A stretch of 64,000 nt of DNA, from NCBI GenBank assembly GCA_963719495.1, contig CAVRCI010000013.1, positions 608,001 to 672,000 on the forward strand, read 5' to 3'. The notes under the pieces were generated by a model that was given only the letters and a program-made list of their open reading frames with translations, searched no databases and was not told where the DNA came from. Made by a program: the position numbers and the translations under genes. The first letter of the stretch is position 1. Each line of letters begins with the position of its first letter. Positions 1-64,000 of this stretch are shown piece by piece. Source of the stretch: an uncultured Verrucomicrobiae bacterium (GTDB lineage: Bacteria; Verrucomicrobiota; Verrucomicrobiia; Chthoniobacterales; JAATET01).

Positions 1-798
1 GAATATCGTGTCGATTCCGTTCTTCTCCTGGAGATCCCGGAGGATCGTGCGCAGCTCAATCACATCCTGGCGACCACCGAGAGCGCCGGAGCCCGCTTGT
101 CCGCCGTCAACTCTCTCTCCGAGGTCTTCCAGCACTCCCTTCGCTACTTCCACCACTTTGGATTCGACTTCGTCACGCTCCGCGAGGAGCCGCTCGAGGA
201 TCCAATCAGCCGACTCAGTAAGCGGTTTTCCGACATCGTAATTTCTCTTCCGATCGTCCTGCTGGTGCTCCCGGTCCTCGCGGCTATCGTGGCGCTCATC
301 CATCGTCGCAACGCGCCCGGCCCGCTCCTCTTCCGCCAGACGCGCACCGGTATCCGAAATCAACCCTTCGAAATTCTCAAGTTTCGGACCATGACGCCGA
401 TCAACGACGATCCAGCCCGACAGGCCTGCGAGTCCGACCCCCGGATCTTCCGGGGCGGAAATTTCCTCCGCCGCACCAGCATCGACGAATTCCCCCAATT
501 TCTCAACGTTCTCCGGGGGGAGATGAGCGTCGTCGGCCCGCGGCCGCACATGCTGAAGCACGACGAGGAATTCGCCGAGGTTTTCCATTCCTATCACGTC
601 CGTTCCTACGTGAAACCCGGTCTCACCGGCCTCGCGCAGATCCGGGGCTTCCGAGGGGAAGCCAAAAACACCGACGACATTCGCAATCGGGTCGAATGCG
701 ACATCGAATACATCGAGCGCTGGTCGCCGCTCGTCGATGCCTACATCATCGCAAAAACCGCCTCGCAGATCATCAAGCCGCCGAAGACGGCGTATTGA
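1..798 (+). CDS. Priming sugar transferase (WcaJ/WbaP-like), 5' partial
   Basis: Frame open from base 1; KRFSDI, KFRTM, RTSIDEFPQFLNVLRGEMSVVGPRP, KPGLTGLAQ motifs. Confidence 0.9.
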   Translation, partial: EYRVDSVLLLEIPEDRAQLNHILATTESAGARLSAVNSLSEVFQHSLRYFHHFGFDFVTLREEPLEDPISRLSKRFSDIVISLPIVLLVLPVLAAIVALIHRRNAPGPLLFRQTRTGIRNQPFEILKFRTMTPINDDPARQACESDPRIFRGGNFLRRTSIDEFPQFLNVLRGEMSVVGPRPHMLKHDEEFAEVFHSYHVRSYVKPGLTGLAQIRGFRGEAKNTDDIRNRVECDIEYIERWSPLVDAYIIAKTASQIIKPPKTAY

Positions 799-1018
799 TG
801 CGTCGAGGGTCGAGCGCCTAAACCTCCTGAAGTTGAGAGTTTATAGTTGAGAGCCGGAGCGAAGCGGAGACCGCCGAAGGCAATTGAATGCTTCAGGATC
901 AACGATTTGCGGAGCCAAGGGCGTTCACCTTCCAAGTGAACTCGTGATTCGGCGCAAGTCGCTCACCCCCAACTCTCAACTAACAACTCTCAACCACCCA
1001 CTTTCCTTTTCGGGAGGG

Positions 1019-3082
1019 TCACTCTTCCGGCTCGACCACGTCCAGCCGCAGCGCCACGCTCGCCTCACCGTCCGGAGGATAGAATCGGAGCTGAATCTCC
1101 CGGACGGCCTCGGGTCGAAAAACCGGCTCCTCCGTCAGTCGGCCAAACGCGTAGGGGTGAAAATCCCGAAACGCCAGATACAGCTCGTTTCTCGGCGAAC
1201 GGGTCGGGTTACGTCCCAGATTTTCCCCGACCGCGAAGCGCTGCCCCCGGTCGTCGACCAAGTCGACCCGCACCTGGGGCGCCGCCCCCCGCCGGGCGGG
1301 GAAACGAATCCGGAGGAACGCGTCGACACCCCCGGGAAGACCTTCGACCCGGGTGACCGCCATCGGAGGCAACCGCGGATCCTGCCCGTCGTTCAGCACC
1401 ACGAAGCGATCCCACTGCTCCGACAATCCTCCCGACTCCCGGGCGGAGCCCGGCGCGACGCCGTTGAACCCCAACCAGACCCCTCCGCTCGTTTGATCGG
1501 CCACGGCCTCCGGTGCCCAGATCCAATCGACCGGTTCCGCGCGCGGAAGCGTTGCCGCGATTTCGTGACCGATCGGCAGAACTTTGCGCGCGGGCCGGAT
1601 GCCGGCCCAGATCTCCGCCGTCGAGCGCGCCAACCCCGCCCGCACGAACGCGGGTTCGAACGCGGCTCCCAGCTTGCCCCGCATCGTCAAAGCCTCGGCC
1701 GCCATCACGGCCACCCGCACCTCCGCCACTCCGAAAGCCGGAATCCGCAGCGGAATCCCACCCCCACTCGTTCGATCCTCGTCAACACCCGTGCGAGCCA
1801 CCTCGAGCCCTGGGTCCGCCTCCAACCGAAGCCCCCCAGCGACCGCGGAAGCCGATAAATTGTACACCAACCACCGACCCAGGATCGGCTCGACGTCCCG
1901 CCCGTTTCCGCGGAACCAATACGTCCCGCTCACCTTGTCGGGAATCGTCGTCGCGTTGTTCGGGAGCCATTGCACCACGATCCGATTCGGTGCCACCGGG
2001 CGCGCCACCGCCGGGGCCGTCGGCAGCGGGTGGTCGAGCGTGAACCTCCGGTAGGCGTCCCACGCCGGATACGGATCGCCGTTTCCCCGGATGAGCGACC
2101 AAAACGGCTGCCGCTCCCAGATCATCACGAAAGGCATGAACACGGCCACCCCCGCCTCCAGCGCCGCCGCCGCGGTTTCAACCGTGAATTCCCGCTGAAT
2201 CTCCCGCCCCCGCGCCTCCTCGACGTCGTCGTTGGGAACGGAGTGAATCCCGCACTCCGTCACCCAAAGCGGGAGTTCCCGGTCGACCACGTGCTTTCGG
2301 GCAAACGCTTGGTGCGCCCGCAGCGAATCGCCAAAATCTCGCGCGTGCCCGTAAAAATGCACGTTCAGCGCGTCGGTGTAATCGTAGAGCCCATTCGCCG
2401 CGGCCCGTTCGAGCCAGGGTCCCGGGAAGAGTCCCAGCGCCCCCATGAGAACGGCCGGCTCGTGCTCCCCGCCCGCGTGCGCCGCCCCGTCGCGCAGTCC
2501 CAGGTAAAGCGCCTTCGAATAAGCCGCGAAGCGATCCGGCAGATCCGGAATGAAGAACACGTCCGGCTCGTTCGGCAGTTCCCACGCCGCCACCAGGCCC
2601 CGCGTGCGCCGTCCCAGCTCCCGCGACGTCCGGTAGACCTCGAGCAGATCCTCGTGCAACCGATTGGGTGGACTCACTCCCACGGGCCGCCCCGGCAGCG
2701 TCGCGAACGCCACCACCCCGAACCCCTCGTCCCGGAGATCCCGATACGTCGCAAACTCGCCCGTCCGCCAAATCGCCGGATCCCGCGAATCCCCGTGATT
2801 GCGCTCGCGCAGGTAATGAATCCCCGTCGCCCGCAGCCGATCAACGAACATCGGCCGCTGCTCAGCCTGCAAATGACCCGATACGATGGCATCCACGCCC
2901 CAACCCGAGCTCAGTTCGCGTGAGTCGGGGGTATCGGTTTGCAAGCGGCTGGTGGATGGAGCCCCGGAATCCGACCGCCAGGCCGCCGCCAGCCCAAGCC
3001 CCAGCAACGCAATCGCCACCGCCGGAGGCCCCCAGCCAGCCACTCGCCGACCCTGATCCGCTCCCTCCACACTTCCCTTCAT
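1019..3082 (-). CDS. Membrane-anchored clan GH-A glycoside hydrolase-like protein (GH39/GH5-like)
   Basis: N-terminal hydrophobic helix; WELPNEPD acid/base motif, NVHFY, WVTECG nucleophile motif; start uncertain. Confidence 0.65.
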   Translation of the reverse strand: MKGSVEGADQGRRVAGWGPPAVAIALLGLGLAAAWRSDSGAPSTSRLQTDTPDSRELSSGWGVDAIVSGHLQAEQRPMFVDRLRATGIHYLRERNHGDSRDPAIWRTGEFATYRDLRDEGFGVVAFATLPGRPVGVSPPNRLHEDLLEVYRTSRELGRRTRGLVAAWELPNEPDVFFIPDLPDRFAAYSKALYLGLRDGAAHAGGEHEPAVLMGALGLFPGPWLERAAANGLYDYTDALNVHFYGHARDFGDSLRAHQAFARKHVVDRELPLWVTECGIHSVPNDDVEEARGREIQREFTVETAAAALEAGVAVFMPFVMIWERQPFWSLIRGNGDPYPAWDAYRRFTLDHPLPTAPAVARPVAPNRIVVQWLPNNATTIPDKVSGTYWFRGNGRDVEPILGRWLVYNLSASAVAGGLRLEADPGLEVARTGVDEDRTSGGGIPLRIPAFGVAEVRVAVMAAEALTMRGKLGAAFEPAFVRAGLARSTAEIWAGIRPARKVLPIGHEIAATLPRAEPVDWIWAPEAVADQTSGGVWLGFNGVAPGSARESGGLSEQWDRFVVLNDGQDPRLPPMAVTRVEGLPGGVDAFLRIRFPARRGAAPQVRVDLVDDRGQRFAVGENLGRNPTRSPRNELYLAFRDFHPYAFGRLTEEPVFRPEAVREIQLRFYPPDGEASVALRLDVVEPEE

Positions 3083-3135
3083 CCCGCCATCAAGACACAA
3101 AAAATGCCCGGAGAGCAAACTCTCCGGGCGAGTGA

Positions 3136-3212
3136 GTCGAGGGTCGAGGGTCGAGGGTCGAGGGTCGAGGGTCGAGGGTCGAGGGTCGAGGGTCGAGGGT
3201 CGAGGGTCGAGG
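3136..3212. repeat. Heptamer tandem repeat (GTCGAGG)x11
   Basis: Counted directly. Confidence 0.95.
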
Positions 3213-3432
3213 GGCCGGGGAGCGCGCGCGTCCCGCGGGCGAGGTGCGGCGTCCCCGCCGCGGCGATCGATCGGCTTCGCGCCAGCGAGCCGATGCTCGT
3301 GAGGAGCGGCGACCTCCCGCTCGCCGAACCAAGGTAATTTGGCAACAGCCGGACACTTTCGGCGAGTCGAGAGTCGAGCGGTTACGAAATGCCATCAGCC
3401 ACCAACCCTCGACGCTCGCCAGCGCCCCCCCT

Positions 3433-3465
3433 CTGTCATGTTGAGCGAAGCGAAGCATCCCTGGC
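3433..3465 (+). repeat. REP/MITE-like half element CTGTCATG(T/C)TGAGCGAAGCGAAGCATC; copies at 3841-3873, 22307-22339 and inverted at 5423-5455
   Basis: Four near-identical dispersed copies. Confidence 0.8.
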
Positions 3466-3504
3466 TCCCGAAGTCCTCACCGGTCACCCTCCACGCACCA
3501 GCGA

Positions 3505-3714
3505 TTAAACCGAAACGCCCCGGAATCTCAGGCGTCGAATGTGATCGTAAGCCAGAATGTCGACGTTCTCTTCGTCGTCGAGAATGGCCAACACGTGCTT
3601 CGCGGGCAAAACGTGATCGACCGTCGCAATGGCGTAGACGACGTCGTCCGCAACCTCGATCACGAAAGGAACGAACGGAACGGCGCGCAGAAGCTCGAGA
3701 AGTTCCTCCTTCAT
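3505..3714 (-). CDS. Small hypothetical protein
   Basis: MKEELLELLRAVPFVPFVIEV; lies between two direct REP-like copies. Confidence 0.6.
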   Translation of the reverse strand: MKEELLELLRAVPFVPFVIEVADDVVYAIATVDHVLPAKHVLAILDDEENVDILAYDHIRRLRFRGVSV

Positions 3715-3910
3715 CCTGCCGTAGGGTATTTCACGAGTGCCCACCAGGCGAGCGGCAAACCGGGCTGTGGGATGCGTCGAGCGTCGAGCGCTTATAAAAT
3801 GCGGCCAGCCACCGCGCTCGATCCTCCACTCATCCCCCCTCTGTCATGCTGAGCGAAGCGAAGCATCTCTGGCACCCGAATCCCTCGCTCGACCCCCGCC
3901 TCATCACCAG

Positions 3911-4744
3911 TCACCCGCCTTCCAACGCAAAGTCTCCACCGTCCCCCTCGACCCGATCTTTGGCGCCCGCCACGTATTCCGCGTCGACATCGTATCCCCG
4001 GAACTCCCGCACCCCGCAGCGCTTCGCCGCCTCCCACGAACTCCCGAGTCCCAGGAACGGATCCAACACCGTCAGCTCCTCGCACCGCCCGTGCAGACGG
4101 ATACACCGCTCCGGCAGGGCCACCGGGAACGTCGCCGGATGCGGGCGGTCCTTCGAGCGGTTCGTGATTGTCTCGTAAGGAATGAACCAATTATTGCCCC
4201 GGCAGCGCAGATCGGCTCCACCCGTGTGCGCCCACCGCCCGATGTTCGATTTGTGCTCGTAGGGCACGCCAACCGCGCGCCGGTCGAGCGGGACGTCCCC
4301 CGTTTTGGTCAAATGAAAGACCGGCTCGTGGCAATCCGTCACGAACCGCTTCGAGTTGATCGGTTTGAAGTGCCCGACGGTCCGCTCCCGATCCTTGAGG
4401 GGCACCGAGATCGATTTGATCCAATGAAACGTATTCTGCAAATGCCAGCCCGCGTCAACGAGTTGGAGGATAAGCCGCATTGGCAAAGTCGGCTGACTCG
4501 GCGATGACCCGAGATTGAGAAAAAACGAGCCGCCGTCCGACAACACCCGCCGCACCTCCGCCGTCCATTCCCCGCACCAAGCCAGATAAGCTCCCTCGGA
4601 AAGCTGGTCTTTGTAGGCCCCGTAGGCCATTCCCAGATTGTAGGGCGGGGAAGTGACGACCAAGTCAATGCTTCCGTCGGCCAGATCCCTCCGCATCCCG
4701 GCAATGCAGTCGTCGACGTGAATGGATGATTTCATGGATGGCAC
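3911..4744 (-). CDS. Site-specific DNA methyltransferase (N4/N6, beta class)
   Basis: TSPPY motif near N-terminus; HPATFP and DPFLGLGS SAM-binding motif near C-terminus. Confidence 0.9.
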   Translation of the reverse strand: MPSMKSSIHVDDCIAGMRRDLADGSIDLVVTSPPYNLGMAYGAYKDQLSEGAYLAWCGEWTAEVRRVLSDGGSFFLNLGSSPSQPTLPMRLILQLVDAGWHLQNTFHWIKSISVPLKDRERTVGHFKPINSKRFVTDCHEPVFHLTKTGDVPLDRRAVGVPYEHKSNIGRWAHTGGADLRCRGNNWFIPYETITNRSKDRPHPATFPVALPERCIRLHGRCEELTVLDPFLGLGSSWEAAKRCGVREFRGYDVDAEYVAGAKDRVEGDGGDFALEGG

Positions 4745-4869
4745 GGGAATCGAGGTTCAAAACGTTATGACAGCACGCGGTGGGTGCGATTGCGAGAAAG
4801 GTCAAAAAATCGGCTGGCGCTATTAGTTGGGTAGGGAACGTCGCGCCGCGCGTTCCCTCTCTGACGACT

Positions 4870-5010
4870 TTGGCAATCGCAATCGACCGCAGGGAAGCCA
4901 TCGCGGAGACGGTGGAAATCCTCGGGAATCCGGAAGCGATGCGAGCGATTCGCGATCACGAATCCGGTCGAGCGACCACCCACGACGTCTCGGTGCTCGA
5001 CGATTTATGA
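4870..5010 (+). pseudogene. Phd/YefM-like antitoxin C-terminal remnant
   Basis: EAIAETVEILGNPEAMRAIRDHESG; 5' end abuts a palindromic REP-like sequence; ATGA overlap with the RelE remnant. Confidence 0.55.
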
Positions 5011-5228
5011 TTCGCCTCCTGATTCATCAGGGCGTCCTCGAGGCACTCCGCCGGATGCCTCCCCAATCGAGGCACGCCATCCGGCAGGCCATCGAAAGCC
5101 TCGCTTGAGACCGGGGCGATCTCAAAGCGCTTACCGGAGAACTTGTCGGATATTGCCGCCTTCGCGTCGGGCAATACCGGGTCATCTTCCAATGCTCGGG
5201 CAGCGAAGGGGCCCAAACCATCACCTAA
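5007..5228 (+). pseudogene. RelE/ParE toxin pseudogene
   Basis: MIRLLIHQ...ESLA*DRGDLKALTGELVGYCRLRVGQYRVIF; in-frame TGA at 5106. Confidence 0.7.
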
Positions 5229-5555
5229 AAGGAAAGTGAATCGTTGAGGGTCGGTAGTTGAGAGTTGAGAATACGCGACTTAAGCCAAATTTCGCGCTCA
5301 CCTTTCAAGTCGAGTCGCTGGTTTCTCAGTTTTCGATTCAACCTTTCCGTTTCACTCACGCCAAGCCCGTCAACGGTCACCTGGAAGTTTTCGGTCGGCG
5401 TTTGGTTCGCCGTTCCTGAGAAGCCAGAGATGTTTCGCTTTGCTCAACAGGACAGGGTTTTGGGAACGGTGGCGGGCGAATTCTTTGGAAGCCAGGGCTT
5501 CGGGGCCGCATTCGGATTGGCAGTCCGGGGCGGCGTCGGCTAGTTTTCCCCCGCG

Positions 5556-8219
5556 ATGGCGCCACCCACCGGGACGATCACTTTTCTCTTCACGGACATC
5601 GAGGGGAGTTCGCGTCTTTGGGAGCGGCATCCCGTTGCGATGCGGCATTCGCTGGCCCGGCACGATGCGATCGTTCGCGGCACCGTCGAGGCGCACTCGG
5701 GGTTCGTTTTCAAGACGGTGGGCGACGCGTTCTGCGTGGCGTTCGATACCGCGGTGGACGCGGTGCGGGCGGCGGCGGCGGCTCAGTCCGCTTTGGCCAC
5801 GGAGCCCTGGGTGGAGACCGGTCCTCTGCTCGTGCGGATGGCGCTGCACGTGGGGGCGGCGGAGCTGCGGGAGGGCGATTATTTCGGCGACGCTCTGAAT
5901 CGTGTCTCCCGCATCCTGGCGGGCGCGCACGGCGGGCAGACGCTCATGTCGCGGCCCGTCGAGGAGCTGGTTCGCGATCACCAATTGCCGGGGATCGGTC
6001 GGCTCGATCTGGGTGAACACCGGCTTCGGGATCTGGACCGACCGGAGCATTTGTATCAATTCGTGATCGAGGGTCAGCGCCGGGACTTTCCGCCGCTGCG
6101 CACGCTCATCGCGACGCCGACGAATCTGCCGACGAATCTCAGCAGTTTCGTCGGGCGGGAGAAGCACGTGGACGAAGTGCGCCGACTGCTCGGTGAGTGC
6201 CGACTACTCACGCTCACCGGCACGGGCGGGACCGGGAAGACGCGGCTCTCGCTGCAGGTCGCGGCGCAGGTGCTCGACGATCATCCGGACGGCGTCTTCT
6301 TCATCGAACTGGCGACCCTCACCGATCCGCAGAGGACGTGGGAGACGGTCGCGGGTGCCGTCGGCGTGCGGGAGGAGGCGGACATCCCGCTTCGCCGGAC
6401 GCTCATTCGATTCCTCGAGAAGCGGGACATTCTGCTCATCGTGGACAACTGCGAGCATCTGCTCGCCGATTGCGCGGCGCTCGGGACGGATCTGCTCGCG
6501 GCGTGTCCGGGTTTGCGGATTCTGGCGACGAGTCGCACGCCGCTCGGATTGTCCGGCGAATGCACGTGGTCGGTGCCGCCGCTCACGATTCTGGATCCGG
6601 CGCGGGATCTTTTTCAGGTGCCCGACGTCGTGGCGAAGGTGTCGCAATTCGAGGCCGCACGGCTCTTCATCGACCGGGCGGCGTCGGCGAAACCGGGGTT
6701 CGTGGTGAACGCCGAGAACGCTCCGGCGATCGCGCAGATCTGCTGGCGACTCGACGGGATCCCGCTGGCGATCGAGTTGGCGGCGGCGCGGGCGCGGGTG
6801 CTTTCGCCCGAGCAGATCGCGAACCGGCTCGACGACCGTTTTCGGCTGCTCACGGGCGGCAACCGCTCGGTGCTGCCGCATCAGCAGACGCTGCGGGCGC
6901 TCATCGATTGGAGTTACGATCTGCTGTCGGACGCGGAGCGGGTGCTTTTCCGGCGGCTGGGAGTCTTCGGGGGTGGGCGGACGATTGAGGGGATCGAGGC
7001 GGTCTGCACGGGGGATGGCGTCGATGCCTTCGACGCTCTGGACCTGCTCCAGCAGCTGGTCGACAAGAGCCTGCTCGCGGTGGAATCCGATCCCGAGCAC
7101 GGCGACCGCTACACGATGATCGAATCGGTCTGGCAATACGCGCAGGAGAAACTCGAGGAATCGGGCGAGGCGACGGAACTGCGCGACCGGCACCTCGATT
7201 TCTTTCTGGCGACGGCCGAGCGGGCGCAACCCGGTCTGGAAGGTCCCGAGGTGGCCAAATGGCTCGAGCGCGTCGACACCGAGCGTGGAAATTTCCGCCT
7301 CGCGTTCGGGTGGGCCATCGAGAGTCCGACGAATGTCGGCAAGGGGCTCGTGATCGCCGGGTCGCTTACGCGTTACTTCGAGATTCGCGGCAATCTCGTG
7401 GAGGCCCGCAAGGTTTTCGATCGCGCCTTGGCGGCACCCGGTGCTCACGAACCCGGGCTGGCGCGGGCCGCCGCCCTCTCCGGAGCCGGGCGGATCGCGT
7501 GGTGCCAGGACCGGGGCGAGGACGCGGAGAAATTTTACAATTGCGCGGCTGATCTGTTCGAAAATTGCGGCGACGCGGTCCGCGCCGCGCTCAATCGCGC
7601 ATTCCTGGGGTTTATCGAGCGGAACAGCGGGCGAATCGACGATGCCAAGGCGCGGTTCGCAGCCTGCCACCGGGTCGGCACCGAGAGCGGAAATATTTTG
7701 CTGACCGGCATCGCGCTGAGTGGACTCGGCACGATCGCGTCGGATCAGGGAGACGCGACGCTGGCCCGGCGGCTCAAGGAGGAGAGCCTCGCGCTCTTCC
7801 GCGCCGTCGGGGACATCTGGGTCACGGGTTACAACCTGTGGGGGCTCGCCCGGGCGTGCGAGGCGGAGGGCGACACGCCCGCCGCCCGGCGGGCGGTCGA
7901 AGAGTGGATCGAAATCACCCGCAGTCTCGGCAACCGCTGGGCGCTGCCCTACGTGATGAAGGTCCTCGGCGACATCCTCCTCATGGAGGACGCGCCCGGT
8001 GCCGCCGCCCGACTGTTCGGAGCCGCCGAGTCGGCCCGGGAGGCGCTCGGCATCTCGCTCGATCTGGCCGATCAGAAGGAACTCGATCAATCCATTGCCC
8101 GGCTGGCCAGCGCGCTCGACGCGGAATCGATTCAGCGGGAATGGACGCTCGGACGCGAGACCCAGGTCTGGCAGGCCATCGATCACGCACTGAAGCCGCC
8201 GCTGGCCGCCGCCGCTTGA
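5556..8219 (+). CDS. Class III adenylate cyclase - STAND ATPase - TPR protein
   Basis: FLFTDIEGSS, KTVGDAF, GDYFGDALNRVSR; Walker A GTGGTGKT; DNCEH; LDGIPLAIELAA; helical repeat C-terminus. Confidence 0.9.
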   Translation: MAPPTGTITFLFTDIEGSSRLWERHPVAMRHSLARHDAIVRGTVEAHSGFVFKTVGDAFCVAFDTAVDAVRAAAAAQSALATEPWVETGPLLVRMALHVGAAELREGDYFGDALNRVSRILAGAHGGQTLMSRPVEELVRDHQLPGIGRLDLGEHRLRDLDRPEHLYQFVIEGQRRDFPPLRTLIATPTNLPTNLSSFVGREKHVDEVRRLLGECRLLTLTGTGGTGKTRLSLQVAAQVLDDHPDGVFFIELATLTDPQRTWETVAGAVGVREEADIPLRRTLIRFLEKRDILLIVDNCEHLLADCAALGTDLLAACPGLRILATSRTPLGLSGECTWSVPPLTILDPARDLFQVPDVVAKVSQFEAARLFIDRAASAKPGFVVNAENAPAIAQICWRLDGIPLAIELAAARARVLSPEQIANRLDDRFRLLTGGNRSVLPHQQTLRALIDWSYDLLSDAERVLFRRLGVFGGGRTIEGIEAVCTGDGVDAFDALDLLQQLVDKSLLAVESDPEHGDRYTMIESVWQYAQEKLEESGEATELRDRHLDFFLATAERAQPGLEGPEVAKWLERVDTERGNFRLAFGWAIESPTNVGKGLVIAGSLTRYFEIRGNLVEARKVFDRALAAPGAHEPGLARAAALSGAGRIAWCQDRGEDAEKFYNCAADLFENCGDAVRAALNRAFLGFIERNSGRIDDAKARFAACHRVGTESGNILLTGIALSGLGTIASDQGDATLARRLKEESLALFRAVGDIWVTGYNLWGLARACEAEGDTPAARRAVEEWIEITRSLGNRWALPYVMKVLGDILLMEDAPGAAARLFGAAESAREALGISLDLADQKELDQSIARLASALDAESIQREWTLGRETQVWQAIDHALKPPLAAAA

Positions 8220-8220
8220 A

Positions 8221-9003
8221 ATGGCCGCCGCTGACGATTCACTCGACCCGCGATTTGCCAGTCTGGGCCGACTCTACGGAGAGCCAGGCGTTCGGCGGTT
8301 CGCCGCGGCGCGCGTCGCGATCATCGGGCTGGGCGGGGTGGGATCGTGGACGGCGGAGGCCCTGGCGCGCAGCGCGGTCGGCGCGCTCACGCTGATCGAT
8401 CTGGACGACGTCTGCCTGACGAACGTCAACCGTCAGCTGCCCGCGCTCACCTCGACCGTCGGGCAGCCGAAGGTCGCCGTGCTGGCCCGACGCATCGCGG
8501 ACATCGATCCCAACTGCCGGGTCGACGCGGTGGAGAAATTTTTCACTCCGAAAACTGCCGCCGCCCTATTGGAACCGGAGTTCGACGTCGTCGTCGACGC
8601 CACCGACCGGATGTCGACGAAGGCGCTCATCCTCGACGAATGCCGGCGGCGCGGCCAGGCGGCGGTCACGGTCGGGGCGGCGGGCGGGAAGCTGGACGCG
8701 ACGCGGGTGACGGTCGCGGATCTGGGTCTCACGGGTAAAGACGATTTGCTCCGGCTCGTGCGGCGGAAATTGCGGCGCGACCACGGCTGGGCGGCCGGCG
8801 AGGGCAACGTCTACGGGGTGCCGGCGATCTTCTCGCCGGAGCCGCCGCGTTACCCGTGGTCCGACGGGAGCGTGCGGCTGGAGGAGGAGCCGGAGAGCAA
8901 TCTGGCGATGGACTGCGCGACGGGCTTCGGCGCGGCGGCGCACGTCACCGGGACCTTCGGGCTCTTCGCGGCGGGCGAAGTTTTGAAAATGCTTTCGAAA
9001 TAA
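8221..9003 (+). CDS. tcdA: tRNA threonylcarbamoyladenosine dehydratase (ThiF family)
   Basis: GLGGVGSW, DLDDVCLTNVNRQ, GAAGGKLD, GFGAAAHVTGTFG. Confidence 0.85.
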   Translation: MAAADDSLDPRFASLGRLYGEPGVRRFAAARVAIIGLGGVGSWTAEALARSAVGALTLIDLDDVCLTNVNRQLPALTSTVGQPKVAVLARRIADIDPNCRVDAVEKFFTPKTAAALLEPEFDVVVDATDRMSTKALILDECRRRGQAAVTVGAAGGKLDATRVTVADLGLTGKDDLLRLVRRKLRRDHGWAAGEGNVYGVPAIFSPEPPRYPWSDGSVRLEEEPESNLAMDCATGFGAAAHVTGTFGLFAAGEVLKMLSK

Positions 9004-9777
9004 TCAACCAAAGAGCCTCAGGAAGTTGCCTTCGACGACTTCCGCTAGTTTGTCGAGCGGGAGGCCGCGCACGTCGGCCAGGCCTTGGTAGGCCACGATG
9101 AGATTCCCGGGATGGTTCATTTCCCCTTCGCCGTAGCGATCCAGCTCCGCGGGCAAGGGCATCGACGGCGCGTCGGTCTCGACGAGCAAACGGTCGATCG
9201 GCAGGTCGCGGAACGTCACCGCTTTGGCCCGGCGCTTCTCCGCCAGAAACGAGCCGGAGAACGAAAAATACGCCCCCATCTCCGTGAGCTCCCGCCCGAT
9301 CTCCGCCGATCCGCCGAACGCGTGAATCAGGAATCCGCGCTCGGATCGCGGCAGGGTTCGCAGGGCTTCGGTGAGCGGTCCCCAGGCGCGGAGGCAATGC
9401 ACGGTGATCGGGAGGCCGCGCCGGACGCCTTCGGTAAATTGCCAGCGGAAGACGTCGAGTTGATCATCGAAGTTCCCGGTCTCCTTCCAGCGGTCGAGCC
9501 CGATCTCGCCGAGCGCGCTGCCCGCGTCCAATCGCGCGACGAGCCGCTCGCGCCAAGCCGACGAACGCCCGTTCACCCGCCACGGGTGCAGGCCGTAGCT
9601 GGGTCGCACCCACGCGTGCTTCGCCGCCAACTCCGCCACGGCGTCCCAGTCCGACTCCTCGGTTCCGTTGACGACCATCGCGGCGATGCCCAACTCGGCG
9701 ACCGCGGTCCCGACTTCGCCGAGCCGGGCGGAGAGCGCCGGATCCTGGAGGTGATTGTGCGCGTCGTAGAGTCTCAC
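9004..9777 (-). CDS. TatD family hydrolase
   Basis: DAHNH, GLHPW, GEIGLD, VETDAP. Confidence 0.9.
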   Translation of the reverse strand: MRLYDAHNHLQDPALSARLGEVGTAVAELGIAAMVVNGTEESDWDAVAELAAKHAWVRPSYGLHPWRVNGRSSAWRERLVARLDAGSALGEIGLDRWKETGNFDDQLDVFRWQFTEGVRRGLPITVHCLRAWGPLTEALRTLPRSERGFLIHAFGGSAEIGRELTEMGAYFSFSGSFLAEKRRAKAVTFRDLPIDRLLVETDAPSMPLPAELDRYGEGEMNHPGNLIVAYQGLADVRGLPLDKLAEVVEGNFLRLFG

Positions 9778-10181
9778 CGCCCGGCCCCCGCGATCCGCTG
9801 GAGCCGCCGCCGGACCTGGTCGAGGCCATTCCAACGCGTCGGCGACAGGATTCGGTCGAACTCGAGCCGCTCGAGCAGATCCAGTTTCCCATCGGCGATC
9901 TCGTTTGCGCCGACCCCATCACAGACCTCCGCCAGGGCCGAAGCGAGCCCGCCCACGATCTGTGAATCCGCCGCCATTCGGAATCGGCAAATCTCGTCGA
10001 CGACCTCGCCCACCAACCAGATGCGCGAGACGCACCCCGGGACGAGCGCCTCGTCCAGGCGCTCGCAGTCCGGCAATTGCATCCGGTCCACCTTGCGGCT
10101 GACGACCGCCGAAAGCCGCTCGCGCGGATCGGGAATGATCGCGAACCGCGCGACGAATCTGGCCTGACGTTCCTCCAACAC
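9774..10181 (-). CDS. SufE family Fe-S assembly protein
   Basis: VPGCVSRIWL, ADSQIVGGL, LSPTRWNG. Confidence 0.8.
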   Translation of the reverse strand: MLEERQARFVARFAIIPDPRERLSAVVSRKVDRMQLPDCERLDEALVPGCVSRIWLVGEVVDEICRFRMAADSQIVGGLASALAEVCDGVGANEIADGKLDLLERLEFDRILSPTRWNGLDQVRRRLQRIAGAGR

Positions 10182-10211
10182 GCGCCCGTTTTACCACCGC
10201 TTCGGAACAAG

Positions 10212-10241
10212 AAAAAAGCCCGACCTCGCGGTCGGGCTTTT
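10212..10241 (-). terminator. Rho-independent terminator
   Basis: AAAAAAGCCCGACC-TCGC-GGTCGGGCTTTT hairpin downstream of the rhodanese gene. Confidence 0.75.
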
Positions 10242-10277
10242 CAATTCGAGACTCTCGCGGGTTTGCGAGATCGGCGA

Positions 10278-10673
10278 TCACTCGGCCGATGCGGTCTCCG
10301 CACCGGAGGCCTTCCAACCGGAGATGCCGGGGCTGAAATGCTTCACGTTCGTGTAACCGAGCTCGGTCGCGGCTTTTGCGGCTTTCGCGTAGGCGCCACA
10401 CTGAGGGCTACCGCAGTAGGCCACGACGAGGGCGTCCTTGTCGGCGGGGAGCTGCGAGGCGAAGTCGCCCTTCACGGCGGTGTAATCGATGGCCGTCGGG
10501 ATGTGGGCATCCTTGTAGGAATCGGTGCCGTTGACGTCGACGACGGTCACTTCATCCTTGGCGATGGCGGCCTGCAGATCGGTCATGCTGATGTCGGGGT
10601 AGGAGCCGGCGACCGCGGCGGCGGCGGTGAGGACGACGGCGGCGAGAGAAAGGAGGTGGGTTTTCATTTTCAT
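10278..10673 (-). CDS. Secreted rhodanese-like protein
   Basis: Signal peptide; HIPTA, YCGSPQC, GISGW. Confidence 0.85.
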   Translation of the reverse strand: MKMKTHLLSLAAVVLTAAAAVAGSYPDISMTDLQAAIAKDEVTVVDVNGTDSYKDAHIPTAIDYTAVKGDFASQLPADKDALVVAYCGSPQCGAYAKAAKAATELGYTNVKHFSPGISGWKASGAETASAE

Positions 10674-10756
10674 CGTGGACAAGAGAGCACAGCTCGCGGC
10701 TTATTCCACAGTTTCTTCCGCCCGGCCCCCACCCGGCAGCCGTAAATTTTCCGACC

Positions 10757-11539
10757 ATGAAGCTAACAGCCAGCGCCCACCTCGCCTTTCACGCCCACGC
10801 CGAAGTCCCGGCCATCTTCATGCTCAAGCCGCGCAGCGGCTACGGCCAGTGGGTGACCAGCGAGGAATACGCCCTCGATCCCGAGATCCAGATGATCGAA
10901 TACACCGATGGCTTTGGGAATCTCTGTCAGCGTGCCACGATCCCGCCCGGGCCGTTTTCGATCACCGCAAATTGCGTGGTCGATTCGCCGGACGACATCG
11001 ACGTCGATCCGGCGGCGGAATTCGTCCCCGTCGCGCTGATCCCCGATCCGCTGCTGCAATTTCTCCTGCCGAGCCGTTACTGCCAGGCCGATTTCCTGGG
11101 CAATCTCGCCGGCTCCATCACGAACCACGTCCCGCCCGGCTACCAGCAGGTCGAGGCCATCCGCGCGTGGATCCGGCGCGAGGTCCGCTACGCCTACGGC
11201 ACGAGCAACGCGTCGACTTCGGCGCTCGAGACCGCCAACCAGAAGGTCGGCGTCTGCCGCGACCTCGCCCACCTCGGCATCGCGCTCTGCCGCGCGATCA
11301 ACATCCCCGCGCGCATGGTCGTCGGCTATTTGCACGAGCTCAAACCGATGGACCTCCACGCGTGGTTCGAGGCTTACGTCGGCCAGCGCTGGTATGTCTT
11401 CGACGCCACGCAGGACGAGCCGCGGGGCAACCGCATCACGATCGCCTACGGTCGCGACGCCGCCGACGTCGCGCTCACCACGCAATTCGGTCCCATGGAC
11501 CTGCTCGACATGAGCGTCGACGTCGGCCCCGCCGACTGA
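10757..11539 (+). CDS. Transglutaminase-like protein
   Basis: PSRYC, GVCRDLAH, HAWFEAY, FDAT. Confidence 0.88.
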   Translation: MKLTASAHLAFHAHAEVPAIFMLKPRSGYGQWVTSEEYALDPEIQMIEYTDGFGNLCQRATIPPGPFSITANCVVDSPDDIDVDPAAEFVPVALIPDPLLQFLLPSRYCQADFLGNLAGSITNHVPPGYQQVEAIRAWIRREVRYAYGTSNASTSALETANQKVGVCRDLAHLGIALCRAINIPARMVVGYLHELKPMDLHAWFEAYVGQRWYVFDATQDEPRGNRITIAYGRDAADVALTTQFGPMDLLDMSVDVGPAD

Positions 11540-11560
11540 CGCCCCCACGCCCGCGCGTTC

Positions 11561-12490
11561 TCAGCCGAGCATCGCCGCGGCCGCGCGGCGACCACTGAGC
11601 CAAACGGCTTCGATCCGTGAATCCGTGATCGAATCCCCGCAGACGAAGAAGCCCGATGGCAACTCGCCGACGTCGGCGGCGGCGACGCGCCGTGAGAATC
11701 CCCAGCGATGGGTGAAGGCCCCGGCAAAGCGGGTCGGGTCGAGTTCCCAGCGTGGCTCGAGCTCCGACCGCAATTTCGCCGCCCAGACGTCGCGCTCGGC
11801 GTCCCAATGTCCGGCGCTGAACTCCGCCGCCGCCTGCACGACGAAGAGCAAACGCCCGGCTGGCACCCGGGCGGCTTTGTGATTCTCGCAGGCCGACCAG
11901 GCCAGCGCGGAGCCTGACCGGTCGCTCACCGCGTAGGTCGTCCGCGCCCGGCCCGCCCACTCGACGTCGTAGGCGAAGGCGGCGGTCAGATTGCGCTCGT
12001 AGGGACTGGCGGCGACCGTTCGGCCCAGGAGGGCGGCGGTCTGCGGCCACGGGGCGCAGCTCAGGATCGCGTCGAATCGCTCCCCCGCGACCTCCCAATC
12101 ACCGCCGTCGACCGACACCTCACCGACCGGCGACTCGCGGCGGATTTCGAGCCCGGCGGCGAGCGCCCGGGCGAGACGATTGTTGCCCTCGACGTGGAAA
12201 AGTCGCCGGGTGTCGGTTCCGACTTCGCAGCCATCCGCGTCGACGACCGGTGCCGGGATCTCGCCCACCGCGTCGCCGAGCTCCGCGAGAACTTCCCGGA
12301 AGGCCGCGTCGCGAGCGGTGAAATACTGCGCGCCGTGATCGAAGACGCAGCCTTCCCACAGCCGCGAAGAGCAGCGTCCGCCCAGGCTGCGAGATTTCTC
12401 GAAAACGACCGCCCGCTTGCCTGCGGCGTCGAGGGCCCGGGCGGCCGCGAGTCCGGAAATCCCCGCTCCGATGATTGCGATTCGATCCAT
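11561..12490 (-). CDS. FAD-dependent oxidoreductase (renalase-like)
   Basis: GAGISG, EKSRSLGGR, FDHGAQYFT, CGDS. Confidence 0.85.
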   Translation of the reverse strand: MDRIAIIGAGISGLAAARALDAAGKRAVVFEKSRSLGGRCSSRLWEGCVFDHGAQYFTARDAAFREVLAELGDAVGEIPAPVVDADGCEVGTDTRRLFHVEGNNRLARALAAGLEIRRESPVGEVSVDGGDWEVAGERFDAILSCAPWPQTAALLGRTVAASPYERNLTAAFAYDVEWAGRARTTYAVSDRSGSALAWSACENHKAARVPAGRLLFVVQAAAEFSAGHWDAERDVWAAKLRSELEPRWELDPTRFAGAFTHRWGFSRRVAAADVGELPSGFFVCGDSITDSRIEAVWLSGRRAAAAMLG

Positions 12491-12570
12491 GGAGACGACC
12501 TTGGCAGAAATGGCCGCCGCGTCCAAACCGGCTTGATCAATCCCTCGACCCCAGCCCAGAATTCATCCGG

Positions 12571-12807
12571 ATGTCCCCCGCGAACCGACACCTTTCCGAA
12601 CGCGCGGCGAAGGCCGAACGCATCATCGCCGCTCCCCTTGGATACAAGGTGTGCGAGGGCTGCGAATCCATCGTCGCCCGCCGGCTCGACCTCTGCCCGA
12701 ATTGTTCGGGCTACCGATTCGACCTCGACCCGGCCCGGATCGCGGCGCAGGCGCGCGTCCTCGCAAGTCGAGCTCAGACCACCGTCACGGCTCTGGATCT
12801 GCTCTGA
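12571..12807 (+). CDS. Small Zn-ribbon protein
   Basis: CEGC...CPNC. Confidence 0.65.
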   Translation: MSPANRHLSERAAKAERIIAAPLGYKVCEGCESIVARRLDLCPNCSGYRFDLDPARIAAQARVLASRAQTTVTALDLL

Positions 12808-12873
12808 TATTTGCGCGCCAGCTCGGGATTGCGTTGGCGATCCCACGAGGCGGCGTGGTAGACATCGCAGCGC

Positions 12874-14241
12874 ATGGAGTTCCCCCTCGGCAAAGCCCCG
12901 CTCTGGATCCTGATCGCGACCGTTGTCGCCGGCGTGGCCGTGCTCGGTGGGCGGTTGACCGCCCGCGTCGACGCGCCCGATCTCGTGCTGGCGACGTTTT
13001 CGCGGACCCACGTCGAATTTTACGAAAAAGCCGTCCCCGCCTTCGAGCGGGAGCATGGCGTGAAGGTCCAGATTCAGCTGGTCGACATGCGGGCGCTCAC
13101 CAGCCGCCTGCAGGCCGCGATGATCGCCGGGACCGAAGTGCCGGACCTCGTCGAGATCGAAAAGGGCGCGATGGGCTATTTCACGAAGGGGCCGCTCGAC
13201 GACATCGGCTTCGTCGATCTGACCGATCGTCTGCGCGAGGAAGGCCTCTTCGACTTGATGGTCGAGTCGCGGTTCAGCCTTTGGACGACGCGGGGCCGGA
13301 CGTTTGCGCTGCCGCACGACGTCCATCCCGTGATGCTCGCCTACCGCCGCGACATCGTGGAAAAGCTCGGCATCGACGTGAATGCGATCCGGACGTGGGA
13401 CGACTTCACGGAGATGGGTCGCCGGATCACCGCCGACGTGGACGGCGATGGCGTGGTCGACCGTTACGCGCTCGACCTGCCGACGGCGGGCACCGAGGTG
13501 CTGGAAACTCTCATCCTGCAACGCGGCGGCGCCATCTTCGACGCGGCCGGGGAAGTCGCCTTCGACTCGCCCGTCGTGGCCGACACGATCTGCTGGTACG
13601 TTCGGCAGACGACGGGCGCGTCCCGGATTTCGTTCCCGGCGGGCTGGGGCCAGACGATGTCGCAGATCCTGCTGGATGGGTTGGTCGTGTTCTACGTCGC
13701 ACCCGACTGGCGCACGAAGCAATACGAGGTCGACGCCCCGGGCGTGAGCGGCAAGATGGCGCTCATGCCGCTCCCGGCCTGGGAGGAGGGCGGACGGCGC
13801 GTGAGCACGTGGGGCGGCACCGGACTCGCGATCACGAAGGGCTCGAAACACCCCGAGCTCGCCTGGGAATTCGCGAAGCACATCTACCTCGACCCGACCG
13901 ACGTCGGAGCGCGCTTCCTCGCCACGAACATCATTTCGCCGCTGAAAGCCGCCTGGGCCTCGCCGGCCTACGACGCGCCGAATGCCTTCTATTCCAACCA
14001 ACCGATCGGTCGTCTCTTCGCCGACCTCGCTCCGGCGACTCCCGCGAGTTACGGCGCGCCCTACGCCCTCCTCGCCACGAGCAAGCTCGGCGAGGTCTTC
14101 ATCGACGCCTCGATTTATTACGCAAAGAATCAGGACGTCGGCCTGCGCGAATTCGTGACCACCGCGCTGGCCACGAAAGCCGACGAAGTCCGCCGCGTCG
14201 CCGGTCGCAACGCCTTCCTCTTCCCCACCCCCACCGAATGA
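12874..14241 (+). CDS. Sugar ABC transporter substrate-binding protein
   Basis: LPHDVHPVMLAYRRD, STWGGTGLAI; operon with two permeases. Confidence 0.85.
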   Translation: MEFPLGKAPLWILIATVVAGVAVLGGRLTARVDAPDLVLATFSRTHVEFYEKAVPAFEREHGVKVQIQLVDMRALTSRLQAAMIAGTEVPDLVEIEKGAMGYFTKGPLDDIGFVDLTDRLREEGLFDLMVESRFSLWTTRGRTFALPHDVHPVMLAYRRDIVEKLGIDVNAIRTWDDFTEMGRRITADVDGDGVVDRYALDLPTAGTEVLETLILQRGGAIFDAAGEVAFDSPVVADTICWYVRQTTGASRISFPAGWGQTMSQILLDGLVVFYVAPDWRTKQYEVDAPGVSGKMALMPLPAWEEGGRRVSTWGGTGLAITKGSKHPELAWEFAKHIYLDPTDVGARFLATNIISPLKAAWASPAYDAPNAFYSNQPIGRLFADLAPATPASYGAPYALLATSKLGEVFIDASIYYAKNQDVGLREFVTTALATKADEVRRVAGRNAFLFPTPTE

Positions 14242-15128
14242 CCGCCGCCCGCCCCCGCTCGTTTCGCTGGCTCGTGCCCTACCTCTTCGTCGCGCCCTAC
14301 GTCGTCGTCACGCTGGCGTTCTTCGTCTACCCGGTGCTGAAAGCGACGGTGCTCGCGTTTTACCAAACGAACGGCGCGCGCAGCGAAGTCTTCGTCGGCT
14401 TCGGGAATTTCGCCTTCATTCTCAGCGACCCCGATTTCTACACCGCGCTCAGGAACACGACGGTCTACGCGATTTTTTCCATCGGCCTCCAACTCCCGCT
14501 CTCGCTCGGCCTCGCGCTCATGCTGAACAGCGGACGCGACCGGATGAAGGGCTTCTTCCGACTCGTCCTGTTCTCGCCGCACCTCGTGGGGCAGATCTTC
14601 GTCGGCGTCCTCTTCGGCGTCCTCTTCACGCCGCGCTACGGGATGTTCAATCGCTTCATCCACTCGCTCACCGGCTGGGGTCTCGATGAGCGTTGGTTGG
14701 AAAATCCCAGCCTCGTCATGCCCGCGCTCGTGCTCGCTTCGCTGTGGATGTACGTCGGTTTCAACATGATCTACTTCCTCGCGGCCCTGCAAACCGTCGA
14801 CGAAGCGCTCGTCGACGCCGCCCGCATCGACGGGGCAAACGCCTGGCAGGTCTTCTGGGCCGTCACCTTTCCGGCGATCAAACCCGTGGCGACCTTCGTC
14901 GTCATCATGAGCACGATCGGGAGCTACCAACTCTTCGAACTCCCCTTCGCGCTCCTCCAGGGCAACGGCCCGAAAAATTCCGGCCTCACCATCGTCGGCT
15001 ACCTCTACCAATACGCCTTCGACGCCGGCGACCTCGGCACCGGCGCGGCCATCGGCTGGGTGCTCGTCCTCGTCATTTTCGTCATCAGCATGATCCAACT
15101 GCGCGTCTCGGGCACCCTCAAGGAATGA
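14238..15128 (+). CDS. Sugar ABC transporter permease
   Basis: EAA-like loop DAARIDGA; TM helices; ATGA coupling. Confidence 0.88.
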   Translation: MTAARPRSFRWLVPYLFVAPYVVVTLAFFVYPVLKATVLAFYQTNGARSEVFVGFGNFAFILSDPDFYTALRNTTVYAIFSIGLQLPLSLGLALMLNSGRDRMKGFFRLVLFSPHLVGQIFVGVLFGVLFTPRYGMFNRFIHSLTGWGLDERWLENPSLVMPALVLASLWMYVGFNMIYFLAALQTVDEALVDAARIDGANAWQVFWAVTFPAIKPVATFVVIMSTIGSYQLFELPFALLQGNGPKNSGLTIVGYLYQYAFDAGDLGTGAAIGWVLVLVIFVISMIQLRVSGTLKE

Positions 15129-16054
15129 ACGGCGTCCACTGGATTCTCCTCGCCGCCGCGCTCGGATTCGCCGCGCTCTGGGCGCGCACCCCGGGCGACC
15201 CGAAGCCCGCGCTCACCTACCTGCGCTACGTCGTGCTCGCGGGCGTCGCGTTCCTCATTCTCGCGCCGTTCCTGTGGCTCATCGCCGCCGCGTTCAAGGA
15301 CCCGACGGTGCTCAACGAATACGTTTTCCTCCCACCGATCAGCGAATGGTCGGCCGCCACGCTCAACCTCGAAAATTTCCGGGAACTCTTCGCGCCCCGC
15401 GAGACGCTCGACGGAGTCGTCTACTTCTGGCTCTACATCGCGAACTCCCTCTTCCTCGCCGGGGCCACGACGGTGCTCCAGCTTTTCTTCTCGTCGCTGG
15501 CCGGCTACGCCCTCGCGAAATTCGCCTTCCCGGGCAAGGGAGCGCTAATGGGATTCATGCTTGGTTCGATGATGATCCCCGGCGTCATCCTGCTCGCGCC
15601 GACTTATGAGATCATCGTCCGCATCGGCTGGATCGACACCTACTGGGCGCTGCTCGTCCCGGGCGCCGTGAGCATTTTCGGCATTTTCCTCTTCCGCCAG
15701 GCCATGCTCGGCGTGCCGGCGGAGCTGATCGAATCGGGCCGCATGGACGGCTGCGGGGAATTTCGAATCTACTTCACCCTCGTCATGCCGCTCGTCCGTC
15801 CGATGAGCGGCGCCTTCTGCCTCGTCTCGTTCCTCGGTGCGTGGAACAGCTTCATCGCGCCGAACGTGTATCTCAGTTCGCAAAACAAGCTCCCGCTCCC
15901 CGTCGTCCTCAACCAATTCGTCGGCGAATACAGTCAGCAATACGGCGTCTTCCTGGCCGGCACCCTCCTCGCGATCATCCCCCCCGCCATCCTCTTCTTC
16001 GCGCTGCAAAAAGAATTCGTCAGCGGTCTCACCACGGGCGCGGTAAAGGGCTAA
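15125..16054 (+). CDS. Sugar ABC transporter permease
   Basis: ESGRMDGC, AGYALAKFAFPGK, GLTTGAVKG. Confidence 0.88.
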   Translation: MNGVHWILLAAALGFAALWARTPGDPKPALTYLRYVVLAGVAFLILAPFLWLIAAAFKDPTVLNEYVFLPPISEWSAATLNLENFRELFAPRETLDGVVYFWLYIANSLFLAGATTVLQLFFSSLAGYALAKFAFPGKGALMGFMLGSMMIPGVILLAPTYEIIVRIGWIDTYWALLVPGAVSIFGIFLFRQAMLGVPAELIESGRMDGCGEFRIYFTLVMPLVRPMSGAFCLVSFLGAWNSFIAPNVYLSSQNKLPLPVVLNQFVGEYSQQYGVFLAGTLLAIIPPAILFFALQKEFVSGLTTGAVKG

Positions 16055-16087
16055 TACCCGGGCGCGCCGCGCGATCCAACCCGAAGG

Positions 16088-16330
16088 ATGAGGTAGGGGT
16101 CGGGATTGCACCGCCCCCCTCCCGAACCGGACTGGCGGATTTCCCGCAATCGGCCTCCAGTCGGTCGTTGCTCGTTACCGAGATTGAAGGATCCCGGCGT
16201 CAAACGGCTTCAAGGCGAGCAATCCACGCGCGTGGAAACTGGCGTTTGACTTGGGCACTCGGCGCCGCGGGCGCCGTCGCCCTCTCGCGCGACGTCCATT
16301 CCCCGAAGAACCCCGCCTGCCCGTGATCGG
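16088..16330 (-). mobile_element. Group II (class C-like) intron 3' remnant: domains V/VI plus degenerate maturase tail
   Basis: Minus strand reads GGAGGCCGATTGCGGGAAATCCGCCAGTCCGGTTCGGGAGGGGGCGG...CCCCTACCTCAT, preceded by codons for SNASFHARGLLAL...QSR*. Confidence 0.7.
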
Positions 16331-16408
16331 GAGGCGGCCCGAGACACCGTCCACTTCCGGTTGCCCTCGGGGGAATCCGTCCGTAAAGTCCCCGCTCCAT
16401 CCATCGAC

Positions 16409-16777
16409 ATGACATCCATCACTCTCACATTCGGCACGCTTCTCATCCTCCTCGGCCTCGGCGGCTACTTCGGCACGGGCGCGGATAGCCCAACGGCTTT
16501 GATCCCGGCGGCCGTGGGTATCATCCTCATCATCTGCGCCGCCCTCGCCCGAATGGGACGAGTGATGAATCTGATCTTCGCCCACGTCGCGGTGTTGATT
16601 GGCGCGGTCCTGGGCGTCGCCGGTCTCGCCATGTCCGTCCCCAAGCTTCTATCCGACACCCCGCCGACGAATCCTATCGCGGTCTACCTCCAGCTCGGAA
16701 TGGGCATCATCCTCGTCGTCTACACGATCTTCTGCGTCCGATCCTTCATCGCCGCCCGCAAGGCCCGCACCGCTTGA
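16409..16777 (+). CDS. Small 4-TM membrane protein
   Basis: SPTALIPA motif; hydrophobic helices. Confidence 0.75.
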   Translation: MTSITLTFGTLLILLGLGGYFGTGADSPTALIPAAVGIILIICAALARMGRVMNLIFAHVAVLIGAVLGVAGLAMSVPKLLSDTPPTNPIAVYLQLGMGIILVVYTIFCVRSFIAARKARTA

Positions 16778-16841
16778 TCGAGCCCCACGCTTCACCCCTT
16801 TCCGCAACTTCCGCGCCTCATTGCGGCCAACGAATTCACTC

Positions 16842-17792
16842 ATGAAAAAACCCCACCACTCCCAAGCCGGCAACGCCGCCTACTCCGCGATCGTCCCGAT
16901 CATCGTCGTCCTCGCCTTCGTCCTCTTTCTCATCTCCGGTGCCTTCGTTGTCGTCGAAGCCGGCCACGTCGGCGTCGTCAAACGCCTCGGCGCCGTCCAG
17001 GACAACGCCCTCCCCGAGGGCTTCCACGTGAAGCGGCCCTTCGTCGATGTCGTCGAGCAGATCGACATCCGCCTCATGCCGACGAACGCGAAATCCACCG
17101 CCGCCTCCCGCGATCTCCAGACGGTTTCGACCGAGGTGAACGTCACGTATTCGGTCAACGGCGAACTCGCCCCTCTCATGTTCCAGCGCATCGGCGACAC
17201 CCGCAAAGTGGCCGCCGCCCTCGTCGAACCCGCCATCCAGGAATCGGTCAAGGCCGTGACCGCGCAATACACCGCCGAGGAACTCGTCACCAAGCGAGCC
17301 GAGGTCAAGGTCGCCATCCAGACGGCCATCGAAGAATTCATCGCGAAGACCCTCGCCGATAAGGACATTCAGAACGGCGTGACCCTCGCGAACGTCGCGA
17401 TCACCGACTTCGTCTTCAGCGAAGAGTTCAACAAAGCCATCGAGTCCAAGGTCAAGGCCGAGCAGGAGGCGCTCCGGGCCAAGAACGAATACATGATGCG
17501 CGTCACCCAGGCCGAAGCCAGTGAAGCCGAGGTCAAGCTTTCCGCCGACGCGAAAGCCTACTCGACCCAGGTCGAATCCGAGGCCCGCGCCAACGCGATC
17601 AAGATCGAAGCCGCCGCCCTCCGCGACAACCCCGCCATCATCGAGCTCCGCGCCATCGAGCGCTGGGACGGCGCTCTCCCCAAGATCTCCGGCAGCGGAG
17701 CCGTCCCGTTCCTCAACATCGATTCGATGACCGAAGAAGAGCCCGCCGCCGCGGCCCCCAAACCCACCCAAAGCAGCTCCTTCCTAAGGTAG
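16842..17792 (+). CDS. SPFH/prohibitin family protein
   Basis: GHVGVV, ASRDLQTV, FNKAIESKVKAEQ, IERWDGALP. Confidence 0.9.
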   Translation: MKKPHHSQAGNAAYSAIVPIIVVLAFVLFLISGAFVVVEAGHVGVVKRLGAVQDNALPEGFHVKRPFVDVVEQIDIRLMPTNAKSTAASRDLQTVSTEVNVTYSVNGELAPLMFQRIGDTRKVAAALVEPAIQESVKAVTAQYTAEELVTKRAEVKVAIQTAIEEFIAKTLADKDIQNGVTLANVAITDFVFSEEFNKAIESKVKAEQEALRAKNEYMMRVTQAEASEAEVKLSADAKAYSTQVESEARANAIKIEAAALRDNPAIIELRAIERWDGALPKISGSGAVPFLNIDSMTEEEPAAAAPKPTQSSSFLR

Positions 17793-17905
17793 GGGAGCGC
17801 GACCCGGGGAGCGCGACCTTCCAGGTCGCCGTCTCCGGCTTCCAGCCGGAGACCCCAAACGATCCCGGCAAAGCCGGCACTTCCTTCACAACGAACAGAG
17901 CAAGC

Positions 17906-18871
17906 ATGCCAACCCTCGCCCGCGCCACCTGGATCGAGCGAGCCGCCGCTCACCACGCCCGGGTCGACCCGTGGATCGACCCTCACCTCGCCCGCACGAG
18001 CCGCGGCGAGAAGCATCCGGTCCACGACTTCCTCTTCGAATACTACCACCACCGCCCGTCGCACCTTCGCCGCTGGCACCCCGGCCTCGGGCTTGCGCTC
18101 GAGGACGCCGAAGAGTTCGCCGATCTCCCGCTTTACCGCACCACCGAGACCGGCTTCACCACCGCCGACCCAACGCTCCTCAAACCCAACCGCCGCGACG
18201 CCGTCGATTGGATCGCGACCCTCCTCCGCTCCATCGCGTCGCGCCCCCCGGCCTTCGGCTGCGCCGGTCTGCACGAATGGGCCATGGTCCATCGCGCCGA
18301 CCAGATCCGCCACCCCGCGCACCCGCTCCGCCTGAGTCCCGCCGAAACGGACGCCGTGGTCGAGTCCCTCCCGATCCGCTGCACGCACTTCGACGCCTTC
18401 CGGTTTTTCACGCCCACCGCCCGCCCATTGAACACCCGCCAGCCGTCCCGCGAGACCATCCCCGATCTCGAGCAAGGCGGCTGCCTCCACGCCAACATGG
18501 ATCTCTACAAATGGGCGTTCAAACTCAGCCCCTTCACGTCATCCGAGTTCGTCGCCGATACCTTCGCCCTCGCCCGCGAGATCCGGGAAATCGACATGCG
18601 CGCCAGCCCCTACGACTTCACCACCCTGGGGTTTGATCCCATCCCCATCGAAACCGCCGAGGGCCGCGCAACCTACGAGCGGCATCAGCGAACGTTCGCC
18701 GACCGAGCCAACCCGCTCCGCCACCAACTCATCGAAGTCTGCGCGGCAATCAAAGCGGAGCTCCCCGTGGCATCGGGTTGCCTGCGGCGGTTTGCCCAAG
18801 GGCGATCTCCCGCTCCGCCTAAGTTTCCGCTTCGCTCCGGCGCCAGCCGGTCACCAACCCCAATCGGCTGA
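17906..18871 (+). CDS. Conserved protein often labelled 3-methyladenine DNA glycosylase (function unverified); C-terminus runs into a MITE
   Basis: HPVHDFLFEYY, GLHEWAMV, CTHFDAFRFFT, EQGGCLHANMDLYKW. Confidence 0.7.
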   Translation: MPTLARATWIERAAAHHARVDPWIDPHLARTSRGEKHPVHDFLFEYYHHRPSHLRRWHPGLGLALEDAEEFADLPLYRTTETGFTTADPTLLKPNRRDAVDWIATLLRSIASRPPAFGCAGLHEWAMVHRADQIRHPAHPLRLSPAETDAVVESLPIRCTHFDAFRFFTPTARPLNTRQPSRETIPDLEQGGCLHANMDLYKWAFKLSPFTSSEFVADTFALAREIREIDMRASPYDFTTLGFDPIPIETAEGRATYERHQRTFADRANPLRHQLIEVCAAIKAELPVASGCLRRFAQGRSPAPPKFPLRSGASRSPTPIG

Positions 18872-18883
18872 AAGCCGATCAAA
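18765..18883 (+). repeat. ~118 bp MITE-like repeat, second copy at 27383-27501
   Basis: Shared ATCGGGTTGCC..CGGCGGTTTGCCCAAGGGCGATCTCC...TCCGCTTCGCTCCGGC...GCCGATCAAA. Confidence 0.8.
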
Positions 18884-18974
18884 CGCACTCAGCCAAGCGG
18901 GGTGGGGGCGTCCCGCCCGCACGATCCAAACCCGAGGACGAGACGTCCTCGCCCCATCGTTCGTCCCAACCGAC

Positions 18975-20879
18975 TCACCCAAACATCTCGCGCACCACGT
19001 CCGCGTATTTGTCCGCGATCACGTGCCGCTTCAACTTGAGCGTCGCCGTCATTTCATCACCGATTTCGAAAGCCTTCGGAACGAACCGCCACGCCACGAC
19101 GCGCTCGAACGGTTTGAACCCCGTCTCGCCGCTCACCAGCCGCCGCACTTCCGCCGCGACTTTCTCCCGGGCCACTTCGCTCCCCATCACGTCCGAGATC
19201 GACCCCACCGCGACCCCCGCCGCCGCAAAGCTCGCGACCGTCGGCACGATCAAAGCCCCCAGACACTTTTCGTCCTGTCCCACGACCATGCACTGGTCGA
19301 TCAAATCGGATTGCATCAGCTTACCCTCGATCGGCACGGGTTCGACGTTCTCACCACTCTGGAGAACGATCGTATCCTTCGAGCGGCCGAGAATTTTCAG
19401 GCAGTCGTTGAACGTCACCATCCCGATGTCGCCGGTGTTCAGCCAGCCGTCGCGCAGCACGTGCGCCGTATTCTCCGGGTCTTTGTAATAACCTTTCATG
19501 ATCTGCGGCCCACTCGCGTGAATGCCACCGCGCAGACCGCGCCCGCCGCCCCGCCGGGCCGGATCCGGATACAACACCGCGCCGGTCTCCAAATCGACGA
19601 TCCGAATCTTCGTCTCCGGATAAGGCGCGCCCACCGAGCCGATCACCAGATTATCCCACGTCCGCACCGCCAGCACCGGAGTCGTCTCGGTGAGTCCGTA
19701 ACCCTCGAGCACCGGAATCCCAATGAAGTTGAAAAACTCGTCCACGTGCCGCTGCAAAGCCCCGCCCCCGCTGACCGTGCCGCGAAATTCCCCGCCGACG
19801 ATCTCCCGCACGTTTTTCAGGACAATCGGATCGAGCACCCGGTAGGGAACGGTAAAAACCGCCCGGTTGAGCGCGTGTCCGAGCCCCTCGCGAAGTTTCG
19901 CGCCAATCGACCGCCCGGCCAAGTCCAGGTCCTGCCCGACGAAAAACCGGCGCGCCCGATGCACCTTCTCCGTGCTCGTCGTCGCCAGCCGAAAGAGCGC
20001 TCGCCGGAGCGGCGGGGCGGCCGCGACGTTCGCCATGATCTTGAGGTAAAGGTTTTCCCAGAGCCGCGGCGTCGAGACCATGATGTGCGGTCGCACCGTT
20101 TTGAGATCCGCCGCGATGTGTCGCAGACTCGTGTAGTAGGTGCAGACGCCCCAGCTCATCGCCAGAATCTCGAAGACCCGCTCGTAACTGTGCCAGATCG
20201 GCAGGATCGAAAGCGACCGGTCACCGGGCTGGAAGGGAAATGGCAGATTGCGAACCTGCGACACCATGTTCGCGTGAGTGAGCTGCACCCCCTTCGGCGT
20301 CCCGGTCGTGCCCGACGTGTAGATGATCGTGAAAAGATCGTCCGGCCGAATGCCCGCCAACCGTTCCTCCGCCCGCCGGTCGCCGCCCTCGCGCAGCCGC
20401 CGCCCCATCGCCCGGACGTCGCCCAGCGCCCGCGCCCCGTCCAGCTCGCCCGCCTCGCCGTCCATCACGATCACCTCGCGCAGCCGGGGCAGCTGACCCG
20501 CCCGCACCTTCGCCAGCATCGCGGCGTCCGCCACGATCGCGACCGCCGCGTCGGCGTGATCGAGAATGTATTGCACCTCGCCGACGGTGATGTCCGTCCC
20601 CCGCGGCACGTCGACCGCCCCCGCGATCTGAACCGCGCAATCGCAGATCATCCACTCCAGCCGGTTGTCCGCCAGCAATCCGACGTGGTGCCGCGCCTCG
20701 ACCCCCAACTCGATCAGCCCGGTCGCGAGGTCCAATCCCGCCGCGTAAAGCTCGGCGTAGCTAAAGAAGGCAAACGATCCGTCTTCCGTGCGCGAGGCGA
20801 ACGCCGAGCGATCGCCAAAGGCCTCCGCGCCCAGCCGGAACAGCTCGGCGACGTTCGGGGGAACGACTTGACCGGCCAC
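18975..20879 (-). CDS. Long-chain fatty acid-CoA ligase
   Basis: YTSGTTGTPKG, GYGLTET, TGDIG, GRSKD. Confidence 0.9.
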   Translation of the reverse strand: MAGQVVPPNVAELFRLGAEAFGDRSAFASRTEDGSFAFFSYAELYAAGLDLATGLIELGVEARHHVGLLADNRLEWMICDCAVQIAGAVDVPRGTDITVGEVQYILDHADAAVAIVADAAMLAKVRAGQLPRLREVIVMDGEAGELDGARALGDVRAMGRRLREGGDRRAEERLAGIRPDDLFTIIYTSGTTGTPKGVQLTHANMVSQVRNLPFPFQPGDRSLSILPIWHSYERVFEILAMSWGVCTYYTSLRHIAADLKTVRPHIMVSTPRLWENLYLKIMANVAAAPPLRRALFRLATTSTEKVHRARRFFVGQDLDLAGRSIGAKLREGLGHALNRAVFTVPYRVLDPIVLKNVREIVGGEFRGTVSGGGALQRHVDEFFNFIGIPVLEGYGLTETTPVLAVRTWDNLVIGSVGAPYPETKIRIVDLETGAVLYPDPARRGGGRGLRGGIHASGPQIMKGYYKDPENTAHVLRDGWLNTGDIGMVTFNDCLKILGRSKDTIVLQSGENVEPVPIEGKLMQSDLIDQCMVVGQDEKCLGALIVPTVASFAAAGVAVGSISDVMGSEVAREKVAAEVRRLVSGETGFKPFERVVAWRFVPKAFEIGDEMTATLKLKRHVIADKYADVVREMFG

Positions 20880-20884
20880 GGTCC

Positions 20885-21127
20885 CTACCGGCGTTGCCGC
20901 GGCGGCCGACCGCTTTCGCGGAAGGTGATGCGCGCTTTCGTCAGATCGTAGGGCGAGAGCTCGATAGTCACCGCGTCACCGGGAACGATGCGGATGAAGT
21001 GCTTGCGCATCTTTCCGGAGATGTGCGCGAGAACGAGATGACCGTTCGGAAGTTTCACACGAAACATTGTGCCGGGTAACACGTCGGTGACGACGCCTTG
21101 ACTGGTAATTGCTTCCTCTTTTGCCAT
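20885..21127 (-). CDS. infA: Translation initiation factor IF-1
   Basis: MAKEEAI...[17 protein letters not shown]...[13 protein letters not shown]. Confidence 0.95.
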
Positions 21128-21138
21128 GCGGGAGCGGA

Positions 21139-22233
21139 CTAGTAGTCGCAAACCGTTTCGAAATCAACCCACTTTACGAGCGAAGCCAAATTCCCCACGC
21201 CCTCCGCGTGCCACGTCAGCGGTGGATTCTGCATCCGCCCAAGCGCGCAAATCCGCGAAACCGGCAGCCCCGAGACGCGCCCGGCGTTCGCCTCGGTCAC
21301 CGGCCAGATCCCCACCGCCGCCAGCCACGGTGCGACCGGGGCGAGCGCAAACTCGAAATCTTCCGGCAAGGGTTTCACGAAGACGACGCGGTTCAGCGGC
21401 GACGTCGCGAACCACGCGTCCTCCTCGAAAATGACGGTCCAATCCGTCCCGCCCTCGCTCGCCCACAACTGCGTCCGCACGTCGCTCGCCGACCGGAACG
21501 CGTAGCTGGCCCGCAAATCCACGATCGCCGCCGCCTCGCCGATTCCAAGCCGCCGCCGCGGCGTGTGCGCATTGAATTCCGCCATCTCGCGAGCCAACTC
21601 CGCCGCGAAGCCCCGCGCCGTCAGATCCCCGCCCTCCGCGACGTAGATCACGTGCGGCGAAAGGCACCCCTGCTGATCGAACAGCGAAACATCCCGCGCC
21701 GCCCGCCGAGCCGCCTTCCCGCCGTCTTCGAACACGACCCCGAAACTCACCCGATGTCCGTGCGCCTGAAACGGCACCCCCACCGGTGTCCGCCGCCGAA
21801 ATTCCGCCACCGTCTCGTCGCTTCCAAAAACCACCACCGCACCGGCTTCCCGCAGCCAGGTATCCGGCAACGCCTCCGCCAGCTCGACCCGCTCCCGCAA
21901 TTCCTCCGGCAGCGCCCCCACGAACACTCCAACTTCCGCCAGCCCGCCCTGCGGCAATTTCACCCGATTCCGCGACCCCAACAGCAGCCCCCGCACCAGA
22001 CTCTGCAAAGCTCCGTGCGGCGTATTCCCGCTCACCACGTGCAAAATAATCTCCGGCGCCACCACCCGAGCCCGCCGCGAACCATAACCCGCAAACCCAT
22101 CGAGAATCCCATCGCCGCCCAACTCCAAACGAATCACCTCGAGCAAATCGTCCACCGTCACCGTCCCCAACAAATCCACCACAACCCCCGCGGCCTCCGC
22201 AATCGCCCCCGCCCGCTTCATCGTAGTCATCAT
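21139..22233 (-). CDS. Acyl-CoA reductase (LuxC-like)
   Basis: [36 protein letters not shown]. Confidence 0.8.
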
Positions 22234-22405
22234 CCCCCGCAACCAAACAGCGCTCCCCAAATCAGAGCAAGAGCATCCCGATCATCCCCCGCGTCCCTCC
22301 CCCCAACTGTCATGTTGAGCGAAGCAAAACATCTCTGGCTTCTCACCATGTATTAGCATTCCACTATTCACCATTCACCATTCACAAATCACCCCACCCC
22401 ACCCC

Positions 22406-23017
22406 ATGCCGGAGAACATCCACACCGAATTCCACCGCTTCCTCACCCCCGCCGACAAGGAAAGCCTCCTCAACCAGCGCGGCGGCGTCTTCTGGTTGAT
22501 CGGCCTCTCCGGCTCCGGCAAATCCACCATCGCCAACGCCGCCGAGCGCACGCTCCACGAAGCCGACCGTTTCACCACCATCCTCGACGGCGACAACCTC
22601 CGCAGCGGCCTCAATTCCAACCTCGGTTTCACCGACGACGACCGCCGGGAGAACATCCGCCGCACCGCCGAAGTCGCCAAGCTCTTCGCCAGCGCCGGCG
22701 TCATCACCTTCGTCTCCCTCATCACCCCCCGCGAAGCCTTCCGCGCCATGGCCCGGGAGATCGTCGGCCCCGCCTACCACGAGATCTTCGTGAGCGCCCC
22801 GTTCGCCCTCTGCGCCGACCGCGATCCCAAGGGCCTCTACAAAAAAGCCGCCGCCGGCGGCGTCGCCAACTTCACCGGCAAAGACAGCTCCTTCGAGCCC
22901 CCGACCAACCCCGATCTCCACCTCGACACCGAAACCACCACCGCCGCCGACTGCGCGAAGCGACTCAGCGACTTCGTCGAGTCGAAGGTGATGGGGTCCA
23001 AAGTCGGAAAGTCATAA
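22406..23017 (+). CDS. cysC: Adenylyl-sulfate kinase
   Basis: GLSGSGKST, LDGDNLR, RDPKGLY. Confidence 0.93.
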   Translation: MPENIHTEFHRFLTPADKESLLNQRGGVFWLIGLSGSGKSTIANAAERTLHEADRFTTILDGDNLRSGLNSNLGFTDDDRRENIRRTAEVAKLFASAGVITFVSLITPREAFRAMAREIVGPAYHEIFVSAPFALCADRDPKGLYKKAAAGGVANFTGKDSSFEPPTNPDLHLDTETTTAADCAKRLSDFVESKVMGSKVGKS

Positions 23018-23078
23018 GGTCGGAAAGTCGAAGTGCGCTGACGCGGTCGCTGACTTTCGACCTTCAGACCTTCGACCT

Positions 23079-24341
23079 CAGGGCCGACGCATCAAAAAAG
23101 ATCGCGATGGAGGAAGTTTGGGCTGGTACTATATTTTCCCGTGCGTAGATGGAGGAGATGCCCGAAACGCATCCCATCCAAAAAAGCCTGATCGAAGAGT
23201 TCAAACGCATAGAAGATCCGCGAGTATCGCGCACTCGCTACCATGAGTTGAGCGACATTCTAGTGATCGCGATCTCGACGCTTTTGTGCGCGGGCACGTC
23301 TTTCTACGACATGGAAGAGTTCGGTCGGGCCAAGGAAAAATGGTTCCGAACGTTTCTGAAGTTGCCCAACGGCATCCCCAGCCACGACACGTTCAATCGC
23401 GTGTTTTCGCTGATCAATCCGGCGAGTTTTCACGAGTGCTTCATGAGGTGGACGCAGAGCGTGCGCGAACACATCGACCGGGAAATCGTCGCCGTCGACG
23501 GCAAAGCCCTCCGCGCAGCCTGCCAGGACGGCGGGAATGTGCGCTTCATCGTCAATGCTTGGGCAACCAGCAATCGACTTGTCCTGGGGCAGCTCGAAGT
23601 GCCCGACAAAACCAACGAAATCACGGCGGTTCCCACGCTGCTGCGAGCGTTGGAACTGCGTGGCTGCATCGTGAGCACCGACGCGATGGGGTGCCAGAAA
23701 GAGATCGCCCGAGAAATCATCGAGGCCGACGCCGATTACGTTCTCGCTCTCAAAGGCAATCACCAAACCGTCCATGAGGAAGTCAAAAGCTTCCTCGATG
23801 CCGAATTTGATCGCGAGCTCCAGAGCCCTCCAGTGCCCAAACCATCCACGAAGAAACCACCAAGCGCTCCCACTTTCGCATTCCTGGAAACCGTCGACAA
23901 AGGCCACGGGCGCTTGGAAATCCGGCGCTATTTCCAAAGCGTCGCCATCGACTGGTTCGCAGACATCAGCCAATGGGAAGGGCTGCAGAGCGTCGGAATG
24001 GTCGAATCCAGCCGCGAAATCAAAGGTCAAATCAGCGTGGAAAGACGCTACTTCCTGAGCAGCCTGCCCCTCGACGTCGGACTTTTCGCTCAAGCCGTCC
24101 GTGGACATTGGGGCGTGGAAAACTCCTGCCACTGGGTCTTGGACGTCATCCTGCGCGAAGATGGTTCCCGCGCTCGAACCGCTCACGCCGCCGAGAATCT
24201 CGCCACCCTGCGCCGCCTCGCCCTAAACCTGCTCTCTCGCGAAAAGTCCAAAAAACGCAGCATCAAGACCAAACAACTCGTCGCAGCCTGGGATCACGAC
24301 TTCCTCCTGCACCTCCTCAATTTTTAGATGCGTCGGCCCTG
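23079..24341 (+). mobile_element. ISAs1-family IS with 15 bp perfect TIRs (CAGGGCCGACGCATC) and 10 bp target duplication CCTTCGACCT
   Basis: TIRs 23079-23093 and 24327-24341; TSD 23069-23078 and 24342-24351. Confidence 0.92.
23149..24327 (+). CDS. ISAs1 family transposase
   Basis: GIPSHDTF, AVDGK, KTNEI, DAMGCQ, LKGNH, HGRLE, HWGVEN. Confidence 0.95.
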   Translation: MEEMPETHPIQKSLIEEFKRIEDPRVSRTRYHELSDILVIAISTLLCAGTSFYDMEEFGRAKEKWFRTFLKLPNGIPSHDTFNRVFSLINPASFHECFMRWTQSVREHIDREIVAVDGKALRAACQDGGNVRFIVNAWATSNRLVLGQLEVPDKTNEITAVPTLLRALELRGCIVSTDAMGCQKEIAREIIEADADYVLALKGNHQTVHEEVKSFLDAEFDRELQSPPVPKPSTKKPPSAPTFAFLETVDKGHGRLEIRRYFQSVAIDWFADISQWEGLQSVGMVESSREIKGQISVERRYFLSSLPLDVGLFAQAVRGHWGVENSCHWVLDVILREDGSRARTAHAAENLATLRRLALNLLSREKSKKRSIKTKQLVAAWDHDFLLHLLNF

Positions 24342-24404
24342 CCTTCGACCTTCCGACTCATTGACATTCGACCTTCCGACTTTCAGACTCCCCCGCTCGA
24401 TCCG

Positions 24405-25310
24405 ATGCCCGATTACAATCTCAGCCACCTTGACCAACTCGAGGCCGAGGCCATTTTCATCCTCCGCGAGACCGCCGCGCAGTTCCGCAAACCCGCCCTC
24501 CTCTTCTCCGGCGGTAAGGATTCCATCCTCATGGCGCACCTCGCGCACAAAGCGTTCTGGCCCTCGAAGCTCCCGTTCCCCCTCGTCCACGTCGACACGG
24601 GCCACAATTTCGACGAGACGATGACCTACCGCGACGCCTACGTCGAAAAGCTCGGTGCCGAGCTCGTCGTCGGCTCCGTCCAGCAATCCATCGACGAAGG
24701 CCGCGTCGTCGAAGAGAAGGGCGTCAACGCCTCCCGCAACAAACTCCAGACCGTCACCCTCCTCGACACCATCGAGGCCAATCAATACGACGCCTGCCTC
24801 GGCGGCGGCCGCCGCGACGAGGAGAAAGCCCGCGCCAAGGAGCGCTTCTTCTCCCACCGCGACGATTTCGGTCAATGGGACCCCAAAAACCAGCGTCCCG
24901 AACTCTGGAATCTCTTCAATGGCCGCAAGAACGAGGGCGAACACTTCCGCGTCTTCCCGCTCTCGAACTTCACCGAGATGGACGTCTGGCTCTACATCCA
25001 GCGCGAGGAGATCGACCTGCCATCCCTCTACTTCTCGCACGAACGCGACGTCTTCGTCCGCAACGGCACGATGCTGGCCGTCACCGACTTCCTGAAGCCG
25101 CAGGAAAACGAAACCGTCGAGCGCAAGGTCGTGCGATTCCGCACCATCGGCGACGCCACCTGCACCGGAGCCGTCGAATCCCACGCCGCCACCCTCGACG
25201 ACATCATCGAGGAAGTCGCCGCCTCGCGCCAAACCGAACGCGGCACCCGCTCCGACGACAAACGTTCCGAGACCTCCATGGAAGACCGCAAACGCGAGGG
25301 GTATTTTTGA
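24405..25310 (+). CDS. cysD: Sulfate adenylyltransferase subunit 2
   Basis: FSGGKDS, GGGRRDEEKARAKER, WDPKNQRPELW, KREGYF. Confidence 0.95.
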   Translation: MPDYNLSHLDQLEAEAIFILRETAAQFRKPALLFSGGKDSILMAHLAHKAFWPSKLPFPLVHVDTGHNFDETMTYRDAYVEKLGAELVVGSVQQSIDEGRVVEEKGVNASRNKLQTVTLLDTIEANQYDACLGGGRRDEEKARAKERFFSHRDDFGQWDPKNQRPELWNLFNGRKNEGEHFRVFPLSNFTEMDVWLYIQREEIDLPSLYFSHERDVFVRNGTMLAVTDFLKPQENETVERKVVRFRTIGDATCTGAVESHAATLDDIIEEVAASRQTERGTRSDDKRSETSMEDRKREGYF

Positions 25311-25344
25311 GTCGGAAGGTCGAAGGTCTGAACGTCGAAGGTCG

Positions 25345-25707
25345 ATGAATGCCGAGCGGTTCGAAGATTTGCGCGTCTCGCAGCAAGCTAGGCAACAGGC
25401 GGGTGAGGTCTATGGTCTGATGACTCACTGTCCGAAAGCGTCGCGTGATTTCGGCTTTCGAGACCAGATTCAAAGGGCGGCAGTCTCGGTCATGAATAAC
25501 GTCGCCGAGGGTTTCGAATACCGATCCGACGCCGATTTCGCCCGTTTTCTCGGCCACGCCAAAGGCTCCTGCGCCGAAGTCCGCAGCATGTTCTATCTCG
25601 CCGAAGATCTCGGCTACTGCCGCGAGGCGGATCTGTCCGCCCACCGAGATCGTTCCGAAGTCCTAAGCAAGGGCCTTGCCACCCTCCAAAACTACCTACG
25701 CCAGTAG
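25345..25707 (+). CDS. Four helix bundle protein (IVS/Avd-like)
   Basis: FEDLRV, RDQIQRAAVSVMNNVAEG, AKGSCAEV. Confidence 0.9.
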   Translation: MNAERFEDLRVSQQARQQAGEVYGLMTHCPKASRDFGFRDQIQRAAVSVMNNVAEGFEYRSDADFARFLGHAKGSCAEVRSMFYLAEDLGYCREADLSAHRDRSEVLSKGLATLQNYLRQ

Positions 25708-25714
25708 GCAAATT

Positions 25715-26110
25715 GACCTTCCGACCTTCCGACCTTCCGACCTTCCGACCTTCCGACCTTCCGACCTTCCGACCTTCCGACCTTCCCGACCTTCCCGACC
25801 TTCCGACCTTCCGACCTTCCGACCTTCCAACCTTCCCGACCTTCCCGACCTTCCCGACCTTCCCGACCTTCCCGACCTTCCCGACCTTCCCGACCTTCCG
25901 ACCTTCCCGACCTTCCCGACCTTCCCGACCTTCCCGACCTTCCGACCTTCCCGACCTTCCCGACCTTCCCGACCTTCCGACCTTCCGACCTTCCCGACCT
26001 TCCCGACCTTCCCGACCTTCCGACCTTCCGACCTTCCGACCTTCCCGACCTTCCCGACCTTCCGACCTTCCGACCTTCCCGACCTTCCCGACCTTCCCGA
26101 CCTTCCCGAC
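25715..26110. repeat. Mixed GACCTTCC / GACCTTCCC tandem array, ~46 units
   Basis: Parsed directly; complementary GTCGGAAG-type units at 25311-25344. Confidence 0.95.
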
Positions 26111-26118
26111 CCTCCACC

Positions 26119-27363
26119 ATGGATATTCTACGCTTCACGACCGCTGGCTCCGTCGACGACGGCAAGTCGACCCTCATCGGCCGCCTCCTCTACGACTCCA
26201 AGAGCATTTTCGAGGACCAGATGACCGCCATGGAGGAGAGCTCCAAGCGCCGCGGCGACGCCACCGTCAACCTCGCCCTCCTCACCGACGGGCTGAAAGC
26301 CGAACGCGAACAAGGCATCACCATCGACGTCGCCTACCGCTACTTCGCCACGCCCAAGCGCAAATTCATCATCGCCGACACCCCCGGCCACATCCAATAC
26401 ACGCGCAACATGGTCACCGGCGCGTCGACCGCCAACCTCGCCATCATCCTCATCGACGCCCGCAAAGGCGTCATCGAGCAGACCAAGCGCCACTCCTTCA
26501 TCGCCGACCTCCTCAAGATCCAGCACATCGTCGTCTGCGTGAATAAGATGGATTTGGTCGACTACGACGAAACCGTCTACAACCGGATCGTCGAGGATTA
26601 CAAATCCTTCGTCTCGCGCCAGTCCAGCCTCGTCGATCTCACGACCATCCCGATCAGCGCGCTCAACGGCGACAACGTCGTCGATAAATCCACCACCATG
26701 CCGTGGTACCAGGGTCCCTCCCTGCTCTACTTCCTGGAAACCGTCTACGTCGGCGGCGAACACAACCACGTCGACGCCCGTTTCCCCGTCCAATGGGTCA
26801 TTCGTCCCCAATCCAAGGAGCACCACGACTACCGCGGCTACGCTGGCCGCGTCGCCGGCGGCGTCTTCAAACCCGGCGACGACGTCGTCTGCCTCCCCTC
26901 CGGCTTCGTCACCACCATCAAGGGCATTCATTCCGCCGCCGGCGAACTCGACGAAGCCTTCGCGCCCCAGTCGACCACCCTCACCCTGGCCAACGAGATC
27001 GACATCTCGCGCGGCGACATGATCGCCAAGGCCAACAACCCGCCCAAGGTCGCGCAGGACATCGAGGCCATGATCTGCTGGTTCTCGCAGACCCCCATGC
27101 AGCCTCGCGGCAAATACGTCGTCCGCCACACCACCAACGAGACGCAGGCCGTCATCCGCGAGGTCCGATACCTCGTCGACATCAACACCCTCCACAAGGT
27201 CGAAGGCGCGACCACTTTCGCGCTCAACGACATTGGCCGGATCCAATTCCGCACCGCCGCCCCGCTCATCCACGACTCCTACCGCCGCAACCGCATCACC
27301 GGCTCGTTCATCCTGATCGACCCTCGCACGAACGAAACCGTCGCCGCCGGCATGATCGTGTAA
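26119..27363 (+). CDS. cysN: Sulfate adenylyltransferase subunit 1
   Basis: GSVDDGKST, EREQGITID, DTPGH, NKMD. Confidence 0.95.
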   Translation: MDILRFTTAGSVDDGKSTLIGRLLYDSKSIFEDQMTAMEESSKRRGDATVNLALLTDGLKAEREQGITIDVAYRYFATPKRKFIIADTPGHIQYTRNMVTGASTANLAIILIDARKGVIEQTKRHSFIADLLKIQHIVVCVNKMDLVDYDETVYNRIVEDYKSFVSRQSSLVDLTTIPISALNGDNVVDKSTTMPWYQGPSLLYFLETVYVGGEHNHVDARFPVQWVIRPQSKEHHDYRGYAGRVAGGVFKPGDDVVCLPSGFVTTIKGIHSAAGELDEAFAPQSTTLTLANEIDISRGDMIAKANNPPKVAQDIEAMICWFSQTPMQPRGKYVVRHTTNETQAVIREVRYLVDINTLHKVEGATTFALNDIGRIQFRTAAPLIHDSYRRNRITGSFILIDPRTNETVAAGMIV

Positions 27364-27509
27364 TTACGAAGCACCGGCCACTCCGTGCCATCGGGTTGCC
27401 TTCGGCGGTTTGCCCAAGGGCGATCTCCGGGCCTGCCTCCGATTCCGCTTCGCTCCGGCTCCAGCCGATCACCAACCCAGAATCGGCCGAGGCCGATCAA
27501 ATTTCCACC

Positions 27510-28277
27510 ATGATCGACGACCTCCTCCAAATCGCCCGCGCCGCTGGGGCCATCATCTTCGAACACTACGGCCAGCCCATCCCGGCGGAGAAAAAGGCCG
27601 ACGATTCCCCACTCACCATCGCCGACCGAGCCTCCCACGCCCACATCGTCGCAGCGCTCGCCCGCCTCACCCCCGACATCCCGATCATCTCCGAGGAAGG
27701 GGAACTCCCGACCCCCGCTGAGCGTTCCGGCTGGAATCGCTTCTGGCTCGTCGACCCCCTCGACGGCACGAAGGAATTCATCAAGCAAACCGGCGAATTC
27801 ACCGTAAACATAGGCCTCATCGAGGACGGCATTCCCACCACCGGGGTCGTTTACGCTCCCGTGACCGGCCTGATGTATTGGGCCGCCGACGGCACGGCTT
27901 GGAAACAGCTCGCCGCCGACGCCCCAACCCGGATCGAGAGCGGCAGCTACACCGCCAGCGCTCCCCCGACCCTGGTCGCCAGCCGCGACCACGCGGGCCC
28001 CGCCGTCAAGGAGCTGACCAATCGCCACCCCACCGCCGCCCTCCGCAGCATGGGCAGCTCACTCAAGTTTTGCCTCGTGGCCGAAGGGGCCGCCGACCTC
28101 TACCTGCGCGACGTCCCGACCATGGAATGGGACACCGCCGCCGCCCACGCCGTCCTCCTCGCAGCCGGCGCGTCGCTCCGCCAGCTCGACGGCGCTCCGC
28201 TCGCCTACAACAAGGCCGAACTCCGCAACCCCGCCATCGTGACCTTGCGGCCCGGCGCGGACGTCCTGCTAGCGTAG
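27510..28277 (+). CDS. cysQ: 3'(2'),5'-bisphosphate nucleotidase
   Basis: DPLDGTKEF, GSSLKFC, EWDTAA. Confidence 0.92.
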   Translation: MIDDLLQIARAAGAIIFEHYGQPIPAEKKADDSPLTIADRASHAHIVAALARLTPDIPIISEEGELPTPAERSGWNRFWLVDPLDGTKEFIKQTGEFTVNIGLIEDGIPTTGVVYAPVTGLMYWAADGTAWKQLAADAPTRIESGSYTASAPPTLVASRDHAGPAVKELTNRHPTAALRSMGSSLKFCLVAEGAADLYLRDVPTMEWDTAAAHAVLLAAGASLRQLDGAPLAYNKAELRNPAIVTLRPGADVLLA

Positions 28278-28457
28278 GGGATTCCCCGAAATTTGACGCC
28301 AAGGAATTTTCTGTTTCTCATCGGGCGCGCCGCGGTTTATCCAATCCTCAGACCAACAAGTCGGTTCCTGATCGTATTGGAACGCGAGATGCTCACATTG
28401 CCTACCAACCTTCACCATTGACATACTCACCACACGTCCTTAACTAAAAACATACAC

Positions 28458-28931
28458 ATGAAAAAAATCGCCGCCATCCTTCTCACCACGGCCTTCGCCG
28501 TCACCGCGCTTCCGACCACGGCAAGCGCTCAAAGCAACGACAAAGATAAAAAGAAGATCAATCGTTTCTTCACAAAGCTGAAGAAGCTTCCAAACGCCCG
28601 CACTCGTCCGGCCAAAGTGATCTCCCTGTCTCGGAAGTTGGTCAAACTCGATCCTAAGAAAGCGAAGCGCTACTACAAGACGGCGACGGTCAAATTTCTC
28701 ACCGCCTTCGTCGAGCGAAAGTCAGTCCAATTGGACGGCATCTACACCCGCCTGCTGTCGAAAGCTGCCGCCCAAGGACAAATCAGCAATTCGATCGCCA
28801 AGCGGAACATCCGACAGGTGGAAAAGATCCTGGCTCGGATCATTCTCCGCAACGATCCAACTCCGACGCCACAACCGACCCCGACGCCTTATCAGGCATC
28901 GATCCACGATGGATCGATTCACTTCGCCTGA
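28458..28931 (+). CDS. Secreted Lys-rich hypothetical protein with PT-rich tail
   Basis: Signal peptide ending ASA; PTPTPQPTPTPYQ near C-terminus; own terminator. Confidence 0.7.
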   Translation: MKKIAAILLTTAFAVTALPTTASAQSNDKDKKKINRFFTKLKKLPNARTRPAKVISLSRKLVKLDPKKAKRYYKTATVKFLTAFVERKSVQLDGIYTRLLSKAAAQGQISNSIAKRNIRQVEKILARIILRNDPTPTPQPTPTPYQASIHDGSIHFA

Positions 28932-28960
28932 TTTAGTAAGGGATCAGGATTTTCATTGCG

Positions 28961-28988
28961 GAAAGGGGTGAATCATTTCACCCCTTTC
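28961..28988 (+). terminator. Hairpin terminator
   Basis: GAAAGGGGTGAA-TCAT-TTCACCCCTTTC followed by a pyrimidine-rich tract. Confidence 0.7.
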
Positions 28989-29093
28989 CCTCTTTTGTGC
29001 CCCGCCACCACCGGCAAATCTTACCCGTCGACAATCGACGGGGCGGCATATATCCCTTAAGGCTGTCCCGCAAGGGCTATCAATCCGCTGATC

Positions 29094-29717
29094 GTGTTTC
29101 GTAATTTGTGTCGTTTTGGGTTCAAGGGAATCGTCGTTGGTCTCCTGGTCGTATTGCTAGGTGGGTGCGCGGCCCCCGTTCAACAGCGCGAGGTTCTCCT
29201 GCCGGACTCGAATGTCTCGCCGGGCCTGTCGAACTATCGCCTTTCCGCCGGCGACATCGTGCAAGTCACTGTGTTTCAAGAAGCTGACATGCTTTCCGAA
29301 CAGCGGATCGCGCAGGACGGGTCGATCAACTTTCCTTTGGTCGGGCGGGTAGTCATCGGAAGCCAGACGGTCGAACAAGCTTCGGCAACGATCTCCGCTC
29401 GCTTGAAAGAGGGCTATTTGATCAATCCGCAGGTCACGGTGGGAGTCATTGAATACGCCCCACGGCGGTTTACGATTTTTGGCGAAGTCAATGGCTCCGG
29501 AAGCTTTGAAATTCCCAGCGAAGAGAGGATCCTGCTGCCCACCGCCGTCGCGATGGCGGGAGGCAGGACCCGCATCGGAAATCTTCGGGGGGTGACCGTG
29601 ACCCGCAACCATCCGGACGGCATCACGGAATACAAAGTGAACCTCCTAACGCCGCAAGGCCGTCAATTCGTCATCGAGGACAAGGACATCATCACCGTTC
29701 CGGAAAGCCTCTTTTAG
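29094..29717 (+). CDS. Polysaccharide export lipoprotein (Wza-like)
   Basis: Lipobox LGGC; YRLSAGD, DGSINFPLVG, SLBB-like GEV, VPESLF. Confidence 0.88.
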   Translation: MFRNLCRFGFKGIVVGLLVVLLGGCAAPVQQREVLLPDSNVSPGLSNYRLSAGDIVQVTVFQEADMLSEQRIAQDGSINFPLVGRVVIGSQTVEQASATISARLKEGYLINPQVTVGVIEYAPRRFTIFGEVNGSGSFEIPSEERILLPTAVAMAGGRTRIGNLRGVTVTRNHPDGITEYKVNLLTPQGRQFVIEDKDIITVPESLF

Positions 29718-29721
29718 GCCC

Positions 29722-31953
29722 ATGAGACCAGAATCATCAGACGTCGAAGCGGAAGCGGAGCGGGGTGGCTACACCTCTCCAGCGTATGAGGACGATGGGA
29801 TCTCCATCGACTTTGGAAGAATCTTTGCGGCTCTTCGCAAATATTTTTGGGTCGTCCTGCTCTTCCTGGTCGCCGGAGGCATCGCGGCCGTCACCTATCT
29901 CAACGTCGCGACCCCCATCTTTCAGTCCGTCGCCGTCCTCAAAGTCGAGCAACGGGTCATGGACGCTGCGCCAACCCTTGGACAAACGGGTGCTTCGTTC
30001 GAAGATCTCCGGGCATTGGAAATGCTCGGCACGATCCAACGGGGCTTTCTCAGCCGCTCACTCGCCGAACGCGTCGCCGAAAAGCTCAAACTTCCGGACA
30101 ATCCCAAATTTCTCGGGGACGTTCCCCCGGAAGACCGCGGCATTCCTGCCTGCGTGAAGATGCTGCTGGAAAATACCTCGGCCGACGTGGTGCGGGGAAC
30201 CCGGTTGATCCAAATTTCGTTCGAGCACGCCGACGAAGATCTGGCCACCGAGATCACTGCGGCCCTCGTTCGGGAATACATCGCCCTCGACGGCGAGCAA
30301 CGCCTCAACGCGGCCGGAACGAACCTGAGCTATCTCATGAACGAGAAAGCCCGGTTGGAAACGAATCTCCGCGAATCCGAAAAGAAGCTGGCCGCCTATT
30401 CCCAGCAGCTGGACAGCGTCTCGGTCGACAGCGAACTCAACATCATCGCCGGCCAGCTCATCGAGCTGAATTCGCGACTCACCATGGCCAAGGCCGACCG
30501 ACTGAAGCTCGAGAGTGATTTTGACCAGGTCAAAGCGGCCCAGGACGATCCGCAATTGCTGCTGCAGATTTCGAGCGTGGCTCTGCTGCCGGAGATTCAA
30601 GCGCTCCGCGCCCAACTCAACGAATTGAACGGTCTGATCAGCGCGCAAAAACAGCGTTACGGCGCGAAGAACCCCGCGATCATGGAGTTGGAGAGTCAAC
30701 AGGCCTCCCTGCAGGAGGCCCTCTACGCCGAAGCGCTCCGAGCTCCCCGCACGCTCGAAATCTCCCTGCGAGCCGCCGATCAAAACGAGAAAGCTCTGGA
30801 GCGCGAGACGAAGGCGCAGGAGAAAAAAACCCTCAACGTCAAAGATTTGGCGATTCAATCGTCCGTGCTGGAGCGGCAGATCGAAGCCGATCAGCTCGCT
30901 TTCCAAGCGGTCCTCCAAAGCTTGAACAGCGAGTCTTCCCAAGCCCGCAGTCAGCCCATCTTCCTTCAGATCATCGACTCCGCTTCTCCCGCCGCCCAAG
31001 TGAAACCGCGACCGCTCATCGTGAGCGCACTCGCTGCTTTCGCCTCGCTAGGGCTCTCCGCTGGCGTGATTTTCTTGATCGCGGTTCTCGATACCTCGAT
31101 CAAGTCGGTCGACGAAGCCGAGCGCCTAACCGGTCTTCCGGTCCTGGCGGCCATTCCGGAACTGTCCGACTCCCAACGCCGCCGCGCCAAGTTGGACGTG
31201 GGCCGCGACGCGGCCAAGCAGCAGGATGGCGGCATTCGCCTCCCGCTGCTCGAGGATTCTCACTCAACCGTCAGTGAAGCCTTCCGAACCCTCCGCGCTT
31301 CGATTTTCATGAACGACGCCGCCCGCAAGCGCATCCTGTTCACCAGCGCTGTCCCCGGCGAAGGCAAATCGTTCTGCTCCATCAACTTCGCCGTCGCCTT
31401 GGCTCAGCAGGATCGGAATATCCTGCTCATCGACGCGGATCTCCGCAAGCCGCAGGTCGAAGCCCGACTGTTCGACACCGATCGCGAAAAAGGTCTCGCC
31501 GACTACCTTACCGGTCGCTCAGATCTCGAACAAATCGTTCGGCCCACCAAGGTCCCCCGGTTGTCGGCCATCACCGCGGGACGGGCCTACTCCAATCCCG
31601 CCGAGCTTCTTACTCGCTCCGAACGCGTGGAAAGCCTGCTCAAGGCTGCCGAAGGCAAGTACGACGCGGTCGTGATCGATTCCGCACCCGTCCTCGCGGT
31701 CAGCGATACGCTTGGCTTGACCTCCCACTGTGACACCGTCGTTCTCGTAGCCCGCTCTCACCGCACCGGGCGTCGTTTCGTCCAGCGCGCTCAAAACCTC
31801 CTCGACCGGAGCGGCCACTCGCCTACTGGCTTGGCGATGAACCTCGTGCCGACCAAGGGAAGCGCCTATTACTACTACCAATCCTACGGCAAAGGCGGCG
31901 TGGCTTACGGCGACTCCGGGAAGGATCAACAAATCGCCGAAAAATCGGCGTAG
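29722..31953 (+). CDS. Polysaccharide co-polymerase / tyrosine autokinase (Wzc-like)
   Basis: Two TMs, coiled coil, EAFRTLR, PGEGKS, DADLR, DSAP, Tyr-rich tail. Confidence 0.92.
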   Translation: MRPESSDVEAEAERGGYTSPAYEDDGISIDFGRIFAALRKYFWVVLLFLVAGGIAAVTYLNVATPIFQSVAVLKVEQRVMDAAPTLGQTGASFEDLRALEMLGTIQRGFLSRSLAERVAEKLKLPDNPKFLGDVPPEDRGIPACVKMLLENTSADVVRGTRLIQISFEHADEDLATEITAALVREYIALDGEQRLNAAGTNLSYLMNEKARLETNLRESEKKLAAYSQQLDSVSVDSELNIIAGQLIELNSRLTMAKADRLKLESDFDQVKAAQDDPQLLLQISSVALLPEIQALRAQLNELNGLISAQKQRYGAKNPAIMELESQQASLQEALYAEALRAPRTLEISLRAADQNEKALERETKAQEKKTLNVKDLAIQSSVLERQIEADQLAFQAVLQSLNSESSQARSQPIFLQIIDSASPAAQVKPRPLIVSALAAFASLGLSAGVIFLIAVLDTSIKSVDEAERLTGLPVLAAIPELSDSQRRRAKLDVGRDAAKQQDGGIRLPLLEDSHSTVSEAFRTLRASIFMNDAARKRILFTSAVPGEGKSFCSINFAVALAQQDRNILLIDADLRKPQVEARLFDTDREKGLADYLTGRSDLEQIVRPTKVPRLSAITAGRAYSNPAELLTRSERVESLLKAAEGKYDAVVIDSAPVLAVSDTLGLTSHCDTVVLVARSHRTGRRFVQRAQNLLDRSGHSPTGLAMNLVPTKGSAYYYYQSYGKGGVAYGDSGKDQQIAEKSA

Positions 31954-32151
31954 TCCCCCAAGTCGGGAACTGCCAAATCGAACGTGGGCGACTGCGGGAC
32001 AATCCGCGCATCGTGACGGCTTCGAACCCGCCAAGGCTGATACCAAATCCCGTTAAAAAAAGACCCACGTAGGGATGGTCTCTGACCGTCGACGCCGTCG
32101 GGCTCGTTGTGACCATCCTGGGTGAAAGTCAGCGGCGGTCACAGACCGCCG

Positions 32152-33603
32152 CTACGTTTCGGGACGGCGGGAGCCAGGACGGTTCTGCCAAACGTGCCAT
32201 CCCAGCGCGATCCAGATCAGAAAGTAGAATTGCAGCGATTCGATCTGCATGGGGAAATCCACGAGCGAATGGAGCGCGGTCAGGACGATGGCCACGCAGC
32301 CACCCAACGCGACGACGGGACTGGAAGCGTCGGGGATCGCGTTCCAAAAGAACCGAATGTGCTGCGTCCAGCTGTAAGCAAATTCCACGTCATTCCTCCG
32401 AGCCCCAACTTTCCCCGCCCACCCGCTCCGAAACAAAGCGAAGACCGGGACCACCAAAAGCACGCCCCAAAAGAAGGTTCCCAGCCAACCCCACTCGACA
32501 AGCGTCTGCAGGTAATCCTGATGAGCGACCCAGAAGGGGGCCTTCTGCATGATCGGATCGTCACCGACGTAGTCCCAATAAATCGTTTGGAACGTCCCCG
32601 GCCCGAATCCGATCCAGCCCGCGTCAGGAACCATCCGGGCGAAATGACCGTAGGCGACGATGCGGGCCTCGGTGGACATATCCCCACCCGCGAAGCTTTC
32701 CCAGCGGGCCGTCGGCAGCGCAAAAACGAGGGACACGCCGATGATCAGCGTCGGCAGGCCAACGGCCAGGACGACGGCGGGTGAAATTCGAATTCGACGG
32801 GCGTGGCCGAGTCGAAGCCCCCGCAACCCGAGCAACCCCAGGAATCCCAGCGCTCCCACGGCACCAAGCACGTTCCCGGCCTTGGAATTGTTCAAAAACA
32901 ACGCCGAGAACACGATCAACGTCGCGGTCAGCCAAACCGTCCAGCCCCGCGCGCGATCCCGCGAAATGGTGTGGACGGCGAGAGCGGCCAACAATGGCCA
33001 GCAGAGATTGAGATACGACGCCGCGTTGCCGTGGTATCGGAACGTGGCGAAAGACAATTTGATGCTGGGCTGCAACTCGCTGGAGAGCAGAAAGGATCCA
33101 CCGACCGTCCGCTGGAGTACGAAAAGCATCGTCATCCCAAGCGCGGTGGCCGCAATCGTGGCGAACATCGCCCGCGTCCAATGGGAATGATTGAAAAGGT
33201 CAAACGCCAGCAGCAGCGAGCCAAGCAGCACGGCTGTCCGGATCATCGCGGAGACGGCTAGGTTCAGATCGACCGCTCCGTAAATCAGCCAATCATCGAT
33301 CCAGGCCGGGTAATCGAGCCGCATCTCCGTCCGCCACGAGATCCAGGCGAACAAAGTCGAGATCCCTCCAACGAGCAAAACACCAACCACACCCACCTTG
33401 ATCGGAAGCGGAATGCCCGGTCGGTTCCGATCGAGGACCATCCCGATAAACCAAGCCACGATGGTCACCGCCATCCACGCGTTGAAGAAGCGGATCGAAG
33501 ATTCGCGAGTCAGCCCGTAATCGACCGCTGCGATCACGAGCCCCCCAAGGAACAAGCTCCGGGCGAAATTCGTCGAACAAGCTCCCAGCCACCGCACCAT
33601 CAT
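32152..33603 (-). CDS. O-antigen ligase / Wzy-like membrane protein
   Basis: GFGPGTF, AHQDYLQTLVEWG, HSLVDFP; many TMs. Confidence 0.85.
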   Translation of the reverse strand: MMVRWLGACSTNFARSLFLGGLVIAAVDYGLTRESSIRFFNAWMAVTIVAWFIGMVLDRNRPGIPLPIKVGVVGVLLVGGISTLFAWISWRTEMRLDYPAWIDDWLIYGAVDLNLAVSAMIRTAVLLGSLLLAFDLFNHSHWTRAMFATIAATALGMTMLFVLQRTVGGSFLLSSELQPSIKLSFATFRYHGNAASYLNLCWPLLAALAVHTISRDRARGWTVWLTATLIVFSALFLNNSKAGNVLGAVGALGFLGLLGLRGLRLGHARRIRISPAVVLAVGLPTLIIGVSLVFALPTARWESFAGGDMSTEARIVAYGHFARMVPDAGWIGFGPGTFQTIYWDYVGDDPIMQKAPFWVAHQDYLQTLVEWGWLGTFFWGVLLVVPVFALFRSGWAGKVGARRNDVEFAYSWTQHIRFFWNAIPDASSPVVALGGCVAIVLTALHSLVDFPMQIESLQFYFLIWIALGWHVWQNRPGSRRPET

Positions 33604-34283
33604 ACGATGAAAAGCCGGATACCCGCACCGGCGACAAGCCCATACTGAATGGAAACGGACGAAAATCGACCGGCGGGCGGCGAAGCCGCGTCCTTTTGTC
33701 GGATAATCGGCCCGATTAGGCTGGGCGAAGCGAAGCATTGCCGGGTTCTTCCCCGATGTTCGTCCGGCTGTCGGTCCCGAATGGGGCCGCCAAACCCATC
33801 GTGCCTTCAGGCTGGGGGAACGAGTTTCGCCCCGGTTTGCGAGAATTGTCAGGGAGGAAACGCGCGCCGCGACGGTCCCGGCCCTCGACCCAACTAGTCG
33901 GGCTGGTCGCGCCGCGCCAGCCGACGTTCGACCTTCTCGCAATCGCACCCGAATGGACCCAGACCGACTCGAACGGTTTCCTTTCAGGATTGAACCGCTT
34001 TGCGACTGGGTCTTGCGCCACCTTCAATCCCGCTCTGACGTTTGCGGGTAACGACTCCCGCTGAGACTTCCTCGCCGCGAGCTGACGGCACGGCGTGCGC
34101 GACTCCGTCCTTCCGAATGCGCTTCGATCGATCCAATAGCGTGATCCCCGCCGACGCCATCCCCGGCTCCGATCGACTTGCCTTCCGAGCTTTCGAGCTT
34201 CCGAACGACACCGGAAAGCCTTGAGGAATTCCCAAATTAAGTAGATCTTCGACCACCTTGGCGGCAGCTCCGCCTCACCTCCC

Positions 34284-36320
34284 ATGAACGAAACCGCTTC
34301 TTCCAAGCTCACCAAGCGAAAACTCAACCTCTGGCAGCGCGGCATCGGTTTCGTGAAGCGGCTCAGTCTTTGGAACAAACTCGCGCTCGCGTTTCTGATC
34401 CTGGCCCTCCCACTCGGCTACGGCTCTCTGCTTCTACTGAAACCTTTTTACAAGGAATGGCGCGCCAATAACGCCCTGAAAATCGCGGAGACCTCCATCG
34501 CAGCCGAGGATTTCAACGCCGCCTCGTTGGCTTTTCGAACCGCAATCCGATCCCGACCCAAGGATCCGGAAATCTGGCGCCGGGTGGCGGCATTCCTGGA
34601 TCAGATCGGGTCGCCGGAAGCCCTTTCCGTCTGGTCGCGAGCGGTCAAGCTCGACCCCCGCGATATCGATTCGAAATATTCGCTCATCGCGAGCGCCGTT
34701 CAACAGAAGCGGCTGGAACAGGCGAGCGCCGTCCTCGCCGAGATTCCGACCGACGAGACGAAGACCATCGCTTACCATCGCGCCGCGGCGAATATCGCCA
34801 TTGCTGCGAATGATCCGTCCACCGCGGAGCGCGAACTGGTGGCCTGGCTGGAGCTGGAACCCAACGCACCCGTCGCCCAATGGGATCTTGCCCGGGTCCG
34901 CTTCATGAGCGGTGATCCGGCGGTCCGTGACACCGCCCGCGAGACGCTCCGCACCTACGCCGAAGGCGAGGGGACCTACGCACTACCCGCGCGCCGGCTG
35001 CTCGTCCGGGTCTTCCTCGCCGCCAGCGATTTTTACACCGCCAACCGGGAAGCCGAACGATTGATCACCGACCCGGAGGCGACCGCCGAAGACCAGATTC
35101 TCTTTCTGGACACGGAGTTCGCCGCTCAGAGCTTCACGCTGCCGGGTTCCATTTCCGGGATTTTCGAACACGCCCTAGCCAACCCGGAAGCGGCACCCCC
35201 GATCCTCAATTACCTGGCCGCCCGCGGTCTGAGTGATCGGATCGCCACTTGGTTCGACTCGCTTCCCCCTGATCTGGCCGACAACGAGTCGATCCAGATG
35301 GCCCGATTCGAATATGCGCGCAGGTCGGGCGATTGGAGCCAGGTATTCGCCATCCTTCGATCGGCCAGTTCCCCGTATGACCTTCCCGCGGAGCTGGTCG
35401 ACCTCACGGAGCAGGCACTGGCAGATTTCCGCCGGGGCGACTCCGGAGCGCTCCCGATCTGGCAGAAGGCGATCTTCCTCACCCAGAGCAACCCTGCCGC
35501 CGCTTTCGTCCTCGCCAATTTGTCGGAGGCCTCATCGTGGCGGGAAGCCTACTCGCTCGCCCTCTGGAGCCTCGCGAACTCCGTCGGCAACCGGAGCGAG
35601 ATCTGGCAGGAAGTCCTCAAGGTGGAACTCGCCGACGGCAACAGCACGGGCATCCTGCGGGCTTTGTCGGGAGCCGTTCGGGCCGACTCGGACAATCGTC
35701 GGTTGCGAAACGATTGGGTCCTCATGAACCTGCTGCTCGAGCAGGGGGAGCCCAGGCAATTGGTCGAGCTTGCCCGTGAGAATTACGAATACGAATCGGA
35801 CAACAGCTTCTACGCCACCACGTTCGCCCTCGGCCTGGCAGCGGCGGGCGAGACTGACGAGGCCGCCGCCGTCATTGATCGGATCCCGGAAGACGAGCAG
35901 CGCCAGCCCGCGAAGGCGCTCTACGTTGGGAGTGTCCTCGCCATGGACGGCCAGTTCGAACGCGCCAAGCTTTTCCTCGACCTCGCAACCAAAGCCCGTG
36001 ACTCGTTTCTTCCGGAGGAGCGGATGATGTTCGATCAATCCCTCGAAATCGCTTCGGGCGCTCGTTCGATCGAGGACCAGCTGGCGCGAATGACCGATCG
36101 CTCGGGCGTGACCGATGAGCAATCCGAGGAATTTCGCGAGACTCTCCGAGCCCAACTGCAGGATGCCAGGACCGACGCGGAGACCGAGAATGTCGCCGCC
36201 GCCCTCCGCGACACCGTTGCGGGCGAGCGAAGCTCACCGGATGACATTCAGGCCATTCTGCGGGACATCCAGTCCAAACAACCGGACGGAGCACTCGAAG
36301 CTCCGGAAACTTCGCCCTAA
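34284..36320 (+). CDS. Membrane-anchored TPR protein
   Basis: N-terminal TM; helical repeats; EPS/exosortase context. Confidence 0.7.
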   Translation: MNETASSKLTKRKLNLWQRGIGFVKRLSLWNKLALAFLILALPLGYGSLLLLKPFYKEWRANNALKIAETSIAAEDFNAASLAFRTAIRSRPKDPEIWRRVAAFLDQIGSPEALSVWSRAVKLDPRDIDSKYSLIASAVQQKRLEQASAVLAEIPTDETKTIAYHRAAANIAIAANDPSTAERELVAWLELEPNAPVAQWDLARVRFMSGDPAVRDTARETLRTYAEGEGTYALPARRLLVRVFLAASDFYTANREAERLITDPEATAEDQILFLDTEFAAQSFTLPGSISGIFEHALANPEAAPPILNYLAARGLSDRIATWFDSLPPDLADNESIQMARFEYARRSGDWSQVFAILRSASSPYDLPAELVDLTEQALADFRRGDSGALPIWQKAIFLTQSNPAAAFVLANLSEASSWREAYSLALWSLANSVGNRSEIWQEVLKVELADGNSTGILRALSGAVRADSDNRRLRNDWVLMNLLLEQGEPRQLVELARENYEYESDNSFYATTFALGLAAAGETDEAAAVIDRIPEDEQRQPAKALYVGSVLAMDGQFERAKLFLDLATKARDSFLPEERMMFDQSLEIASGARSIEDQLARMTDRSGVTDEQSEEFRETLRAQLQDARTDAETENVAAALRDTVAGERSSPDDIQAILRDIQSKQPDGALEAPETSP

Positions 36321-36501
36321 TTCCTCCGCTCGCGCCAAGTGAAGTTCAATTTTTCTTGAACGAAATATTCGGTCTGGTCACCGTGTCCGAATCAAGGCGA
36401 CCGAGCCTTGGACAATCAAGCTCCCGACCGGTGTCGACCCCAGCCACCATGGGCGGCAGCGTCCCGAGGTATCATTCGCGAACGTGGCATTTCCGACCAC
36501 C

Positions 36502-37032
36502 ATGGACTCTGCGGAAAACGACGGCGGACGGACGGCCCTCGAGCCCGCCCAGGCCGAGCTTCTGGAGTTTCAACGCGAAAGCGTGGCCCTCTTCAGTCAC
36601 GCGGCCCGCGCCTTCGCGCTTCCAAAGTCGGTGGGGCAGATTTACGGGCTCCTCTACGGCAGTCGGCTGCCCCTTCCACTCGACGAAGTCATCCGTCGGC
36701 TCGAAATCAGCAAAGGCTCGGCAAGCCAGGGTTTGCGCTGGCTGCGCGACCTCGGAGCCGTCAGGACTGAGACCGTGGGCGGCGATCGCCGCGACCATTA
36801 CGTGGCGGAAATCGAGCTGCGCCGCCTTGCCACCGGCTTTCTTCGAGGCACCGCCGAGCCGCACCTCGATAACGGGGAGGGGCGCCTGGACCGACTCGAA
36901 CGCGCCAAGGACGACATCCCACGGGGCTCCGAACGAGATTTTGCCTCCACCCGCCTCGAGAAACTCCGCCGCTGGCACAAATTCCTCCGCCAAATCCTCC
37001 TCCTGGTCGTCAAAGTCGCGGGCCGCTTCTGA
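36502..37032 (+). CDS. GbsR/MarR-type transcriptional regulator
   Basis: PKSVGQIYGLLY, ISKGSASQGL, RRDHY. Confidence 0.85.
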   Translation: MDSAENDGGRTALEPAQAELLEFQRESVALFSHAARAFALPKSVGQIYGLLYGSRLPLPLDEVIRRLEISKGSASQGLRWLRDLGAVRTETVGGDRRDHYVAEIELRRLATGFLRGTAEPHLDNGEGRLDRLERAKDDIPRGSERDFASTRLEKLRRWHKFLRQILLLVVKVAGRF

Positions 37033-37159
37033 TTCGGTCGGCTCGAAGTTTTTAAGAACGCCACGTTCGGGCTCGCTCCCAACTCACCCAGAGAATCGCG
37101 CTCAACCTTTCGAGCCCCCGCGCCTCTTTGTGGCCCAAAACGCCTTGCACTTCACCTCA

Positions 37160-37267
37160 CCGACCTTCGACCTTTAGGACCTTCAGACTTTCCGACTCTT
37201 AGACCTTCGACTTTCCGACTTTCCGACTTTCCGACTTTCCGACTTTTAGACTTTTAGACTTTTAGAC
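37160..37267. repeat. Degenerate GACTTT(CC/TA) / GACCTTC tandem tract upstream of gmd
   Basis: Read directly. Confidence 0.85.
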
Positions 37268-37272
37268 CAAAA

Positions 37273-38325
37273 ATGAAAACAGCAATGATCACCGGCATCA
37301 CCGGTCAAGACGGTTCCTACCTCGCCGAACAGCTTCTCGCCAAAGGCTACGAGGTTCACGGCATGATCCGCCGTTCCAGCAGCTTCAACACCGAGCGCAT
37401 CGACCACCTTTATCGCGACCCGGAGGTCCTCGACAACAAGCTCTTCCTCCACCACGGCGACCTCACCGACTCGTCGAATCTCAACCGCCTGCTCGAAAAG
37501 ATCGGCCCCGACGAGATTTACAATCTCGGGGCCCAGAGCCACGTCAAGGTCTCCTTCGAAGTCCCGGAATACACCGCCGAAGTCGACGGCATCGGCACGC
37601 TCCGCTTCCTCGACGCCATCAAGGAAGTCGGCCTCAAAGACAAAGTCCGATTCTACCAAGCCTCGACCAGCGAACTCTTTGGCCTCGTTCAGGAGGTTCC
37701 GCAGACCGAAAAAACCCCATTCTACCCCCGTTCGCCCTACGGCGTCGCCAAGCTCTACGGCTACTGGATCATCGTGAACTACCGGGAATCCTACGGCATC
37801 CACGCCTCCAACGGCATCCTCTTCAACCACGAGTCGCCCCGGCGCGGCGAAACCTTCGTCACCCGCAAAATCACCCGTGCCGCCGGCCGCATCAAAGAGG
37901 GCCTCGAAGATTGCCTCCTCATGGGCAACATCGATTCCCAGCGCGACTGGGGCTACGCGCCCGAATACACCGACGCCATGTGGCGCATCCTCCAGCAAGA
38001 CGAGCCCGGCGACTACGTCGCGGCCACGAACGAAATGCACACGGTCCGCGAATTCATCGACGAGACGTTCCAAGCACTCGACATGGAACTCGAGTTCCGA
38101 GGGGAGGGGGTCGACGAAGTCGGAGTCGAAAAATCAACCGGGCGCACGTTGATGAAAATCGACCCCCGCTATTTCCGCCCCGCCGAGGTCGAACTCCTCA
38201 TCGGCGACTACACCAAGGCGAAAGAGACCTTCGGCTGGGAACCCACGACCAAGTTCCACGAGCTCGTCAAAATCATGGCCGACGCCGACTGGAAGCTCGC
38301 GCAGAAGGAGCGAAGGAATAAGTGA
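37273..38325 (+). CDS. gmd: GDP-mannose 4,6-dehydratase
   Basis: [44 protein letters not shown]. Confidence 0.96.
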
Positions 38326-38512
38326 GTCGGAAGGTCCAAAGTCGAAGAGTCAGGTCAGAATCGCTGGTGCGATTGAAGCTGGGGAGCACACGCGTCCCCG
38401 CGTGTGAGATGCGGCGTCCCGCCGCATCGCATCGAGCACTTTGGTAGGGCGGGCCGTCCCCACCCACCGCCATCCCTACGGCCCATCAAAAATAATCGCA
38501 CCAGCGATACAA

Positions 38513-38600
38513 TCCCGACCATCCGACCTTCCGACCTTCTGACGTTCCGACCTTCCGACCTTCCGACCTTCCGACCTTCTGACGTTCCGACCTTAGACCA
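38513..38600. repeat. CCGACCTT tandem tract, with a complementary GTCGGAAG-type arm at 38326-38360
   Basis: Read directly. Confidence 0.85.
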
Positions 38601-38604
38601 TCCC

Positions 38605-39540
38605 ATGCACCCCCCTGACGCCGTGACCAATCCGACACCCGCCACAACCGGAGCGACTTCGAAAACGGTCGCCTTTCCGGAATGGGCCCCCTTTGCGATC
38701 ATCGCGTTGATCTGGCTCCCGGCGTTGATGCGGTTCAGCGTCGAGTGGTCGATCAACCCTCAATACTATTACGGTTGGTCAGTTCCGTTGCTTTCGGCGT
38801 ATTTAATTTATGATCGTTGGCTGGCCCGCCCGAACCCGGTCCCGCCCGCTCGGATCCTGGTGCCGGCGATCCTAATCATCCTGTGCGCCCTGCCGCAGTT
38901 ACCCTTGCGGTTAGTCGGCGAGGCCAATACCGATTGGCGGTTGGTGTCGTGGATCATGGGATTGAACGCCTTGGCGATCAGCTTTGCGATCCTCTACATC
39001 CAGGGCGGTTGGCGCTGGCTCGGCTTCTTCGTTCTCCCCATCCTTTTCTTACTGACGGCCGTCCCGTGGCCCTCCGGTGCCGAAAAGCTGCTCGTTCAGG
39101 GCCTGATGCGCGTGAACGCCGAAATCGCCGCCAACCTCGTTGGTTTCGTCGGCATCCCGGCGGAGGCCCGCGGCAACGTGATCGAGGTGCCGACGGGGGT
39201 GTTGGGCGTCAACGAAGCGTGCAGTGGGATTCGGTCCCTGCAGTCGACTCTCATGGCGGCGATCTTCCTCGGTATCCTCTACCGCCGCTCGGTTCCGGGA
39301 TTGATCGGACTCGTTGTCGTCGGCTCGCTCATCGCGTTCGTCTGCAACGTTATTCGGACGACGTTCCTGACGTATCAGGGTGCGGTCAACGGGATCACCG
39401 CCGTCGACGAGTGGCACGACACCGCTGGCTTCGTCATTCTTGGCGTCGTCCTCGTGTGTCTCTGGGGGATGAGTCAATGGCTCGAGCGCTCGGAAAGGAA
39501 AGGATCTGAACAAAAGAGTGCTGAGGAAGCAAAGGTCTGA
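38605..39540 (+). CDS. Exosortase/archaeosortase family protein
   Basis: PQYYYGW, VNEACSGIRSL (Cys), NVIRT (Arg), WHD (His). Confidence 0.9.
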   Translation: MHPPDAVTNPTPATTGATSKTVAFPEWAPFAIIALIWLPALMRFSVEWSINPQYYYGWSVPLLSAYLIYDRWLARPNPVPPARILVPAILIILCALPQLPLRLVGEANTDWRLVSWIMGLNALAISFAILYIQGGWRWLGFFVLPILFLLTAVPWPSGAEKLLVQGLMRVNAEIAANLVGFVGIPAEARGNVIEVPTGVLGVNEACSGIRSLQSTLMAAIFLGILYRRSVPGLIGLVVVGSLIAFVCNVIRTTFLTYQGAVNGITAVDEWHDTAGFVILGVVLVCLWGMSQWLERSERKGSEQKSAEEAKV

Positions 39541-39653
39541 AGATGCATTGAAACCCGCCCGGTGTGGCTGGAGTCTGGCTCGACCTGAATAGGATTCGTG
39601 TCATCCGGCGGACCGAAAGGGGGTGGCTTTCAAACCAATCGAAGCTAAATTAC

Positions 39654-39983
39654 ATGACGATGCTGCAACAACGCGACGAGCAGCGAAGGCAAACGCGCCT
39701 CGAGCTTTTCGACGCGACCCGGCGAACACTTTTTGCCGAGCTTCGTGCCCGGCTCCCCCGCGGGACGGTGGTATGGATCTTTGGCTCGTTGGCTCGACGA
39801 GGAGTCTTCAACGCCGCTTCCGACGTCGACATCGCTCTGGAATGTGAGCCAGCGGGGTCGAGTTGTTTTCGCCTGAGTTCCGAGTTGGACGAAGCTTTTG
39901 GCCGCCCCGTCGATGTGGTGCTGCTGAATGAAAGTCGGCTGGCCGCTCAAATCCAAAGCGCCGGAGAAAAATGGACGCTATAG
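39654..39983 (+). CDS. Minimal nucleotidyltransferase (MNT) antitoxin
   Basis: FGSLAR...SDVDIA...VDVV. Confidence 0.85.
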   Translation: MTMLQQRDEQRRQTRLELFDATRRTLFAELRARLPRGTVVWIFGSLARRGVFNAASDVDIALECEPAGSSCFRLSSELDEAFGRPVDVVLLNESRLAAQIQSAGEKWTL

Positions 39984-40453
39984 GCTTGGCCACGCTGCAT
40001 CGGGAAATGCAGGAGGATGTGCGCGTGATGCACGACGCGTTCGATCTTGCGACGGAGCGTTTTTCCCACGCTGGAGCGATGGGCTTGGAGTCGACGGCGC
40101 ATCATTTGTGCCGGTTCTACAACGCGTGCGAACAAATGGCTTTGCGAGTGGCGAAGGCATTCGAAAATCACATCGATGACGACCGAGGATGGCACACCGC
40201 TCTCCTCACGCGGATGAGCCTGGAGATCGGAGGAATTCGCCCGGCCCTGATCCCGGTGGATCTCAAACCCGATCTCCAAGAGTTGAAAGGGTTTCGACAC
40301 GCCTTCGTTCATGCTTACGAGTTGCGGTTGGACGAAGAAAAGCTGCGATTGCTGATCCAATACGCCGGCCGGGTGAATGCGCGGTTGGATGAAATGATCA
40401 GAGTCTTCGCGGATCGTGCTGTCGAAGACGCAGATCCGGATTCAACATCGTAG
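39971..40453 (+). CDS. HEPN ribonuclease toxin (HepT-like)
   Basis: Overlaps the MNT; WH motif; FRHAFVHAY (Rx4H). Confidence 0.85.
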   Translation: MDAIGLATLHREMQEDVRVMHDAFDLATERFSHAGAMGLESTAHHLCRFYNACEQMALRVAKAFENHIDDDRGWHTALLTRMSLEIGGIRPALIPVDLKPDLQELKGFRHAFVHAYELRLDEEKLRLLIQYAGRVNARLDEMIRVFADRAVEDADPDSTS

Positions 40454-40472
40454 AAGTCGAGTGAACGAGTAG

Positions 40473-40646
40473 CTAATAATAGTAACGAGCAACCAACAAC
40501 TCACATCCGCGAAGCTCGCGAAGCTCCTCCCCGGCGCGGATGAAATCATGAATTCCGCGATGTTCCTTGGGACCAACCCGGGCTTGACGCGGGAGATGCT
40601 CGAATCCGAGATCGCGACGATTCGGAGCTTCGTGAGGAGCTTCTGA
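40473..40646 (+). pseudogene. 3' fragment resembling the RfbH/DdhC (DegT-family) C-terminus
   Basis: LPGADEIMNSAMFLGTNPGLTREMLESEIATIRSF*; no upstream start for the full gene. Confidence 0.55.
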
Positions 40647-40876
40647 TTCTCGCGCTGAGGCTGATACAAATGCGGATGAGGGGACCACAATTAGGTTAGC
40701 TAAAAATGCATTCCGAATAACGGAAACGAATGGAAAGAATCCTCTCTGCGTCTCAGCGCCTCTGCGGGAAAATCATTCGGAAATAAGCCCTCGCCGCTCG
40801 CCTCGGCCACCACAGCTGCGCTCCTTTCCACCTGATCGTCCATTGAAATGCGGCAAGACTCCGACTATCTTCATCC

Positions 40877-41071
40877 ATGACTTTTAAGGCAGTCATTCAC
40901 CCCTCTGAAGATGGCGGCTTTTGGGCGGAGGTTCCCGCTCTTCCAGGATGTGTTTCCCAAGGGGAATCCATGGAGGAACTTCGCTTTAACATCCAGGAAG
41001 CTGTCGAGCTATGGCTTGAAGCGGGATCACCCGAAGAGACGGAGGGTCAGATCCTGGAACTTGCGATTTGA
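40877..41071 (+). CDS. HicB antitoxin
   Basis: EDGGFWAEVPALPGCVSQGES. Confidence 0.88.
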   Translation: MTFKAVIHPSEDGGFWAEVPALPGCVSQGESMEELRFNIQEAVELWLEAGSPEETEGQILELAI

Positions 41072-41276
41072 AGCAGGTTACGGGCAGGCAGCTTGCCAGA
41101 TCTGTCGAGAAACGCGGATGGATCCTCTCGCGAGTCAAAAGCAGTCACCACGTTTTCATAAAAGCTGGACGACCGGAACGAATCGTTATCCCGATCCACG
41201 GCAATCGGCCCTTAAGCTTGGCCTTCTCAAATCCCTAATGAAGATCGCCGCTCTCCAAGAGAGCGGCATCAAATGA
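41068..41276 (+). pseudogene. HicA toxin, frameshifted
   Basis: KRGWILSRVKSSHHVF...IPIHGNRP, then a frameshift near 41210 into LKLGLLKSLMK. Confidence 0.75.
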
Positions 41277-41293
41277 CCGTAACGAGCCGCTAG

Positions 41294-42890
41294 CAGCCTG
41301 TCGGACTTACAAGAGCGACAAAATCCAAGAAACCTGTCAGACAGGGAGGATGGCAGTGAGATACGTCAACGTGGATCATGAGACCCCGCTACTTTTACCG
41401 CCGGACCTACGGGACTGGGTTCCGGCAGGGCACATGGTTCATTTCGTGATGGACGCGGTAGGGGCGTTGAATCTTGGGGCGGCAAAGAGGAACGAAAGGG
41501 GGACGGGATCGGCGCAGTATCCGCCGTCGATGATGCTGGGGTTGCTGATTTACAGCTACGCGACGGGCACATTTGGGAGTCGGCGCATTGAAACGCTCAC
41601 GCACGAGAATGTGGCCGTGCGCTACCTGTGTGCCGGACACCATCCTGACCACGACTCGATCTGCAAATTCCGCCGAGAGAACGCGGAACTGCTCAGCAGT
41701 TGCTTTCATCAGGTTCTTGAACTGGCGGCAGGATCAGGAGTGTTGAAGGTGGGAGATTTGACCGTCTCGCTGGACGGCACCAAGCTTCTGGCCAACGCGA
41801 GTCGCCACAGCGCGATGAGTCACGGACGGATCGAAGAGCAGATGACGCTGGCCAGCGAGCAAATACAGGAGCTGTTGGCCAAGGCCGAGAATGCCGACAG
41901 CACCCCGCTGGCCGACGGGCTGGAGATCCCGCAGGAAATCAAACGTCGCGAGGATCGACTGGCCAAGCTTGTACAAGCCAAGGCCGCTCTGGAAGCTCGG
42001 GTCAAAGTCCGCTTCGAGCAGGAAAGCACGGCCCACGCCGAAAAGCTCGCCACCCGCGCACAAAGCGAGCAGAGCACCGGTCGCAAAGCACGTGGCAAGG
42101 CACCTGAACCGCCCACCGAAGGCCCCCGTCCCAAGGACCAATATAACTTCACCGATCCCGAGAGCCGGATTATGAAAGACAAAAGCAGCTTCGCGCAGTG
42201 CTACAACGCGCAGGCCGCCGTGGATGTCGACACCATGCTCATCGTCGGAGCCCATCTCACCGACGCGCCCAACGACAAGCAACAACTCCAACCCGGAGTG
42301 GAGTCCGTGAGTCCGGTCGTCGGCAGCGTCAGCCAAGTGCTCGTCGACAGTGGCTACTACAGCCAGGAAGCGGTTGCGACCGTGGAAGCCCGAGACGGGA
42401 ACCCGAAAGTTTACGCCGCGCAAAAGCGCCAGCCCCACGGGCGCACAATTGCTGATCTGGAACTCCGAGCCGACCCGCCCGCACCGCCACCCGATGCTCC
42501 GCCTACCGAAATCATGGCCCACCGACTCACCACCGCGACTGGGCGCGAACTTTACGCCCTGCGCAAACAAACCGTCGAACCCGCCTTCGGCATTATCAAA
42601 GAAGCCATGGGATTCCGACGCCTGCTCCTGCGTGGGAAGGAAAAAGCCGCCTTGGAATGGTCATTAGTCACCACCGCCTACAACCTCAAACGCCTTTTCG
42701 GACTCGGGATGCAGATCGCAAGGGCATAAGGAGCCCGCCATCTCGCTTTTCACACCCGCCGGCAGAGGCCGTCAACGACACCGACAGCTTCGTTCCCGTC
42801 ATTGGACTTTCCGGTCCGCTCGCCAACGGCCAACCCAAACCTACCCCAAAAATCCCACGTCAACCCGCTGGCTCCAAGTCCGACAGGCTG
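41294..42890 (+). mobile_element. IS1182-family IS; TIR CAGCCTGTCGGACTT; flanked by CTAG duplication
   Basis: Perfect inverted ends; CTAG at 41290-41293 and 42891-42894. Confidence 0.88.
41350..42729 (+). CDS. IS1182 family transposase
   Basis: PDHDSICKFR, LDGTK, TDPESR, DSGY, RKQTVEPAFGIIK. Confidence 0.92.
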   Translation: MAVRYVNVDHETPLLLPPDLRDWVPAGHMVHFVMDAVGALNLGAAKRNERGTGSAQYPPSMMLGLLIYSYATGTFGSRRIETLTHENVAVRYLCAGHHPDHDSICKFRRENAELLSSCFHQVLELAAGSGVLKVGDLTVSLDGTKLLANASRHSAMSHGRIEEQMTLASEQIQELLAKAENADSTPLADGLEIPQEIKRREDRLAKLVQAKAALEARVKVRFEQESTAHAEKLATRAQSEQSTGRKARGKAPEPPTEGPRPKDQYNFTDPESRIMKDKSSFAQCYNAQAAVDVDTMLIVGAHLTDAPNDKQQLQPGVESVSPVVGSVSQVLVDSGYYSQEAVATVEARDGNPKVYAAQKRQPHGRTIADLELRADPPAPPPDAPPTEIMAHRLTTATGRELYALRKQTVEPAFGIIKEAMGFRRLLLRGKEKAALEWSLVTTAYNLKRLFGLGMQIARA

Positions 42891-43060
42891 CTAGCAACCC
42901 GCCACGAGCGACTCTCAACCATTTCCTCCGTGCCGGTAGCAGCACGGGAACTCGCGCAAGCCGAGCTTACGACACAGCCTACAAGGCAACGCGCAGAGGG
43001 TGAAGCTACACTGTTTTCCTTCCGCGTTGATTTTTCCGCGAAAACCTCGATCCTCAGGAG

Positions 43061-43360
43061 ATGAATGAGATGGGCAGTCTCCCTGCCGAGCGCCTGCAAA
43101 AGGCAACCGTCGATCCGCGGGTTCGGTTTGGTGTCAAAGGCCTCTCGGTCTTCGGCTCCCGGCGACGTGGTGGAGCGCAGGTGGCAAGCGATCTCGACCT
43201 GCTCGTCGAGTTTGATCGACCGATCGGTCTGCTTGCCTTCAATCAATTGGAATCCGAGTTGAGAGAACTCACGGGATGCCGGGTCGACCTGGTCATGCGC
43301 TCAGCCCTCAAACCCAGCCTCGGAGCCCGGATTCTCGCGGAGGCGATTCCGGTTCCGTGA
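43061..43360 (+). CDS. MNT antitoxin (paralog of 47567)
   Basis: FGSRRRG...SDLDLLVEFD...VDLV. Confidence 0.82.
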   Translation: MNEMGSLPAERLQKATVDPRVRFGVKGLSVFGSRRRGGAQVASDLDLLVEFDRPIGLLAFNQLESELRELTGCRVDLVMRSALKPSLGARILAEAIPVP

Positions 43361-43412
43361 CGGAGAGGGATCATCGAGACGACTTAGAAGATATTTTTGC
43401 GCACGCCTCGAA
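43357..43412 (+). pseudogene. Truncated HEPN (DUF86) N-terminus
   Basis: VTERDHRDDLEDIFAHA matches the start of the 47863 HEPN; cut off where convergent vapC ends. Confidence 0.65.
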
Positions 43413-43415
43413 CCC

Positions 43416-43844
43416 TCAGTCGAGCGGATTGACCCAATTCAGCCCGGGGAATCGTCCAAAATCGGTGTCTGTCGAGTTCAGAGTGTATCCGGTCTCGATT
43501 GCCAGAGCAGCCAAGTGAGCATCGGTCGTGAGATTGCCCCCAAGCTCGATCGCGATGAGTAGCGAACTCAGAGTTCGGAAATGGTTGGTTGCCGGGTTGA
43601 GGACAAACACGTGAGGTTGGTCCAGCCACTCCTGAACACGTTCGGCTGCAGCGGTCGGAGAAAGTGGATTCGCGAAAATTCGGGGCTGGGTCGTGATTCG
43701 GACGAATCCCAGGATGACAACCCACGGCAGCGCGATTCCTTCGGTCCCATTCAGGCAGCCTTCCCACCATAACCGAGCCGGATCGTGGGATGGGGCGCTC
43801 ACGTTATGTGCGTAAACGAGAAGATTGATATCCGGCAGAATCAT
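43416..43844 (-). CDS. VapC PIN-domain toxin
   Basis: MILPDINLLVYAH, TDAHLAALA, STDTDF. Confidence 0.9.
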   Translation of the reverse strand: MILPDINLLVYAHNVSAPSHDPARLWWEGCLNGTEGIALPWVVILGFVRITTQPRIFANPLSPTAAAERVQEWLDQPHVFVLNPATNHFRTLSSLLIAIELGGNLTTDAHLAALAIETGYTLNSTDTDFGRFPGLNWVNPLD

Positions 43845-44104
43845 TTCCCCAATGCCTTTACGGAATACTCAGCGGACTCGAGTTCATCGTTGAGTTGATT
43901 CAGACGATTCCAATCGAGTCCTGGACTGACACCAAAGTCATGCGGTCGGACAACCACCTTCCGCCTTGGCTCGCTTGAAAAGTCGGCGTTCAAACCCCGC
44001 CGAATCGCGGAGTTGACGATTTTCTTGAACGACGTCCCAGTGACTGCCGATTGTTTCTGCAGAATCACCGCCAAATCATCTTCCAACGTAAGGGTCGTTC
44101 GCAT
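43841..44104 (-). CDS. VapB-type antitoxin
   Basis: MRTTLTLEDD RHH-like start; coupled to vapC. Confidence 0.85.
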   Translation of the reverse strand: MRTTLTLEDDLAVILQKQSAVTGTSFKKIVNSAIRRGLNADFSSEPRRKVVVRPHDFGVSPGLDWNRLNQLNDELESAEYSVKALGK

Positions 44105-44282
44105 GAAAGCATCATGGCATCATCCAAAGTGATGTCAATGCATCAAGTGATGTTTGAAGGGTTGAAGTGCTGAAAGATTGAGTGGTCAAGAGCGGAGGGT
44201 TTGCCTCCGGAGAAAATTCATTGTGACTGGTGACGGGTGACCAATAACCAATAACCAATAACTGTATCCCAGCCCTCCGCGC

Positions 44283-44450
44283 CTCAGCACCTCTGCGGGA
44301 TAAAAAGCATCAGCATTCAATACAGGAACTCGCGCAACCGAAGGCTCGGGAGAGCCGAAGATAGACGAAAAGCCCGAAGGGTGACCGAGCCGGGTTGCGA
44401 GGGAATCAAAGGCGCGGAGGCGCAAAGGTTGATACAAATGCGGATGAGAA
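44283..44450 (+). repeat. Modular inter-cassette repeat; related copies near 45702, 47384, 48245, 49191, partial 40660-40770
   Basis: Shared CTCAGCGCCTCTGCGGGATAAAAAG...CAGG(A/G)ACTCGCGC backbone. Confidence 0.9.
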
Positions 44451-44639
44451 AAAGCTGAAAGAAAAGAACAGGGGAAATCAAAGGAAGCTAAACTTTAAAA
44501 AGCGTCTCAGCGCGATCAAGCCCAGTCAGCTAAAATTTTCTCCCTACTAAGTAACTCCCACGGCCGCAACGGAACTCTTGGGACGATGGACGGCAAATCC
44601 CGGGCACGCTGAGTCACCTATTTCAATTTTCCACCAACC

Positions 44640-45158
44640 ATGCGTGACGAAACTGATCTCCGGAAGCTCGAGGCATTTCTCCGGGAGCTCGGGAATGCGG
44701 TGACGAGCCCGGGCCGGATCTATCTCACGGGTGGAGGAACCGCCGTGTTGCACGGTTGGCGAGGGATGACGATCGACGTTGCTTTGAAGGCCGACCCCGA
44801 GCCGAACGGACTCTTTGAGGCGATCGCGAGGCTGAAAGACAGTCTGAGTTTGAACGTCGAACTCGCTTCGCCGGAAGATTTCATTCCCCGGCTTCCGGGA
44901 TGGGAAGACCGAAGTCTTTTCATCGCGCGTCACAGGAAAATCGATTTGTTCCATTACGATCTGTATTCGCAAGCGCTGTCCAAGCTTGAGCGCTCCCACG
45001 CCCGGGACGAGCTGGACGTGAGGGCGATGGTTGATCGCGGCCTCGTTGACAAATCGCGTCTCTGGGAGTTGTTTGAAGTGATCGAGTCGGGTCTCCTGCG
45101 CTATCCTGCCGTTGACGGTGCCGGTTTCCGAACGCGCGTCGCTGATTTTTGCCGATGA
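44640..45158 (+). CDS. DUF6036-like nucleotidyltransferase
   Basis: YLTGGGTAVLHGWR..TIDV, SKLERSHARD. Confidence 0.75.
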   Translation: MRDETDLRKLEAFLRELGNAVTSPGRIYLTGGGTAVLHGWRGMTIDVALKADPEPNGLFEAIARLKDSLSLNVELASPEDFIPRLPGWEDRSLFIARHRKIDLFHYDLYSQALSKLERSHARDELDVRAMVDRGLVDKSRLWELFEVIESGLLRYPAVDGAGFRTRVADFCR

Positions 45159-45442
45159 TGATTCTGTCCGAAGATCTTGAGAGACTTCCTGGGTGGGATT
45201 TGATCCGCCCGGGCCTCGCCGACGCGAAGGCAGAGCGAGTCTCGCCGGAAGCCTGTCTGGTTTGGATCGCTGCTCCCCGGCTGCGCGCTGCCGGTTTATT
45301 GCCTGAGTCCAAGGTTCCGATCATCGATCCGGAGCGGACCCTTTATGGATTACTGCGCGCCCAAGGTGGGGATGCCTATCCGGCCTACCAAAGTCTGCTC
45401 CGTCGTCTATCGAAGTTCGTGCGCGCACTCGGGTCAGTGTGA
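45155..45442 (+). CDS. Small partner protein of the DUF6036 gene
   Basis: ATGA overlap; LPGWDLIRPGLAD...YQSLLRRLSKF. Confidence 0.7.
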   Translation: MMILSEDLERLPGWDLIRPGLADAKAERVSPEACLVWIAAPRLRAAGLLPESKVPIIDPERTLYGLLRAQGGDAYPAYQSLLRRLSKFVRALGSV

Positions 45443-46044
45443 GTCTCGCGCGAGCCAAGCTCGCGAGACCGCCTGCAAGGCAACGTGCAAAGACGAGGAA
45501 AAAACCGCAGATCTAGGTTACTCTGGAAGGTTTTCCTCCCACCTAGCAGCAAACTACCCGACTATCTAACATCTTTTCCGCTCACCAGTCGCGGCCCGTA
45601 ACCCCAATTCGTCTCCTCCCATGAAAAAGACGGTCATCATTGCCTCCCGCTCGCCGCTCCCAAGTTCTCGTCTCTCGACTCACCAAAAGCATGAAATGTT
45701 CCCTCAGCGCCTCTGCGGGATAAAAAGCATCAGCATCAATACAGGAACTCGCGCAACCGAAGGCTCGGGAGAGCCGAAGATAGACGAAAAGCCCGAAGGG
45801 TGACCGAGCCGGGTTGCGAGGGAATCAAAGGCGCAGAGACGCAGAGAATGAAGATGCTGATGGGTTTCAAGCGGTACCAGCCCGAAGAGCTTCAGATCAG
45901 CTGTTTTCAACGCCGAGTGGCTGGTGGCTGGTGACGAGAGCATCGGCGCGGTGGGACCGCGCGAGACAGACTGCGTCGGCTCTGCGACGCAGCCCGCAGG
46001 GCGACATGAGCGGGAGCGAAGGAGTCAATCGAGGGTCGAAGGCA

Positions 46045-46431
46045 ATGAATGAAATTCGATTTCGATTTGAGCGGCTGGACGCCTGGCAAATGGCCCGTCA
46101 GTTGAACCGTTCGATCTACCGACTGACCAAGACCTTTCCCAAAGACGAAATGTTTGCGCTCACATCTCAGCTGCGTCGGGCGTCCGTCTCGGTTAGTTCA
46201 AATATCGCGGAGGGATCAGGCCGCAACTCTGACAAAGACTTCGCGCACTTTCTCGAAATCGCTTACGGGTCGCTCATGGAAACGGTTTCCCAGTGTTTTC
46301 TCGCTCTCGATGAAGGATATTTAACGCAGAAAGACTTCGATTCGCTCGCGGGTGATGCAGACAAACTCGCGGGGAAGATCGTCGCGCTCTCCAAGTCACT
46401 CGGTCGTTCAGCCCGAATTCACCAGAAATAA
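46045..46431 (+). CDS. Four helix bundle protein (IVS/Avd-like)
   Basis: FRFERLDAWQ, LTSQLRRASVSVSSNIAEG, IAYGSLMET. Confidence 0.92.
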   Translation: MNEIRFRFERLDAWQMARQLNRSIYRLTKTFPKDEMFALTSQLRRASVSVSSNIAEGSGRNSDKDFAHFLEIAYGSLMETVSQCFLALDEGYLTQKDFDSLAGDADKLAGKIVALSKSLGRSARIHQK

Positions 46432-46640
46432 GCCCTCGACTCTCGACGCTCGACTCCTCCGACCTCAGAAATAAGCCCTCGACTCTCGACGCTCGTCCCT
46501 CGACTCCTGCGACCTCAGAAATAAGCCCTCGACGCTCGACGCTCGTCCCTCGACTCCTCCGACCTCAGAAATAAGCCCTCGACTCTCGACGCTCGTCCCT
46601 CGACTCCTGCGACCTCAGAAATAAGCCCTCGATGCTCGTC
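46423..46640. repeat. Tandem repeat, units of 43/50/50/50 bp plus a partial, starting in the last codons of the four-helix gene
   Basis: CAGAAATAAGCCCTCGA at 46423, 46466, 46516, 46566, 46616. Confidence 0.95.
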
Positions 46641-46691
46641 ATTTGCCCCCTGGCATTTCCATTCCCGGCCTCGCGTGCTAGATTCTCCCAG

Positions 46692-47009
46692 ATGAACCAT
46701 CTTCTCGAGAGCAAGCAGGTGGAGATCGTCGATGCGTGCGAGCAATTCGACGTTGAGAGACTTGCAGCATTCGGATCGGTCGTGAGGGACGATTTCCGAG
46801 CCGGTGCGAGTGATGTTGACTTTCTCGTTCGATTTCGAGCGCCCGGTGAACCGGGTTATTCAGACCGATATTTGGATTTTGCCGAGACGTTGGAGCGACA
46901 CTTGGGACATTCGGTCGATCTGTTGACCGAGAGATCCCTCCGGAACCCTTACCTCCGGCAAAGGATCACCGAGGAAGCCCAGGTCGTCTATGAATCGCAA
47001 AGTTCTTAA
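46692..47009 (+). CDS. MNT antitoxin
   Basis: FGSVVR...SDVDFLV...VDLLT...NPY. Confidence 0.88.
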   Translation: MNHLLESKQVEIVDACEQFDVERLAAFGSVVRDDFRAGASDVDFLVRFRAPGEPGYSDRYLDFAETLERHLGHSVDLLTERSLRNPYLRQRITEEAQVVYESQSS

Positions 47010-47330
47010 GCGGCTGGAAGATGCCCGGGTGGCGTGCCTAAAAATCCAGAACTTCACCAATTGTCAGGATTTCGCAGCTTTCCAGAGCAGTGATTTAGTC
47101 CGGGCAGCCGTAGAGCGGCAACTAGAGATTATTGGGGAAGCGCTCGGCAAAGCCCTAGCTGACGCGCCCCAACTCGAGGAATCCATCCCAGAGATTCACC
47201 GGGCATCGGAATCCGTAATCGCCTGATTCACGGATACGACAGCGTAGATGATGAAATCGTCTGGGATGTGGTCAGGCTCAAACTAATCCCGTTTCTTGAC
47301 CGACTTGGACTCCTTCTGGATGGCAATTGA
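46990..47330 (+). pseudogene. HEPN (DUF86) toxin, frameshifted
   Basis: AVERQLEIIGEA; frameshift near 47204 moves RNRLIHGYDSVD out of frame. Confidence 0.8.
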
Positions 47331-47566
47331 ACGAATGCCGACCGTTACCCGCTCGCCCGTAACTCATCGCCCTTCCCTCCGCGCCTCAGCGCCTCTGCGG
47401 GATAAAAGTATCAGTATCAATACAGGGACTCGCGCAGCTGCAACGGATGTGCAGCAACGGCCAGGCCAGCAACCCTAAAGCCGTAGAGGAAAGTTGGCTT
47501 CTAGTTTTCCCGGAGTTTCCCACCTTCCCCGTTGATCTTTCCAGAGAGAACCACGAAGTTTCGGTC

Positions 47567-47866
47567 ATGAGAGAAAACGGAGGGTTCCCTGTCGAGCGAC
47601 TGCGCTTGGCAGCCACCGGACTGCGGGATCAATATGGAATCAAGCAGCTTTCGGTATTTGGTTCCCGTCGACGTGGCGAAGGGCACGAGGAGAGCGATCT
47701 CGATCTGCTCGTGGAGTTCGACCGCCCGATCGGTCTGCTTGCCTTCAATCAGTTGGAATTCGAGCTGAGTGAACTCACGGGATGCCGGGTCGACCTGGTC
47801 ATGCGTTCGGCTCTCAAACCGAGCTTGGGAGCGAGGATTCTCGCGGACGCATTATCAATCTCGTGA
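47567..47866 (+). CDS. MNT antitoxin
   Basis: FGSRRRG..SDLDLLVEFD. Confidence 0.85.
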   Translation: MRENGGFPVERLRLAATGLRDQYGIKQLSVFGSRRRGEGHEESDLDLLVEFDRPIGLLAFNQLEFELSELTGCRVDLVMRSALKPSLGARILADALSIS

Positions 47867-48210
47867 GGGGCAGGGTCCACCGAGACTCCTTGGAAGACAT
47901 TGTTGCGCACGCGAATCGAGCCGGAGACTTCATTGTCGGAATGGATTTCACCGCCTTCCGAGTTGACGAGAAAACCAACTTTGCGGTCGTTCGCTGCCTT
48001 GAAATCATCGGCGAAGCCTCGAAAAGAATCCCGGAGCAGATCCGGGCGCGCTATCCCGCTATCCCGTGGATAGCGATGGCCGGGATGCGCGATAAATCGA
48101 CTCACGATTATTTTGGTGTCGATTTGGAAGTCGTCTGGCACACGGTTGCCGTTGAGTTGCCTCCGTTGATCGTGGCAATGGAATCTGTCCTCGCCGACGA
48201 AATCTCCTGA
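47863..48210 (+). CDS. HEPN (DUF86) toxin
   Basis: GTGA overlap; LEIIGEA, GMRDKSTHDYFGVD. Confidence 0.85.
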   Translation: MRGRVHRDSLEDIVAHANRAGDFIVGMDFTAFRVDEKTNFAVVRCLEIIGEASKRIPEQIRARYPAIPWIAMAGMRDKSTHDYFGVDLEVVWHTVAVELPPLIVAMESVLADEIS

Positions 48211-48462
48211 CTCGTATTCAGTAACCCGTAACACACGGCTACTCCCTCAGCGGTTGCTGGCCTGGCCGTTGCTGCGCATCCGTTGCAGCTGCGGGATAAA
48301 AAGCATCGGTATCCATCCAGGAACTCGCGCGAGCCGAGCTTGCGAGACAGTCTGCAAGGCAACGCGCACAGGGTGCAGATGGTGATCGGTTTCCCTCGAG
48401 GCGAGCTGTTTCCACGGCTCGATACGCTCGACTTCCGAGGTGAATTGGCTTAGAAGTAACTT

Positions 48463-48783
48463 ATGCATCCGGCAATTCAGCAGATATTGCAGAAGCGATC
48501 GGGATCGGTTGCGAGCCTTTGTTCTAAGCTTTCGGTGGAAAGGCTGGGGCTCTTCGGATCGGCCTGCGGAGGGACATTCGACCCGAACGAAAGCGACTTG
48601 GATTTCCTGGTTGATTTTAAGAATGCCGATGGCCCGGGAATCGCGGACCGCTATCTCTCGCTGGTCGAAGGCCTGGAGAGCATTTTCGACCGAGAGGCGG
48701 ATGTGATCACGCGCCGATCAATCAGGAACCCCGTCTTTCGCCGGGTGACTGAGGAGACCGAGACGCTCCTGTATGAAGCGTGA
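48463..48783 (+). CDS. MNT antitoxin
   Basis: FGSACGG..SDLDFLV. Confidence 0.88.
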   Translation: MHPAIQQILQKRSGSVASLCSKLSVERLGLFGSACGGTFDPNESDLDFLVDFKNADGPGIADRYLSLVEGLESIFDREADVITRRSIRNPVFRRVTEETETLLYEA

Positions 48784-49117
48784 AACTGAAAAGCTCTTGA
48801 TTGATATCCAGATCGCTCTGAGAGATTTGGAAGATTTCACGGCAGGAGTCGATTTAGCGGGATATCGAGCCGACGCCATGCGAAGAGCTGCCGTTGAGCG
48901 GAAATTCGAGATTGTCGGAGAGGCTTGCAATGGCTTGAAAGCCGAGGATTCTGGGACATTCGACAGGATTTCTTACGCGGTCCAGATCATTGGATTCCGC
49001 AACCGTTTGATCCACGGCTACGATTCGGTCGACGATGCGATCGTCTGGGACGTCATTCAAACCAGACTTCCTCTCCTCAAGGCGGAGGTCGGCGACTTGT
49101 TGGCGAGCGACGGGTGA
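48773..49117 (+). CDS. HEPN (DUF86) toxin
   Basis: AVERKFEIVGEA, FRNRLIHGYD. Confidence 0.9.
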   Translation: MKRETEKLLIDIQIALRDLEDFTAGVDLAGYRADAMRRAAVERKFEIVGEACNGLKAEDSGTFDRISYAVQIIGFRNRLIHGYDSVDDAIVWDVIQTRLPLLKAEVGDLLASDG

Positions 49118-49646
49118 GTAGCTAGTGGCTGGTGGCGCGTTGGATTTACCTCTCCAGCCGTAACCCACTACCCATAACTCACCGCCATTCCCTCAGCGCC
49201 TCCGCGGGATAAAAATATCGATACAGGGACTCGCGCAACCGAAGGCTCCGGAGAGCCGATGATAGACGAAAAGCCCGAAGGGTGACCGAGCCGGGTTGCG
49301 AGGGAATCAAAGACGCAGCGACGCAGAGAATGATACAAATGCGGATAAAGAAGCTGAATCTTAAAAAGAAACCCCTCCGCGTCTCTGCGGTTGCTGGCCT
49401 GGCCGTTGCTGCGCCTCCGCGCCTCTGCGGGAGAAATTCCGAATCATGCAACTGATAGGGTGAGGCTCGCGCCCAATCAGCACGGTCGCTTCCTCAATAA
49501 GAGCGAGTCGTTCGTCAACCAGAAGCGGCAACCGACGACCTCTGATTTACGATTTCCGAACCCCGACGAAGATCCCCAGGAAATCGATCCCGATCTCCGC
49601 TTACTTCGCGTTGCCAACAGGGAGCGTCCATCGTAGTTCTTTGAAT

Positions 49647-49946
49647 ATGCAGACCGTTGATTTTCAGGATCAATTCGCCGGTCCATGTCGGCGGCATCTG
49701 GTGAAACGATTGCAGCTCTTCGGATCAGTTTCGCGGGGACAGGGGACACCGGGGAGCGATTTGGACCTCCTGGTCCAGTTTCACGAAATGTCCGCCGCGG
49801 ATTACTCGAGTCATTATTTTGCTCTACTCCATGAGATCGAGGACAAATTGGACCGGCGCATTGACTTGCTGACACCCGCCGGGCTCAAGCGACGGTTGCT
49901 CAAGGATAATATCGAGAAAGAGGCGATTCTTTTGTATGAAGATTGA
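49647..49946 (+). CDS. MNT antitoxin
   Basis: FGSVSRG..SDLDLLV..IDLLT. Confidence 0.85.
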   Translation: MQTVDFQDQFAGPCRRHLVKRLQLFGSVSRGQGTPGSDLDLLVQFHEMSAADYSSHYFALLHEIEDKLDRRIDLLTPAGLKRRLLKDNIEKEAILLYED

Positions 49947-50283
49947 AGTTCGCGAGGATCTCGAAGCGATCATCGAGCACGGGAGTCAAATCGAGGAGTT
50001 CGTCTCAGAACTGACCTTTGAGACGTAGGCGAATGATCCCAAGACTCGATTGGCGGTTGAACGAGCGTTTGAAATCATTGGGGAAGCCCTCAATCGAATT
50101 GCCAAATTGGAGCCTGAGGTTCTGGAACGCGTTACGGACCATCGGAAAATTATCTCATTTCGAAATATTCTCGCGCATTGCTATGACAGCATAGAAGACA
50201 AGATCGTCTGGGGAATCGTCGAGGACGCGCTGCCGCAGCTCATGGCCCAGGTCCGCTGCCTCCTTCCGAAAGGACCAGCCTGA
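49936..50283 (+). pseudogene. HEPN (DUF86) toxin with internal TAG
   Basis: In-frame TAG at 50026; later AVERAFEIIGEA, FRNILAH. Confidence 0.8.
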
Positions 50284-50291
50284 CAGCCACC

Positions 50292-50340
50292 GACATCCGA
50301 CATCTGACATCTGACATCTGACATCTGACATCTGACATCC
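50292..50340. repeat. (TCTGACA)n heptamer tract
   Basis: Read directly between two cassettes. Confidence 0.9.
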
Positions 50341-50359
50341 AGCCACTGACCACCGACCA

Positions 50360-50752
50360 ATGAAAACCGCGATCGACCGATCATCTCGGATCCGGGAGAG
50401 AGTCCTCCGCGACCCGCGTTATCCGGTGAGTCGCATTGCGGATCGGTTGCTGCCCTATCTGCAGATTTTGGATGAGCGGTTTTCGCCCGTGCGAGTGGTT
50501 CTTTTTGGCTCCTATGCCTACGGCGAACCCGACGAACACAGCGACATCGATTTGCTCGTTGTTCTGGAAACGATCGTCGGGTCGATCGCTGTGAAAAAAA
50601 GCATTCTCCGCGCTTGGCGCGATTTGAGATGGAGCGGCCCGTCGCTTCCCATCGAACTCATCATCGTATCGAGGGATCGGCACGCGGAACGACTGCGCGA
50701 CAATGGAGCCTTCTATCGTACGATCAACGAGCGGGGACTCGCCATCCTGTGA
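50360..50752 (+). CDS. MNT antitoxin
   Basis: LFGSYAYGEPDEHSDIDLLVV. Confidence 0.88.
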   Translation: MKTAIDRSSRIRERVLRDPRYPVSRIADRLLPYLQILDERFSPVRVVLFGSYAYGEPDEHSDIDLLVVLETIVGSIAVKKSILRAWRDLRWSGPSLPIELIIVSRDRHAERLRDNGAFYRTINERGLAIL

Positions 50753-51138
50753 AAACCGATGAATCCCGTTAGGAAGACTGGTCCTTTCTAGCCAGTGAGC
50801 GCCTGAAGGCCGCAGACGCACTCTGACAGTCCGTCGGGAAAAGCTTGAGCGGCGGCGAATTGCTCCAGGAATCGCTCGAGCGTTTTTTAAAGGGCTATCT
50901 GATCGCGCGGGGTTGGGAACTGCGCAAAATTCACAACCTTTCGACCCTACTCGATCACGCCGTCGAATTTGACCAGAGGTTTAAAGAATTCGCCGAACTT
51001 TGTGAGAGCTTAACGGCCCAGTTTTGGGCGCAGCACTATCCGGGAGATGACTTGGAAGAAGTTGGAGTCGACTACGACGAACTCCGTCAACTCGCCAGCG
51101 GGCTTATTGACCTGATCTCGGTATCGACAAAGTCTTGA
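50749..51138 (+). pseudogene. HEPN domain gene with two internal stops
   Basis: TAG at 50770, TGA at 50824; QESLERFLKGYL, KIHNL, HYPG. Confidence 0.75.
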
Positions 51139-51456
51139 TCAACCGGCAAGCGTCTTTCGGATTCCAATCCACCGAACCACCCGCGACTCGTAAACGGAAA
51201 GTTGAAAGCAGAAAAAAATCGTGACGGCGCAGCCATGGACCAAAGAGATTTCGGCGGTCTGCACCACAGCCCGGCCCCGCCTTCGGTCCGCCGCGGCGCG
51301 CTACGAATCGAGATCGGATGCCTAACCTCATTCCCGGTGATTCGGCTCCACCTTCGACTGTTTCACTCCTTTGGCCCTCGACGCCGCAACGTGCCACGTC
51401 TGATGAACGCAGCCACGACCTCAAAACCAGCGAGCCGTTTCATTGATTGATTCCGT

Positions 51457-51493
51457 CCCAAATGTGGCGATATGAATCACCGACCCCTTTCCC
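51457..51493 (+). repeat. Junction motif AATGTG(T/G)C(A/G)ATATGAA..ACCGACCCCTTT; copies at 54517-54554 and 55054-55085
   Basis: Three near-identical copies in the same orientation. Confidence 0.85.
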
Positions 51494-51616
51494 GATGAAG
51501 GCTACCTAAACCAAGCTTAGTTTGACGCATTGACAATCAGCGCGGATAAGTTGGCAGGAAAGATCGCCGCGCTGTCGAAGTCTCTCGGCCGTTCAGCCCG
51601 AATTCACCAGAAATAA
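51494..51616 (+). pseudogene. 3' fragment of a four helix bundle gene (paralog of 46045)
   Basis: DEGYLNQA*FDALTISADKLAGKIAALSKSLGRSARIHQK*, followed by the same CAGAAATAAGCCCTCG repeat. Confidence 0.8.
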
Positions 51617-51901
51617 GCCCTCGACTCTCGACGCTCGTCACTCGTCATTGCCCTCGCCCCTCGCCCCTCGCCCCTCGACGCTCGACGCTCGTCACTCGAC
51701 TCGCCCGACCTCAGAAATAAGCCCTCGCCGTTGACTCCCGCTCGCCCGAGCGTGTCGCCCTACGGGCGGCGTAGCAGAGCCGACGCCGTCTACCCCGAGC
51801 CGCCCCCATCGGTCCGGTGTTCGTCCCTCGTCCCTCGACGCCCCCAACCTCAGAAATATGCCCTCGACGCTCGTCCCTCGCCCCTCGACTCCCCTATAAG
51901 C

Positions 51902-52289
51902 ATGAAAAAGTCACTTATCGTTCTTTTTTCCTTCGTCATCGCCTGGTTCGTCGTCTCCGAGGCGGCTACCGAGGCTTGGTATCGTTGGCACGAGATGCGG
52001 GCGGCGAAATCGCCCGAGTGGACTGTCACCTGGCCCGATGAACCCGAATCCGACTGGAAGGTGGAGGATTTCACGGAATTCCCGACCTCCGATCAGGTGC
52101 AGGAAGTTCTGCGCTACGACGAAATGCGCGGTGCCCGTTGGGTTGATCCCGCGTCCCGGGGCGCGTGGAGCGTCAACTTCATCGAATGGGAGCCGGATAA
52201 GAATCTCAACGGCATCAATGCCGTTCACAACCCCACGATCTGCCTGCCGGGCGCGGGAATGCAGTTGGTGAAGGCCCTGGGAGAACGGA
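51902..52289 (+). pseudogene. Exosortase-associated EpsI-like gene, 5' duplicate, truncated
   Basis: EAATEAWYRWHE...HNPTICLP; similarity to the 53581 copy ends at LGER. Confidence 0.7.
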
Positions 52290-52434
52290 ATCAAAGCGCG
52301 ACTCAAACGGTGAGGTTCGGAGGCGAGTCCTTTCTCAACTTTCAACATTCCAAATTTCAACCTTTCGCCCCACACAAACCCCATTTCCCCGACACCGAGA
52401 ATTTGTTGCGAGAATTCCGTGTGCGCATTACGGT

Positions 52435-52689
52435 ATGACCATGAGACTTGAGTTGGAACTCCCCGAATCGGCGGTTTCTGCCCTGCGGTGCCCGCCGACC
52501 GAGATGGGGGCGCGTCTCAGGCTTATGGCGGCAGCCAAACTCTACGAAATTGGTCATCTCAGTCAGGAGCGCGCCGCCGAGCTGGCAGGGCAGTCCAGGC
52601 AATCGTTTTTAGCCAATCTCACGCAGCTAAGAGTCAGCCCCTTCCAAGGTATCGAAGACGACCTTGTGCTAGTAAAAGATCTTCTGTGA
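52435..52689 (+). CDS. UPF0175 family antitoxin-like protein
   Basis: AAKLYEIGHLSQERAAELAG. Confidence 0.85.
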   Translation: MTMRLELELPESAVSALRCPPTEMGARLRLMAAAKLYEIGHLSQERAAELAGQSRQSFLANLTQLRVSPFQGIEDDLVLVKDLL

Positions 52690-53174
52690 AGCTGGTTCTC
52701 GACGCCTCGCCCATTATCGTGCTGGCGAAATCGGGATTGATTGATCGATTGTTATCAATGGCAGAGGGGATCCTGATTCCGCGAGCCGTCGCCAACGAAA
52801 TTGCCGCTGCCGCCGATCCTCTCGATGCGGCGAGGCTCTGGATTGCGAGTTACGGAAGTCCCCACGGATCGCCGAAAAATGGCCCGATACCCGCCTTGAT
52901 TGCTGGCTGGGATTTGGGCGCTGGCGAGTCGGCCGTTCTACAGTCTGCCAATTCAAATCCAGGTTCCACGGCCGTGCTCGACGACTTGGCTGCGAGACGA
53001 TGCGCGGCGACCATCGGTCTGCCGGTTATCGGGACGATCGGCCTGATTCTGCTCTCAAAGAAGCGGGGAATCCTGGCCGACATCGAAGGAGCGCTGGCAG
53101 CCGTGGTTGACGCGGGGCTCTATATCGCTCCTCGCCATCTTGTCGATGTCATCGAGGCTGCCAAAGAATTCTAA
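52686..53174 (+). CDS. DUF3368 PIN-domain protein
   Basis: VLDASPII, DLGAGES, LDDLAAR, GTIGLIL. Confidence 0.85.
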   Translation: MKLVLDASPIIVLAKSGLIDRLLSMAEGILIPRAVANEIAAAADPLDAARLWIASYGSPHGSPKNGPIPALIAGWDLGAGESAVLQSANSNPGSTAVLDDLAARRCAATIGLPVIGTIGLILLSKKRGILADIEGALAAVVDAGLYIAPRHLVDVIEAAKEF

Positions 53175-53244
53175 TTTTCTCAAATACTCGCTACTTTTTC
53201 CCGTTTCCAGCCACGCGCGTAGCACTCATACCCGCAGAATAATT

Positions 53245-53397
53245 ATGGCGTTTGCCGAGCAGTTTGAGGATTTGAAGATCTGGCAAGAGGCCCGGGCTCC
53301 TTTGGCGGCGATTTATCGCTGTTTTGCCAGATGTAAGGATTATTCCTTTCGCAATCAGGTTCAACGCGCGGCGTTATCCGTCATGAACAACATCGCG
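53245..53397 (+). pseudogene. 5' fragment of a four helix bundle gene
   Basis: FEDLKIWQEAR...NQVQRAALSVMNNIA, then interrupted. Confidence 0.78.
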
Positions 53398-53580
53398 CTC
53401 CGCCCCGTAGGTGTATGACAAGAAGCAGAAATTTAGCTAGGGAGCTACGCGTCCCAGGCGTCTCGCCTTTTCGGCTACGTCGCAGAGCCGCCGTAGTCTG
53501 GCCTGCGGCATCCCTGCCGCCGGTGCTCTGATCTCCGACCGCTGACATCTGACCTCAGATCTCTTAACTCCCTCCCTCCC

Positions 53581-54126
53581 ATGAAAAAATCCCTCCTCAT
53601 CTTGCTAGCCGCCGTCCTCGGTTGGTTCGTCGTGTCCGAGGCGGCTACCGAGGCTTGGTATCGTTGGCACGAGATGCGGGCCGAGAAGTCGCCCGAATGG
53701 TCGGTCACCTGGCCGGACGAACCCGAGTCCGACTGGATGGTGGAGGATTTCACGGAGTTTCCGACCTCCGATCAGGTGCAGGAAGTTCTGCGCTACGACG
53801 AAATGCGCGGTGCGCGCTGGGTTGATCCCGCGTCCCGGGTCGCGTGGAACGTCAACTTCATTGAATGGGAGCCGGATAAGGATCTCAACGGCATCAATGC
53901 CGTTCACAATCCGACGATTTGTCTGCCGAGTGCTGGAATGCAGTTAGTGAAGACACTGGGAGAACGGACCATCGAGGTCGGCGGCCAGTCGATCTCCTTC
54001 CAATGCTTCATTTTCGAGACCCAGGGCCGCCAACTCTACGTCTTCTCCGCCGCCAATCAGGAGTTGAAATTGAAACCGCGGACATCGCCGACTGAATCGG
54101 GCGGCTCAATCGACTGGATACCGTGA
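53581..54126 (+). CDS. Exosortase-associated EpsI-like protein (C-terminus possibly truncated)
   Basis: N-terminal TM, TEAWYRWHE, LRYD, HNPTICLPSAG. Confidence 0.65.
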   Translation: MKKSLLILLAAVLGWFVVSEAATEAWYRWHEMRAEKSPEWSVTWPDEPESDWMVEDFTEFPTSDQVQEVLRYDEMRGARWVDPASRVAWNVNFIEWEPDKDLNGINAVHNPTICLPSAGMQLVKTLGERTIEVGGQSISFQCFIFETQGRQLYVFSAANQELKLKPRTSPTESGGSIDWIP

Positions 54127-54554
54127 ATTCCGCCAACCGCCAGGGACCGCGTCAGGTGATGCACATTTACCTGATGGGCCGGCGCAGCTTTGACGCCGCG
54201 CTGGCTGAGTTGCAGCGCGGGTTCGAGAAAATAGTGGAAACGCAGCCCGCCGGGAAGAACGCGTAGGGAACTGGCGAGAGCACGTCGGGGGCGGCAGGGA
54301 GCCGAAGATCGCGGGAATCGATCGAGATAGATTGGAGCAAAGTGACTGCCGCGAAGCGGTGACGGGTTGGGCAAGCCCGGAATCAACGGGAGGCGACAGA
54401 CGCAAAGAAAGCAAAGTTCGAATGCTCCAGTAGCGGCGACATCCTGCCGCCGAAGTCACCCCGAAAACATGGTAGGGCGGTCCGCTCCGCACCCGCCGAC
54501 TTTCCCGCGTCTCACTCCCAAATGTGTCAATATGAACGACCGACCCCTTTTCCC

Positions 54555-54990
54555 GGTAAGATCGAGCGCCTTGGACTCGTTTCGACATTGGCTCCTTCAT
54601 TCACGATTCCAGCGGCTGTCTCGTCTGAAATTTTAGCAGGCCCGGATGGTGATCCCGCTAAGGTTTGGCTGGAAAGCGAAGGCACCTCGATCCACGTAAC
54701 GGGACCGGTCCAGTCCCAATGGAAATCCTCGCTTGGGACCTCGCGTGCCGGTGAAAGCACCGTTCTCGCGCTCGGTCTGTCGACGAAACGATTCGACGTG
54801 CGTTCTTGATGATCTTGCCGCCCGCCTCTGTGCCGAGGTTTACCAAGTCTCCACCTTGGCACGCTCAGGATTCTCCTCAAAGCGAAACAGACGGGTCTCA
54901 TCCCTTACGTTCGACCGGAGATTGACCGCTTGCTCACCGTGGATCGCAATCTCGCCCCGGGGGTCGTCCACAAGGCACTCTCACTGTCCG
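54555..54990 (+). pseudogene. 5'-truncated, frameshifted DUF3368 PIN gene
   Basis: GKIERLGLV...IPAAVSSEI, AGESTVLA, VLDDLAARLCA spread over shifting frames. Confidence 0.65.
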
Positions 54991-55085
54991 GCGAGTCATC
55001 CTGACCCCAGACGACCGAGAATCGCGTTCCCCTCGTCACCCGCCACCAACCGCAATGTGTCAATATGAATGACCGACCCCTTTCC

Positions 55086-55370
55086 GAAAAGATCGACCAA
55101 AGTCTCGATGGAGAAGACATCGATCTGGCTCTTCTTCCCGTCAACGAACGGAACGTCTTCCGAGATCGACAGTGCATTGTTGGGAACATGACTTTGCGCG
55201 AGGCATTTCAAATGGCGACGGATCTTGGAGTGAAGACGCTGGTGCCGACTCACTGGGACTTGTTTGCACCCAACGGCGTGGACCGACGTGAGATAGAGTT
55301 CCACTACGCGCTGAGTCCGCGAGCTTTTCATCTCGAGATCGTCGAGTGCGGCGATAAGTTACCACTCTGA
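55086..55370 (+). pseudogene. C-terminal fragment of an MBL-fold hydrolase (UlaG-like)
   Basis: IDLALLPVN, GNMTLREA, VPTHWDLF; N-terminal HxHxDH absent. Confidence 0.65.
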
Positions 55371-56266
55371 TGCGACCGCGGCTCCAGTGTTCGATCATTA
55401 TCCGAACACTCAACGAGGCCCGCTATCTGGGCGACCTGCTCACCGGGATTTCGGAGCAGACCTATCCGGCGTCGTGCCGGGAAGTGATCATTGTCGATTC
55501 CGGTTCGACGGACGGAACACTGGAGATCGCTAGCAAAGCCGGTTGCCGAATTCTCACGATTCCACGCGAAGAGTTCTCTTTTGGACGCTCCCTGAATCTT
55601 GGCTGCGACGCCGCGGATGGCGAAATCCTCGTCTTCACCAGTGGACACTGCGTCCCCTGCGATCGGGACTGGCTTTGGGAATTGGTCCGCCCCCTGCAGG
55701 AGGATCGGGTCGCCGTCACCTATGGGCGCCAAATCGGCGGTCCCGAAAGCAAGTTTAGTGAGCACCTGCTTTTTGAAAAATATTTCCCCGCTTCCGGCGC
55801 AGGTGAACACCAGGCTCCCTATTTCTGTAACAATGCGAACTCAGCCTTCAAGCGCGCGGCCTGGGCGGAAAAGCGTTTCGACGAGGACCTGACCGGCCTG
55901 GAAGACATGCATCTGGCCAGGCAACTGGTGGAAACTGGCTGGGAAACCGTCTATGTGCCCACGGCGGCAGTGCTCCACTACCACCACGAGTCGTGGTCGC
56001 AGATCCGGCGGCGATACGCGCGCGAGGCCATCGCACTCCAGAAGATCATGCCGGAGGTGCACGTTTACTGGCACGACGCGTTGCGATACTTCCTTGCCGG
56101 GGTGATGGGCGATGCGGCCTCCGCGATTGCGAAGAAGCAGTTCCTCAGACAGTGGGCAGATATCCTCACGTTTCGCGCCAGCCAGTATTTCGGGGTCTGG
56201 CGGGGAAATCACCAACACCGTCAGCTCTCTCGACGGGAAAAAGAGCGGTATTTCTTTCCCAAGTAA
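55370..56266 (+). CDS. GT2 glycosyltransferase
   Basis: IIIRTLNE, VDSGSTDGT, FDEDLTGLED. Confidence 0.9.
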   Translation: MRPRLQCSIIIRTLNEARYLGDLLTGISEQTYPASCREVIIVDSGSTDGTLEIASKAGCRILTIPREEFSFGRSLNLGCDAADGEILVFTSGHCVPCDRDWLWELVRPLQEDRVAVTYGRQIGGPESKFSEHLLFEKYFPASGAGEHQAPYFCNNANSAFKRAAWAEKRFDEDLTGLEDMHLARQLVETGWETVYVPTAAVLHYHHESWSQIRRRYAREAIALQKIMPEVHVYWHDALRYFLAGVMGDAASAIAKKQFLRQWADILTFRASQYFGVWRGNHQHRQLSRREKERYFFPK

Positions 56267-56279
56267 GTCATCCATTTCC

Positions 56280-56993
56280 ATGAGCGAATATCGATCCATT
56301 GCCCTTCTTCCGATGAAGGCCCACAGCGCCCGCGTGTCGGGGAAAAATTTCCGCCCCTTCGCGGGAAAACCCCTCTTCCGTTGGATTCTCGACACGCTGC
56401 TCGACGTCGCGGAGATCGATGCGGTCGTCATCAATACCGATGCCCGGGACATCCTTGCGGACAATGGACTCGTCGAGACGGATCGCATCCGCATCCGCGA
56501 CCGCAAGCCCGAGATCTGTGGAGATTTCGTGAGTATGAATCTTGTCCTGGCTGACGACATCGAGAATGTCGCTGCCGAAACCTACCTGATGACGCACACG
56601 ACGAATCCGCTCCTGAGTGCGGCGACGATTCGCGCTGCGCTGGTGGCTTACGAAGAAGCGAAGACCTCGGGGAGTCACGACAGTCTCTTCCTCGTGAATA
56701 AATATCAGACGCGCTTCTACCGGGCCGACGCCAGGCCGATCAATCACGACCCGGACAATCTCATCCGCACCCAGGATCTCGAGCCGTGGTTCGAGGAAAA
56801 CTCGAATCTCTACATCTTCAATCGCGAGAGTTTCGCTGCGACTGGTGCCCGGATCGGCCGCCGCCCGATGCTTTTTGAAACACCCCGGTCCGAATCCGCC
56901 GATATCGACGATCAGGAGGGCTGGAATATTGCCGAGCGACTTGCGCTGACCAGTGGAACCGGGCTGCCTACAGCCAAGTCGGGCTCCCTTTAA
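56280..56993 (+). CDS. NeuA/KdsB-like cytidylyltransferase
   Basis: PMKAHSARVSGKN, HTTNPL, DIDD. Confidence 0.85.
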   Translation: MSEYRSIALLPMKAHSARVSGKNFRPFAGKPLFRWILDTLLDVAEIDAVVINTDARDILADNGLVETDRIRIRDRKPEICGDFVSMNLVLADDIENVAAETYLMTHTTNPLLSAATIRAALVAYEEAKTSGSHDSLFLVNKYQTRFYRADARPINHDPDNLIRTQDLEPWFEENSNLYIFNRESFAATGARIGRRPMLFETPRSESADIDDQEGWNIAERLALTSGTGLPTAKSGSL

Positions 56994-56996
56994 CTT

Positions 56997-57950
56997 ATGA
57001 AAGTTCTCATTACCTGCCCGCCCATGCTTCGGGCCTTCGATCGATTCCGATCACGCTTTGCTGAGCTCGGTCTGGAGCCGACGACCCCGGAGGTCACACA
57101 GATCGTGCCCGAGAGCGAATTGATCGAGCTCGTCCCCGAGTTCGATGGTTGGATCATTGGAGACGATCCCGCGACGGTAGCCGTCTTCGAGGCGGGAAAG
57201 GCAGGGCGGTTGAAGGCCGCTGTGAAGTGGGGTGTCGGCACGGACAATGTGGATTTTGCGGCTTGCCAACGGCTTAGTCTTCCCGTGAATAACACGCCGG
57301 GCATGTTCGGCCGCGAAGTGGCCGATGTCGCGATGGGCTACGTGATCGCGCTTGCTCGGGAGACCTTTGGGATCCACGCGGGGATCCGAAATGGGGAGTG
57401 GTCGAAACCCGCCGGCATTTCGTTGGCCGGTAAGACCGTCGCGCTGGTGGGTTTCGGCGATATCGGGCGCAATGTCGCCCGGCGGCTCCTCGCTTCGGAA
57501 ATGAACGTGATTGCCTACGATCCCTTCTTCGCACCTGCTCCCGGCCTGGAGACTGTGAATTCCGCAGCGTGGCCAGCCCGATTGGAAGAGGCCGATTTCG
57601 TTGTCCTGACGTGCGCGTTGACTCCGGAGAACCGCCATCTCCTGAATCCCGATGCGTTTGCTCGGACGAAGCCGGGTCTGCGAGTGGTGAACGTGGCGCG
57701 GGGTCCCTTGATCGACGAGGCGGCCCTCATCGAAGCGCTAGGGAGCGGCCAGGTGCACAGTGCGGCGCTCGATGTTTTCGAGAGTGAGCCTCTGCCGGGC
57801 GACTCTCCGCTTCGCGAGTTCGAGCGCTGCATCTTCGGATCGCACAATGGATCGAACACCATTGACGCGGTGGTCCGGACGAGCGAACGAGCGATGACGC
57901 TGATGGACGAGTTCCTTCGCGGCGATCTCACCAATTCGAGAAAATCATGA
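56997..57950 (+). CDS. D-isomer 2-hydroxyacid dehydrogenase
   Basis: GVGTDNVD, GFGDIG, NVARG, LDVFESEP. Confidence 0.88.
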   Translation: MKVLITCPPMLRAFDRFRSRFAELGLEPTTPEVTQIVPESELIELVPEFDGWIIGDDPATVAVFEAGKAGRLKAAVKWGVGTDNVDFAACQRLSLPVNNTPGMFGREVADVAMGYVIALARETFGIHAGIRNGEWSKPAGISLAGKTVALVGFGDIGRNVARRLLASEMNVIAYDPFFAPAPGLETVNSAAWPARLEEADFVVLTCALTPENRHLLNPDAFARTKPGLRVVNVARGPLIDEAALIEALGSGQVHSAALDVFESEPLPGDSPLREFERCIFGSHNGSNTIDAVVRTSERAMTLMDEFLRGDLTNSRKS

Positions 57951-58681
57951 AGATTGCGTTGATCACCGGAGCCCTCGGAGGCATCGGCACCTCCCTCTGC
58001 GAGGAGTTTCGCCGGGCGGGCTATTTCGTCATCGGCACCGACAAGCGCGACAGCGACGGTGCCAGCGACGCCTTTCTGAATCTCGACATCCGCGACCTCT
58101 ACCTGCAGGAAGCCGCGCGCGTGGAGACGGTCGGCACGATCCGCGAGATTCTCGGGGATCATGGACTGACCGTGCTGGTGAACAACGCGGCCGCCCAAAA
58201 GCTCAACCGCACCGACGATATTTCCATCGCAGATTGGGACGAAACGCTCCAAACGAACCTAATTGCGCCGTTCCTGCTCGCGCAGCTCCTGCTCCCCGAT
58301 CTGGAAAAAGCCAAGGGCTCAGTAATCAATATTGCCAGCATCCACGCTCAGGCGACGAAACCTGGCTTTGTGTGCTACGCGACGAGCAAGGCCGCTCTCG
58401 TTGGAATGACGCGAGCGATGGCCGTCGATCTCGGGCCCCGCGTCCGGGTCAATGCCATCAGCCCTGCCGCGACCGCCACGCCGATGCTGCTGGCTGGTTT
58501 CGAGGGCAAGTCGGCGGAGTTCGACGAGCTTGCCAGGAAGCATCCGCTGGAGAGGATCGCGCAACCCTGGGAAGTATCAAAAACAGCTTTGTTCCTTGCG
58601 TCGCCGGACGCCGCGTTTATCACCGGGGCAGCAATCAGCATCGATGGCGGGATCGGTGGACGATTGCATGATCCTGTATAG
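57947..58681 (+). CDS. SDR oxidoreductase
   Basis: TGALGGIG, NNAA, YATSK. Confidence 0.9.
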   Translation: MKIALITGALGGIGTSLCEEFRRAGYFVIGTDKRDSDGASDAFLNLDIRDLYLQEAARVETVGTIREILGDHGLTVLVNNAAAQKLNRTDDISIADWDETLQTNLIAPFLLAQLLLPDLEKAKGSVINIASIHAQATKPGFVCYATSKAALVGMTRAMAVDLGPRVRVNAISPAATATPMLLAGFEGKSAEFDELARKHPLERIAQPWEVSKTALFLASPDAAFITGAAISIDGGIGGRLHDPV

Positions 58682-58745
58682 AAGTCGGGACCAAATTGGC
58701 CGACGGCTTCTGGCAATTCCCCAAGAAATAAAACTATTCCATGAT

Positions 58746-59516
58746 ATGAACGCTGGCATCAAACATACGCTCAAAAATATCGCATATGCGCTGCTGTTTC
58801 CGCTGTTCAGCGCGATTGACCGTAGGTTTGGATTCACGATCTTCGCGCCGACGTCTAAGGGCTGGGTGGCCCGCACCCGCGGCGTTTCTTTTCCTGTTAA
58901 GGAGCCAAGCGTGCCGGCCTTGGAATACTTCCGTCATTTTGCGCCGAAGCGAGGAGATGTAGTATTTGACGTTGGCGGAGAATTAGGGTTAGAGGCTCGT
59001 CAATTTTCTGAAATCGTCGGTCCTGAGGGAAGAGTCTTTACCTTCGAATGTTTTCCTCAACATATTTTAAGACTCAAAGAGATTGCATCTGTTCGCTCGA
59101 ACGTGACCGTGGTAGAACGAGCTTGTTGGAATCAAAAACAGGAATTGGAGTTTTTCACCGGCCATACGGATGGCAGCAATACTGCCGTTCCGACAGCCAA
59201 GGGGCACCGTGGGCAAGAACTCGCGGACACCACGAGGAGCCGAATCGTTGTCCAGACTGAGACACTCGATGCCATGTGGGCGCAGATCTGCGGAGAATCT
59301 CCCGTTGATTTCCTCAAGATGGATATCGAGGGAGCGGAGTATGAGGCCTTGGAAGGCGCGGAGCGAATGTTAATGCACACGAAAAAGGCGGTGATTGCGG
59401 CTTATCATATCCGGGACGGGATACCCACGGCATGGCGAGTCGCCGCGCAATTAGAGAAATGTGGATTCAAAGTTCGGGTGGACGACAACAATCACGTTTA
59501 CGCCCACCGGGGATAG
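58746..59516 (+). CDS. FkbM family methyltransferase
   Basis: FDVGGELG, LKMDIEGAE. Confidence 0.85.
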   Translation: MNAGIKHTLKNIAYALLFPLFSAIDRRFGFTIFAPTSKGWVARTRGVSFPVKEPSVPALEYFRHFAPKRGDVVFDVGGELGLEARQFSEIVGPEGRVFTFECFPQHILRLKEIASVRSNVTVVERACWNQKQELEFFTGHTDGSNTAVPTAKGHRGQELADTTRSRIVVQTETLDAMWAQICGESPVDFLKMDIEGAEYEALEGAERMLMHTKKAVIAAYHIRDGIPTAWRVAAQLEKCGFKVRVDDNNHVYAHRG

Positions 59517-59703
59517 TTTGCGATTGCACCGTCAGTGTGTCGCAAACGTCCTGCGCGCCCGTATATTTTCCGCGGATTGAGTTCGCGCCGATCTGGCGGA
59601 AATTGCTGTGCACCTGTTCGTCGAAGAGCCTGAAAGAGTTCAATTGCCACTGCTGGGGAAGCGGACGTTCTAAGCCCTATTTTGTTTGTTTGATGCAGAA
59701 ATT

Positions 59704-60582
59704 ATGGTAATTCAAATCAAAAAGCTCGTGAAATCGCTGTTTTATCCTAGAGGGAACCGGCTATTGAAAATAGGCAATATCAATCTCAAGGTAAACATGG
59801 GGGACGAAGGAGGTCGAAAATATATGGGCAGGAGCTCCTTCGAAGAGCTGAACAGTCAGCTGTATCCGATGCTGGCCGCCAAGTTAAGTCCGAATCTCGT
59901 CGTTGATGTTGGTGCCAATTATGGGTTTACAGGACTTATCTTTAATAAGTATTTCCCCGGGGCAGAACTGGTATTGATTGAGCCTTCTCCCAATCTTTGC
60001 CCCTATATCAGGCAGAACCTGGTCGCCGCCGGCCGGAAAGACTTCGAGTTGATCGAGGCAATCTGTGGTGCCGAGAAGTCTGCCGAAGCATCTTTTTCAC
60101 TGAATCCAGACAGCAGTCAGGATAACAGAGTGGAAGGCTGCAAGGGGTGGCGCAGGGTTTCAGTGAAAAGTGTTACATTGGGTTCCGTGCTCGAAAAGAA
60201 AGCAAATATTGCAGACAGAATCTTTATCAAGATCGATACACAAGGATACGAAACACATGTGGTCAAAGGGGCGCTCGATTTTTTAATCAGGTCGAACAAC
60301 TGGTTTATCAAAATGGAATTTGCGCCAAACTGGATTGTCAGTCAAAATAATGATCCGGTGGAATTTCTTGCTATGCTTGTCGAGCGATTCGATGTCGTGG
60401 AATCCCCGGTAAGACTGAGATTCCAAAGGGACTCATTGGCGGATATTTTATCGAAACCTCTGAAGTTGTCGGAAGTAGAGGCATTTGTGAAACATGTGAC
60501 TTCGCTCAGTGATCGGGGCTTGGGCTGGGTCGATCTCTACGTCGCCCCCAGGGGAGGTGATTTGTTGCGCGAAGACATATGA
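59704..60582 (+). CDS. FkbM family methyltransferase
   Basis: VDVGANYG, IKIDTQGYE. Confidence 0.85.
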   Translation: MVIQIKKLVKSLFYPRGNRLLKIGNINLKVNMGDEGGRKYMGRSSFEELNSQLYPMLAAKLSPNLVVDVGANYGFTGLIFNKYFPGAELVLIEPSPNLCPYIRQNLVAAGRKDFELIEAICGAEKSAEASFSLNPDSSQDNRVEGCKGWRRVSVKSVTLGSVLEKKANIADRIFIKIDTQGYETHVVKGALDFLIRSNNWFIKMEFAPNWIVSQNNDPVEFLAMLVERFDVVESPVRLRFQRDSLADILSKPLKLSEVEAFVKHVTSLSDRGLGWVDLYVAPRGGDLLREDI

Positions 60583-60691
60583 ATTGCGACTGGTCGATGG
60601 AATCCTGCGGGCCACGTATTGTTAGCGTTACTCGTTTTTGCAGTTCGGCTAGTCGCCCACCTGCAATCGCCGATTGAGGCTCTGGCCGAAG

Positions 60692-62146
60692 ATGATCGAT
60701 GTCATCAGTCACGGACGGAGGATATGGAATTCACCCACGCTCACCAGCTGGATCAGCCTGGGCGCGCAGTCTCTCGGGCTCGTGCTAGTGACGCCCCTTG
60801 TCCTAGCGAGATTGACAGACAGGGAAATCACGATCTGGTACGTGCTTTCGAGTATTTTTGCGCTTCAGATCATATTTCGGTTCGGCTTCACCGCGACCTT
60901 CAATAGATATGTGGGGTATGCGAATGCTGGGAAACGGCTGACCGACACGACCGACGCCGACGTTTCCTCTTCCGCCGGATCCCCCGTTCCTGACGATGCC
61001 GCTTTTAAGCGGGACTTCGCATTGGGGGAAATATGCGCCGCCATGCGGTGGGTCTTTCTCAGATTGACGATTCTCACGGTCGTCGTATTGGGCGTTGCGG
61101 GGACCACCCTCCTCGTTCGCCCGATCGGGCATCTCGATCAAACATGCGCGGCATGGGTTGCGTGGTCCATAGTATATGCGAGCACGATTCTGCGCATTTA
61201 TGGCACGCTGTACGAATCCCTATTATACGGATTGGGTCACGTCGCTCTTGTCGCACGATGGCAGGCGATATTTAACATCTCCTCCATTCTGTCGCTTTTT
61301 CTTGTGCTGGTATTTCGGCCCACGCTGTTGACCATGGTTCTCGCCCAGCACGCATGGCTGGTCGTCGTTGTTATTAGAAATCGCTGGCTTTGCGGCCATA
61401 TCAGTCAGGGGCGCTTTAAGGTCTGGGTGCGAGGCCATCTGGACCGGGCCGTTCTCACGGAAGTCTGGCGGCCATCGTGGCGAAGCGGCCTGGGGCAGTT
61501 GATGGTCGAGGCGCCAAAACAAGGGATCGGCCTCGTTTACGCGCAGTTCGCCAGCCCTCCGGCGGCTGCATCCTTCCTTCTTGGATTAAAGCTTTTCCAG
61601 GCTTTGGACCAATTTTCCATGACGCCGTTCTACACGAAAATCCCCCTTCTCAACCGCCTCTATGCCCAGGACGACAAGGTGGCGCTGGTTCGCTTGGCGC
61701 AGCGCGGAATGGTGGTTTCCCTTTGGACCTTCGTGATTGGATTTTCGATACTGGCCATAATTGGTCCCTTTGGCCTGTCGTGGTTGGGTGCCAAGGTCAC
61801 CCTCCCCCCTCCGGAAATCGTTGCCGTGTTGGGTGCCGCCTATTTTATGCTGCGCTTTGGGGCCATGCACCTCCAATTGTATTCGACGACAAATCATATC
61901 GTCTGGCATATCGCAGGGTTTTTGCTCGCCGTGGGAAGCATCGTTCCGATTATTGCCTTCTCCGGTTGGGAAAGCGCGTGGGTTCTTTCAATAGGCCTCC
62001 TGGTGGGGTCCTTTTGCTATATGAGTTATACGACCTTCCTGTCGCACCGGGTCTATGAACTTGGAGGATTCTCGTTCGAAAAAACTGTGTCATTTCCGGC
62101 CTTGATCGCTTTCGTCGTATCCGCGGTATCAAGTCTTTTCATTTAA
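60692..62146 (+). CDS. Wzx-like polysaccharide flippase
   Basis: Many TM helices; glycan locus context. Confidence 0.75.
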   Translation: MIDVISHGRRIWNSPTLTSWISLGAQSLGLVLVTPLVLARLTDREITIWYVLSSIFALQIIFRFGFTATFNRYVGYANAGKRLTDTTDADVSSSAGSPVPDDAAFKRDFALGEICAAMRWVFLRLTILTVVVLGVAGTTLLVRPIGHLDQTCAAWVAWSIVYASTILRIYGTLYESLLYGLGHVALVARWQAIFNISSILSLFLVLVFRPTLLTMVLAQHAWLVVVVIRNRWLCGHISQGRFKVWVRGHLDRAVLTEVWRPSWRSGLGQLMVEAPKQGIGLVYAQFASPPAAASFLLGLKLFQALDQFSMTPFYTKIPLLNRLYAQDDKVALVRLAQRGMVVSLWTFVIGFSILAIIGPFGLSWLGAKVTLPPPEIVAVLGAAYFMLRFGAMHLQLYSTTNHIVWHIAGFLLAVGSIVPIIAFSGWESAWVLSIGLLVGSFCYMSYTTFLSHRVYELGGFSFEKTVSFPALIAFVVSAVSSLFI

Positions 62147-62156
62147 CGGAAAACCA

Positions 62157-62891
62157 ATGAAAAAAAACATCAAGAAGCTGCTAGAATACGCGGGATTAAC
62201 GCTGCATCGAAGAAATCCTAATAGTTTTGTCGAAGGCTGGGGTGAAGAAAAGTTCGAGGGGCTTCCGACATTCCAAACAATAATAGACGTGGGAGTCGGG
62301 CCCTGCACTCCGGATCTATTGAGGCGATATCCCGGCGCGAGGCATTTGTTGTTCGAGCCCATTTCGGAATTTGGATCCCTGATTGCCAAAAATTACGCGA
62401 ATGTAACACATCGGCTCTTCCCCATGGGCTGCGGAAGCACGAGTAGACGTATTTCGATTAATTTCGACCCTACATCCCCGACAAAGACATCCCTTTCGAC
62501 AAGGTCGCCTCTGACGGATTCGGGGCGGCGGACTATCGCGCGAGAGATCGAAATTGTTCGGTTGGACTCCGCTCTGACTACCGAGTCGATTCAGGGGCCG
62601 ACGCTTTTGAAAATCGATACTGAAGGCTTTGAAAAGGAGGTGATCGCTGGAGCAAGCGGCATCTTGAAGAAGATCGATGTTGTGATTGCTGAACTTACGG
62701 TAGCTCCTAGATTCACCTCCCCGCCGGCCTTCGCAGAGACTGTAAATTTACTTGCCGAAGCGGAATTCGAAATGCACTCAATATTGGGGGTCACATTTTC
62801 CCGAAAGCATTCCGCCATCGTTCATTGCGATTGTGTTTTTGTTCGCAAGTCGATTCGACATACCTTGTTTGCTTCAACGGAGTGCCCCTAG
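62157..62891 (+). CDS. FkbM family methyltransferase
   Basis: IDVGVG, FEP, LKIDTEGFE. Confidence 0.85.
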   Translation: MKKNIKKLLEYAGLTLHRRNPNSFVEGWGEEKFEGLPTFQTIIDVGVGPCTPDLLRRYPGARHLLFEPISEFGSLIAKNYANVTHRLFPMGCGSTSRRISINFDPTSPTKTSLSTRSPLTDSGRRTIAREIEIVRLDSALTTESIQGPTLLKIDTEGFEKEVIAGASGILKKIDVVIAELTVAPRFTSPPAFAETVNLLAEAEFEMHSILGVTFSRKHSAIVHCDCVFVRKSIRHTLFASTECP

Positions 62892-63005
62892 AATTTCGGA
62901 AGTAGGCGAATCTCCTCCGAAATAAATTGGACATAGAGTGTTTCACTAAGTGCGCCAGTCACCCTAGTCTTTGTAAAAAAATAGCATCTTTATGGAAGTA
63001 GTTAT

Positions 63006-63728
63006 ATGTTAGAAAACCAGCGCAAACACACGGTTGTTGTCCTTGGAAACGGTCCTTCGGTAGACGCGTTTGATCCGCGAATTCTCGATTTTTGCAGAGT
63101 GATCGGGACCAACTCCATTTTTAGAAAATTTGAAACGTGGAAAGCTGTTTGCCAAGACGCTGTAATTACCGACGCTTACCGACTGAAAGAGATTGCGGAT
63201 AGTTATGCGGCGTTTCCGAAGGTGTGTTTACATGTCGGTAACCACAGAGCCATTCTTCCATCGAAATCCGTGACTCGGGCCTTGGTAGGCAGAGATTTCG
63301 TGCCGATCCGGCAATATGCAAGAAGGACTTTTCGCGGGAAACTGTTCGAATTTATCCAATGGCCCGATCGCCTCAGACCTCTGATTTTCAATAAGTTGCT
63401 CTATCCACTGGATCCGGAACTCGGTTTCAATTTTGGCCAGAGCGTGGTGATGTCGGCGATTGCAATCGCAGCACAAGAGTCCCCCGGGAAGATTTTACTC
63501 AGCGGAGTGGACGCACGTTATGACGGCCCCCAAAACTATTTCGGCGGCGTTAAGGTCGAATATGTGAACACTGATTTCGTCAATGACCCGAGGACATTTA
63601 TGGAGCCTTTTATGGCCATGGCCCGCGTCAGTCTAGAAAAAAGAGGAATCGAACTCGTTGATTGCACGCCTGGCGGCGCGCTTACTTCCCTGCGTAAGAG
63701 TTCTTTTCGCGTTGAGTTGGGACTGTAA
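63006..63728 (+). CDS. DUF115/Maf-like glycosyltransferase-type protein
   Basis: VLGNGPS, IGTN, LSGVD, DCTPGG. Confidence 0.65.
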   Translation: MLENQRKHTVVVLGNGPSVDAFDPRILDFCRVIGTNSIFRKFETWKAVCQDAVITDAYRLKEIADSYAAFPKVCLHVGNHRAILPSKSVTRALVGRDFVPIRQYARRTFRGKLFEFIQWPDRLRPLIFNKLLYPLDPELGFNFGQSVVMSAIAIAAQESPGKILLSGVDARYDGPQNYFGGVKVEYVNTDFVNDPRTFMEPFMAMARVSLEKRGIELVDCTPGGALTSLRKSSFRVELGL

Positions 63729-63731
63729 TAT

Positions 63732-64000
63732 ATGGACCCTTATGCAGTACTCTCGGTCGCAGCTACCATTCAGGCCTTGGCCGCAGCGATCATTTTCGGA
63801 AAGACAAAAACGATCTTGAACCCGCTTTTCGCAGTTCCAGGCGGTTTTGCCCTGATCACGACTTTGGTAACCTTGAATCCGCTGCTTCCCGACCCTGTGG
63901 GAGTAGTTCGACTTGGAACTGGCGCGTTCCTAGTATCCGAACAAACGGCGTTTTATCTTCTCATCTTCAGCGTGGCGGTATTTGTAATCTCGTTGACGAT
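63732..64000 (+). CDS. Membrane protein, 3' partial (possible Wzy)
   Basis: Open hydrophobic frame MDPYAVLSVAATIQ... to the window end. Confidence 0.5.
   Translation, partial: MDPYAVLSVAATIQALAAAIIFGKTKTILNPLFAVPGGFALITTLVTLNPLLPDPVGVVRLGTGAFLVSEQTAFYLLIFSVAVFVISLT

Follow-up and report, generated by a model that had tools for sequence, protein, structure and literature searches.

An array of toxin-antitoxin (TA) modules lies between an exosortase gene (xrt) and an epsI-like gene in a glycan operon of the 64,000-nt window (the whole stretch of DNA analysed, in whose coordinates positions are given), and on balance we read it as a cassette pool anchored at this locus, whose members are passed on chiefly through homologous recombination, the repeats between modules serving as portable anchors. 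New here are the shuffling of TA cargo between species and a crossover within xrt.

The roughly 11 TA modules listed in the preliminary description are real, though five toxins are broken as assembled, namely four of the seven HEPN genes and HicA. Pfam supports all seven MNT genes of the proposed MNT-HEPN modules, each with an open frame, but only six HEPN genes, the seventh being a stub of about 18 codons (43357-43410); the MNT-then-HEPN overlapping gene pair is present, with three of seven pairs intact as assembled. HicB-HicA, the minus-strand PIN gene with its upstream partner, the DUF6036 gene with its partner and UPF0175-DUF3368 are likewise Pfam-supported. The three four-helix-bundle genes or fragments proved to be one complete gene, one 5' piece (Pfam) and one 3' piece recognised by DNA identity (about 51494-51616; 88% over 96 nt against the complete gene), while the second DUF3368 relic has no Pfam or NCBIfam match but can be aligned with the intact gene (38%, E 2e-5). 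Genome-wide, 10 of 12 MNT-family matches fall within 57 kb of this locus, and the 24 PIN matches are scattered, two of them here. Host genes are partially duplicated too (epsI in the array, WecG and epimerase genes downstream), and duplicates in the array are 76-89% identical, which is not strain-level. The genes are as follows, with percentages giving identity and G001 to G005 denoting congeners of this genome (G000):

38593..39540, + strand: exosortase gene xrt, left anchor; mosaic, G004-like to G003-like between 39477 and 39495
39654..40453, + strand: MNT-HEPN module 1, intact; 98% at the corresponding position in G003, 89% in a different setting in G005
40877..41277, + strand: HicB-HicA, HicA frameshifted as assembled; 90% in G001
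43061..43410, + strand: MNT gene and HEPN stub, fused to the end of VapC; same fusion in G004
43416..44104, - strand: VapBC-type module (PIN toxin and unnamed upstream partner); 95-97% in G004
44640..45442, + strand: DUF6036 nucleotidyltransferase and unnamed partner; 97% in G004, twice in G005, neighbours differing each time
46045..46640, + strand: complete four-helix-bundle gene (TIGR02436), then 50-nt tandem repeats built of heptamers
46632..47335, + strand: MNT-HEPN, HEPN frameshifted as assembled
47567..48210, + strand: MNT-HEPN, intact (Pfam)
48463..49117, + strand: MNT-HEPN, intact; 95% in G004, both breakpoints within arms
49647..50283, + strand: MNT-HEPN, HEPN with an internal stop; 92-96% in G001, G004 and twice in G005
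50360..51138, + strand: MNT-HEPN, HEPN with two internal stops, heptamer tract 5' of the module; 92% in G001
51902..52295, + strand: epsI-like gene, 5' partial duplicate; 88% to the second copy
52435..53174, + strand: UPF0175-DUF3368 module (Pfam)
53245..53418, + strand: four-helix-bundle gene, 5' piece (Pfam)
53581..54270, + strand: epsI-like gene, right anchor; weak DUF3485 match; full length against G003, frameshifted as assembled

Comparison with the congeners, all of them different species, showed that content and order of the xrt-epsI interval vary, as the preliminary description would have it: the interval is empty in G002 and carries other modules in another order in G001, G003, G004 and G005. 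Shared modules are 89-98% identical between species against 81-87% for gyrBA, and therefore modules move between species; synonymous divergence of shared genes is 0.04-0.19 in 22 of 23 comparisons (0.30 in the other), whereas gmd close by gives 0.46-0.67. It is individual modules that switch neighbours and order, rather than blocks as a whole; multi-module junctions are common to different genomes, and close module copies in relatives occur only at this locus. Within its coding sequence xrt changes donor, and the new tract extends through module 1 up to an arm of the repeats described below. Breakpoints inside repeats had been expected, and this held as an enrichment but not as a rule: among 78 block ends, which come from pairwise comparisons and are non-independent, 18 lie at arms in both genomes (shifted control, mean 6.4 and maximum 13 in 200 draws) and 10 at short tandem tracts only, whereas 41 lie at neither and one crossover falls inside xrt. 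Ends are thus heterogeneous, with no single fixed crossover position. The enrichment at arms could also reflect enzyme-directed cutting, a point against recombination.

The non-coding spacers do recur, as initially noted, but belong to several unrelated repeat families (at least four, mixed in the array) rather than one. The main spacer combines the inverted octamer arm pair that belongs to a GxxExxY nuclease element with a conserved linker, the core, and the array arms match the flanks of GxxExxY genes themselves. The 16.1-kb array holds five cores, three right arms and three RAYT-type ends, whereas the remaining 47.9 kb of the window has none of these; left arms number seven inside it and three outside. 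Its right third (50300-55085) contains no arm and no core. Junctions in the array read:

40650..40770, + strand: degenerate gene-less element with right-arm start, linker and left arm
44275..44515, + strand: left arm, core linker, right arm with nested hairpin insert, gene-less linker, degenerate left arm
45703..45850, + strand: left arm, core, right arm with nested hairpin insert
47377..47475, + strand: left arm, core, variant insert
48246..48378, + strand: left arm with insert, core, right-arm start with insert
49192..49472, + strand: left arm, core, right arm, gene-less linker, left arm

The inverted doublet folds to a hairpin, with z of about -4.8 to -5.6 for units of G003 and weaker values (-2.1 to +0.3) for copies in the window. 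Across the six loci of the genus core orientation is uniform (79 forward, 0 reverse), and 19 of 30 cargo units have both arms. Closure in a left arm, seen in 27 of the 30, is tidier than random exchange predicts, which counts against recombination. Loose core matches in this genome are not dispersed, 9 of 12, including all with arms, lying at C13:652-698 kb; two REP-like families have 82 and 61 copies across the genome. The exact core, a pattern that would miss diverged linkers, occurred in 0 of 395 genomes beyond the genus (401-genome sample of the order) and was not found in metagenome contigs, a set that may leave out near-own records. G016 is counted only in tallies including the order-wide core scan and the module-copy search, and no claim depends on it. 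No Rfam family reached its gathering score over 39000-56000.

The cognate enzyme of the arms is a PD-(D/E)XK-fold protein of 127 residues; in fold it is matched best by SSO0001, a Cas4 protein (E 5e-4), and the catalytic-type residues D67, E77 and K79 are invariant in 21 sequences. Across many phyla these arms bound the elements of this nuclease clade, both being present at 40 of 80 loci under a strict pattern. A matching gene is part of the array in G003 and in G004, the genomes richest in cores (42 and 19), and a search for a close cognate found none in G000, G001 or G002 (best 36-53%; 36% in this genome). The proposal of a dedicated enzyme supplied in trans finds no support: two relatives encode the arm-owning nuclease in cis, and this genome lacks a close copy of it. 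Targeting of glycan operons stands within the genus, where the core is confined to this glycan locus in five of six genomes, but not for the element beyond it, which enters many operon types, with glycan genes at 14 of 79 loci and TA neighbours at 2 of 79; these counts rest on crude ORF picking, many of the 145 ORFs having no Pfam match, and leave out L063, one of the 80 loci, which is a same-genus array. A separate GxxExxY element lies between gyrB and gyrA in three of six genomes and is absent from others. In the literature, with subscription papers mostly outside the search, GxxExxY occurs in three papers, and the two among the matches listed mention it once each under unrelated titles.

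These observations suggest a sequence of events. It would begin with a GxxExxY gene between inverted octamer arms, an arrangement seen in this glycan operon of the genus; the element with its linker of about 20-27 nt appears to have been tandemly amplified, mostly in the gene-less form that the loci display, and arms now enclose TA modules. Congener DNA would then recombine in, anchored by operon genes, by arms and linkers or by shorter microhomologies, and unequal pairing of direct repeats would add, drop, duplicate and reorder modules, leaving partial duplicates of host genes. In line with established TA biology, toxins would decay and antitoxins persist, and modules would accumulate because losing an intact one is penalised. 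Recombination accounts for shuffling, not for the first entry of a new module between arms; ComEC was found in three of the five genomes searched, which we count against the recombination reading. The final layer in this genome would be the RAYT-element ends, which overlay the right third of the array, and an IS1182-family element, which is an opportunistic insertion (the two DDE transposases reported for the window were confirmed):

41294..42890, + strand: IS1182-family element, which has inverted ends of its own and a target duplication of 4 bases; further copies lie elsewhere in the genome
51461..51616, + strand: RAYT-element end, then 3' piece of the four-helix-bundle gene
54521..54810, + strand: RAYT-element end, then 5'-truncated DUF3368 relic
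55054..55370, + strand: RAYT-element end, then 5'-truncated metallo-beta-lactamase-fold gene

The locus would represent a second route to a cassette array that is both ordered and shuffled, and arrays of this kind escape attC-based searches; a classical integron with about 200 cassettes operates in the same genome. It also suggests how TA modules come to gather in surface-polysaccharide loci. The uncharacterised GxxExxY family is here tied to a defined putative DNA substrate and a gene cargo, so that its function can be tested on a protein of 127 residues and a repeat of 150 bases.

It is possible, if unlikely, that the GxxExxY nuclease is instead a dedicated engine that recognises and cuts or processes the arms and mobilises anything between them, TA modules being passengers of non-autonomous copies, in which case this genome's array would be orphaned or served by a nuclease arriving with donor DNA. 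The arms as ends of the clade across phyla, the gene inside the two core-richest arrays, the invariant residues with the Cas4 match, the patchy element between gyrB and gyrA and the 19 units with both arms are all consistent with this, yet G000 and G001 have shuffled arrays without a close cognate gene, the crossover position is not single, close module copies are never found off-locus whereas the nuclease element enters many operon types, and TA neighbours are rare at distant loci. A bolder version, which we put forward rather doubtfully, would be a new cassette system in which a Cas4-like GxxExxY nuclease and host repair capture, excise and reorder genes between hairpin arms, building recombinase-free, integron-like defence or addiction arrays in surface-glycan operons; the nuclease would travel as its own cassette, and nuclease-less arrays, as here, would therefore be parked until a donor returns it. 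If the nuclease does drive capture, this is a new class of gene-shuffling system; if host recombination does everything, the advance is moderate. The variable operon gaps could also merely tolerate insertions, so that small elements (GxxExxY, four-helix-bundle genes with heptamers, RAYT ends, REP-like repeats, IS) and TA modules gather there and are spread by whole-locus replacement, with repeats as bystanders. The mixture of unrelated families, the genome-wide copies of two REP-like families, the 41 ends at neither arm nor tandem tract and the scattered PIN genes fit this picture; we nevertheless think it distinctly unlikely, for neighbours and order change module by module and not by whole block, arms hold an excess of block ends, the core is locus-confined and one-directional, and MNT-family matches cluster around the locus.

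That a RAYT, an HUH tyrosine transposase acting in trans, built the array is very improbable: each of the three ends lies directly 5' of a 5'-truncated gene, and a cognate RAYT-like gene exists at C13:310175 (its scanned domain piece scores under the NF047646 cut-off), but the end adjoins broken genes rather than intact modules, occurs once in the locus of G001 and is absent from those of G002 to G005, three of which have arrays. RAYT relics gave no tblastn match in the six loci. An assembly chimera of mixed strains joined at repeats deserves scarcely any weight; the genome is a draft with 2.8% contamination, and partial duplicates and frameshifts are frequent, yet the same architecture occupies the same site in four independently assembled congeners, duplicates diverge beyond strain level and multi-module junctions are shared between genomes. 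Practically negligible is the chance that the array is an integron cut off from its integrase (CALIN), although the genome has an IntI above the TIGR02249 cut-off (C2:176417), adjoining its own very large array of 210 attC sites on another contig, and TA cassettes are common in such arrays according to the portion of PMC13108822 drawn on. The host attC model exceeded 120 bits at 28 of 28 control sites and gave nothing above 8 bits over 39000-56000, and a generic attC rule, of low sensitivity (6 of 28 in the control locus), found none in the array. The window contains no match to a tyrosine or serine recombinase and no GIY-YIG gene, genome matches being far off or on other contigs. The array is therefore not an integron and the window is recombinase-free, both as originally proposed; of a repeat-directed accretion system, the non-integron nature and the variable order and content stand, but most breakpoints lie off the arms and an enzyme in trans is unsupported.

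Minimal mobile elements of Neisseria carry variable genes between two conserved genes and are exchanged by recombination in the flanking genes. The crossover in xrt is likewise an exchange via a flanking conserved gene, whereas internal repeats here subdivide the interval and single modules are reshuffled and duplicated. The Neisseria NIME arrays (dRS3 inverted repeats around RS elements) offer a precedent for repeat arrays as recombination anchors: in the passages of PMC1797815 used here they are syntenic, lie beside cell-surface genes and vary by genome in unit number and length, recombination ends are enriched in repeats (13 of 19 fragments at tbpB), and both host recombination and a specific recombinase are proposed. 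Our array shares the syntenic inverted-repeat units, their variable number and content and the enriched exchange ends, and is an analogue, not a member; NIME units are non-coding and flank a variable gene, whereas here units enclose the exchanged TA genes, the arms derive from the GxxExxY nuclease element and a single operon contains the whole array. Sedentary chromosomal integrons and CALIN, as portrayed in excerpts of PMC4889954 and PMC13108822, resemble it in short one-directional modules, many of them TA, in variable order and content and in hairpin-forming repeats between modules, but it has no attC, adjacent IntI or fixed crossover, its modules have long private flanks, and host genes are duplicated and recombined too. 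With REPIN/RAYT systems, as far as the section of PMC3116915 consulted extends, it shares inverted hairpin doublets, tandem clusters that repeat flanks, a small cognate enzyme flanked by the same repeats and repeat-in-repeat insertion; here, however, that enzyme has a PD-(D/E)XK fold rather than being an HUH transposase, GxxExxY genes are the ones flanked by the arms, the core is not genome-dispersed, units carry genes and the true RAYT family is an overlay only. Other GxxExxY arm-gene-arm elements (TIGR04256) have the same inverted octamer arms and gene-less copies, but are mostly single or gene-less chains, whereas the present locus holds a TA array.

Between the exosortase gene xrt (ending at 39540) and the epsI-like gene (53581-54270), which anchor the interval in the glycan (EPS) operon, we found 11 toxin-antitoxin (TA) modules, in line with the approximate number claimed in the preliminary description, with the following content:

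TA modules of the array: seven MNT-HEPN, HicBA, a DUF6036 pair, UPF0175-DUF3368 and a VapBC-type pair
Minus strand: the VapBC-type pair
Non-TA content of the array: four-helix-bundle genes (one whole, two partial) and an IS1182 element

As assembled, four of the seven HEPN genes and HicA are broken, and all seven MNT frames are open. The density of the array is unusual for the source genome (G000), since 10 of its 12 MNT-family matches lie inside a 57-kb part of the glycan locus; PIN genes are scattered, with 2 of 24 in that locus. Neither a tyrosine nor a serine recombinase was matched within the 64-kb window, which spans 608001-672000 of contig C13, as also claimed. Elsewhere in the window, another DDE transposase, a DDE_Tnp_1 protein that also has the associated domain (23149-24327), is inserted in sulfation genes and absent in the related species G004, and a four-helix-bundle gene (25345-26111), located between two sulfate adenylyltransferase-type genes and followed by long octamer tandem tracts, is missing from the alignment with G004.

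The variable cassette order and content that had been anticipated were borne out by comparing the xrt-epsI interval across the genus. The exosortase gene is present in five other species (G001-G005); in G002 epsI follows it directly with no modules between, and G001, G003, G004 and G005 carry differing module sets in differing order. Modules common to the window and the relatives show 89-98% identity compared with 81-87% for gyrBA, and the synonymous divergence of their genes is 0.04-0.19 in 22 of 23 comparisons (0.30 in one), compared with 0.46-0.67 for the adjoining gmd, with non-synonymous below synonymous divergence in all 23. Because shared modules are closer than gyrBA and gmd, and close copies are confined to the glycan locus in each relative, recent transfers of single modules have taken place between species, inside a single locus. 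The same pattern recurs 7-33 kb beyond the window end, together with partly duplicated WecG and epimerase genes. In this second stretch of the glycan locus (contig C13, 679000-705000; loci L003 and L004), WecG, epimerase and VanZ-like genes recur as partial copies, each with different TA modules behind it, and cores and modules are common to this stretch and the relatives. Two relatives have open frames with a weak PemK-like match before a DegT sugar aminotransferase, either a fusion or an overlap (L031, 1247-3175, minus strand; L038, 9276-11156, plus strand).

In the cleanest arrays, those of G003 and G004, the repeating order is right arm, cargo, left arm and linker (the core, a conserved short stretch between arms), the arms being runs of one octamer and of its reverse complement. 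Hairpin folding of the arms reaches a z of about -5 in G003 and is weaker in the window copies (z -2.1 to +0.3). Successive cores bound 66 units, of which 36 lack a gene (<260 nt) and 30 are longer; the left arm closes 27 of these 30, and both arms occur in 19. One cargo in both arrays is a GxxExxY gene, and since both arms flank its relatives in 40 of 80 loci from many phyla (strict pattern), the arms are the ends of a GxxExxY element. In the protein, a D, an E and a K residue are invariant, and Cas4 and lambda-type exonucleases are the best matches to its model. G000 contains no close copy of the array's gene (best 36%), and its four GxxExxY genes have arms that differ from the array's. A GxxExxY element with different arms (L043; contig C14, 136015-136353) occupies the gyrB-gyrA gap in G000, G001 and G002 and is absent from it in G003 and G004; in G005 the gap has a shorter unaligned stretch. 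Exact linker matches, always in a single orientation, were found in five of the six genomes of the genus and in 0 of 395 other genomes sampled from the order, and the linker appears specific to genus and locus. The proposed targeting of glycan operons holds to this extent within the genus, but outside it only 14 of 79 loci of the GxxExxY element, several being kin, show a neighbouring glycan-pathway gene, and two of the 79 show a TA neighbour. In distant genomes, gene-less chains of the same arms stand in tandem beside GxxExxY genes (L080, L142, L126, L072), and type I restriction-modification genes are neighbours in L142 and L073.

The array in the window is a worn form of this arm-linker array: its five cores span 44316-49233, and degenerate arms reach as far back as 40650. 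Seven of the modules lie in units delimited by arms; two others abut an arm on a single side, and the remaining two abut none. In the right third, besides heptamer tracts, another repeat occurs three times, in every case immediately ahead of a gene truncated at its 5' end; it is the end of a RAYT-like element, the gene of which is located at C13:310175. As this end is missing from the fetched loci of four of the five relatives, the copies are a later overlay, and construction of the array by a RAYT is very improbable. Two REP-like families (window 38381-38428 and 51730-51801) have 82 and 61 copies genome-wide, one copy breaking up a HEPN gene at about 475-560 of L004, and G000 has 12 Y1 transposase matches with several distinct flanking repeats.

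Breakpoints were taken from 39 blocks that are shared between genomes, 400-2500 nt long and with identity of 90% or more, an end within 15 nt being counted as at an arm or core and control ends being shifted outward in 200 draws. Of the 78 ends, which are not independent, 18 lay at an arm or core in both genomes versus a control mean of 6.4 (maximum 13), and ends at an arm or core in either genome were not enriched (27 versus 39.9). Ten ends coincided only with short tandem tracts and 41 with neither kind of feature, and inspection of the block ends revealed no fixed crossover base. The exosortase gene itself is mosaic: up to 39477 it has 93-99% identity to G004, then from 39495 on, and continuing into module 1, 96-99% to G003; the G003-like block ends at an arm near 40661. 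This donor switch is a crossover that lies within a host gene and not in a repeat. Breakpoints inside the repeats, as predicted, account for only part of the ends.

Homologous recombination with congener DNA fits best, and we lean towards it. Operon genes and direct repeats would serve as anchors, unequal pairing would add, drop and reorder modules, and the TA modules would be retained through addiction, which is established to keep such modules in place. This model leaves the first capture of a module between arms without explanation, and ComEC was found in only three of five genomes. Its main rival, a GxxExxY nuclease as the engine of the array, is unlikely: the richest arrays carry the gene, and the gyrB-gyrA gap holds another GxxExxY element in some species of the genus and lacks it in others, yet arrays lacking the gene of this putative nuclease are shuffled as well. 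A passive insertion sink is less probable still, and misassembly as the source of the array is barely credible.

That the array is not an integron, as initially claimed, was upheld against the host's own attC sites, which form one family (205 on C2 and five on C7) alongside an IntI on C2:

Contig C2, 27420-177349: sedentary integron of very large size next to intI, with 205 attC sites (10 of them in an inverted block) spread over ~150 kb
Contig C7, 38179-40952: five detached attC sites

A covariance model built from these sites recovered 28 of 28 control sites at >120 bits (16 of them in the training set) and, with filters off, nothing >8 bits in the array; a generic attC rule of low sensitivity (6 of 28 control sites) found no site there either, making an orphan integron array a negligible prospect. 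A second integron-integrase-like gene (C1, 371896-372837) scores just below the family cut-off (249 versus 265 bits), and within L005 (C2, 160001-180000) long tandem repeats (a few hundred bases) lie immediately downstream of intI (L005, 17540-19100).

In outcome the TA array resembles integron arrays, and in its likely mechanism Neisseria NIME arrays or minimal mobile elements, without belonging to any of these; for NIME arrays, PMC1797815 makes a parallel proposal of recombination anchored in repeats. The literature searched, outside of which fell most subscription papers and all supplements, describes neither GxxExxY arms nor TA arrays of this kind. A new enzyme-driven system is doubtful; we regard the array as a new form of repeat-assisted cassette exchange, so far in one genus.
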